Part shown: positions 1 to 51,960 of the stretch, in pieces | How positions within the stretch are numbered: position 1 is the stretch's first letter | Layout of the letters: each line of letters opens with the position of its first letter | Source: Proteromonas lacertae | Lineage: Eukaryota | Direction of reading: 5' to 3' | DNA: 51,960 bases | NCBI GenBank assembly: GCA_002245135.1 | Contig: NGBS01001203.1 | Location: 1-51,960, forward strand | Position numbers and translations under genes: made by a program | Notes under the pieces: generated by a model | What the model was told of the DNA's origin: nothing | Databases searched by the model: none | The model's input: the letters and a program-made list of their open reading frames with translations, nothing else

Positions 1-151
1 TTGACATTTTTTTGAAATTATGATTGATAAAAAACAATAAGAAAAAGTTAAATGAAATTATATACAAAAAACAAAAGAAAAATTTTAACCCATAAAATTA
101 CTCATACACTAAAATATATAAAGAAATTTAAACTCACCACTTGCTCCAGTA

Positions 152-234
152 TAACCCGTACCAAAAACTAATTTACACTCAAATCGCTTATTCTTACCTG
201 TAGAAGGCACCTAAGAATAGTCTGGTACGGGTTA
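152..234. repeat. GC-richer short inverted repeat upstream of the giant gene
   Basis: TAACCCGTACCA (152-163) / TGGTACGGGTTA (223-234), with an inner TATTCTTA / TAAGAATA pair. Confidence 0.7.
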
Positions 235-390
235 CCCACCTACAGTGATATTCTTACGGTTATACATATATTAAACTTGAATATCAAATTAATTGAGCTT
301 ATAATAGACGAATTAAATGCTATTAATTAAAAAAAAAGCTTGAAGAGGTGTTTGATTCTTTCAAATACGTTGTTTAATATGATTGAAATT

Positions 391-3300
391 ATGAAGTTAC
401 TACTTATTTTGAGTATATCTAATATCAAAATATCTTTTAGGTTTATGTTTTGCTAACATTTTGGCAGATATAAATGGTCAAAATAACGAAATTAGTAAAC
501 CTCTACACTCCGATAATTACAAAGTTGTCAAGAATAAGCATGAAATGGAGCTAAATCACAATAATTACAGTATATGTGATGATAGTACAAAATATTTCTT
601 GAAACTTGCTTTATCGGATAAAAGTATAAGCAATCTTGGTAGATTGGAAGAATGTACTGGAATGAAAGGTTATTTTACTTTGAAAGTTGATGATAAAGAG
701 ATTGACTTTTCTGAGTTGTATAAGTCATTAATAACCAGTGCTACAAAAAACATTTATTTTTGTGATATAAAAAGTAGTATTATATTAGTAAGAAATAAAA
801 GAGAAGTAGGAAAATGTCAATTTGGTATAATTGAAATAGAGACAAATGATAAAAAAACTAAAATAGTTAATTTAGATGAAATGAAAGAAGGGCAAGAAAT
901 AATTTTATATGATAGAACACAGAAATCAAGAATGTTAGAAAGTAGTAATTTATTTGATGGAAATAGTGAATGGATGTATAGTTCAGATGAACAAGATGAA
1001 TTTTGGAAAGATAATGATGTTGAATTAAGTTGGACAAAATATACTGTTGGTTCATTTCCAGCCAAAACTGTCACTACTACTTATTATTCAAATGAATTTC
1101 AATTAGATGAAAATCTAGCATCAACAGGTGCTCCAACAATAACAGTTCGTTATAAAGATGGTATTACTATTTATGTGAATGGAAATGAAGTATTTCGAAG
1201 AAATATGCCAATTGGAATAATAAAGAACCAAATATTAGCTAGAAAATCATTTGATTCTGAAATTGATGAGAAAATAACAATTCCATTAACTGTTTTGCAA
1301 GGAGGTAAGAATAAAATATGTGTAGAAATTCACAAATCATCAACAAGTGAAGAAAGTCAAAATGATTCCTTTTCTTTAACATTAACAACAAATGATCCAA
1401 TAACAGAGACAAAAGTAATAACTGCAAAAAGCGATGTTAATTTAGTTGCTACACCAAGGGAAGGTGATCTTCAATCCAATTCAGAATTTACAGATGATCT
1501 TGACAATATTAATACAATTACAAAATATAATTATAATGTTAATCCAAGAAGAAGTCTCCCATTGAATTTTGTAATGACATTTAAAAATAATGAAGCAAGA
1601 TATTTTAATCAATTTGATATAAGTGGTTGTACAAATGATGCTAATACTCATCCAAATTATATAAAGATATATGCTACGACAGATAGTGAAAATCCAGACT
1701 GGGAATTATTATTTATGAATGATAATTTAGGATTAACTGAAGGACAATCAACAAATACTATACATTCTTTTAACATTGTTACTTATAAAGCATATGAAGC
1801 TGTAAGATTTGAAATAATTAGAACTAGAAGTACATCTAATACATGGATTCAATTCAAATTAATGGTATTACATCAAAAACCATTATCAACTTGTTCATCC
1901 ATTAATAAATATCCATCAATGTTTGTTAATGGTAAATACAATGAATATTGTAATGATAATAAGCTTAATATAAAGACAAAAGAATGTAGCAGTAGTAATA
2001 GTTGGAGTGATATTGATGTAAGTGAATGTACAAAAGGATTATTATTGAGAAATACAAAATGGGAATATTCTTCTAGTAATCAAATTAATTCAGATTGGAG
2101 TAATGAATATTCAGACAAATGGAGTGAATATAGTATTGGATCATTTCCTATTAAAGCTACAACAACAACATATTATAGAACAACATTTGAAATTGATGGG
2201 GATTTGAATAATTTAGGTTCTCCAATTCTAAAAGTAAGATTTGAAGATGGAATTGTTATTTATATAAATGGAAAAGAAATATATCGAAGAAATATGCCAT
2301 ATGATTTAATTACAAGTTCTACATTAGCATTAAAATCATTCGAAGGAATAATAGAAGAAAAAATAATTTTACCAATTCCAACAAAATTTCTTAAATTCGG
2401 ATTGAATTATATTGCTATAGAAATACATAAATCTTCATCAAGCCCTTCTAATCAAGAAGATTATTTCTACGCTATTATGATGGAAGGAAAGAGATTATCA
2501 ACAACAACAAGAGTTGCAGAATTGGATGATATTAATTATGATATATCTTATGGTAGTGGATTAGATACATTAAGCAGCTATGCAAAACCGATAAGTAATA
2601 TTTTTTCACGAGAAGTAACATATATGAGTTATACATGGAGTACTGCAAACAAATTTCCTGTTAATATGACATTTACATTTCGAAATCATGAAGCAAGATA
2701 TTTCAATCAATTTGAAATAAGTGGTTGTACAAATGATGTTAATTCTCATCCAAAGCATATAAAGATATTTGGCTCAACAGATAGTGATAATCCAAATTGG
2801 ATAGAATTATATGAAAATAAAGATTTAGGTTTGACAGAATTAGGCAATGAAGATTTTAGTCAAAATAACTGTAGAACAACTTCCTCATATCAATTTCCAA
2901 CTCAAAAATCATATGAAAGTTATAAATTAGAAATAAAAGCTGGAGAAGGTGGTAGTAATTCTATTCAATTTATATATTTTGCAATTAACCAAAATTCTGT
3001 TGCAGCATGTCCATTGAATGAATATGGAGTTTCTGCTTATCCAGGTGAAACAGTAACTGGTAAATGTAATAATAATATAGGAAATATATTATTAAAATGT
3101 AATGATAAATTAGAATGGGAATTAGATGGAGAATGTGTAGAAGTTAAATTACTAGAATATTATCATTCATATTACAATTTAACTGTTGGAATTAAATATA
3201 CTATTAAACCTAAAACTAAGGGATATTGTTCATCAATAGAGAATTTAGAAATGCCGAAAGATAATGGTTTTATAATGAATAATGGAATTGTGATAATTAA

Positions 3301-6300
3301 ATTGATAAAACCAATCGAAGGAGCTGTTGAAGTGAAGTTTCAGTGTGGAAAAGATGGATCTAATACAATATTAAGATTCTCAAGTAATAATGGTTATATG
3401 TTATATTCAAATTCAAAAATAACAGAAATTAAAAGTTTCTTATATAATGATGGTGTTAAAAGTTGTGAAATATTTCCTTCTTTACCATTTGGAGTTGATT
3501 TTAATCCAACTTATTGTACAATCAATGGATATTTAACCAATGTAGTGAGTGAAATGAAAGAATACACCATAAAATATACAATGAAAGATGGAGAAAGGCC
3601 AATAGAAGATGAAAAGATAAGAATTGGAATTTCTTCCAATTTGATGGAATGTTCTTATGGAGTAGATGATGTAATTGTAATTCCTCAATCACAATCATTT
3701 ATAATCAATCAACCTCATTGTAATGTACCAATTCAAAGTTGTCGATTAAAGAGTGGAGCATTATTTGATAATTTGGTTTTGAATACTTTGATTGGTGAAT
3801 TATCAACAACAGGAATAGCAAATGTTCAGAATGAGAGAGAAATAATTATTGAATTTACTAATTCGAGACAAACAATAGAAACAAAACTGAAATTAAAAGT
3901 AGAATCAGTTTCACCAGCTAAATCTCATCCAATCCAATTCTTCCAATATCCATCCAATCAAATAATGTTTTTAAGTGGAGTATATATTGATGATATAAAA
4001 CCGTCATTTGAAGGAGAGTTGGACGATTGTGAAATAAGTAATGGTGTTAATTTACCAAGTGGAATTACATTAAATCCTACAACTTGTATAATAAATGGAG
4101 TAATGAGTAGTAAACCTTCTGATTCTCAAACAATAGTTATAAGAGGAAAGAATAGTCACAGTAAATCATCCTTCACTTTATTAATTAAATATTATGGAAG
4201 TGATGCAACTGAAGCAAATCCTGGATTTAGAGGATATTATTATAAAGATTATTTTGATGATACAGCCTGTTGTCAACATCATGAAATAACCGATAAAGCA
4301 ATATTGAAATATGTGATGATAAAGAATCAAATAGATTATAAGGATAACTCATATTTATGGCCTGATTTGAGTTATAATTTAGAACAACAACATTCTTTGA
4401 ATTTTTCGTATGTCTCAAATGGGTTTGATCGTCAAATTCAATGGCTGACAAGTGGAAGTTCATGGATGAATACTAGTGGAAGTAGTGTAAAATCATCTCA
4501 AAGTGAAAATTATTGTAAAAGTGACTGTCCATTAATAACTGGATTAGCTGGAAACTATCCTAAAGTATATGGAAATGCATTTATGTATTATGGAAGACCA
4601 AAAACCTCAGCTACATTCAGAGCTGTATTTAGATATAGAAATACAGAATCTGATTATCTTAACAGTATTATATATCACATTCCTGTTGGATTTATGGAAT
4701 ATAATTTCACTTATGCAATTTATCCATTAAATGCTCCAATTCCTGTGAATATTCCAATATTCCATAAATCAATAACATCAAGTAAATATACATCATTTTC
4801 TATATATCCAACATTACCAGAAGGTTTATTATTTAATGAAGGAAATGGAGAAATAAGTGGAAATACAAAAGCAGAATCACCATTAACATCATATTTTATT
4901 ACTGCAAATCCAAATTCAGTTGATAAAATCTCAACAAAAATAGAAATTGGTGTTGAAAGATATGAAGATACATCTACATTTACATGTCCAACAGAAGTTG
5001 AATATATAGTAGGTAATGAAATATCAATACAATGTGAAACAAGTCAATCGAAATTCACTTCAAGTTCATTACCAAGTGGTTTATCATTAGATAAAGATAC
5101 AGGAATTATTTCAGGAAAACCATTAGAAGCTGTTACTGGTTATACAGTAAAGATATATAGATATGGATTAGTAGGAATTTCATCAACTGAAATTACATTA
5201 AATATAAAATCCTCCAATTATTATTTCAGATTAATTTATGAATATGTTGAAGATAAAAATATTGAAATAAAACACAATGATAATACTGAAGTTACACCAA
5301 TTGTGAAAGATAGTCCAAGTTTAAAAGTAGTAGAATATGTAGTGAATGAGAATGGTGGAAATGGAAATTATATTATCAATTTTAAATATCCAGGAAAATA
5401 TATAATCTACAATTCAAAACAAGATATATTATTTGCTAGAGAAGTTAATTTAGATTCACCAGAAATATCACTATGTGTAACTGGAAATGGAATTCCAGTA
5501 ATAGAATATGAAAAGAGTGAATTTATACTAAAAACTGGTGTTGAGTTTTATATTGGTCCAAAAATAACGAATGGAGCTAATATATTCGAAATTGATAAAA
5601 TTCCCAAAGGAATGTATTTTGATTCATTTACAGGAGTGTTATCTGGTGTAATAGGAAAAGAATTTGATGGTGATGAAGTATTAATCCGATGTAGAAATGA
5701 GAATGGATATTCAACTGCAGTTTTATTATCATTAAAACCAGAAAAATGTGCAGGTGTTGTTTTATCTTTAACAATCAATTTCATTGATGAGAATAGTGAT
5801 AATTTAGTGAAATTAGAATCATCAGATATTAATAAAATACTATTTGATAAAACCAATGTTGTTTCAACAACTGAATCATTTTGTGTGGATGAAGGAATAT
5901 ATAATTTACATACAAAATTCTCAAATTCACAATCCTCAGTGAGAGTTGATGTAATTGATACTGAATCCTCTATTGAAATGATTCCTGGAAATAGTAAAGT
6001 ATCAATAATAGCCAACAAACTATATAATGAAGATAATAAATGGTATTATAATGACAATACACAGTCTGATAACTCATGGATTACATCTACTGAAAATACT
6101 GGTTGGATTGAAAGTAGACCAATATCATTTCCAGATAAATCTCCTTCACTAGTAACAAGATATTATAAGAATGTATTTAGTTATTCTAAATCATCTGATT
6201 TAGAGAAATATTTCAAAATCAAGTTTCAATATGAAGGTGGAATGATAATGTATTTGAATGGAAAAGAAATTTATAGATTTAATTTACCAGAAGGAATAAT

Positions 6301-9300
6301 AGATGGTAATACAAATGCATTAGAGAATATTGGATTAAAAGAAGTGAATTTACCACTTCCTTTATCAATTTTATCTTCATCAAATATATTAGCAGTTGAA
6401 ATTCATAAAGTCCAAGGTGATGTTACTGTGAAGGACAATTTTAATATTGATTATCAATTTATTCAAATCAATGAATGTGTAAGTAAACCATTATTGAAAG
6501 TAGAGTCAATCAAAGCATTTGGTAATGTGAATGGTGATATTGGTGAATATCAATTAACATCTGAAGAAATATCCAAACTAATAGATGATTCAACATCAAC
6601 CAAATTGAGTTTTGATATGAGAAGAAATAGTCATATAATGAATACTTGGATAGAAATAACATTTAAAGAAAAGATATTATTCAATAATTATATATTATCT
6701 GCTCCAAGTACTGGGTTATTAAACTCATTTCCAATCGATTGGGATTTATATGGAAAGAATGGTCAAAATGAATGGAAATTACTTCATGAGATAAGAAATA
6801 ATGTAGAACCAGTTTATAATGAAAAATTACCATTTTATATTCCTAATAATGATGTAGAATATGAAACATATTTATTTAATTTCACTCGTCGAGGTGTATC
6901 TGGTGATTATTTATCTCCTGAATTTACAATAGCTGATTTTATTCCTCAATTATGTAATTATCAAAGTTATTGTTCTAATTCAAATATACCAATGGGTAAA
7001 ACAATAATCTCAACCTGTGGTTATGGATTACAATCTGATGGTAAAACTGATTCATCAGAACCAGCTCGAATATATACAACATGTAGAAATGAAATAGGAA
7101 ATGCTGTTCTTGAAGAATCAACAGGAACAAGTTGTTCATTAAAGAGATATTGGTTTGGTTGTTCGTCTGAAGTAGAAGAAATATATGTGGGTGATGAAAT
7201 TAATAAACAATTATGTTTTATAATAATTAATGGAGATTTTACTATTTCTTACCAACCACAATTACCTGAAGGTTTAAATATTGATGGAAATGGATTATTA
7301 AATGGAAATGCAGTTCAAACTACTCCCAAAGTTAATACAAAAGTTACAATAACGTCAAGTGGAAATTATCTAGAAAATGAAAGAGTGAGATTTGATTATA
7401 TAAAATTGAAAGTGAATGGTCCAAGTTGTTCTGTTGAGAATAGTTGGCCAGAAACAGAAGTTGGTCATGTAGCAGAATTATATTGTGATGAAGGAAGTAA
7501 TAAGAATAAAGAATTTATGAAAAGAAAATGTGAATATGATAAAGATAATAAATCTGCAAAATGGTCGGATTATATAAATGAAACTGAATGTAATAATGGA
7601 GATGTATATCTTTCAACCTATCCAAATGTTGTTATTACTCATGAATTTAGTTCAGATATATCTTCAATCACACCAGAATCTGCATATATTACTAAAAGTG
7701 GTAAAATACTTACAGTCAATAGTAGTGTGGAAATAATTCAAAAATTCGAAGTTGGACTAAGTGATTCATTAAAACACAATGTTTATGTGAGTGTAGTGAG
7801 AGATGTAGGTAAATGTAGTTATGGTGTGGAATATATTAGAATTTATCCAATTGAAATAGATTTAGAATTAAAATGTGATAAAAAACCATCCTATTTATTA
7901 GTGGAAAATCTACCAAATGGATTGAGTGTAGATGGAAATGGAAGAATTAGTGGTATTATTGAAGATCCAACTGAGTATGAAGAATATAAAACGATAATCA
8001 CTTATATAATAGATAAGAAATATCGAATAGTATTGAATTGGTATAAAAAGACAAAAGAAATGTCAAATGGATTAGAATTTATAAATTTTGCAGAATCTGG
8101 GCAAGATGGATTGAGTGATTCAGTTTTTCAAAATACTCAATTGAAAGATATTTGGTCGAAATTTGAAAATGGAGTATATAAAATTCAAGAAAAGAAATTT
8201 ATTACTACTTCTTATGTGAATTTAGCATCATGTGTAGATTGGTGGAATCCATGTCAAAATGGAATAGCAAGAATGAGAGGATATATAAAAATAGATGAAG
8301 ATAAAAGTTATACATTTACAGGTAGATCTGATGATAGACAGAAATTTGCATTTAGAAATTATGAACAACAAAGATACAATACAGCAAACTGGCAGGATAT
8401 TGGAAGTTATACAGTCGAATTGAAAAAAGGATATTATGTAATTGGTTATTTGACATGGTATGGTGGTGGCGCAAATGATTTTCAAGCTTATGTTGATGGA
8501 AATCAATTAGATGGTAGAATATTTAGTGGTGGATTTTTACTTTCTCACTTGTCATATAACACATTATTTGTTCATTCTAATAAAGATGATAATATTAATC
8601 TTATTCCTAGTTTCAATGGAATTGTCTCAGAATGGGAAATAACTCCATCAATTGATGGATTATCAATTAGAAAAGATGGAGTAATAGAAGGAGTAATTTC
8701 AACATGTAATAATGATTATAAGTTAGTTGTTGTTCAATCTATTAATGATATAGATTTATGTAAATCATCAACAGAATTTCAGCTTCACTGTTTTGATAAA
8801 TCATATTCAACTATTCAAAATGGTTTAATAGTGAAATACTTTGTCTTACAATCAGTTGATATTAATCACAATATTGATATATCTACAATGAAAGAAGAGA
8901 ATTTGAGATTAGAAAGAATCGAAGATAATATTTATCATGATCAAAGTGAAGAATTATGGAATGCTTTACCAGATGAATTAGGTTATTCATTTGTAGCTGA
9001 ATATAAAGGATATCTTAGAATTAATTCTCAAATGAGTGGAAATATGAAAATATCTTTGGAATGTTATGATTATTGTAGATTAACATTATCAAGTTTGAAT
9101 ATAGAATGTTTAGGTTTTGGTTATCATAAACAATCATCAGATATTAGTTTAAGTGAAGGTAATTATCCAATTGAAATAATATATGGAAAAGGAGATTTTG
9201 ATAAAACCAAATTATTAAAAATCTATTATTCCAAAGATAGTGTGAATGAAACGCCAATCCCTCAATCATCTTACTTCTATAATCCTGAATATCCTATATT

Positions 9301-12300
9301 ATATAATCCAATTAAAACTATGTATTATAATGATTCAAATATATCAATTAATCATCCGTTTAAATCAAATACATTTATAAAAGATGTAACAAACGCTAAA
9401 TATTCAATTACTCCTTTACTCCCTGAAGGATTATCATTGAACGAAGATGATGGATCAATAAGTGGAACAACAGCATTAATTGATGATAATACAAATTATA
9501 TAGTAAAAACAGAATGGAATGATGGAAGTTATTATTATTCATCATTTTCTTTTTCAATATTACCAAAGAATGAAGCAATAATTGAATATTCAAGTAATTC
9601 ATTCGAATATGGTATTGGCGATAATATTAATATATCACCAACTAAGATGAAATGTGATTATATTCATGCATTAGGTTTGCCAAATGGAATATCGATTGAT
9701 AGAAATGGTTTGATAAGTGGAATAGGTAAATTTGCATTTGATAAAAATGTTGAAATTGATTGTTTTACATATAAGAAATATAGTGTTACTATTCATTTAA
9801 CTGTTGTGGCTTGTGCTGGAGGAAAAGGATTTTTTGAATTTCAATATTTAATTCATTCCAATCCTGAATTAGTCAGTTTTAAAATATATCCATCAAATAA
9901 TATTAGTAATGTGATATTTGAAGATACAAATAATTCAACATTACAAATTGAGAAAGAATATTCTTTTCATCAATGTGTTGAATATGGAAATTATAAATTA
10001 GAAGTAAAAACCAAATCTCCAAAAGGTGGTTGGTATAAAATATTCTATGAAGATGAGAATATATATCAATTTAAAGAATTTGAGATTGATATTTTAACAG
10101 AATTTCCAATCAAAAGTAGTTATGAAAAGCCAATAATTCATTATGAAGAAAATAATGTGTTATATTTCAATGAATATGAAAAGTCTGTCTATCCAAATTA
10201 TATTGAAAATGGTTTGAGTATGATGAATATAAAAAGTGGTGTATTACCAAATACAATCAAATTAGATTATAAAACAGGCGTATTATCAGGAACATTACCT
10301 TCAAATTCTGCAGAAATAAAATTGGTAATAGAGATGAGAAATACATTCAGTAAAGAAAATAGTGTAATAGAAATAACATTAAAATATGAAAAATGTCTAA
10401 TGGAAGTAAAAATATCTTTATTGGCAAGAAATTTACAAAGTGATAGAATTGATAATATATTATGTGAATTTAATAAAGAATATTATAAATATGAATTATT
10501 TTCAACTATTACAAATGGACTTCAATATAAAACAATGTGTTTAGAAGAAGGAAATTATATAGTAAAATTAGGAAGAAGTGATAATAGTAAAGACGCTTGG
10601 AAGTTTAGTGAATTTGTAATAAGTATAGTTGATGGTGGTGATGTATTTCGAGATAATTATCGAGGAGGAGAAATGAATGTGTTGAATGTGAATTTAAAGA
10701 ATTATTTCAAAAGTAGTGATGAATTTAAATACAGTGATGTAAATCCAACAAGTATAGATTGGTTAGAAGGCAAATCAATAGAAGAATGGAAAGATGTAAA
10801 TGGTGTAGAACCATTAAATGGAGTGAAAGAAAGATATTATATAAAGAAAATCGAATTTAAAGAATCAACAAATAATTTAACATCATTTTATATTCGAATG
10901 AAATATTTCGGCAAAGTGATTTTATATATGAATGGAATGAAATTCTATGAAACTAATCCAAACTATGCTATTGCTACTTCTGCGAATGATTTTGAATATT
11001 ATAAGATAAGTGGATCAATCAGTTTACTAGAAAGATATAATTCTAACTATTTAGGAATAATATATGAGAATATTTATGAATTATACTGGAGTTGATATAA
11101 TTGAATTGAAAGAAATGATTTTAATATCTGGAATTGATTCTTGTAGTTATTCAATCTATGAAGATTATGATAATAGTTATGTGTATGAGAATATAGCAAG
11201 TGTTAATAATACTCAGTATCATGAACCAGTGTATAATGCATTTAAACATTTAACGAGATGGATCAAAATCAACATGGCAGTATGTGAATATAAGTCAATT
11301 AATTCAATTTGGAATGAATTTTCTAACTATGAATCAAAATGGTTTAATGGAGTAATAATCAAAACAGGAACTACAAAAGATAGATATGCAGTAGATTGGA
11401 AATTGAATGTAAGAATAAATTCCACCACTCAAAAGACAATAATTGAAAGAAATGGAGATAATCAAGATGTATTTTGCCAACTGGATATGTAACCAAGTAT
11501 TTTTCATCTGATAATAATGATGATTATATGAGTTATAATGGAATTGAATTATATATAAGTAAACATGGAATTGATGGATTTGAAACAACAGAAATCTCTC
11601 CATTAAGTTGTAAAAATTCTTGTTTTAAAGAAAGTGAATGGAAATCAATATCAAAAGGAAAGACTAATTATGTATTATGTGAAAATAATAAAGCTGGATT
11701 TAAATCTCGAAGATGTGGTGAAGATTTAGAATGGGAAAATGAAAATGATAGTGAATGTATTGATGCTTTGTTAGATTTAGAAAATGAATGGGAATATTCA
11801 AATGTATATCATAATTCTCTTTGGACTGATATGAATTATTATGATGATATAAAATGGAATAAATATAGAATAAATGAATTTCCAATGAAAACCAAAATTA
11901 CTTCATATTATAAAACCAATTTGACAATTGATAAAGATTTAAATGTAATTGGAATTCCTGACATGTATGTTCGATATGAATGTGGAATAATGATATTTAT
12001 GAACAATAAAGAAATTTATCGAAATAACATGCCAATAGGAGAAATCAATGGAGAAACGTATGGATTAAATACCGAAAATGGATTGATATATAAGAAAATC
12101 TCAATTCCTGCAACTGTAATTCAAAGTGGCTTGAATGAAATAAAAGTAGAAATTCACAAATGTGAATCTAGTTTAAAGAATGAAATCGATATATTTTCAT
12201 TAACAATATCAAAAACAACAATATCTTCTAGTGGATTGAGTGTATGTAAAAGTATAGATCCAATTCCATCAATGTTTGAAGGTGGTGAATATTTTGACAA

Positions 12301-15300
12301 ATGTGAAGGAGATAAAATAGGAAAAAGAAAGATGGTATGTGAGAATAGTGGTAAATGGAGTGAATTTGATAATAGTGAATGTGTTGAATCAATACTAAAT
12401 TTGAATAGTTTATGGGAATATTCAAGTGAAGACAATGTTGAATCAAATTGGAATAATGAGTATTCTAATGATTGGCCAGAATATAAATTCAAAGAATTCC
12501 CAATTAAAACCAAAACCACTACCTATTATCGAAATGAATTTAAAATATCAGAATCATTAAATGAGTTTGGTCATCTTGAATTAATAATTCGATATAAATA
12601 TGGAATAATGATCTATATAAATGGAAATGAAATATTTCGACGAAATATGAATAATAATGGTATAACAAGCAGTGATAAAGCTATAAAATCGTTTATTGGA
12701 TTAACAGAAGAAAGAATCTCAATTCCCTCTAAATTGATAAGATATGGAAATAATAAGATAGGAATCGAAATTCATAAATGTAATCAAAGTTCATTATCTC
12801 AAATTGATTTCTTTTATGTGACATTAACAAAGACAGAAAAGATTAGTTTCAAGTGTATTAATAACTCCCAAAGATGATATTGATTATTTATTAAAACCTA
12901 TAAATCCTAACACTAATATAGAAGAAAAGGAAGGAATAAAAGACTTTGATAATATAGAAAGTATGGTAAAATATTTAGCTGCTTCAGCTTCAACTGAAAA
13001 AATGTATTTCCATTTTCAATAATATTTACATTTCGAAATCATGAAGCAAGATATTTCAATCAATTTGAAATAAGTGGTTGTACAAATGATTTTAATACTC
13101 ATCCAAAACATATAAATATATTTGGTTCAACAGATAGTGATAATCCAAATTGGATAGAATTATATAAAAATGAAGATTTAGGATTAAGTAAAAATGATTG
13201 TAGAGATAAATTCACATATTCATTACCAGTTTTAAAATCATTTGAATCAATAAAATTTGAAATACGTGCAGTGTATAGTTTTAATGGTTGGATTCAATTT
13301 CGATTATTAACATTTAATGAAATTCCAGTAATTGCTTGTCCTGCTATTAATGAATATCCATCAATATATGGAAATGAAATAGCTAATATAACATGTTCTG
13401 GAAGAGGTTATAAAACTCGAAAATGTAATGAAAATGGTGTTTGGAGTGGAACAATCGATTTGAGTAAGTGTGAAGAAAATATCTTATATTTATCGACTTA
13501 TCCATATACATCAAAGAGTATTAGTTTTGATCAAAAGATCTTATCTGTAACACCAATAACATCCTATTTTAGTTATAATGAGAGTAGTTTAACCTTAATA
13601 AGTAATAGTAGTGAAGAATTTGTGAATAAAATAACATTGAAATTAGAAAATGAAAAATCGTATTTTGTATATGTGAGTGTAATTCGAAGAGAGATTGAAT
13701 GTAATTATGGAGTTGATTATATTCGAATATATAATATGTATTATGATTTAAAATTGATATGTAACATAAATCCATCTGATATAATAGTAGATGGATTACC
13801 TGATGGTTTAATTGCAGATGAGAATGGAAGAATAAGTGGAATGATAAAAGATGCAACAGGTGTAGATCCAATAACAACAACAATAAGTTATGAATGTGAT
13901 AAACATATATCAATTAGATTAGAATGGTTAAGAAAAGAGAAAGATTTAACTTTTGGATTAGAATTTATAAATCAAAATGAATCAAATCAAGAATCTGGTC
14001 AAAATGATCTTGGAGGTCATAGTTGGAAAGAGTATTATGAAATGTTTGATAATGGAACATATAAAGTGTATGATAAATCAACAATTACATCAACAGAAGT
14101 AATTACATCAGTAGCAGATTCATCAAATTGTAATAATGATTGGTGGAATCCATGTTTTAATGAACTTGCTCGAATGAGAGGATATTTATTTATAGATTCT
14201 GATGGATCTTATCAATTTGGTGGATGTGGAGATGATGATGAAATGATGGCATTTATAAAGTTTGATAAAGAAGTTTATAGATATAATTATGGACAATGTC
14301 AATCATTTACATCAACATATGAGTTGAAAAAAGGATATTATCCAATTAGTTATATTCATTGGAATGGTGGCTGGCGGTAATTATTTCAAAGCTTATATTA
14401 AGAAATCAGGAAATGAAAAAACAAATTTAGATGGAAAAATATTTAGTGGTGGATTTATTTTATCTCATTTATCATATGGAACAAACACAATAGAATATAA
14501 TGAAGGAATAAATCAAATAATTTTACCTAATTATGATGGTATAATATCTGATTGGAAAATGGAACCTTCAATCGATGGAATAACTATTCGAAAAGATGGT
14601 GCAATAATTGGATATCCTACAAACTGTGATGATGAATTTAAAGCCTTTAGTATAAGTTCAATAAGTGATATTAATATAACCAAATCCACTTCAAAAATGC
14701 AAATGATTTGTCACAGTAATAATAATAATAAAGATAATAAAAAGAAAAATGGATTATTAGTAAAATATTATATAGGTGATGAAATAAATGTAGATTCGTT
14801 TATCGAACCAACTATGATAGTTGGATCAAAACTGATGATATATCGAATAGAGAAAGAAAATATATATCACAGTGAAAGTGATAATATATGGACAGGATTA
14901 TTATTAACAATGTCTGAATTATTTGTAGCAAAATATAGTGGTTATATAAAAATACCAGATGGTGGAAGTTATTCATTTAAATTGAAATGCTATGATTATT
15001 GTCGAGTCAAAATTGGAGATGAAGAAATAGAATTGACTGGAAGTGGATATCATGAAACTACAAAAGAAATAACATTATTATCAGCAGAATTATATAAATA
15101 TGAGATGAATTATGCCAAAGGAGTTGGTTTAAGAAAACAATTAGAATTAGAATATTCAATAGGTGGAAGTTCATATACTATAGTTCCAAATGATTGGTTA
15201 TTTGTAGATAATCCATATCCATTTGTTTATCAATCAATAATCAATCATTATATTCAAGACCAACCAATAGATGATAATATTTTAGTTTCTTATATGTCAA

Positions 15301-18300
15301 ACAGTGATAATTTCAATTATTCAATATATCCATATTTACCACTTGGAATGTTATTTTCTGAAAATGATGGTAAAATAAGTGGAACTCCATCAGTGAAAGA
15401 TGATGAAAGAAAATACCTAGTAAGAATAAATGATAAAAATAATGGTGATGAGTATTATAGTGAAGTAATAATCTCCAGTATCTGAGAATGTTAAAGCCGA
15501 ATTAAAATATGAAAGTGAGTTAATATGTAAAATTGGTGAAGAATTTGAATTTATTCCAATAAAGAATACATGTGAAAGACTGAAAATACTAGAAAAGAGT
15601 GAATTTGTATCAATAGATGAAAATGGTAAAATAAGTGGAAAAAGTTTAGGCGTATATAATGGCTCAATAAAAATGGAATGTATAACATTAATAGAATCCA
15701 AAGTGATTGAATATAATTTGAAAGTGAAAGGATGTGAAAATGAAAAAGAATTTTTAATACTGGAATATTTAATCGAAAGTGACAGTGAAAGTGTATCATT
15801 CGAAATAATAAATGGAGATGAAAGTTTGTATAAAAGTGATAATTCAATAACAATAAATACAATGCATAGTTATATGGGATGTATAAAAAGAGAAAATAGT
15901 AAACTGATAATAAAATCAAAATCTTATTTAGGAGGATGGTATAGATTATATTATGAAAACTACAATCTATTTAAATCAAATTCCTTTTTCAGAGATGAGA
16001 TAGTTGATTTAATAATGATAGAAAATCCATCAATCCTCAAATGAAAAGCCTGTATTAAGTTATAATCCATCTAATTTCGAATTGGTGAAAGGAATAGAAT
16101 ATGAATTTTATCCATCGATAGAAAATGGAGGTAAAATATTTGAAATAGAAAATGAGAATGAAATTCCAAATGGAATGAAAATTGATAAAATAAATGGTTT
16201 AATATCTGGAAGAATAGAATCTGATATAGTTGGATGAATAAAGTGATTAGAATATCTGTAACAAATACAAACAACAACATGACGAGTGAAAAATTAATAA
16301 TCATTTTTTCTTCAATTGAATGTAAATTTTCTTTGTTTGAAGTAAAACTGAAAATTCACGAAGATGATTTGAATTTCATTTCTTATTCAATGAAAAGTGA
16401 TAAGAAAGAATATAAACTGTTTAATAGGAAAGTTGGTGATAATAAAAGAGAATTTTGTGAAGATATAGAAAATGTGAAAGTGGAATTAGGACGAGATGAT
16501 GGAAATAAAGACGCTTGGAAATTTAGTGAATTTGTAATAAGTATAGTTGATGGTGGTGATGTATTTCGAGATAATTATCGAGGAGGAGAAATGAATGTGT
16601 TGAATGTGAATTTAAAGAATTATTTCAAAAGTAGTGATGAATTTAAATACAGTGATGTAAATCCAACAAGTATAGATTGGTTAGAAGGCAAATCAATAGA
16701 AGAATGGAAAGATGTAAATGGTGTAGAACCATTAAATGGAGTGAAAGAAAGATATTATATAAAGAAAATCGAATTTAAAGAATCAACAAATAATTTAACA
16801 TCATTTTATATTCGAATGAAATATTTCGGCAAAGTGATTTTATATATGAATGGAATGAAATTCTATGAAACTAATCCAAACTATGCTGTTGCATACTTCT
16901 GTGAATGATTTTGAATATTATAAGATAAGTGGATCAATCAGTTTACTAGAAAGAAATAATTCTAACTATTTAGGAATAATATATGAGAATATTTATAATT
17001 ATGCTGGAGTTGATATAATTGAATTGAAAGAAATGATTTTAATATCTGGAATTGATTCTTGTAGTTATTCAATCTATGAAGATTATGATAATAGTTATGT
17101 GTATGAGAATATAGCAAGTGTTAATAATACTCAGTATCATGAACCAGTGTATAATGCATTTAAACATTTACGAGGATGGATCAAAATCAACATGGCAGTA
17201 TGTGAATATAAGTCAATTAATTCAATTTGGAATGAAATTTTCTAACTATGAATCAAAATGGTTTAATGGAGTAATAATCAAAACAGGAACTACAAAAGAT
17301 AGATATGCAGTAGATTGGAAATTAAATGTAAGAATAAATTCCACCACTCAAAAGACAATACTTGAAAGAAATGGAGATAATCAAGATGTATTTGCAACTG
17401 GATATGTAACCAAGTATTTTTCATCTGATAATAATGATGATTATATGAGTTATAATGGAATTGAATTATATATAAGTAAACATGGAATTGATGGATTTGA
17501 AACAACAGAAATCTCTCCATTAAGTTGTAAAAATTCTTGTTTTAAAGAAGGTGAATGGAAATCAATATCAAAAGGAAAGACTAATTATGTATTATGTGAA
17601 AATAATAAAGCTGGATTTAAATCTCGAAGATGTGGTGAAGATTTAGAATGGGAAAGTGAAAATGATAGTGAATGTATTGATGCTTTGTTAGATTTAGAAA
17701 ATGAATGGGAATATTCAAATGTATATCATAATTCTCTTTGGACTGATATGAATTATTATGATGATATAAAATGGAATAAATATAGAATAAATGAATTTCC
17801 AATGAAAACCAAAATTACTTCATATTATAAAACCAATTTGACAATTGATGAAGATTTAAATGAAATTGGAATTCCTGACATGTATGTTCGATATGAATGT
17901 GGAATAATGATATTTATGAACAATAAAGAAATTTATCGAAATAACATGCCAATAGGAGAAATCGATGGAGAAACGTATGGATTAAATACCGAAAATGGAT
18001 TGATATATAAGAAAATCTCAATTCCTGCAACTGTAATTCAAAGTGGCTTGAATGAAATAAAAGTAGAAATTCACAAATGTGAATCTAGTTTAAAGAATGA
18101 AATCGATATATTTTCATTAACAATATCAAAAACAACAATATCTTCTAGTGGATTGAGTGTATGTAAAAGTATAGATCCAATTCCATCAATGTTTGAAGGT
18201 GGTGAATATTTTGACAAATGTGAAGGAGATAAAATAGGAAAAAGAAAGATGGTATGTGAGAATAGTGGTAAATGGAGTGAATTTGATAATAGTGAATGTG

Positions 18301-21300
18301 TTGAATCAATACTAAATTTGAATAGTTTATGGGAATATTCAAGTGAAGACAATGTTGAATCAAATTGGAATAATGAGTATTCTAATGATTGGCCAGAATA
18401 TAAATTCAAAGAATTCCCAATTAAAACCACAACCACTACCTATTATCGAAATGAATTTAAAATATCAGAATCATTAAATGAGTTTGGTCATCTTGAATTA
18501 ATAATTCGATATAAATATGGAATAATGATCTATATAAATGGAAATGAAATATTTCGACGAAATATGAATAATAATGGTATAACAAGCAGTGATAAAGCTA
18601 TAAAATCGTTTATTGGATTAACAGAAGAAAGAATCTCAATTCCCTCTAAATTGATAAGATATGGAAATAATAAGATAGGAATCGAAATTCATAAATGTAA
18701 TCAAAGTTCATTATCTCAAATTGATTTCTTTTATGTGACATTAACAAAGACAGAAAAGATAATTTCAAATGTATTAATAACTCCCAAAGATGATATTGAT
18801 TATTTATTAAAACCTATAAATCCTAACACTAATATAGAAGAAAAGGAAGGAATAAAAGACTTTGATAATATAGAAAGTATGGTAAAATATCAAGCTTCTA
18901 CTTCAAATACAAATGATGTATTTCCATTTTCAATAATATTTACATTTCGAAATCATGAAGCAAGATATTTCAATCAATTTGAAATAAGTGGTTGTACAAA
19001 TGATTTTAATACTCATCCAAAACATATAAATATATTTGGTTCAACAGATAGTGATAATCCAAATTGGATAGAATTATATGAAAATGAAGATTTAGGATTG
19101 TCAGATAACAATGGTTGTCCAAAGAAATCAACATATTCATTACCAGTTTTAAAATCATTTGAATCAATAAAATTTGAAATACGTGCAGTTTCTAGTTTTA
19201 GTGGTTGGATTCAATTTCGATTATTAACATTTAATGAAATTCCAGTAATTGCTTGTCCTGCTATTAATGAATATCCATCAATATATGGAAATGAAATAGC
19301 TAATATAACATGTTCTGGAAGAGGTTATAAAACTCGAAAATGTAATGAAAATGGTGTTTGGAGTGGAACAATCGATTTGAGTAAGTGTGAAGAAAATATC
19401 TTATATTTATCGACTTATCCATATACATCAAAGAGTATTAGTTTTGATCAAAAGATCTTATCTGTAACACCAATAACATCCTATTTTAGTTATAATGAGA
19501 GTAGTTTAACCTTAATAAGTAATAGTAGTGAAGAATTTGTGAATAAAATAACATTGAAATTAGAAAATGAAAAATCGTATTTTGTATATGTGAGTGTAAT
19601 TCGAAGAGAGATTGAATGTAATTATGGAGTTGATTATATTCGAATATATAATATGTATTATGATTTAAAATTGATATGTAACATAAATCCATCTGATATA
19701 ATAGTAGATGGATTACCTGATGGTTTAATTGCAGATGAGAATGGAAGAATAAGTGGAATGATAAAAGATGCAACAGGTGTAGATCCAATAACAACAACAA
19801 TAAGTTATGAATGTGATAAACATATATCAATTAGATTAGAATGGTTAAGAAAAGAGAAAGATTTAACTTTTGGATTAGAATTTATAAATCAAAATGAATC
19901 AAATCAAGAATCTGGTCAAAATGATCTTGGAGGTCATAGTTGGAAAGAGTATTATGAAATGTTTGATAATGGAACATATAAAGTGTATGATAAATCAACA
20001 ATTACATCAACAGAAGTAATTACATCAGTAGCAGATTCATCAAATTGTAGTAATGATTGGTGGAATCCATGTTTTAATGAACTTGCTCGAATGAGAGGAT
20101 ATTTATTTATAGATTCTGATGGATCTTATCAATTTGGTGGATGTGGAGATGATGATGAAATGATGGCATTTATAAAGTTTGATAAAGAAGTTTATAGATA
20201 TAATTATGGACAATGTCAATCATTTACATCAACATATGAGTTGAAAAAAGGATATTATCCAATTAGTTATATTCATTGGAATGGTGGTGGTGGTAATTAT
20301 TTCAAAGCTTATATTAAGAAATCAGGAAATGAAAAAACAAATTTAGATGGAAAAATATTTAGTGGTGGATTTATTTTATCTCATTTATCATATGGAACAA
20401 ATACAATAGAATATAATGAAGGAATAAATCAAATAATTTTACCTAATTATGATGGTATAATATCTGATTGGAAAATGGAACCTTCAATCGATGGAATAAC
20501 TATTCGAAAAGATGGTGCAATAATTGGATATCCTACAAACTGTGATGATGAATTTAAAGCCTTTAATATAAGTTCAATAAGTGATATTAATATAACCAAA
20601 TCCACTTCAAAAATGCAAATGATTTGTCACAGTAATAATAATAATAAAGATAATAAAAAGAAAAATGGATTATTAGTAAAATATTATATAGGTGATGAAA
20701 TAAATGTAGATTCGTTTATCGAACCAACTATGATAGTTGGATCAAAACTGATGATATATCGAATAGAGAAAGAAAATATATATCACAATGAAAGTGATAA
20801 TATATGGACAGGATTATTATTAACAATGTCTGAATTATTTGTAGCAAAATATAGTGGTTATATAAAAATACCAGATGGTGGAAGTTATTCATTTAAATTG
20901 AAATGCTATGATTATTGTCGAGTCAAAATTGGAGATGAAGAAATAGAATTGACTGGAAGTGGATATCATGAAATTACAAGAGAAATAATATTATCAGCAG
21001 AATTATATAAATATGAGATGAATTATGCCAAAGGAGTTGGTTTAAGAAAACAATTAGAATTAGAATATTCAATAGATGGAAGTTCATATACTATAGTTCC
21101 AAATGGTTGGTTATTTGTAGATAATCCATATCCATTTGTTTATCAATCAATAATCAATCATTATATTCAAGACCAACCAATAGATGATAATATTTTAGTT
21201 TCTTATATGTCAAACAGTGATAATTTCAATTATTCAATATATCCATATTTACCACTTGGAATGTTATTTTCTGAAAATGATGGTAAAATAAGTGGAACTC

Positions 21301-24300
21301 CATCAGTGAAAGATGATGAAAGAAAATACCTAGTAAGAATAAATGATAAAAATAATGGTGATGAGTATTATAGTGAAGTAATAATCTCCGTATCTGAGAA
21401 TGTTAAAGCCGAATTGAAATATGAAAGTGAGTTAATATGTAAAATTGGTGAAGAATTTGAATTTATTCCAATAAAGAATACATGTGAAAGACTGAAAATA
21501 CTAGAAAAGAGTGAATTTGTATCAATAGATGAAAATGGTAAAATAAGTGGAAAAAGTTTAGGCGTATATAATGGCTCAATAAAAATGGAATGTATAACAT
21601 TAATAGAATCCAAAATGCTTGAATATAATTTGAAAGTGAATGGATGTGAAAATGAAAAAGAATTTTTAATACTGGAATATTTAATCGAAAGTGACAGTGA
21701 AAGTGTATCATTCGAAATAATAAATGGAGATGAAAGTTTGTATAAAAGTGATAATTCAATAACAATAAATACAATGCATAGTTATATGGGATGTATAAAA
21801 AGAGAAAATAGTAAACTGATAATAAAATCAAAATCTTATTTAGGAGGATGGTATAGATTATATTATGAAAACTACAATCTATTTAAATCAAATTCCTTTT
21901 TAGAGATGAGATAGTTGATTTAATAATGATAAAAAATCCATCAACCTCAAATGAAAAGCCTGTATTAAGTTATAATCCATCTAATTTCGAATTGGTGAAA
22001 GGAATAGAATATGAATTTTATCCATCGATAGAAAATGGAGGTAAAATATTTGAAATAGAAAATGAGAATGAAATTCCAAATGGAATGAAAATTGATAAAA
22101 TAAATGGTTTAATATCTGGAAGAATAGAATCTGATATAGTTGATGAAAAAGTGATTAGAATATCTGTAACAAATACAAACAACAACATGACGAGTAAAAA
22201 ATTAACAATCAATTTTTCTTCAATTGAATGTAAATTTTCTTTGTTTGAAGTAAAACTGAAAATTCACGAAGATGATTTGAATTTCATTTCTTATTCAATG
22301 AAAAGTGATAAGAAAGAATATAAACTGTTTAATAGGAAAGTTGGTGATAATAAAAGAGAATTTTGTGAAGATATAGAAAATGTGAAAGTGGAATTAGGAC
22401 GAGATGATGGAAATAAAGACGCTTGGAAATTTAGTGAATTTGTAATAAGTATAGTTGATGGTGGTGATGTATTTCGAGATAATTATCGAGGAGGAGAAAT
22501 GAATGTGTTGAATGTGAATTTAAAGAATTATTTCAAAAGTAGTGATGAATTTAAATACAGTGATGTAAATCCAACAAGTATAGATTGGTTAGAAGGCAAA
22601 TCAATAGAAGAATGGAAAGATGTAAATGGTGTAGAACCATTAAATGGAGTGAAAGAAAGATATTATATAAAGAAAATCGAATTTAAAGAATCAACAAATA
22701 ATTTAACATCATTTTATATTCGAATGAAATATTTCGGCAAAGTGATTTTATATATGAATGGAATGAAATTCTATGAAACTAATCCAAACTATGCTGTTGC
22801 TACTTCTGTGAATGATTTTGAATATTATAAGATAAGTGGATCAATCAGTTTACTAGAAAGAAATAATTCTAACTATTTAGGAATAATATATGAGAATATT
22901 TATAATTATGCTGGAGTTGATATAATTGAATTGAAAGAAATGTTTTTAATATCTGGAATTGATTCTTGTAGTTATTCAATCTATGAAGATTATGATAATA
23001 GTTATGTGTATGAGAATATAGCAAGTGTTAATAATACTCAGTATCATGAACCAGTGTATAATGCATTTAAACATTTAAGGGATGGATCAAAATCAACATG
23101 GCAGTATGGAAATATAAGTCAATTAATTCAATTTGGAATGAAATTTTCTAACTATGAATCAAAATGGTTTAATGGAGTAATAATCAAAACAGGAACTACA
23201 AAAGATAGATATGCAGTAGATTGGAAATTAAATGTAAGAATAAATTCCACCACTCAAAAGACAATACTTGAAAGAAATGGAGATAATCAAGATGTATTTG
23301 CAACTGGATATGTAACCAAGTATTTTTCATCTGATAATAATGATGATTATATGAGTTATAATGGAATTGAATTATATATAAGTAAAACATGGGAATTGAT
23401 GGATTTTGAAACAACAGAAATCTCTCCATTAAGTTGTAAAAATTCTTGTTTTAAAGAAGGTGAATGGAAATCAATATCAAGAGGTGAAATAAGAAATGTA
23501 AAATGTGGAATAAATACTGATGCATATAAAACAAGAAAATGTAATGATGATTTAGAATGGGAAAATGAAATAGATGATAGAATGTGTAATGCAAAATGTA
23601 TGAAAGATGTTTATGGTTTAAATATTACAACTAATGCTGGAACAAAAGTAAATATTACTTGTCCAATTGGTATTGATGGAAATTGGATTGCTTATTGTGA
23701 TGCGACTATAAATCCATCATTTATAAGCATTCAAGATAATTGTTATGATGTCAGATATGAAATGATTTATTATATTGAAAAAGAGAATAATATAAATATT
23801 TCTCCAATAATAATAGGAAATATTCCATCATTAGAATTTACATTATTATCAAATCCAAATTACATTAGTATTGATGTTACAAGTGGAATAATTAGTGGAA
23901 GTATTCCTTCAGAAATGACAGATGGAGTAATAAGAATAGAAGTTAATATAAAACCAAGAAATATTAATTATACAATAGATATAGTAGTGAAAAGTGAAAA
24001 TCAGAATAATGACTTTTATCAGTTATTAGTATCAGAGAGTGAAAAAGTTGCAATTGATAAATCAGTATATAATTGATATGGATATTTGGAAAAGTCCAAG
24101 TAATGATGAAATGAAATTCAAAGAGTTGAATGGAAATGGAGAAAATACAAAAATAATATTGAAATATTATCTTCACCAAAATTTCAATAACAGTAATAGT
24201 CTAATAGAAAATATAAAGAATAAAATAATGAAACATATTCATATCAATGTGAATATATATGGATATGATGGTGATTCAAAGATAGAATCAAAATCAATAT

Positions 24301-27300
24301 TTAAATCAATAGAGAACAGTTATTTATATGATATAGAAATGAAAATAGAGGATGATATTGAAATAATAGTTGATAATGATAATAATGAAAATGGATTGTT
24401 ATTTAATTCTTTAACCAATTCCATATTATTACATGTTGGAATAATAAGTGAAAAGTCAGTAAAAATCAATATAAACAATGATAATGTAATATATGGTTTA
24501 ATAAGTGGCAAATTAGATAATGATAATAATAATAATAAAAATGGTGAGAAAGAAATAAGTGGAATATTTGTAAAGGTGAATAAATATTCAATAGAATCAA
24601 GAAATAAGAATGTGAAGAATGGTTTATTATTTGGTGAAGTAAAAGATTTAAAACTCTCTTACAGTTTCATCGATGTAAATGAGATGAGTGTGAATGTTAA
24701 AAGTGGAAGTGTTAGTTTAACAATAGTAAGTGGAATATCAAATAGTAAAATTGAATATTATCGATGTTTTACATTAATTGGAAATACAGTGAATATAGAA
24801 AGTGAAGATGAGTTGTTATTCAGTCCATACTTAAATGAAGGAGAAAATGAATTATTGATTGATGAAAGTTGGAATGAATTGAAAATAGGCAAATTATCTG
24901 GTGAAATTGAGATATTGTGGTTTTAATTGTCTATCAAATACAAATAACAATGAGAATATGAAAATGTTATTATCGAATAGTTATATAAATTATCATTTTA
25001 ATGAAAATCCATCAAAAGCCATAAATGTTTATGTAATATCAAAATATTCAAATTCAAAATCTTCAATTTCAAATATTTATATATCAATCACTTCTAAGAG
25101 TGATGTTTCACTTTCCAATATAAATGGATTTGATTTTAATAAAGATGAAAATGGTTCAAAACTAGATGTAATAGAAAGTGTGTATATAGAACATTCAACT
25201 TCAATCAGTATAACAAATTCATATAATGATGAAAGAATAAAGATAGTTAATGAAAATGACAGTGATGTGAGAGAAAAACCATATAAATATCTAAATGGAT
25301 TTTATACAATAGATTCAAAATTATACTATTCGAAAATGATAAAGTATAATGGAAATAAACTGGATAGATGAATATGGAATATTTGAGAATGTGGATATTA
25401 CATTTAGAAATGATAATTCAATTGAAAAACCATCAACAATCAAGTCAATATGGATAAGGAATGAAGATCCTTATAGTTTTATTTACACAATCAAACCATA
25501 TTCACTATATTTCTTATCAAAAGAATCCCAAGAAGTTACAATCTCAGTATCATCATCAACATCTGATTGTATTTCATTTGATTCTAAATCAATTGTTTTA
25601 ACATCTCCACTTCAAATCAATTATCAATCTAATAACAAAATTGCAATGAATATAGACAAATGTAATAACAAAGCATATTCTAATCATGAAATAGAAATAA
25701 AAGGTTCAGGAAATAGTTATACACAGTCATTAACATTAGAAATAATAAATGATGAAATTAAACCAGAATATGAAACAGATATGAAAGATAATATAGACTT
25801 AGAGAGTGGATTTTATATTCAATTTTCATTACCATATCCATCAAAAGTAGAATTAATAAATGTAATGAATAAAGATAAGAATGAAGAATCAAAAGAATTA
25901 ATAGTGGATGAATGGATCATGTTGAAATGAAATATGAACTGGATAATTATTTATATAAAATGAACTTGAAAAGTGGAAATGTTTCAATTCCAACAAATGT
26001 AGAGTTTATATTGAATGTGATATTTGATAATAATGGCTATAAGATGAAAGAATATAATTATTCCTTATCTACCACAATTCAACCAATATGTGCATATTCA
26101 TTTAATTATAGTGAAAATAATATATTAATAAAAGGTGAACAATTTTCAATATCTCCTGAATATGAAGGATATGGAGGTGTATTTTCTATTATAGATCAAT
26201 CTACCAAATCTTTATTAGAATCTATAGGAATAATGTTTGATGAAAAGAGTGGAATATTTTCAGGAATACCAAATCAATACACTTGAAGAAATTGAAATCG
26301 AAGTAAAAATGAAGAATTATAAATATGAATTTAATACTAAACTGAAAATAGAAGTAATATACCCTCCACCAAATCAATTGAAATATGAAAATGAAAGTTA
26401 TGAAATAATATTAAATGAAATATTTGAAATAAAACCATCTGAATGGGATGATAAAGTAGAAGCAAAGTTTTCATATGAATCGAATATAAATCTGGAAGAT
26501 TATAATATAACATTGAATAATGAGAATGGTATAATAAGTGGAATTCCAACAGAATTATTAAATAGAACTGAAATCAGAATAATATTGAAGAATAGAGGAG
26601 GAAATATATCATTTATATTGAATTTGTCAATTACATATCCACCATTGTCAAGAATAAGTTATGATAAAGAAAAGATAGGAGTATTAGATGCTTATTTTGA
26701 ATATAAACCAAATTATGAACATCCAGATCCTTCAGTGAAATATAAAATGAATAAAGAAGATTTAAATATTTTGCGTGATGCTGAGTTGACATTTAATGAA
26801 TCCAATGGAATAATAAGTGGATTTCCAATTATTGAAATAAATAAAATGTTGAAAATAAAGATAACAAGTGATAATGATAAAGAAGGAATAGAAATAGAAA
26901 TATCAGTCATTATTAACACATTACCTCCTGAAGTATATTATGAAAACTCAACCATGAAAGTATATTATAATGTTTCATTTATTTACAAACCAATTTCAAT
27001 TGTAATGAAACAAAATATATATTTTGTAAGTGAAGAAGATGAAAAAATATTAGAAGAATACAATATGAAATTGAATAACAAAACAGGTGAAATCTCAGGA
27101 AAACCAATGAAATTAACAGATAAAACAAAAGATGTGATTATAAGAATAAACGTGAATAATACAGTTGGTTCAAATTCAACAATTTTGAAAATAGTGGTAG
27201 TTTATTCCCCACCAACAGTTTTAGAATATCCTAAAGATAATTTGAAGATATTTGTAGATGAAGAATTTGAGTTAAAGCCATGCAAAGTAGTGGGAGAAAT

Positions 27301-30300
27301 AGATATAAAATTCAGATTAGAATCTAAAGAAACAGATATATTTGATAAATATAATATTACAATAGATGAAAATGATGGAACAATTCGTGGATTATCTCAT
27401 GAAGTGATATATGATCCAATTGAAATAAGCATAACAGCATATAATGAAGAAGGGTCAATTAGTTTCAAAATGAATTTCACAGTAGTTTATCCAATTCCAT
27501 TTGAGTTTTCAAGTGAAGAAGTATCTTATTTGTATAACACAATTACCTCATTTGAAACAAAAGAAATTAAAACCAAATATTCTGGAAAAGATTTGAATAT
27601 AAAATATGAATGTTCACCAGATCCTAATGATTATAAATTGAAGTTTAATGAAACAAATGGCATAATAAGTGGATTATTGAATATAGCAAATACATATAAT
27701 TTCACAATATCAGCATCTAATTTAGAAGGTAAATCTTCTGAATCGATAAGAATCTCAATTCGAATTCGAAATGTGAAATGTAGTAAACTTGAATATTCCT
27801 CTTCGAATTATACATTTTATGAATATGAAAGTGTAGTGAAAATACCTAGTCCCGAATCTGATACAATGATTGATTACTATGAGATGTTAGAAGAATCAAA
27901 ACTTGAATCTTATGGATTAAAATTCAATAAATCAACTGGTGAAATAAGTGGTGTCAGTGGAAAAAGAACTCGAGGAGAGGTTTTCAGAATATTTGGAATA
28001 AATGAAGATGGAAATTGTTCAACTCAAATCACAATAATAATTAAGATTCGTCCACCAACAGTTTTAGAATATTCTACAAATAATTTGAAAGTATATATTG
28101 GTGAAGAATTTGAATTAAAACCAAGTAAAATAGTTGGTAAAACTGATATAAAATTCAGATTAGAATCTAAAGAAACAGATATATTTGATAAATATAATAT
28201 TACAATAGATGAAAATGATGGAACAATTCGTGGATTATCTCATGAAGTGATATATGATCCAATTGAAATAAGCATAACAGCATATAATGAAGAAGGGTCA
28301 ATTAGTTTCAAAATGAATTTCACAGTAGTTTATCCAATTCCATTTGAGTTTTCAAGTGAAGAAGTATCTTATTTGTATAACACAATTACCTCATTTGAAA
28401 CAAAAGAAATTAAAACCAAATATTCTGGAAAAGATTTGAATATAAAATATGAATGTTCACCAGATCCTAATGATTATAAATTGAAGTTTAATGAAACAAA
28501 TGGCATAATAAGTGGATTATTGAATATAGCAAATACATATAATTTCACAATATCAGCATCTAATTTAGAAGGTAAATCTTCTGAATCGATAAGAATCTCA
28601 ATTCGAATTCGAAATGTGAAATGTAGTAAACTTGAATATTCCTCTTCGAATTATACATTTTATGAATATGAAAGTGTAGTGAAAATACCTAGTCCCGAAT
28701 CTGATACAATGATTGATTACTATGAGATGTTAGAAGAATCAAAACTTGAATCTTATGGATTAAAATTCAATAAATTAACTGGTGAAATTACTGGATTTTG
28801 TATAAATAGAACTCGAGGAGAGATTTTCAAAATATTTGGAATAAATGAAGATGGAAATTGTTCAACTCAAATCACAATAATGATAACTATCCCTCCACCA
28901 CCATTTTATGGGTATGAAAATAATAATGTAATAATATTTAAGAGAACAAGAGAAAGCAGATCCTCAAATCCAATATTAAAGTTTAATAACAATACAGTGA
29001 ATGAAATCGATGGTTATAGATTGAATGTGACAGACGATGTGTTGAAAGAGTATAATATAATATTTAACAAGAGTAGTGGTGTGTTCAGTGGAATGAGTGA
29101 AAAGAATGGATATATGTATATCGAAGTAACAGCTTATAACTATGCAGGAGATAAAATGCAGAATGTAATATTGAATATAACAGATCCAATTCCTAACTCA
29201 TTGAATTACAGTAATGCTTTGATAGACAGAAAGTTTTATGTTGGAAAGAGTCATTCAATTGAACCATTAGAATATGATCGATCAATATTGTACTTTGAAA
29301 TAGAACCGCTAGAGAAATTAAGTGAATATGAATTGATATTTGATAAAATAAGTGGAAGAATAAGTGGAAATATTTCCTCTCCATTTGAATTTACAACCTT
29401 TACAATATTTGGATGTAATAATAATCCCGAAAATGTAAAATTGAATTACTCCTTAGAATTAATAGGCAAACATCCTCCACCTGTTTATATAGAATATAAT
29501 CCTAATTATTTATCTGTTTATATAAATGTAACATTCACATTTGACAATCCAAGAGTGATTGGTAATTATACCTCATTTGAAATAGATAGTTTAGATAAAT
29601 ATGAAAATGGAAACGTGAAATTTGATAGTAAGACTGGTAATTTTAGTGGTTATTATACAGTTTATTATGAAACTCCAATAGTGTTTATAATCTATGTAAT
29701 GAATGATGAAGGAAATGCTTCAACAAGTGTTAGTTTACAAGTATTATCACCTCCACCTTCTTCAATTGAATATAATCAAAGTGTTTATTATTGTATTCAG
29801 TTGTTAGATTGTGTAATACCCAAACCAACAATGGGAGATTTAGATAAAATCGATGGTTATTCAACGAATGATACAATATCAGAATATGGCTTAATATTGA
29901 ATAAAGTAGATGGATCTATAAATGGAATAGTAAATACAAAATATTTAGGTTTTATCTATTTGAATATAACAGCTTATAATTTAGCTGGTTTAATATCCAC
30001 AACTATAACAATAAAGATAATACGAAATGAACATGAAAGTGTTACTCCAGCTCCAATACCAAGTATTGAACCACCAACACCTCCACCTGAAAATGTAATA
30101 GAAGAAGTGAATGAAATGTTTAACCATGAAACTGTTTCTAGTTTTGTCAATGAAAATCCAATGATATTAAAGAGATTGGTTTGTAATTCAAATACAACTG
30201 ATTATTATGAAGATCTGATTAGAATAGAGGGAAAATTACCATCTATTTTTAGTATAGATGATGAAATAATGTTTATGAAATATCCAATCAGAAAATATAT

Positions 30301-32798
30301 AGGAGTTAATTTGCATTTACTTAAGAATGATGGATTTCCAGAATTAGAGAGCAAAAGATTAGGTAATATGAAAAACATAACGAATTTAGTATTAGCCTCA
30401 ACTGATAAAACTAATACACCATTGAGAATAATGAAATATGCAAATAATTCAAATATATTCAGACTTGATATTTCATTATACAAACAACATAATGGAAATA
30501 GAAGAAAATATAACAATAATAAAAATAGAAGAAAGTTGCAATATTAATGATGATGATTATAAGATAATCGAATTATTTGAAATAAAAGAATGTGGAATAT
30601 TTGGTGATTTAATAAATGTGAGAATGCAAAACATATACATAAGAATCTATGATACATTAGAAATCAAATGTAATGGAACATATGGTATTTTAGCCAATAC
30701 AATAGTTAATTCAACATTAAAGAATATAAAAATCGAATTTTTCAATTCCAATACAAGACATATGTATGTATATAGTAATTATGGTGATAAGTTTGGAATA
30801 TTGTGTGGAAATGCAATTAATTCATCATTTATAAATGTTCGAATAATTGGTGATTCTTTAACAATAAAACCACAATCAAATGATAAAGATGTAAAAGAAG
30901 ATATGATAACATCTACAATGATAGGAGAATGTGATAACTGTTCAATAGAATTTTCGTTTGTAGAATTATTATCATTAAGAATAGTAAATGAAATTGAAGA
31001 TGATACTACAAGAATAATATTTGGTGGTATATTTGGTTTAGTAAATAATGGATATAATTCAATGAATGTCACATTTGCATTAGTAAGAAAGTCATTATTA
31101 ATAACATCATCTGAAAATAAAGGAATGATAATAATATTCGGTGGATTAGTTGGTTTGATAAAAAATGAAACAAAAGTTGATATTTATTCATGTTGGTATA
31201 AGATGGTTTCAAGTGGAATAAGCAGTAATAGTAAAGAGATGAGATTTGGTGGATTGATTGGTTATTATGAAGATATTAAGAATAATAAGAATAACCTGAA
31301 AATAGAATATTCCTATGTTAGATTTATTATCTCCTACAGATATATAAGTGATATTTATATTGGATTATTCTTTGGATTTGAAAATGAGAATACAACAAAT
31401 CCAGAACTAATGGAATCATTAATCAATAAAAATAATTATGGTTATTCTTCTTATCCATTCATATGTAATTCTGATTCATATTATATAGAACCATTTGCTA
31501 AACCTCCATCTGGAAGATTATTAAATGAAAAAGATCCAGGCGAACCAAATCAATGGCCTTCATTCTGTACAAATAACAGTACATTTTATGGTGATGGTAT
31601 TTATCATTCCTGTTGTTATAGAAATGCATGTAATGAAAAATTAAAATCCTTCAATTACATTTATAGTACAATAGCTGAATTCTATACAAATTATGCTCCA
31701 GCTGAAACACCAGAAGGGCTTCATGATAAATCAACCTTATTTTTGGAAAGAAGAATGTTTTTAACACCATATTCAAGATTATCAAAAAGAAAAGTAGTAA
31801 CAAAGAATTATAAACATTCGAAAGCCTATTTATCAATGAATACAAATGCCGATTGTCCATTCAATTGTAGAGGAAATGGTAAATGTTTGAATGGAAAATG
31901 TGCTTGTTATCGTGGTTATGATGGTGGTGATTGTAGTTTAAGAACATGTCCATATGGAAAAGTGAATGGATTGAATGTTTATATGGAATGTTCTAATCAA
32001 GGAAAATGTAATAGAAACAGTGGAATGTGTGAATGTAATGCTGGATTTGAAGGAAGAGATTGTTCTAGAATGAGTTGTCCAAATCAATGTAGTAATCATG
32101 GAGTATGTCATGAAGTAAAAGATGTAGAATTAGTGGATGGAAGAATAATTCCCAAATTTAGTCGAGATTATAAGAAACTAGATGGACAATTAGTTCAAAT
32201 TTGTATATGTGATGATGAATATGAAGGATATGATTGTAGTTTAAGAAAATGTCCAAGAGGATATTATGAAAGAAGTGATGATTGTGAATCATTCTCTCAA
32301 GATAAACAAACAATAATATTTAACATTACTTCAAATACCCCAAATCTTGGTGAAGGTTTGAAAGTGTTTTTGAGATATACAGATCCATTTGGAATGAAAT
32401 GGTATACAAATGAAATAAGATACAATGTATTGGATGATTGGAAGAAAGAACTATATACATTGCCAAGTGGAATAATTAGTTTAGAAGATATAATGTTGGA
32501 TGAAGATTATGAAAGAACCAAAATAGAGATAGTATATTCAAAACATCAAACAGGAAGACAAATTCCAATTGAAATAATAGGTAAAAAAGAGATAAAGAAA
32601 CATAGAGAAGTATATAATGTAGATAAGATAACAGAATTATTAAATACAGAAATAGTGAAAGTTGAATCAATAATGGATAATACATTACCAGCTACAACAT
32701 GTAGTGACAATGGTATTTGTAATAGTAAGAGTGGATTATGTGAATGTTTTGATGGTTTTGAAGGAAATGCTTGTGATAGAACATTAAATGATTTTTAA
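391..32798 (+). CDS. Giant multidomain secreted/surface protein (galactose-binding-like, F5/8C-like, PA14, He_PIG Ig-like, HRM-like, GLUG-like, C-terminal EGF/mastigoneme-like); composite of about a dozen overlapping + strand ORFs joined across single-base frameshifts
   Basis: ATG 391 (or 379) plus a 28-nt intron at 413-440 gives the signal peptide MKLLLILSLCFANILA in frame with ORF 461..11095. Later + ORFs overlap or nearly abut through 32798, and aligning the repeat copies shows 1-nt indels at those breaks. Recurrent motifs: 'YxDGIxIYxNGxEIYRRNMP...GxNxIxVEIHK', 'LPEGLxxNxxxGxISG' (He_PIG), 'ARMRGY..F...SDD..GGG' (PA14), 'CxxxxxWPxT..C..RKC..W..C' (HRM-like), 'FGGLVG' (GLUG-like). Confidence 0.7.
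413..440 (+). other. 28-nt spliceosomal intron inside the signal peptide of the giant gene
   Basis: GTATATCTAATATCAAAATATCTTTTAG; removing it joins ATG 391 in frame to the 3544-aa ORF, which otherwise starts at a TTG. Confidence 0.8.
10589..23480 (+). repeat. Intragenic tandem duplication, unit about 5.9 kb, about 2.2 copies
   Basis: Anchor AAAGACGCTTGGAA(G/A)TTTAGTGAATTTG at 10589, 16507 and 22415 (periods 5918 and 5908). Near-identical translations (13271..14380 vs part of 17118..21914). The third copy diverges after about 23480. Confidence 0.95.
27209..28890 (+). repeat. Intragenic tandem duplication, 843-bp unit (281 aa, three Ig-like domains), two copies
   Basis: CCACCAACAGTTTTAGAATAT at 27209 and 28052; the peptide 'DIKFRLESKETDIFDKY...LESYGLKFNK' occurs twice identically. 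Confidence 0.95.
31854..32798 (+). other. Sig1/Ocm/Mas (tubular mastigoneme protein)-like EGF module
   Basis: CPFNCRGNGKC..GGDCSLRTCP..MECSNQGKCNRNSGMCECNAGFEGRDCSRMSCPNQCSNHGVC..CICD..GYDCSLRKCPRG, then a non-Cys insert with LRYTDPFGMKWYTNEI and a final CSDNGICNSKSGLCECFDGFEGNAC. This matches the architecture of stramenopile mastigoneme proteins. Confidence 0.7.
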
Positions 32799-32886
32799 AT
32801 TATTATTATTATTATATGAATTACTAAATAAAAATAAAAATATTGTTGGATTAATGAATAATAAAACAACAAAATAAAGAATTAAT

Positions 32887-33907
32887 TTATATTTTTATAC
32901 CAAATAAATTCTCTTTCACATGATACTTCTTCTTTAACTTATCCAAAATTTGATTTGCCATATTTGGTCGAAATTCTTTCAATACTCCTATCAATATATT
33001 TATTTGCCAAACTATATGATGAGTATTAGTCTCTCCATTCAAGCAAAACCAATCTAAAGTACCTAGATTCTTTACTCCAATTGGTTTATATCTTAATACT
33101 CGATCTCTTAATTCATCTCGATAATCAACTAATAACATTTGATGTGCTTTTAGCCAATTACTTGTATCTATATCACTTACTTGTTTTATTGTTGTATATC
33201 TTCCCAATAAGTGAAAATGAGATCCTACATACATATCCCATATATAAATAGGTAATGTTGTGGTAGGAGATTCATAATTATTCACTGTATATATATCATC
33301 TGATTCATTTTCTATCATTACATCTATTGTATTGCTATCTATATGATAGGTTAATTCAATATTTCTTGTTATTGGTTTGGTTACAACAGATACTTCTTCC
33401 CATGAAGAGTGAAATTTCAATTCTTTTATTTCACATAATTTCTTTCTTTTCATTGTTTTGGATTTTTTAGAAGATTTTGTTTCTGAATAACCTTCAGATT
33501 GTTCTTCATTATAATTATCTTCTTCGGAATCTTTTATGTTTCTAATTATTATATAACAGTAATAATTATATACAGCAAATCTTCATCATCATCTTGTTCT
33601 AAATCGATTAAAGTTGGTTGATCTTCTTTATTCTCATTCTCAATTTGATTATTACCTTGTGGGGTATTTGGTTCAAATATTATATCTTCATCCTCTTCTT
33701 CTCTTTCTAAAGCATTTTCGTTCTGACGTTTTTTATTCTATGTTATAAATTTAGATTATTAAATACCTCTTCTTGTTCTTGCAAATAATTATCATAATTG
33801 TCCTACAAACTATAAAACTAAAAGTAATTTACTTCTATATCATCATTATTCCCTTCTTCATATCTATTCTCTCTATTTAAATAGAATGATAAAAATCAAT
33901 ACGACAT
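32887..33907 (-). CDS. Acidic N-terminus plus DM10-like domain protein, 5 exons, about 299 aa
   Basis: GT-AG introns at 33873-33902, 33803-33832, 33738-33766 and 33542-33573 give an open frame from ATG 33907. 'RNIELTYHIDSNTIDV...IWDMYVGSHFHLLGRYTTIKQVSDIDTSNWL' resembles the DM10 domain of NME7/EFHC1. Confidence 0.7.
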
Positions 33908-33995
33908 ATCTTGATTATTTGTGAAAATCAGAAAAAAATAAAACAGAAAGCTTGTAAGTTATCAAGCTTAGTTGAATTGACAATTACATTGACAA

Positions 33996-36057
33996 ATGAC
34001 AACAACATCAGAATCTATTATCAAAAGAATAATAGAAAATATTCAAAGTGGTAAATATTGTGAAAGTGATGTAAATGATTTAACAAATACTATACTTAGA
34101 AATCAAATATGTAATTCTTTATATGAACAATTAATCCAACCCAAAGTAGTAAGAAATGAAGATGAAGAAGTGAATTTAATCTCAATAATAGAAGCTAGTT
34201 TGAACTATTACAGTTTAATCACTCAATATGTAAGTTCACCATTTAAGAAGAGTGGTTTTATAGAGAGTTGGGAAAATAGAATATTGTTATATATATCAGA
34301 AAAACCAACTCGATTGATGATGAATTTTAGTGAAATACTTGATACTGCTATTAGTGATAATGACAAATTTATAGAAAAATTATTAGACAATATACTTAAG
34401 AATGAACCAGACAGTTCCGATTACAGTAGTGATTTGATAAATTCTTTTGATTCTCATTTTCAGTTATATATAAAAGCATTCAACTCTTTGATAGTAAGCT
34501 GTTGTAACAACAGAAGTGAACTGTTTAAATTGTTAAATTTAGAATTACGAATATTCAGATATGTTACTCATTATAATCCGAAATGTGAAGATATTCGAGA
34601 GTTTATATCCAATCATATAAATTTAATGAATTCTTTATCAGAACAACAATATCAAATAGATAAAACAGCAAAAGTACCCATACAAGGAAATAATACAAGT
34701 ATTAGTACAAATTATCAAGTTTATCAAGTTATATTGTCAGTTTTAGTTATTTTATTACCATTAGTACCAGATATGTTAGAAGATCACACTGATAGTATAT
34801 TAGATGGAATAATTAATATATGTAATCTATACAATCCAGTAGATAGCTATGATATATGTTGTATTTGTCGTTATATTGTATTGACATTATATGCAATAAG
34901 TCCTATCAAAATCCATGAATATTTAATGAATAATAATTTGTCCAATAAGCTTAGTTTTATTTTATTTGGAAATGTTTCATTCAATTACCAGCAATTTGAT
35001 TTTTCATTTAGTAATACCGTAAAGTCCCTTACCAATAATTCAAATTCAATATCATTGAATGAATTACGTCATTTTATATTCGAATTATCATTAACACCAT
35101 TAAAATTGCAATTAAATAGTATTTATGAAACAAACAATGTCGATAAGAATTATACAAAATGTATTAACACTTTTAATAAATATATTAAATCATTTCCATT
35201 AATTGAAGAATATACTAATAAAGATATCCTTCCAGATGATTTACTTTCAATTGCTCCTCCTGTTTTTAACTTTTGTAATTATATTGGTGATTATGATAAA
35301 AAGAATAGAAATGAAAATGAAAAACATTACTATGAAGAACTGTTTAATGAAATTCAAAGTGAACATAAAGAATATGTTGAAATATTAACAAAGAAATCTA
35401 TTGAAATTGATGTATATTTATATATATATATATATTTAATATTATTACTATTATTAGAATGAAGCTAAAAAGTCTAGAGAATCATGTAAATATAACCAAA
35501 ATTTCAATGAAAATGATGAATATGCTGTATAATGTTATATTATTTTTATTTTCTATTATTAATAGAAAAAGATTCAACATTATCAAGAGCAAATTGCATT
35601 ATTAAATAGTAAACTATCAGAGTATGAAGAGATTAATGTTGATAAATTGAAAGATGAGAATAAATGTTATAAAGAAGCACTTACACAATGGGAAGTTTAT
35701 AATAAGAATTATATTGAAGATTCAATTGATTCGCTTTATAATAAAGCCAACAGTGATATTGAAAAATTAGAATTAAGAATATCTGAATTGGAAAAACAAA
35801 ATGAAATACTTAGTGGAACAATAACTGAAATGAAAAAATATCCAAATAAAGATGGAGAGAAAGATAATAATCAGGAGATTCTTTCATTACAAGACCAATA
35901 TTCAAAATTACAGTTTACTTTAGATGAAACAATCGAACAGTATGAATCTCATCTGGATGAAATGAGAAAAGAATTGGAATTGAAAGATGTATGTAATTGT
36001 TATTAATATATTTAATAGAAAGAATTAACTCAGTTGGGAAGTAAATATGGATGTTAA
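33996..36057 (+). CDS. Hamartin (TSC1)-like protein, 4 exons, about 648 aa
   Basis: Phase-0 introns at 35412-35457, 35527-35565 and 35989-36018 join ORFs 33996 and 35647, ending KELTQLGSKYGC*. 'VLVILLPLVP..H..D' and 'LYAISP..EYL' resemble TSC1 'VLITMLPMIP..H' and 'LYGMYP..SFL'. C-terminal coiled coil. Confidence 0.6.
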
Positions 36058-36179
36058 TAGGAGTAATTGTTTTAATTTTGATTATTAAAAGTAATTAAAT
36101 GGGTTTTATATTTCTATTGTTGTTTTCATCACTTTTTAATATAAATTACAATAGAAAATGACTAAATTTATAGGTTAAT

Positions 36180-36800
36180 CTACCACGATTCTCTAATTTT
36201 TACTCCATTCACAATATTTCTATCTTCAATATGACATTCACATTCTAAACTACCAATATTCAATATAACCACTTTATAATCCTCTTTATTAACTAAATCA
36301 ACAGTATCTTCTAAAGATTTCACTTTCTCTATAGAAACAGCCTTTTGTGAGGTTTTAATTACATCAGGAACAAGTTTATTGTATAAAAATTGCTATTATT
36401 GATTATAATAATAAAAATATAAAATATATTATATACATTTTCTCTATAAGAATTAATCAAGTATTTATCTAATGAAACTATATCAAATAAATCATCGTAG
36501 GAACAATTTCTATTATAATGTTTCTTTAGAATAAGTGATTTACTACAACTAAACTTTGGAAATATGAATATTCTATTTGTTTTCATAGCTAAAGCAAATC
36601 CAAACATTACTACTTTTCTATCGTAATTAATATCTGACGAATTGTTATTGAAATTGATTTTTATATATTTATTAGTTGTTGAACTATAATAATTATCATC
36701 ATCAACATTAAACATTAACAAATCTTTTTGTTTTAAGATTTTACCAGCAAAGAATGTGGTTATGCAATTGAAATGAACCATTATAACATCATTATTCTCT

Positions 36801-36844
<44 letters not shown>

Positions 36845-37698
36845 TATCAATTTCATCATAATATAAATTACATTTTTCTCCAAAAAACTCACATCCGGAT
36901 GGAAATTGATTTAATGGTAATTCTTTCAATGTTATTTCCTTTTTAAATTTCTTTAATTCCTCTTGTATATAAGACTGCTCAAACAAGTTACTGTTTTTCT
37001 GTTGTTTTGCTTTAGTAATTAAATGATTGTAAAACTTTATAGTTCCTTTATTGCTTTTTATTAAACTACAATATAAAAATATATTAAAGTTATTAATACT
37101 AGAATCCTACATTAATAACTCCTGGTCTATCAATTGAAGTTACAATATCTTCTTTATACTCAAATAAAAAAGGAATTGGATTTTTATAAAAATATATATC
37201 TAAATCTGCTACTAAAACTGATAATCCTAATGCTAATATTCTGTAAATCATTTCTAATCTGGATAGAGTGATTTTTAAAAAGTCTTTATTGAGAAATGTG
37301 ATTTCTTTTGTTTGATTTATTATTACATTACCCATTAACACGTATTTAGTAAAAGATTTACAATAATTAAAGGTGACATAATCACTTGCTACAAAAACTA
37401 TATTAGTGAGGTGATTTGGAATAGAAGATGATAACCAGAAGTTTTTAATTTGGATCATATACTTTTTAGAAACAGCTGATAAAACTACAACATTTTTATA
37501 TGCAGCTTCTTTTAGAAGACCTTCTGCACAAGGATTGTAAATATTATCACATCTTTTACTCTCTTCATTTAAATTAATAAAATGATATGACTCATAGATT
37601 GTAAAACAGGCAATTATTATCAACACAAGCAGAAATAGAATGTTTTTCATTGCAAAAATACTATTCGTTTCTATTTTTTGAAGTTTTGACTTTTTCAT
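36180..37698 (-). CDS. Nucleotide-diphospho-sugar transferase (GT77-like), type II membrane, 4 exons, about 464 aa
   Basis: N-terminal TM helix, 'LGLSVLVADLDIYFYKNP' (DxD), spliced 'NVGFYLIKSN..T..F', 'EQ', 'FPSG', 'VHFN'. Introns at 37066-37099, 36799-36844 and 36393-36436 keep the frame. Confidence 0.85.
36807..36843. repeat. (TA)n microsatellite inside an intron; shorter (TA)n runs at about 35419-35435 (also intronic) and 44364-44383
   Basis: Direct reading of TA runs. Confidence 0.9.
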
Positions 37699-38408
37699 AT
37701 TTCTTTCATCATTTCATATAATAAATGTATAATAAGTAGTTTAATTATTATATATATCATACCCTTTTCACTATATTTTTACATAATTAACATTAACAAA
37801 ACACTATTACATTTTCTTATATTTGCCAATGAGTATGTTAATTAATACTACGTTCTCCCATATTCATTAACCATTAAAGGCAATTTTCATTAATAATCAC
37901 TTTATCTTCCTTTCACAAACTAAATATACAGCATTAAATCATAATTCTATCATTAACTGCATTATATTATAGTTTTCTTACTTTAATGCAACTATCTAAG
38001 GTTAAGATTCTCTACAGTTTAGTAATATATTATCATCTACACCATATTATTTACTACAGAAGTGTAAAAATATATTTATAATGTCATTATAACCACATTA
38101 TAATGAAGCAAGTTTTACATTTATTATCAAAAATATATTCGTTTCATAATTTAAAAAAGTACAAAAATAGTCATAATTTCTTTCACATAATCATACCTTA
38201 ATTTTTTGAAAAAAATGTTAACATGAATATATTTTTAATAAAATAGATCTAAAGAATTTATCAAAAGATTTAGAAATACTTCATATGTTTGAAGTATATT
38301 AGCTTTATTTAACTGTTGAATTAAAAATTAATAATTCACAACATACAATGAGAAAAACAAATAGAATTAAAAAGAAAAGGTTTGGCTTGAATAATTACAT
38401 TTTTAATA

Positions 38409-39389
38409 ATGAGTAAATTAGAAGATTTTGAAGAATCAGTAAAGTTTGTGAAATCAAAAATCGGTGATTTAAAACCTGAAATTGGTATAGTTGCAGGAAG
38501 TGGATTAAAGGACTTAGGTAAACTAGTTCAGAATCCAATCACTATCCCTTACCATGATATTCCAAACTTCTTAGAAAGTGGTGCTCCTGGACATGGACAT
38601 GAGTTATTAATTGGAAAGTTGAGTGGCTGTGTAGTTATGATAATGACAGGTCGTTTTCACTGTTATGAAGGTTATGATATTAGTAAAACTACTTGTGGGA
38701 TTCGTTTGATGCAATTGATAGGTGTAAAATTATTAATTACAACTAATGCAGCTGGAGGTATAAATAGTAAATATAGAGTTGGTGATATAATGGTATTTGA
38801 AGACCATATCAATATGTTAGGATTTGGAGGTAATAATCCATTGGTAGGTAAAAATGACGAAAGATTAGGTTGTAGATTCCCATCAGTAACAAACATTTAT
38901 GATAATGATAAAATCGATTTAATATTTGATATATGTGAAGAGCTAAAATACTCAAATATAATTCATCGAGGAGTATATTGTTGTTTATGTGGTCCAAATT
39001 TCGAAACTCGAGCTGAATGTGAAATGTTAAGACGTTTAGGAATTGATGCAGTAGGAATGTCAACTGTACCTGAAATATTAGTAGCAGTTCATGGAGGAAT
39101 GAAAGTAATTGCATTATCTTTGATAACTGATGAATCTGTTTTACCAGGTGAAATAAAAGAAGAACCTGATGAACAGAAAGTGATAGAAGTAGGTATAAGA
39201 AGCTCTAAGATAATGAATGAAATAATGACAAAATTAGTAGAAAGAATTCATAATAACGATTATAAACTACGTCATGCAATTAAAAGGGAGGAAAAAAGTA
39301 GTAGTAACAATAACAATAACGTTATGATGATAGTAGGATTAGTAGCTATAGTATTCTTAGCTGTATTAGTAAAGTATTTTAAATTTTAA
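38409..39389 (+). CDS. PNP: Purine nucleoside phosphorylase (trimeric PNP/MTAP family) with C-terminal transmembrane tail
   Basis: GIVAGSGL, GRFHCYEG, TNAAGG, DHIN, GPNFET, DAVGMSTVPE and SLITD motifs; ends VMMIVGLVAIVFLAVLVKYFKF. Intronless. Confidence 0.95.
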   Translation: MSKLEDFEESVKFVKSKIGDLKPEIGIVAGSGLKDLGKLVQNPITIPYHDIPNFLESGAPGHGHELLIGKLSGCVVMIMTGRFHCYEGYDISKTTCGIRLMQLIGVKLLITTNAAGGINSKYRVGDIMVFEDHINMLGFGGNNPLVGKNDERLGCRFPSVTNIYDNDKIDLIFDICEELKYSNIIHRGVYCCLCGPNFETRAECEMLRRLGIDAVGMSTVPEILVAVHGGMKVIALSLITDESVLPGEIKEEPDEQKVIEVGIRSSKIMNEIMTKLVERIHNNDYKLRHAIKREEKSSSNNNNNVMMIVGLVAIVFLAVLVKYFKF

Positions 39390-39657
39390 TAATCATTATA
39401 TTAATTATATTTTATGTTATTTGTTATACAGAGACAAAATCAGTAATGATTAGAAGATATTAATATAACACAATAAAATCTATATGAATTAATAAAAAAA
39501 TACATAATAATGATGTTATTAATTGATATTAATCTATTTTATAGTGAATCTACACAATTTAATTTTCGATTGAGTTTGATTCTATTTGTTTGTGTTATTT
39601 TATTGTTTCTATATCTGCTCCACATCATAATAAAAAGAAAAAAGCGAAAAGAATAAA

Positions 39658-39775
39658 AAGAATCGTTACTATGACTTCGCACAGAGTCCCCCACTGTACT
39701 ACTATCATAGCTCGTACAATCTTAACTTCGCAGTTCTGATGGGATGAGGTGCTTTATTGTAGATATGAACGATTC
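39658..39775 (-). rRNA. 5S rRNA
   Basis: The minus strand reads GAATCGTTCATATC...ATCCCATCAGAACTGCGAAGTTAAG...TAGTAGTACAGTGGGGGAC...TAACGATTC, then an oligo-T Pol III terminator. About 118 nt with paired 5' and 3' ends. Confidence 0.93.
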
Positions 39776-39910
39776 TGATTATTCTTTCACTCTTTTTCTT
39801 ATATATCACTCTCTCTTTTGTAATTTCTTATAAACAATTAATATCATATTAATAATGTTATATTAAAAGAAAATATACTATATATCAATCTATTCATGTT
39901 ATTATATTAA

Positions 39911-41727
39911 TATCTATGCTTAATGATGATTTAAATAGAAAAATGAAAAATTATGAAAGAAACGGCTAAATATTTATAAATATAAAAAATATTTTTGTGA
40001 AATTGACATGTAAATGATATATTGTGGTGAATATAAGTGTATGATGCTGAAGTATGATAATAATTTTATTTATATAGATAAAATAAATGAGGAAATAACT
40101 GGATTGCACATCCTTTTCAGAATGGAACAACCTGATGGTGTTCTAGAGATGTAGAAAACAGTTTAAATTTAAAAATGATGTGAATAAGCTATAATTGTGA
40201 TGATTTGTATAAATTGTGAATTTGTGTAAGATGCAGTGAGTTTAAAGAAATAAAGATGTGATATTTGATTAATATGAATGTTATTATTTCGATTATTTCG
40301 ATGATGATGTAAGATAAGTGAATATAGAAAAAGTGATTAACAATAGTCTTGATTTGAAAGTTTGAAATATCTTAATATAGAAGAAGATGTAGTAGATTAT
40401 ACCAACATGAGTATATTATCTTTAGATTTGTATGTATTATAAAATAATAATAATTATTTGATGAATTATTATTGTGATATTTTTATGTGAAATAGAAGTG
40501 TAATAATTTTGTATTTAAATGAAATACTCAATTGAAAGATTAATAGAAATGATTATAGTTAATATTATAATATGTTTTTATGATTTTATGCTTTTTGATG
40601 ATAGTTAAAAGGGATAATGAAGAAAAATAGAATGAAAGAAGTATTTGATATAAATAATCCTTACAGAATTGTAATTGAAATTAGTTTGAATAATATTTAA
40701 TATAAGTTATGTAAATGATTAATGTGTATATATGGAATATGGATTAAGAATTGGAATATTTTATATTTATGATAGAGAATGATGAGAGAAAAGTTTTATT
40801 CATTATAATAATTTATTTATTTCATGTTATTTCATGTTATTTATAGTGTTGTATATTTGTATAGAAACAATTAATTTTTCATTATTCTTCTATTATAATA
40901 TTTTTACATTTTATACACAAAACAACAATACAGACAAATATATAATGAAGGTTTAATAGAGTTTTATTTAATAATGGTTTAAAATATGCAATTAATTTAT
41001 CTTCTTACTATTTATCTTCATTATCCCTTTTAACTATCATCAAAAAGCATAAAATCATAAAAACATATTATAATATTAACTATAATCATTTCTATTAATC
41101 TTTCAATTGAGTATTTCATTTAAATACAAAATTATTACACTTCTATTTCACATAAAAATATCACAATAATAATTCATCAAATAATTATTATTATTTTATA
41201 ATACATACAAATCTAAAGATAATATACTCATGTTGGTATAATCTACTACATCTTCTTCTATATTAAGATATTTCAAACTTTCAAATCAAGACTATTGTTA
41301 ATCACTTTTTCTATATTCACTTATCTTACATCATCATCGAAATAATCGAAATAATAACATTCATATTAATCAAATATCACATCTTTATTTCTTTAAACTC
41401 ACTGCATCTTACACAAATTCACAATTTATACAAATCATCACAATTATAGCTTATTCACATCATTTTTAAATTTAAACTGTTTTCTACATCTCTGGAACAC
41501 CATCAGGTTGTTCCATTCTGAAAAGGATGTGCAATCCAGTTATTTCCTCATTTATTTTATCTATATAAATAAAATTATTATCATACTTCAGCATCATACA
41601 CTTATATTCACCACAATATATCATTTACATGTCAATTTCACAAAAATATTTTTTATATTTATAAATATTTAGCCGTTTCTTTCATAATTTTTCATTTTTC
41701 TATTTAAATCATCATTAAGCATAGATA
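39911..41727. repeat. Long near-perfect inverted repeat (arms about 39911-40630 and 41008-41727, spacer about 377 bp)
   Basis: TATCTATGCTTAATGATGATTTAAATAG... is the reverse complement of ...CTATTTAAATCATCATTAAGCATAGATA. Only isolated mismatches seen (e.g. TTCTAGAG vs CTCTGGAA). Confidence 0.95.
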
Positions 41728-41744
41728 ATAATAATGAATAATAA

Positions 41745-42030
41745 AGGGAAATAGCACAGTGTGCCATTTCCCTATATGTGTTTTTGATTCAAAAAATAGC
41801 CGTTTCAATGTGTGCTATTTCCCTATATTGTTTTTTCATCATTAGAAACGTTTTTAATGCATAATAAATATATCAATCGATTTCTCTATTTATGCTGGGC
41901 TCATATATGCCCTTAGTTTGACTTTCTGATCATAATCGAAATTTAATTTTCTTAAAAAAATTCAAAAAACAATAATAGATAGGATGGCCACCATACTGTG
42001 TGATATGACAACATATGGTGACCATCCTAT
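41745..42030. repeat. Cluster of short palindromes/hairpins at the putative element end
   Basis: AGGGAAATAGCACA-G-TGTGCCATTTCCCT (41745-41773); a third half-site TGTGCTATTTCCCTATAT (41811-41828); ATAGGATGGCCACCATA-N18-TATGGTGACCATCCTAT (41979-42030). Confidence 0.85.
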
Positions 42031-42214
42031 GTAATAAAAAACAAAACAAAAAAAATGAAGTTCAAGTCAAATCTTGAAACGAATGCTTTTTTCAAAAATA
42101 GCTTAATTTCTTTTATAATTATTTTAAGGTGTTAATTAGCACACCATATAATTTATAAGTTATAATACTATCCCAAACAAAACAAAACAAAACCAATTCA
42201 AGATTCATTATGAT

Positions 42215-42969
42215 TTAATATTCTGATTGCCATTCTTCTTCTTCTGATTCAATAAGAAAATCGCGTTTTACTACTTCTTTACCATAAGAAAATAAATCTA
42301 TAGTTTCTTTACCATAAGAAAATAAATCTACAGTTTCATTTCCATAATCAAATAAATTCACCACATTTTGTTGATTTACTTTATGTACTTCTTCATCAAC
42401 AACTAATATTATTGAATCTACATTCGATTCACAATTAACATTTCCTTTAACTTTATTTTGTTGTTCAAATTCAATAACTTCCACTACATTTCCGTATTCA
42501 TCATCATACTCTTGATTGTATCCATCAACAAAATCTCCATCCCCTAATTCAGTCATTGTATCAGATGTTAATGTTTTTAACGAATCATATATATAATCAA
42601 TTGTTCTGTCAACCTAAGGAAATATATAAAGATAATGCATACAATTGATTTACATTTACATTTTTTGTATTGAAAGCAATATATAAACTCTTCCTTAAAA
42701 TCCTTATAATAGTCTTTTCTGAATTTTGGGTCTTTTATCCATATGCATTTGAATCTTTCTACGAGAAACTGTGGATTGGGAATTAAACGAGTTCCTTTGA
42801 ATCTATAAAATATATATGTATATTTATACTGGTATCTGGATAGTTGTCTCCAATTTTTCGCAACATCGTTTAAATTATTTAATATTATATCAAATTCTTC
42901 TTCATCATGAACTTTGGGTACTTTCACTCGATATACTATACTCTGTTTTAAAATAATTTTGTTATTCAT
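42215..42969 (-). CDS. Hypothetical protein, 2 exons, about 241 aa; basic/aromatic N-half, acidic C-half with three 10-aa repeats
   Basis: The 29-nt intron 42614-42642 (GTATGCATTATCTTTATATATTTCCTTAG) joins ORF 42577..42969 in frame to ORF 42215..42556. Repeats NLFDYGNETV / DLFSYGKETI / DLFSYGKEVV. Confidence 0.7.
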
Positions 42970-43375
42970 GATGATATTTCAAAAATAATTAATAATATAA
43001 CTGCCAAACTCAAACCAGTATTCAAACTTGTATATTTTTAATATTTATATACAGGGTTAGCACACAATCTAACTATAATTTATATATACTTACTAGGGTA
43101 TATACCCATCTCAATTATATCAATATCTCATTTCAGGCAATAATCTAAATCATCTTTGATTATGAAACATATATGAAATCTAATTATATCAATCGATTGC
43201 TCATGATATGCCATATAATAAGAAACACATCAGATTATTCATTATGTCAATGGATCGTGAGATATTATTTTTTTAAACAAACCTCAAACATTTGTATTAC
43301 TAAACAAACAATAACTTTATTGATTAGACCCATAAAAATTTAATAATATATATAATAGCAAAAAATACAAAGAAT

Positions 43376-43879
43376 ATGCCTGACCATTTAACATATAATA
43401 TGCTTAGACAACCTAACGGTGAATATGCTTTTTACATTCATAGATATAGAGACAATAGAGCACATAGATGGGTCATTCAATTTCCAATTAAAACAATGAA
43501 AATATTAAAAAGAAATAAAGTAAAGGTGTTTATATGTGGTTCACTCAGAACTAATAGAAATGATCCAGAAGTACTAGGTGATTATAGACATCATGGCGAT
43601 CAATTAATGATAAACCTCAAAACCTATGGGTATGACAGAAGAGCTTCAATATTAGTAATGAATAGAAAATTAAGAAATGGAGAACATGAGTATGCAGATG
43701 GTGATTGTATTCCTCAAAAATTTAAAAAATATGTTTTTCATCATATGAGTTATCAATGGAATGGAGGGAATTTTTATCACATACATCCAGTTGATAGAAA
43801 TGTTGCTGATGGAATTAGTAGTAGTAGTAGTAGTGATAGTAGTAGCAGTAGTAGTAGTAGTAGTAGTGACTCTGATTAA
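43376..43879 (+). CDS. Hypothetical viral protein with poly-Ser/Asp tail
   Basis: 167-aa ATG ORF; tail encoded by (AGT)n. Confidence 0.7.
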   Translation: MPDHLTYNMLRQPNGEYAFYIHRYRDNRAHRWVIQFPIKTMKILKRNKVKVFICGSLRTNRNDPEVLGDYRHHGDQLMINLKTYGYDRRASILVMNRKLRNGEHEYADGDCIPQKFKKYVFHHMSYQWNGGNFYHIHPVDRNVADGISSSSSSDSSSSSSSSSSDSD

Positions 43880-43983
43880 ATACTTAAAAATTCTATTATT
43901 ATTATATATGTTTGTTTTTGTTTGATAAACATACTATTAATAGTTACTATATTTTAAATAATATCAATTATAAAAATCACAAC

Positions 43984-44355
43984 ATGTCTTATTATGGAGG
44001 ATGGCCAAAAGGGTTTAAAATTAGTAAAGACTGGAATACATATATTCCTAAATCAGTTAACAGGAGTAAATGGAGAAAGAGCTATGATTTGTATAGAGAC
44101 AAAGTAAAGAATGCACTACAAAACAAAACAAAAGTTAAATTACAATATAGACAATTAATGAAAATGTATGAACGATTATTAGCTGCTAATCCACCTAAAC
44201 AAAGAGGAAGACCAAAAGGAAGTAAAGATAGAGCAAAACGTAAACCAAGACGAGCCGGGCCACGAGCCGCGCCAAAGAATGATCCACATCGTATAGTTGT
44301 GCATAATGGCAGGCATTATCAGTATGGTATTCCAGTTCCTAATATGGATAATTAA
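43984..44355 (+). CDS. Small basic AT-hook protein (candidate viral DNA-condensing protein)
   Basis: First ATG at 43984 (123 aa); PKQRGRPKGSKDRAKRKPRR contains the RGRP AT-hook core. Confidence 0.7.
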   Translation: MSYYGGWPKGFKISKDWNTYIPKSVNRSKWRKSYDLYRDKVKNALQNKTKVKLQYRQLMKMYERLLAANPPKQRGRPKGSKDRAKRKPRRAGPRAAPKNDPHRIVVHNGRHYQYGIPVPNMDN

Positions 44356-44440
44356 AGTAATTCTATATATATATATATATATATTCTGTTTTTTATGTAA
44401 TATATGTGTGTTTGGTATTGCTATATCCGGCCGCCACTTT

Positions 44441-44510
44441 GCAACTTGAATTGTAATATAAGTTACAACTGGCGCCAGTTGTAACTTGAATTGTGATGTA
44501 TCTTACAACT
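44441..44510. promoter_or_regulatory. Perfect 28-bp palindrome within about 30-bp direct repeats (candidate recombination or replication site)
   Basis: AAGTTACAACT-GGCGCC-AGTTGTAACTT at 44460-44487; AACTTGAATTGT(A/G)AT..TTACAACT units at 44441-44470 and 44481-44510. The structure is clear; the function is inferred. Confidence 0.55.
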
Positions 44511-44593
44511 TGGGCTAGATGTAAAATACAAGTTTAACCAAAAATAAAAAAAACATAATATAATAATAATATAATATAAAGAGTGAAATAAAT

Positions 44594-44830
44594 TTAAATA
44601 GTCATTTTCCTTTGTTTAGTGATTTCAATAAGAGACTGAATATCTTTAAGTGTCTTATCATGTTCTAACCCTTTATTCATCATGGCATCTATATTATTTC
44701 TAAGTTCTTCTATGTCTGTATTGTTTGGAATACAATTGTGTGCCTTTAAGTATTTGAAAAGAGCCAAAGCTATCATATACAATACAAATACGGGAACTGA
44801 AAGCAAAACAGTTATTACATCAAAGTCCAT
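44594..44830 (-). CDS. Small protein with N-terminal TM helix and coiled coil
   Basis: 78 aa; VITVLLSVPVFVLYMIALALF followed by heptad-like IEELRNNIDAMM..LKDIQSLIE. Confidence 0.7.
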   Translation of the reverse strand: MDFDVITVLLSVPVFVLYMIALALFKYLKAHNCIPNNTDIEELRNNIDAMMNKGLEHDKTLKDIQSLIEITKQRKMTI

Positions 44831-44898
44831 GTGTGTTTATGAGAATCTTATATAAGAAAAACAAAATTAATCAAAGTAATGTATTTATTATCAATAAA

Positions 44899-45501
44899 CT
44901 AACTTACAAGACATTGGTTATTATTAATATATTCATCCTTAATGGATCTTGGTGATATTGGAGATAAGTCATAATCTATGAGATTGACATTGTCATTGTC
45001 ATTTTCAAGCTTGACTTGTATTTCTTCTATTTCTTTATTATTACTATCATTAGGAGGAGGAGGAGGTAATATATTAGCTTCATGATTCATCATAATAATA
45101 CTTTCTAATAATTGATGAGTTTTTTCAAAAGATGGGTTTCTTTTCTCCTTAATCTTGTTAACACACTCAAGGAACATATTAGGTGTAATGCGCACAGTCT
45201 CATCTACATCAGAAATACCTAATCTTTGAATTAATTTCTCTTTACTCTCATCCCACCAACATCCATTTTTGAATCTATATTCCAAGTCTAATCTATACTG
45301 TTCATCGACGTATTTGAGTATATATCTGATCTCACTATAAGTTAATTCCTTTTTCTCGCCACATATCAAATTCCATAATTTAGATTTGGTTGGTGCCCTC
45401 ATTTTGCCATCCTTTCTAAAGCAATTAATGAGTATTTGTTTATCAGAGTTCCAAAAGTTATATGGCACTGTTCTAAATTTGTGTTCCTGATCGTTATTCA
45501 T
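44899..45501 (-). CDS. Hypothetical viral protein
   Basis: 200-aa ATG ORF divergent from the capsid module; no recognised motif. Confidence 0.7.
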   Translation of the reverse strand: MNNDQEHKFRTVPYNFWNSDKQILINCFRKDGKMRAPTKSKLWNLICGEKKELTYSEIRYILKYVDEQYRLDLEYRFKNGCWWDESKEKLIQRLGISDVDETVRITPNMFLECVNKIKEKRNPSFEKTHQLLESIIMMNHEANILPPPPPNDSNNKEIEEIQVKLENDNDNVNLIDYDLSPISPRSIKDEYINNNQCLVS

Positions 45502-45586
45502 TTTTAAAAAATAAAAGTGTAATTAATACTAATAATGACAATATTGACATTATTAACGAATTTATTTTCAAAATAGATTTTATCTT

Positions 45587-46546
45587 ATGTTAGTTTCGAA
45601 TCATCGTGTATACTACTTAAATTCTGATATGATTGTATTATCTGATTCCATGGGTGGAGGAAACAAGTATAAGAAGACATTAAAATTGCAATCATTCGAT
45701 GATGATTATACTCATGTCAGCTTATTACATGCTGTTATACCCAATTCATTCCCAACTATACAGGAAGAAACAAATGATGAGTTTTCATTAGTATTCACAT
45801 TGGGATGGAGACATGATGTTCAAGTAGATGCACCAAAGTATCCAAACATCGTAAAACACCTCAAAATACCAGAAGGATTCTATGATGAAACTCAGATATT
45901 AAGTATGATCAATAATTTAGTCAAAAATATGACATATGATATTTTTGGAATAAATGATGCTGCATATAATGAAGAAGGTTCACATGTGTCTATTATACAA
46001 GGAAAAGGAGATTTATTTCGTATAGACAATTTCGATGATAATCAAACATATCATATTGAGGTAGCTAATGATATGAATATTATATACTATCAAAAAGACC
46101 CAGTATATTGGATAGAAAAATTAGAGATCATCACCAAAGATCTTAGTTACAAAATATTAGGTATACCCAAAAACAATTACTGGTGTTGTTTTAAAGAATA
46201 TATTCCATCTGAAGAACCAGAGAATCAACAAGAAATTATGGTTAAGCCATTCCCATTTACTCAATTACCATTTCGTCCATCTTTGATATGGGTTAATTCT
46301 ATATCCATTAGATTAGACATAGTGAATATTATGCAGGATTCAAATGTATTAGAAAATATACCCGTTTCAAATCCTGAGTTACCATTTATTACATATCAGA
46401 ATAATGACATATTGAATACATCAAAGAGATTTAATAATACCTATAACAATGGTATGATCACTATTCAGATTACTCAACAAAATGGCTATGAACTTAATCT
46501 TGATAATATTGAGTTTAATTTAGATATTGTTGTATTTAAAGTCTAA
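45587..46546 (+). CDS. Minor capsid (penton, single jelly-roll) protein
   Basis: 'YYLNSD', 'VSLLHAVIPNSFPTI', 'LKIPEGFYD..I', 'LENIPV', 'ITIQIT..NG..LNL' fit the Polinton/PLV/virophage penton pattern; lies directly upstream of the major capsid gene. Confidence 0.8.
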   Translation: MLVSNHRVYYLNSDMIVLSDSMGGGNKYKKTLKLQSFDDDYTHVSLLHAVIPNSFPTIQEETNDEFSLVFTLGWRHDVQVDAPKYPNIVKHLKIPEGFYDETQILSMINNLVKNMTYDIFGINDAAYNEEGSHVSIIQGKGDLFRIDNFDDNQTYHIEVANDMNIIYYQKDPVYWIEKLEIITKDLSYKILGIPKNNYWCCFKEYIPSEEPENQQEIMVKPFPFTQLPFRPSLIWVNSISIRLDIVNIMQDSNVLENIPVSNPELPFITYQNNDILNTSKRFNNTYNNGMITIQITQQNGYELNLDNIEFNLDIVVFKV

Positions 46547-46577
46547 TTTTTATATTTCTTTATTCTTTTGTTTTCTA

Positions 46578-48060
46578 ATGGCTTTATCTATTCCAAAAGA
46601 ACAGAAACATGGTGTAGATGTCCCTGTGATGCTACCCTTCTATAATTATGTGAGATTGACTCCGATGGGATCAACATCAGAATATACTCTAAGTGATAAC
46701 ACGTATACAGAAGAGATTAGATGGGAGATAAGTGGAGATAATATTATCAATTTAGCTAAGTCATATATTCAATTCGATATAGATGTGGAAACAGAACCAT
46801 TAGCAAAAGGTTCAGAAGCAGGTGCTGTTAGAGCAGATTTAAGTAAGAAACTTATAAATAAAGATGATGATTTATATCCAAGTACAATTGGAGGAATTAA
46901 AGAAGGGTTTGGCTTTGGCATCTTTTAGAATTTGTAATCAGACTGGAACAGATCTGGTCAAGCTTGATGATTCGTATGAACCATATCGTGTATTTATGGA
47001 CGAATTAGTTAGAAAGAGATGCGATATATTCTATCAAGACAATTACTATGATGGAATACAATTAGATTGGAGTAACGATGAACACAGTTATCTTATTCAA
47101 GATGTTAATAAATGGAAAATGGACAAAGAAGGTGATGATGATATGCATGTTAATGTTATAGACATTTCTGATGAAAGTAATAATAAAGTAACTAATGCTA
47201 CTGTGTATAAGAGTAAAAAGACATTACATTTCAAATTACAGTTAGGTAAATTTTACAATACATTTGCTGCATTAAAGAGCGATGTATTCTTTGGAGAGAG
47301 AATGTATATATGCATTCGATTCCAAACTAAAGCAAATTATGGAAATTTGAAATCATATACACCAACCGAATATTGTATTGATGAAAATGGTTATGAAGAT
47401 TTAAATAATGTTATAGCATGGGATAGGAATGGTGGTATTAAAAATATGACATTTAAGAATTTTAAATTCTATGCTTATATCAACAAGGATACTCAATGCA
47501 ACAATAATACCAAACAATATTGTTTATCAAAACCTATTCAATTCAATGATTTCAGATGTCATCAAATTGTTGTACCATCAGGTGGATCTGGCATATTCAA
47601 TTATTCATTCACATTGAATAGTTCCAATGGACCATTTGTTCGTTACATAATCTATAGGCCATGGATAGAATCATTAAAAAGATATGCACATGTACCTGAA
47701 AATGCACAATTCAGATGGATGATCAATGATTTTGTATATCAGCCAGATTATACACTTATGCAATATTATGATAGCTTCATGACTGTCCGTGAATATTTCC
47801 AAGACTCATGGTTTGATATATTCAGAAAAGATAAGAAGTTCAATGACAAGTTCTTTGAGATATTGAATTTTGGCTCTAAGGACTTGGACAATATTAAGAA
47901 CCAGGCAGGTAGACCTTTGGCTACTGATTTGAAAATAACCTTTGAATTTTCAACACCTGGTACAAATGACTTTACTAATAATGATATATCTCATCGTTTC
48001 TATATCATCACTGGACGTATGGTCACTATTAATGGAAGTGGTATTGTAAGTGTAGTTTAA
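46578..48060 (+). CDS. Major capsid protein (double jelly-roll), about 493 aa, one +1 frameshift near 46915
   Basis: 'IRWEISGDNIINLAKSYIQFDIDV' resembles the Polinton-type MCP N-terminus; beta-rich; size and position between penton and ATPase fit. Removing one T from GGCTTTGGCA fuses ORFs 46527 and 46864. Confidence 0.75.
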
Positions 48061-48121
48061 AAATAATCATAATATCGATAACGGCTATATTTCTTATAAT
48101 TATGTTTTTGTTATTTTTGTT

Positions 48122-48980
48122 ATGAGTAAAGTTAATTTAGAAAAAATAAACAACATAGTCATAAATCCTGTTGAGACAGTAGTCAAAGGATGTGGAAAAC
48201 GTTCCAAAGATAGTGTCCTTGGATATGACTATTTTCAGGAGCCATTCTGCAACATATTTATTTTAGCTAAGAAAAACAGTGGTAAGACTACACTTATATT
48301 TAATATGATCCAACACTTGCTAAAAAAGGGATATGACCAAGTAGTGTATTTTTTCGTTGCAACTATATCCAAAGGATATCATATATGAGAAAATCACTGA
48401 TATGCTCAAGTATAACCAAATTGAGTACCATTGCTATGATTCAGTAGTGAATGAAGATAGAGTGAATATATTGGATGCAGTATTAGATAATATCAAAGAT
48501 ATAGACAAAGATAATTATGATTACCCAGAGAATATATTTATATTCGATGATATATCATTTGATTTAAGAAATAAATCCGTTTCGAAATTACTTAAGTCAA
48601 ATCGTCATTACAAGTCAAAAGTAATTATATCAAGTCAATATGTCACTGACATTACTCCCTCAGTTCGTTTACAGCTTGATTACTGTTTGGTATTCAAAAA
48701 CCTGAGTATGGCTAATTTACGAAATTTGTATGCAAGTTTAGATATATGGATCGATTTCGATGTTTTCAAATCATATTATGATTATGCAACCAAACAGAGT
48801 AATCACTCATTTTTATATATCGATTTATATAATCATGAATTTAGAGTGAATTTTGATAGTAGAATTAGAGATAATAGTAATAATAGCTATAATCACAATA
48901 ATAAATATGATCACCTCATTTCCTATAGCAGCGATGATGAGTCCACTGATTCATCAAGTTATCCCAGCGATTCGGAATAA
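48122..48980 (+). CDS. A32/FtsK-HerA family genome packaging ATPase, about 285 aa, one +1 frameshift near 48372
   Basis: Walker A AKKNSGKTT, Walker B IFIFDD, 'NRHYK..IISSQY..ITPSVRLQLDY', 'HSFLYID'. Removing one base from TCCAAAGGAT fuses the two ORFs. Confidence 0.92.
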
Positions 48981-49034
48981 TAATAATCCCCATATTGTCA
49001 CTAATATAATTTTTTGTTTATTTTGCTATATTTT

Positions 49035-49775
49035 ATGTTTGGCCGTCCTATTAAAAAACAAGCTGTATCAACAGATCTAACACCTGTCACGAGGGCACTG
49101 ACATCGATTACAAGCAATTTGGGAGAAAAAGTTGGAGATGCTAAATCGATTAGAGAAATGTTGGTCGATATCAAGAATAGTGGTACAGGAGGATCATCTG
49201 GATCAGGTGGTGGTATTGATAGTGCAACTAGTGAGAAAATTGATGGAATTGTGAATGTCATTGGAAAGACCAAATTAGAGAGCTGGGATAAGAGCATACA
49301 TAATATGTTATCTGTTTTGTATTCTACAATTTATGATGATGCTAATTCAATTACTAATAATGTCAATTTTATAATGTCCTATATAGGATATCGAAGTGAA
49401 TATCAAGATAGTTCATGGAAAATGGAGAATCGTATAAAATGGAGTTCTATGGGTGAAAATAACATGATATTAAAATCTGTAGATGGTCAATTAGAAATTG
49501 TTCAAGCAAGACAAGTTTTACCAAACTGTTATTGCTTTGTAAGATATGCAGCTTTTCAAACATATTTGCAAATAGAAATACTAAATCCTGTTAGAATAAT
49601 AACAAGCGAACTAATAATTAATTCAATCTTAACTCCAGATGTAGAAAAATTTTTAAGCAAATATTTAAGTTTTACAAATAATGTACCAAGAATAGATATA
49701 TTTTTTGAGTCATTAAGTGGACATCATCAAGTATGCTTTTTGAAATTACTCGTGATATGTGTAGTTTTAGTATGA
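49035..49775 (+). CDS. Hypothetical viral protein with Gly/Ser linker (possible structural or fibre protein)
   Basis: First ATG at 49035; helical N-terminus, SGTGGSSGSGGG linker, beta-rich C-terminal part. The 3' end may be frameshifted. Confidence 0.6.
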   Translation: MFGRPIKKQAVSTDLTPVTRALTSITSNLGEKVGDAKSIREMLVDIKNSGTGGSSGSGGGIDSATSEKIDGIVNVIGKTKLESWDKSIHNMLSVLYSTIYDDANSITNNVNFIMSYIGYRSEYQDSSWKMENRIKWSSMGENNMILKSVDGQLEIVQARQVLPNCYCFVRYAAFQTYLQIEILNPVRIITSELIINSILTPDVEKFLSKYLSFTNNVPRIDIFFESLSGHHQVCFLKLLVICVVLV

Positions 49776-49915
49776 AAAATCCTACTACAGAAGCATAATG
49801 TGGATAACTTTGAAGGTAATTGTATTCTAATCCCACAAAAAATAATATTTCCATATGGTAATAATGTTATATTTCAATAAAGATGATGCATTTGATTTTT
49901 TATAAAAAATTATAA

Positions 49916-50613
49916 TCAATTCTTCTTGTTTCTCTTGTATTGTTGGTTTTGATTATCACTCTCAGTTCTTCTTTTCATCGGAGCAGGTGTTGTTGGTACT
50001 GGAATAATATCATAATCTGCAGGTTGTGTATACATATTCTCCAAATCTATGTCATCTACATCCTGATTCTCAGCACACTGATCCTCATCCTCCTTCTCCT
50101 TCTCAAGTTTTTGCTCAAATTTCTTGATACTAGCTATGCACTTCAAATTTTGGGATAATAGTGTATTTTTCTTTATCCTTCTTATCTAATACAGTTATCT
50201 GTCTAATTCTCAAATCACACTGACACTCATAAAATAAATAACTTGGAGGATCTTTAATCTTGTTTAACCATGCCCAGAATCTGACAGTGTTATTATCGTT
50301 GTCTTCAGGAAATATCACTTGGAATCCACATTTCTTATAGTCTTTGACCATATTTGAGTCATCTGTATACTTGATGGCATAATCCACAACATTTTTTCAA
50401 AGGCTCCTTTACATCTTGATAATAATTTTTAATAGGTCTTCTGTTCTTAAATAAGAACCTTCCTGGAGTAAAACTCATGACATAGTACTTTGCATCTTCA
50501 ATCTTTTCTGTATTTGGTTCAGCTTCATTACACCATCCTTTTACAGTTAAATAAGTAATATCTCTATCATCTAATGTGATAAAATTAGATCCATTATTGA
50601 TATTTGAACTCAT
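49916..50613 (-). CDS. Hypothetical viral protein, about 231 aa, joined across two homopolymer frameshifts
   Basis: ORFs 50359, 50130 and 49916 fuse on removing one A at about 50395 (LKNVVDY) and one at about 50150 (IPNLKC); acidic then basic (NLS-like) tail. Confidence 0.6.
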
Positions 50614-50796
50614 ACCGCCAAAATGAATATTATATATCCGTTTCACAAAAAAGATTTATGTGGTTTGAATATGTTTGATACATTTGGAGCGGTTATACAA
50701 ATTACCGCGCATACTATGAACATGTGTAAATTGTATAGTTTGATTACACAAGCTTATTTGATAGAATCCATTTTCATCATTTCATTACACTCAAGC

Positions 50797-50995
50797 ATGT
50801 CAGACAACCAAAAAGATACTTCAGATAAACAAGAAAAATATAAGGACTTAGATTATTGTGATTACATGCCATTCGAAGAAGCTGTAAACAGATTCTGGGA
50901 GCGGTATGGAGCAATTAGACCCTAATGGGAGAGATACCTTAGATAAAGAGTATAATCGATTTTTAAAGAATTTTAATCAAGAAAGAGAAGAATAA
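50797..50995 (+). CDS. Small hypothetical protein, about 65 aa, one probable frameshift
   Basis: MSDNQKDTSDK...FWERY, then EQLDPNGRDTLDKEYNRFLKNFNQEREE* after removing one G at about 50909. Confidence 0.45.
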
Positions 50996-51051
50996 TGAGA
51001 AGTAATTATAATAATTATAATAATAGTAACCATTAATTAATTAATTAATTA

Positions 51052-51691
51052 TCAATTACGGTCTATAGTATTCTCTTTTTGATATGACTCCCACAAATTT
51101 ACAAGACAATGATACACGTTCCATATTAACCGCTCATACTCATCTAACTTCCTCTCAAAATGCACCAACTCATAGTGATTTCCTTCTTTTTCATTATTAC
51201 GTATACGTTCCCATAGGCATATTAACACATTATGAACTCCAACTTTTACTGCAGAGTATGGAACAGTATCTTTCAAAACATAATTTTATAGCATCATCGA
51301 CTCTATTACTCACCTCTATACAATCTTCTACACTGAGATTAAAAAATCTTGTTTGAATTCTATAATGAGTTAGAGATTCTTTAAAAATTTCTAAAATATG
51401 CTGAATTTGAGTTATATTGAATTTCACACGTGGTAAACTCTCTTCACCAATTGGTAATGCTAAACCAGCATGTCCCTCACAATCACATATTGCTCTCTCA
51501 CTATGCTCCAAAACATCTAAATTAGCTTTATATGTATGCACATCCATTTTCTTTACATCTTTCTCATTGAATAGACATACTGGTTTTACAGCATCTTCAA
51601 TCGGCAATGCTCTTTCTAATTCAGTGAAATCTAGAGGTTTAACAATACTTTTAGGTGAGTCAGTATGTTGTAATGGTGGTACAGTGTTCAT
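51052..51691 (-). CDS. Hypothetical viral protein, about 212 aa, one homopolymer frameshift
   Basis: MNTVPPL...CSILCS joins KVGVHNVLICLWE... on removing one A at about 51246. Confidence 0.6.
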
Positions 51692-51761
51692 GATAAGCAA
51701 AAAAAAATTAATTAAAAAAAATAAAGTAATTACGTTTAATCACTTAACACTTAAAGATCTT

Positions 51762-51960
51762 CTAAATCTTCTTCTTTATCAAGGTTTTTGAATCGTCACA
51801 TTGCATGTTTGGCTTGACCAAATGCTTATGTTTTTTTGATGGTACTAATTCATCTAATGATTCAGATATAGTACTTAATAATTTTCTTTTAGTGGTGTGG
51901 ATTACACTATCTGGTGTTACAATATCTGCAATATCATAATCATCGTACCATGTGCATTTT
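51762..51960 (-). CDS. 3' end of an ORF entering from beyond the window
   Basis: Open frame KCTWYDDYDIAD...KTLIKKKI* from the window edge. Confidence 0.5.
   Translation of the reverse strand, partial: KCTWYDDYDIADIVTPDSVIHTTKRKLLSTISESLDELVPSKKHKHLVKPNMQCDDSKTLIKKKI

Follow-up and report, generated by a model that had tools for sequence, protein, structure and literature searches.

Loop-centered divergence at the predicted binding end of an F5/8C-like domain in near-identical repeats of a giant protein gene

Two near-identical repeats, A and B, within a giant gene of the window (the whole 52-kb stretch of DNA analyzed) appear to carry two versions of one F5/8C-fold domain, differing mainly at the predicted binding tip. 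The differences lie in three short patches, which are confirmed as real in the assembled sequence. We consider it probable (about 0.62) that diversifying selection keeps three predicted tip loops different, while recombination and gene conversion homogenize the framework. A preliminary description of this DNA had read the patches as a variable-adhesin or antigenic-variation system; its interpretation is supported in part, as to diversified loops on a framework but not as to a strict antigenic-variation system.

Three patches in a repeat of a giant gene

All features described here lie on the forward strand. The giant gene (379..32798), delineated as a chain of 16 collinear ORFs with the help of Pfam, hydropathy, and inspection of the start region, would encode a protein of about 10,800 aa if its single-base frame slips are consensus errors. 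Its N terminus is likely a signal peptide, given a short GT-AG intron at about 413-440. Pfam identifies He_PIG Ig repeats, PA14-like and F5/8C-like domains, and a C-terminal EGF module. This Sig2-family-like module (31839..32798) has an Atlas feature score of 0.95, with oomycete-dominated clusters, and matches Pfam EGF families; we take the Sig2 family to be stramenopile mastigoneme-type proteins. The GC content of the window (26%), the short putative intron, and the Sig2-like module point to an AT-rich stramenopile, possibly a gut protist of the Blastocystis type. The product had been described as a giant surface protein, but no transmembrane segment is predicted (KD19 hydropathy maximum, 1.47), which makes secretion or association with a coat likelier than anchoring in the membrane. 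Frame slips are also present in unique sequence (about 24050-26260 and 30490), and inspection of eight frame-switch junctions by eye found none with an intron-like look; a giant gene with so many slips could be decaying.

The repeat unit recurs every 5,918 bp, with 98.2% identity over 7,125 bp. Copy A (10566..16483) has many 1-nt frame slips, copy B (16484..22391) is open in one frame from 17115 to 21914, and a partial copy C (22392..23585) is like B at most sites to about 23480, where an older paralogous Cys linker follows. Copy B resembles C at most sites to about 17550 and A thereafter, a switch expected of a chimera or, equally, of unequal crossover. The global A/B alignment of 5,925 columns contains 62 substitutions and 24 gap columns, among them 15 single-base gaps besides three 3-nt indels, and the divergence away from the patches is about 0.5%. 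A separate 843-bp tandem Ig repeat (27209..28907) is identical over 631 bp mid-repeat, with all 37 differences at its ends.

As first described, A and B are nearly identical except for three dense patches in one domain: 22 of the 62 substitutions fall within 330 bp of that domain, and none of 5,000 shuffles was as extreme. Patch 1 (A 12975-13001, B 18891-18917) differs by eight substitutions, a 1-nt gap, and a 3-nt indel that keeps the frame, and reads KY-LAASASTE in A versus KY-QASTSNTND in B. Patch 2 (A 13184-13213, B 19099-19130), with 10 substitutions and an in-frame 3-nt indel, reads GLSKNDCRDKF in A; its Cys is retained in A, B, and an older paralog, D2. Patch 3 (A 13273-13284, B 19190-19201) has three substitutions and reads VYSFNG in A versus VSSFSG in B, with Tyr in A where B has Ser. 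These peptides and the patch 2 indel agree with the preliminary description. The patches together hold 21 of the 62 substitutions, and the intervening sequence has a single A/B change in about 180 nt between patches 1 and 2 and none between patches 2 and 3. Two 1-nt slips, at 12843 and about 12995-13001, break the frame of copy A across the domain, which leaves the exact length of patch 1 in A uncertain.

Windowed counts speak against uniform divergence along the repeat: windows of 30, 100, and 330 nt contain up to 10, 13, and 22 substitutions, respectively, compared to maxima of 6, 8, and 14 over 5,000 random placements. The dN/dS comparison proposed earlier also separates patches from background, with pN of 0.36-0.39 and pS of 0.11-0.15 in the patches versus 0.006 and 0.003-0.005 over 1,526 background codons (21 nonsynonymous and 4 synonymous changes). 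With pN/pS of 1 or more in the background, there is no indication that purifying selection acts on the repeat. The synonymous excess in the patches (Fisher P, 0.003-0.006) rests on two synonymous changes. Smaller A/B clusters are found at the left edge of the repeat (10574-10587; seven substitutions) and in a PA14-like domain (15058-15075; two substitutions and a 3-nt indel).

Domain fold and predicted position of the patches

The variable domain spans 12833..13345 in copy A and 18750..19262 in B, where it was modeled. Atlas places it among F5/8C clusters at 0.96. VIA-align matches the domain model to 7nsn_B (Z, 9.7; rmsd, 4.2; 131 aligned), with many CBM32 and DOC/discoidin chains tied, and Foldseek matches it to the CBM32 2v72 (E, 5e-5); HMM comparison gives E values of 8.5e-9 to 7nsn and 0.016 to 4lks. 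By these comparisons, the domain is assigned the F5/8C/CBM32 galactose-binding-like beta-sandwich fold. A second, more distant F5/8C-like domain of the repeat (17235..17530), assigned by alignment only, has no dense cluster of A/B changes and so provides a control within the repeat itself.

Patch 1 aligns to the 4lks CBM32 loop bearing His1671 and Tyr1674 (E, 0.016), patch 2 is the loop between strands 107-112 and 125-130, and patch 3 is the hairpin joining the last two strands. The loop at 82-91, which aligns to Arg1702/Asn1707 of 4lks, is invariant between A and B, as are the loops at the opposite end of the domain. CBM32s bind through variable apex loops, according to the part of one account that was available (PMC5291390), and the three patches are predicted to sit at the ligand-binding end of the domain. 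The check suggested earlier, whether the patches share one face, gives a mixed answer: strand order and the 4lks alignment place them at the binding end, but the models are weak (mean pLDDT, 57.8 and 62.0, falling below 50 over the N-terminal 44-56 residues), and the case for "one face" is built from strand alternation plus a weak 4lks alignment that leaves patch 3 uncovered.

The domain had also been called lectin-like, of which the F5/8C fold stands. The Pfam model F5_F8_type_C (PF00754) scores 15.3 bits for B and 17.0 bits for D2, both below the gathering score of 28.2, and finds no match in the other older paralog, D1. By the 4lks alignment, the canonical galactose site (His, aromatic, Arg, Asn, and second aromatic) is not kept: Cys occupies the Arg1702 position, Asn1707 is matched, and patch 1 has no His in A or B. 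Since the Pfam score is below cutoff and the canonical His and Arg are not kept, "lectin" is best taken as a fold label only for this domain. Many CBM32s are themselves noncanonical in the sugar site, as stated in the available portion of PMC5291390, so the missing residues do not rule out sugar binding.

Loop variation in older paralogs and distant relatives

Domain alignment identifies the two older paralogs, D1 (1406..1900) and D2 (2501..3019), within the same gene. Both were said to differ at the patch positions, which they do, but most other positions differ too, and enrichment is confined to D2. Between D2 and B, 33 of 55 tip-loop positions differ versus 18 of 69 elsewhere (Fisher P = 2e-4), while D1 and B differ at 32 of 48 and 37 of 70 (P = 0.18); neither test is blind, as the tip segments were drawn after the differences were known. 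A framework tract (B 18939..19100, A 13025-13184, D2 2672-2833) stands out by its near-identity, with mismatches at 7 of 162 positions between D2 and B and 8 of 160 between D2 and A, versus 30 of 162 between D1 and B. For D2 and B, pS is 0.13 inside the tract versus 0.56 in its flanks, likely a sign of gene conversion. The tract ends adjoin patch 2 and stand near patch 1.

No donor for any of the six patch sequences is found in the 52-kb window, where the best nonpartner matches have 6-13 mismatches over 21-32 nt; the nearest to patch 2 of A includes D2, at 10 mismatches in 30, as near as anything else there. We also considered a diversity-generating retroelement target and rejected it, as the patches show in-frame indels and pairs of the C/T, G/T, and C/G kinds, not changes confined to the adenines of a template repeat. 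No Pfam match to a reverse transcriptase occurs in the 33 of 53 window ORFs that were scanned.

Comparison at the protein level shows that loop-centered variation recurs independently in two families of distant relatives. In the first, of 4,814 aa, P0004 and P0007 differ at 72 of 206 residues of the matching domain versus 55 of 4,548 elsewhere (P = 7e-69), a count that omits the first 60 residues (67 of 194 differing columns), where the N termini align poorly. The domain thus holds 72 of the 127 counted differences, and the other F5/8C-like domain has 2; residue divergence outside the domain is about 1.2%. Within the domain, 29 of 47 tip-loop residues differ versus 10 of 76 in the core (P = 3e-8; segments not chosen blind). 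The N-terminal arm of this pair is also highly variable (33 of 77), whereas the A/B arm is not. In the second family, P0006 differs from P0016/17 at 4 of 41 tip-loop and 0 of 71 core residues (P = 0.016; segments again not chosen blind). Within the P0006 cluster, 8 of the 10 members show no variation among themselves at any column of the domain, and the strongest cluster of variable sites lies outside it, at 1644-1753 (11 in 110; P = 0.003). The idea of a conserved framework with diversified loops at the binding end, put forward in the preliminary description, is supported by the fold match, the predicted loop positions, and this independent recurrence.

Word-index searches of proteins of 301-2000 aa gave 0 relatives of the B domain among 369 candidates; the P0004 domain returned only itself among 114 candidates and nothing among 233 shorter ones, and no relative emerged when metagenomes were scanned with P0004 and P0006. 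The HMMER match P0005, together with its cluster of Nonlabens repeat proteins, was discarded as spurious, the match being limited to the low-confidence N-terminal arm.

Selection, its alternatives, and known systems

Under selection opposed by homogenization, diversifying selection would maintain the loop differences and recombination or gene conversion would keep the remainder of the repeats alike. The loop variants would predate the 0.5% background divergence, since synonymous changes are raised in the patches as well. They may have been retained as old alleles put in tandem by unequal crossover at a 1.1-kb X/X' segment or, alternatively, as paralogs subject to conversion. Each set of loops would present its own binding surface. 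Variation is strong in this one domain and nearly absent from the other exposed ones, which makes a specific molecule met in the gut (a glycan or protein from the host, from prey bacteria, from kin cells, or from a virus) the most likely partner, ahead of general antibody pressure.

It is unlikely, though far from negligible, that only one unit exists and that A and B, as two alleles or strains of it, were assembled in tandem via two passes of the 1.1-kb X/X' repeat. The switch of B from C-like to A-like suits a chimera as it suits a crossover, the background divergence resembles that between P0004 and P0007, and frame slips are dense in copy A. However, unequal crossover yields an identical junction, slips occur in unique sequence too, and the gene has other real internal duplications. 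Such a misassembly is compatible with the preferred explanation, the loop variation then being allelic. We regard programmed antigenic variation, with loop cassettes copied from silent paralogs into an expressed gene and the framework providing recombination handles in the style of pilE/pilS, msp2, and TprK, as rather improbable. Homogenization of the framework tract even with the old D2, tract ends that adjoin patch 2 and approach patch 1, and dense multibase patch changes with in-frame indels and synonymous changes would all fit. Against it, the window holds no donor for the patches, all four domain copies lie in one coding chain, and most of the P0006 cluster is invariant in the domain. With no donor in the 52-kb window, the antigenic-variation system of the original claim, in the strict sense of silent donors and programmed switching, stays hypothetical.

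More doubtful still is a reading with no selection for change, in which surface loops tolerate mutation and diverged islands resist the conversion that homogenizes the framework. Loops of beta-sandwiches are generally variable, the 843-bp Ig repeat shows conversion alone producing patchy divergence in this gene, and synonymous divergence is raised in the patches. Yet the opposite-end loops are identical between A and B, the islands are 12-32 nt long within kilobases of identity, whereas the 843-bp repeat differs at its ends only, and in P0004/P0007 the differences concentrate in one domain and spare its sister. Consensus errors in an under-polished repeat are a very improbable source of the patches. 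The 15 single-base gap columns make the region likely error-bearing, and 20% of 20,000 random sets of 20 errors were stop-free with the Cys kept, a weak and uninformative simulation. But errors would not put 21 of 62 substitutions into three loops at one predicted domain end, nor recur in matching loops of independently assembled relatives, and patch 2 of A is as near to D2 as to anything else in the window.

We would go further only speculatively, and consider it unlikely as a whole, in suggesting that Blastocystis-type gut stramenopiles have a dedicated recognition system of giant Ig-stalk proteins that display an F5/8C-fold domain, with recombination via a conserved framework shuffling its four tip loops, like antibody CDRs on a V framework. 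If true, this would provide strain-specific binding faces with which to recognize kin, choose a host or prey, or escape viruses. The finding bears on gut attachment by Blastocystis-type protists and on the basis of their strain and host specificity; it singles out one small, expressible domain (a 170-residue construct) and four loops as the likely target of selection, and such loops are found in three separate protein families. A literature search, with most subscription journals and supplements outside its scope, found nothing on hypervariable F5/8C-like loops in Blastocystis or relatives. The evolutionary mechanism, selection opposing gene conversion, is already known.

Donor-cassette antigenic variation is exemplified by Neisseria pilE/pilS, Anaplasma msp2, and Treponema TprK; short variable regions between conserved frameworks are found here as well, but silent donors are absent from the 52-kb window. 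The TgrB1/TgrC1 proteins of Dictyostelium are allorecognition Ig-repeat surface proteins with locally concentrated polymorphism, a likeness among protist Ig-repeat proteins, although the variable domain differs. Yeast FLO adhesins are reshuffled by ectopic recombination (PMC3512402, in the part available); recombination among paralogous surface-protein sequences, which would alter adhesion, is a shared feature, but here only the loops of an internal F5/8C-like domain vary.

The domain resembles CBM32/F5/8 type C modules such as CpGH31 CBM32-3 (4LKS) and the GH92 CBM32-like module (7NSN) in fold and strand order, and its patches are predicted at the end where, in the available part of PMC5291390, apex variable loops form the binding site. 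In contrast to CBM32s, it scores under the Pfam cutoff and lacks the canonical His and Arg, its carbohydrate binding is putative, and it stands in a 10,800-aa eukaryotic Ig-repeat protein in which no catalytic domain was found. Among Blastocystis proteins, the closest counterparts are the He_PIG (IPR008009) candidate adhesins, with 26 genes in ST7 (Denoeud et al. 2011; PMC3129679). As here, these are large proteins with He_PIG repeats, and the lineage that encodes them is likely related; the accessible part of that paper names the Ig-repeat proteins only as candidate adhesins and reports no F5/8C-like domain, hypervariable loops, or such size, and the giant protein differs from them as described there in having a Sig2-like EGF module, not a membrane anchor, at its C terminus.

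The nearest precedent for the pattern itself is the divergence peak under gene conversion at red/green opsin exon 5 and RHD/RHCE, and the portion of Fawcett and Innan 2011 (PMC3924837) available to us describes a peak that persists despite conversion as a signature of selection. Both elements are found here: conversion among copies is indicated by the tract pS and by the 631-bp identity, and the peak includes synonymous sites. Like the opsin and RH peaks as presented there, ours are short, highly diverged islands at sites of likely function in near-identical duplicates. They differ in that the duplicates are intragenic repeats, three islands share one predicted surface, and distant relatives show the pattern again between their variants.

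Divergence between the 5.9-kb repeats

The giant gene carries repeat copies A (10566-16483) and B (16484-22391), besides a partial copy C, with 98.2% identity among them. The alignment of A and B comprises 5,925 columns with 62 substitutions and 24 gap columns. Divergence is not uniform, as a single 330-bp interval holds 22 of the 62 substitutions, whereas random placement yielded at most 14 in 5,000 trials. The dense differences reported in the preliminary description for three patches of one F5/8C-like domain are real: patches 1, 2, and 3 (12975-13001, 13184-13213, and 13273-13284 in copy A) carry 8, 10, and 3 substitutions, respectively, or 21 of those 22, and an in-frame 3-nt indel is present in both patch 1 and patch 2. 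For the background, 1,526 codons give a pN of 0.006 and a pS of 0.003 to 0.005; across the 22 patch codons, pN is 0.36 to 0.39 and pS is 0.11 to 0.15, with multiply hit codons scored as nonsynonymous. The excess of synonymous changes in the patches (P = 0.003 to 0.006, from two changes) suggests that they are older than the background, rather than just faster evolving. The reading frame of copy A slips by 1 nt at 12843 and at ~12995-13001, which makes it uncertain how long patch 1 is in this copy. Background substitutions are A/G in 16 of 25 cases and nonsynonymous in 21 of 25, without any stop (GC3, 12%); mutation bias, error, and relaxed selection are candidate causes of this skew. A fourth small cluster, of two substitutions and a 3-nt indel, is seen in the second PA14-like domain (15058-15075 versus 20974-20988) and may be a further variable loop or a local error.

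The older paralog D2 (2501-3019) shares ~50% protein identity with the F5/8C-like domain of copy B (domain B, 18750-19262), with a flank pS of 0.56. Over the framework tract (18939-19100 in B), the two differ at only 7 bases in 162 nt, with a pS of 0.13 over the core and four amino acid changes, two of them in loop 82-91. Similarly, a tandem Ig repeat of 843 bp (27209-28907) has a perfectly identical core of 631 bp and confines its 37 differences to the ends. Given these near-identical tracts, conversion or unequal crossover appears to operate across the giant gene, and patchy divergence by itself is therefore little proof. The distinguishing mark is that the three islands are internal to the repeat unit and fall together at a single predicted end of the domain.

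Predicted fold and placement of the patches

Domain B was modelled twice with AlphaFold2, at mean pLDDT values of 57.8 and 62.0; the core scores ~65 to 88, and the N-terminal arm is unreliable. The models match CBM32, discoidin, and DOC domains, the Atlas places domain B in F5/8C clusters (0.96), and profile searches recover 7nsn (E = 8.5e-9) and 4lks (E = 0.016); the score against Pfam F5_F8_type_C is under the cutoff. In the modelled strand order, every second connection holds patch 1 (domain B residues 48-56), an invariant loop (82-91), patch 2 (118-127), or patch 3 (148-151), which would bring all four to one tip end of the domain. The loop-like placement first proposed for the patches is upheld as a prediction, with patch 3 positioned by strand order alone. 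Patch 1 aligns with the 4lks loop bearing His1671 and Tyr1674, and loop 82-91 aligns with Arg1702 and Asn1707, all four being sugar contacts in that structure (PMC5291390). Since the domain lacks the canonical His and Arg, the ligand need not be galactose, nor even a sugar.

The giant protein, its relatives, and its surroundings

The giant gene (~379-32798, + strand), in a window of ~26% GC, is a chain of 16 collinear ORFs, ~10,800 aa when read as one gene. A single frame is open over the first 10.7 kb, and the subsequent breaks are single-base slips, which are probably consensus errors, though the gene may instead be decaying. The product has He_PIG, PA14-like, and EGF domains and no predicted transmembrane segment, and a signal peptide would be encoded if there is a short intron at ~413-440. 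Its C terminus is a Sig2-like EGF module (31839-32798, + strand; Atlas 0.95, oomycete-dominated clusters), Sig2 being a family of stramenopile mastigoneme proteins. Through this module, the protein may be attached to a hair or coat at the surface. These features together suggest that the gene comes from an AT-rich stramenopile of Blastocystis type. In Blastocystis, He_PIG candidate adhesins are on record (PMC3129679), and short introns and GC as low as 21 to 23% are described for the genus (PMC12129017 and PMC10690189).

A HMMER search of 1.84 billion representatives gave four matches. P0003 is a bacterial-type F5/8C repeat protein, and P0005 was rejected as a spurious repeat match. P0004 and P0006, from Logan contigs, are giant proteins with the same architecture as the window's, ending in a hydrophobic segment in contrast to its Sig2-like module. 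These relatives provide an independent parallel to the A/B pattern. Past residue 60, a comparison of P0004 with P0007, from the same cluster, shows 127 differing columns, of which 72 lie among the 206 of the matching domain and 55 among the 4,548 elsewhere. Within that domain, differences affect 29 of 47 tip-loop positions, 10 of 76 in strands and base loops, and 33 of 77 in the N-terminal arm; their other F5/8C-like domain has two differing sites. Among the 10 members of the P0006 cluster, two deviate in the matching domain, where 4 of the 41 columns in the tip and none of the 71 in the core are variable (P = 0.016), although tip and core segments of the relatives were drawn with the differences already in view, and the tests are not blind. 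Variation in this cluster is densest at residues 1644-1753 (11 columns in 110 residues; P = 0.003), within and ahead of a PA14-like domain, a candidate second variable binding region.

Elsewhere in the window are a nucleotide-diphospho-sugar transferase family gene (37099-37713, - strand) and a purine nucleoside phosphorylase family gene with a hydrophobic C-terminal tail (38391-39389, + strand). An unannotated ORF run (42215-49775) includes two beta-rich ORFs (45557-46546 and 46524-48060) followed by a P-loop ATPase (48056-48980) that a frame slip divides. By gene order, the run looks like an integrated Polinton-like or virophage-like element of the protist genome. A Walker A match and a PHROG terminase match (E = 7e-4) hint at such an element; no match was found among viral contigs or in the PDB. 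A noncoding inverted repeat (39905-40636 and 41002-41733; 732-nt arms, 99% complementary, 365 nt between) adjoins the left side of the run.

Origin of the variation and comparison with known systems

We favor, at a probability of roughly 0.6, a reading in which the binding tip is under diversifying or balancing selection and all else is homogenized by recombination. Selection would keep the predicted tip loops diverse, while recombination would even out the remainder of the repeat. Two old alleles may have been put in tandem through unequal crossover at a 1.1-kb segment common to A, B, and C; copy B agrees with C to ~17550 and thereafter with A. As one domain varies and other exposed domains hardly do, the variation points to a specific partner more than to general evasion of antibodies. 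That A and B are two alleles wrongly assembled in tandem is rather unlikely, and would be compatible with selection on the tip. Slightly less credible is a programmed donor-cassette system, as no donor of any patch was found in the window. Neutral tolerance of the loops is more doubtful again; the three connections at the opposite end of the domain are identical in A and B. Error in the patches is very improbable.

Of the proposed lectin-based variable adhesin, the loop-diversified F5/8C-fold domain stands, whereas neither a CBM32 lectin nor an antigenic-variation locus of the type of pilE, msp2, or TprK is established. No earlier description of such loop variation was found in searches of the openly available literature, nor any mention by terms in the accessible part of PMC5608401. 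In its working, selection on the tip under conversion would make the domain similar to a CBM32-type variable-loop binder. Its divergence peak at the predicted tip resembles the signature of opsins and RH genes (PMC3924837), and its variation resembles the reshuffling in FLO (PMC3512402).

What the first reader, a model, noticed from the sequence alone, without database searches (positions are those of the whole stretch)
30438..32798. Mastigoneme (Sig1/Ocm/Mas-like) module as the C-terminus of a roughly 10,800-aa lectin/Ig protein
Seen: the last 315 aa or so have the EGF-EGF-EGF-insert-EGF pattern with a 'YTDPFGxxWxTxxI' insert. No TM helix or GPI-like hydrophobic tail is visible, and ORF 30438 has no signal peptide of its own and overlaps the upstream ORF. 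Known: this family builds the tubular hairs of stramenopile flagella, and Blastocystis lacks flagella but has a fibrillar surface coat. Inference: a flagellar-hair subunit reused as a polymerising or anchoring base that displays a very long adhesin.
Basis: partly seen in the sequence, partly recalled or inferred. Interest (0 to 1): 0.75.

Follow-up and report, generated by a model that had tools for sequence, protein, structure and literature searches.

The report
Flagellar-hair module ends a giant adhesin
A protist gene ends in a true building block of the stiff flagellar hairs of stramenopiles, and this block is likely the tail of one huge secreted protein of about 9,000-11,000 residues, which it would tie into a hair-like or coat polymer while predicted sugar-binding arms point outward.

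Summary
The module is real. The last 317 codons (31845-32795) match all six chains of the tubular mastigoneme structure 9UFE (best E 3e-26; teneurins 5e-9). The non-EGF insert alone also matches the family, and tenascin-like proteins do not. In the same frame it follows a predicted GLUG/M26-type beta-helix; an independent relative (P0026, 35% identical) has the same pair and reads further upstream. The 10,800-aa protein is inferred, not seen: 391-32798 codes without a gap but needs 17 frameshifts. Repeat copies show such breaks are mostly single extra bases, none is an intron of this organism's type, and the only intron creates the only signal peptide. One gene with assembly errors is likely (about 70%); no reads could test it. 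A 5.9-kb tandem repeat makes the length uncertain. Verdict: new variant of a known family; anchoring by co-assembly is untested.

The parts
391..412 (+). First exon; with the next exon it gives a 16-residue signal-peptide-like start
   Evidence: 8-residue hydropathy 3.15
413..440 (+). 28-nt GT-AG intron, the only intron-like segment in 391-32798
441..11095 (+). Unbroken 3,550-codon frame: He_PIG Ig repeats, PA14-like domains, two other repeated beta-domain types, HRM-like Cys modules
10566..23585 (+). Tandem repeat of a 5.9-kb unit (10566-16483, 16484-22391, partial 22392-23585), 98% identical; holds 11 of the 17 frameshifts
24030..25371 (+). First beta-helix-like segment, weakly similar to the second; broken by frameshifts
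   Evidence: E 0.007, 24% over 149 aa
26234..30547 (+). ORF with 13 tandem He_PIG-like Ig domains (about 26366-30022) and a Pro-rich linker (about 30044-30091)
   Evidence: (E 1e-17)
30434..30547 (+). Junction: +1 frame change, no intron-like segment, at most 40 nt of non-coding character
30585..31337 (+). Predicted GLUG / M26 N-terminal type beta-helix; no HExxH motif in any segment of the chain
   Evidence: (Z 18.4, rmsd 4.2, 264 aligned to 7uvk_A)
31845..32798 (+). Tubular mastigoneme (Ocm/Mas/Sig) module, EGF x3 - insert - EGF, ending at TAA; no membrane anchor
32292..32690 (+). Family-specific non-EGF insert
   Evidence: 24.7 bits; 0 of 1000 shuffles reach it, best 5.5

Best explanation
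The last 317 codons encode a tubular-mastigoneme module that is likely the C-terminus of one giant secreted protein starting at 391, and that would hold this protein on the cell surface by co-assembling into a hair-type polymer. Shown: family membership, same-frame fusion to a predicted beta-helix, no membrane anchor, a single intron near the 5' end. Inferred: the 17 frameshifts are assembly errors; the spliced N-terminus takes the chain into the ER, where the EGF disulfides form; the module joins paralogous subunits as the six chains of 9UFE do; the Ig spacers and PA14-like domains then project as a long glycan-binding arm. Whether the polymer is a surface coat of a cell without hairs or a body or flagellar hair depends on the organism, which is open.
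For: Family: the six best of 14 PDB matches are 9UFE chains, E 3e-26 to 3e-20, teneurins 5e-9; a profile of the window's own clade covers positions 4-281 of 284 on 9ufe_BA, E 5e-39; insert-only profile built without the window's clade scores 24.7 bits, 0 of 1000 shuffles, and 15 of 15 long EGF-repeat proteins score under 0 or nothing. One gene: a coding model runs 569-32796 with 17 frame changes, 12 of them +1, and no intergenic stretch; a variant finds the neighbour gene's ends and introns but at most 40 nt at the junction; against open-frame repeat copies the broken copies have 14 distinct single extra bases and 2 missing (one more missing base at 21902); 1 intron-like segment in 32.4 kb against 26 candidates, some overlapping, in the next 10 kb. 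P0026, best of 3,381 hits (E 5e-106), has beta-helix plus module and about 160 more residues before the matched part, with no signal peptide. P0132 (3,049 aa), P0025 (2,650 aa) and the L036 frame (2,862 codons) are unbroken long proteins ending in the module.
Against: No reads or transcript cover the junction, so it is not directly tested. Joining the frames raised the match to P0026 from 125 to 148, but 52 of 300 shuffles did as well, and P0026 has no significant match to ORF 26234-30547 (best E 0.41). The Cys module at P0026's start fits the window's modules only weakly (9 of 500 shuffles; 78 of 500 with C and W fixed). Repeat copies A and B show no purifying selection (pN 0.0084, pS 0.0057), which fits errors but also decay. 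Six frameshifts lie outside the repeat and cannot be checked against a copy. No relative carries both He_PIG/PA14 and the module among the 150 listed. PA14 hits are below cut-off.
Confidence: 0.5

Rival explanations
1. One giant gene, but the module is a passive disulfide-rich cap, a stalk or a cleaved piece; the protein is shed or held by a partner, with no hair-like polymer.
For: The window's clade has a long branch (1.09) apart from all other members, so it may have lost the polymer interface. The W after EGF1 seen in the other four rows is Y here, and the clade has an extra Cys after EGF3. The family's EGF domains resemble tenascin matrix proteins (PMC5756292 passage).
Against: The whole module with insert and last EGF is kept in the window and in P0026, P0032, P0036, P0039, P0049, P0076 and P0150, and the chain has no other anchor.
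Confidence: 0.2
2. The frameshifts are real and the locus is a decaying or partly expressed gene; only the first 3,560 aa are made, and the module is the relic end of an ancestral giant.
For: 17 breaks; pN at or above pS between copies A and B; breaks cluster in the duplicated part.
Against: Single extra bases outnumber missing ones 14 to 2, the bias of uncorrected long-read consensus (own knowledge); frames of 3,560, 1,599, 1,437 and 787 codons have no stop at 26% GC; some triple insertions restore the frame within 20 nt.
Confidence: 0.15
3. 30438-32798 is a separate gene (beta-helix plus mastigoneme module) next to an Ig/lectin gene.
For: It has its own Met and overlaps the upstream ORF; the cross-junction test was not significant. 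A short hydrophobic Met-started frame lies at 30126.
Against: No signal peptide for a 25-Cys module, no intergenic room, no intron-like segment to bring in an upstream exon; the 30126 frame stops after 12 codons inside coding DNA; P0026 reads on upstream; the upstream ORF would end in an N/K/R-rich tail with no anchor.
Confidence: 0.12
4. The C-terminus is a generic tenascin/teneurin-type EGF cluster.
For: Pfam names only EGF_TEN, EGF_Teneurin and EGF_2; long EGF-repeat proteins rank high by summing many repeats.
Against:: the insert is specific to the mastigoneme family and absent from 15 of 15 such proteins.
Confidence: 0.03

Closest known systems
Tubular mastigoneme proteins of stramenopiles (PDB 9UFE chains, named 'Tubular mastigoneme protein', OCM3, OCM5, OCM6; PnMas1-3; Sig1 by recall)
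   Same: EGF x3 - insert - EGF over the full length of the single-module chains BA and EA; no membrane anchor here.
   Different: The 9UFE chains are 209-748 aa; in BA and EA the module starts at residue 17-18. Here it lies behind at least 469 residues and likely about 10,000, in a long-branched AT-rich clade.
Unnamed giant proteins ending in the module (P0132, P0025, L036 frame)
   Same: Long repeat arm first, module last, stop right after the last EGF.
   Different: Other arms (Big_9/HYR-like or Cys-rich repeats; a shared domain just before the module that recalls ZU5), no beta-helix, and a different clade in the tree (FastTree only, no one-clade test).
GLUG / M26 IgA1-protease N-terminal beta-helix (7uvk_A, 7jgj_A, 3n6z_A)
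   Same: Predicted fold of 30438-31844: Z 18.4, 17.4 and 15.4, rmsd about 4.2 over about 264 residues; Atlas features point to GLUG.
   Different: Model pLDDT 48.9 overall, about 70 in the core; no HExxH in the chain, so no sign of a protease.
PA14/GLEYA lectin adhesins with Ig stalks (yeast Flo/Epa, large bacterial adhesins; recalled)
   Same: PA14-like heads, He_PIG spacers, signal peptide; an Asp-Asp pair lies in three PA14-like domains (seen; its expected place is recalled).
   Different: No GPI, TM or LPXTG anchor; the mastigoneme module stands where the anchor would be.

Membership tests
Tubular mastigoneme proteins (Ocm/Mas/Sig) | Three N-terminal EGF-like domains and one terminal EGF with conserved Cys spacing | tested here: met
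   (22 invariant columns in 70 rows)
Tubular mastigoneme proteins (Ocm/Mas/Sig) | Family-specific insert between EGF3 and the last EGF | tested here: met
   one search aligns through it to 9ufe_BA
Tubular mastigoneme proteins (Ocm/Mas/Sig) | Secreted, with a signal peptide | tested here: inconclusive
   None on ORF 30438; a signal-like start exists at 391 and counts only if the chain is one gene
Tubular mastigoneme proteins (Ocm/Mas/Sig) | Same fold as the 9UFE chains | tested here: inconclusive
   Model too poor (pLDDT 52.5, pTM 0.29); fold searches uninformative
Tubular mastigoneme proteins (Ocm/Mas/Sig) | Located in a tubular hair, co-assembled with paralogues | not testable with these tools
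   needs localisation or EM
Tubular mastigoneme proteins (Ocm/Mas/Sig) | Confined to flagellate stramenopiles (as stated in 10.64898/2026.09.11.750887) | tested here: inconclusive
   Organism not established; no genome held; neighbour gene has no close named relative
Tenascin/teneurin EGF proteins | Long uninterrupted EGF run without the insert | tested here: not met
   Four EGFs with an insert; EGF_TEN 61.1 bits under cut-off 65
M26 IgA1 proteases | HExxH zinc motif in a catalytic domain | tested here: not met
   0 HExxH in 18 translated segments
PA14 lectin adhesins | PA14 domain above Pfam cut-off | tested here: inconclusive
   E 4e-5 to 1e-4, 22.4-23.8 bits against 24

The most novel reading that the evidence does not exclude
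A gut stramenopile without flagella kept and expanded the flagellar-hair protein family and builds its fibrillar surface coat from it, hanging megadalton lectin/Ig arms on the polymer; related giant proteins in flagellates would be the unidentified fine filaments of the hairs.
Probability: 0.3. Interest if true: 0.8.

Novelty: new variant of a known kind. Interest (0 to 1): 0.6.

Why it matters
Stramenopile hair proteins are described as small to mid-sized and limited to flagellate species (10.64898/2026.09.11.750887, passages). Blastocystis is described as lacking flagella and surface hairs (PMC12129017, passages), and in the passages I read its coat is described by sugars, not proteins (PMC5608401). 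A divergent, expanded clade of the hair module, fused to very long binding arms, names a concrete candidate for that coat or for Proteromonas-type body hairs, and gives direct tests. It also shows that the module can carry large cargo at its N-terminus in at least two separate clades.

Tried and rejected
No genome is held. No sequencing run was listed for 24000-32900, so no reads were laid; this is no evidence either way. Two copies of the module in complex prediction gave no verdict (score 0.00, alignment not used). The AlphaFold model of the module was too poor for fold search. A metagenome scan with the ORF found no relative among 75 pattern matches; with the clade alignment it gave 80 loci, none under 34% GC, 2 of 80 with over 500 open codons upstream. 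The word-index searches cannot see proteins over 2,000 aa. Intron explanations of the junction were rejected: candidates are 88 nt or longer with coding-like GC (0.22-0.24 for the four measured), whereas neighbouring introns are 26-46 nt at 0.07-0.18. The Blastocystis TGTTTGTT element (recalled; described in PMC12129017) occurs only twice in the window. The PNP neighbour did not name the organism: one unnamed relative at 88%, named hits at most 49%. The Atlas gave nothing useful for the 182 residues before the junction. The IQ-TREE run did not finish; FastTree was used on 123 rows (the window, P0026 and 121 of 200 candidates), after dropping near-duplicates and rows that did not span EGF2 to the insert. 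I found no paper on the 9UFE structure and none on such proteins in Blastocystis; the library lacks most subscription papers. No supplement was read; domain tables in the supplements of PMC12129017 and PMC5608401 could bear on novelty.

Full report
Observation. ORF 30435-32798 (787 codons stop to stop) overlaps ORF 26234-30547 by 113 nt in the +1 frame. Its last 317 residues hold three EGF-like domains, an insert with YTDPFGMKWYTNEI and a last EGF before the stop. No stretch reaches transmembrane hydropathy in this or the other 12 ORFs of the chain. The Met at 30438 has no signal-like core.

Family. Of 14 PDB sequences matched, the six best are the six chains of 9UFE, named tubular mastigoneme protein, OCM3, OCM5 and OCM6 (E 3e-26 to 3e-20); teneurins follow at 5e-9. 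A profile of the window and eight close relatives aligns over positions 4-281 of 284 with 9ufe_BA, E 5e-39. To exclude a mere EGF match I built a profile of the insert alone from 63 rows outside the window's clade: the window's insert scores 24.7 bits, none of 1000 shuffles exceeds 5.5, and 15 of 15 long EGF-repeat proteins score below zero or not at all.

The rest of the ORF. Residues 1-469 point to GLUG-type proteins in the Atlas (weak by that tool's own measure) and fold as a beta-helix whose best matches are M26 IgA1-protease-type helices (Z 18.4, rmsd 4.2, 264 aligned; model pLDDT 48.9). There is no HExxH. The best of 3,381 hits in the representative library, P0026 (922 aa, unnamed, E 5e-106), has the same helix and module in one frame at 35% identity. 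That fusion is thus natural and found twice.

Is it one giant gene? A codon model follows one coding path from 569 to 32796 with 17 frame changes, 12 of +1 and 5 of +2. With cheaper non-coding states it still finds at most 40 nt at the junction, while it finds the ends and introns of the neighbouring gene. A scan for this organism's short AT-rich introns finds one in 32.4 kb, at 413-440, and 26 candidates (some overlapping) in the next 10 kb; splicing that one gives a 16-residue signal-like start from the ATG at 391. Eleven breaks lie in a 5.9-kb tandem repeat; against open-frame copies the broken copies carry 14 single extra bases and 2 missing ones. Such a bias is typical of uncorrected long-read consensus (own knowledge). 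The +1 shift at the junction is of the same kind. Against this: no reads were available, joining the frames did not improve the match to P0026 beyond shuffles (52 of 300), P0026 does not match the upstream ORF, its leading Cys module fits the window's modules only weakly, and copies A and B show no purifying selection. I put one gene at about 70%. The span is 10,792 codons; each repeat unit that proves an artefact takes off about 1,970.

Anatomy if joined. Profiles built from the window's own repeats (seeds match by construction) count 27 Ig-like, 7 PA14-like, 10 HRM-like Cys modules, and 10 and 5 copies of two further beta-domain types that recall galactose-binding and F5/8 folds (those two labels are recalled). 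Pfam supports He_PIG (E 2e-38), PA14 just under cut-off, and HRM (E 9e-5).

Relatives. In a FastTree tree of 123 rows the window lies in a starred clade of 8 with P0026, P0032, P0036, P0039, P0049, P0076 and P0150, all unnamed, several flagged for odd composition. None of the listed members of their clusters carries a name. A second clade holds unbroken giants that end in the module: P0132 (3,049 aa with a hydrophobic start), P0025 (2,650 aa) and the L036 frame (2,862 codons); P0132's end matches 9ufe_BA at E 4e-45. Their arms differ from the window's, so long arms were probably added more than once; monophyly was not tested. Two earlier AI notes describe the module fused to C-terminal fibres in marine flagellates (not checked).

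Organism. The window is 26% GC with real stop codons and introns of 26-46 nt. That fits low-GC Blastocystis lineages and also Proteromonas in the general statistics of PMC12129017 (passages and section 9 read). Blastocystis lacks flagella and hairs (same paper), but Proteromonas has tubular tripartite body hairs made in the ER (PMC11603286, passages). The neighbouring PNP gene did not decide it. The reuse claim is therefore conditional.

Mechanism. Mastigoneme shafts are assembled in the perinuclear ER and gain lateral filaments in the Golgi (PMC2108286, abstract); Mas1 and Mas2 lie in the shaft (10.64898/2026.09.11.750887, passages), and loss of MAS1 removes the hairs in Ectocarpus (PMC13109109, passages). 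9UFE holds six family chains in three copies each. The window's chain has a signal-like start and no other anchor. The most likely working is secretion, co-assembly of the C-terminal module with paralogues into a hair or coat fibril, and display of a long Ig/lectin arm. Family and anatomy are shown; joining, co-assembly and glycan binding are inferred.

Novelty. I found no description of such fusions in ten paper searches; the 9UFE paper was not among the results and no supplement was read. It is a new variant of a known family, interest 0.6; 0.8 if the host proves to be a Blastocystis that builds its coat this way.

Noticed in passing
window 43300-51960: GC rises to 0.30; long ORFs recall an endogenous Polinton-like or virophage element (capsid-like 45557-48057 by recall; Walker A ATPase at 48056-48977, weak terminase/FtsK hits). 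The ATPase and the capsid-like ORF are each split over two frames.
   Followed up: partly
window 39905-40636 and 41002-41733: 732-nt inverted repeat, 99% complementary, 365 nt apart, with intron-like segments on both arms.
   Followed up: no
window 27209-28907: 843-nt tandem repeat of three Ig domains, 95% identical without gaps; pS 0.053 above pN 0.033, so likely a real duplication.
   Followed up: partly
window 38391-39389: Intronless-looking purine nucleoside phosphorylase with a hydrophobic C-terminal tail.
   Followed up: partly
window 36183-37713 (-): Nucleotide-diphospho-sugar transferase gene with short AT-rich introns.
   Followed up: no
L036:130-8718, L077, P0132, P0025, P0151, P0158: A clade of giant proteins with a shared domain directly before a terminal mastigoneme module; candidates for hair filaments in free-living stramenopiles.
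   Followed up: partly
L045, L051, L063, L070, L078: Another set with about 200-285 open codons before the module, ending in a shared Pro/Thr-rich linker.
   Followed up: no
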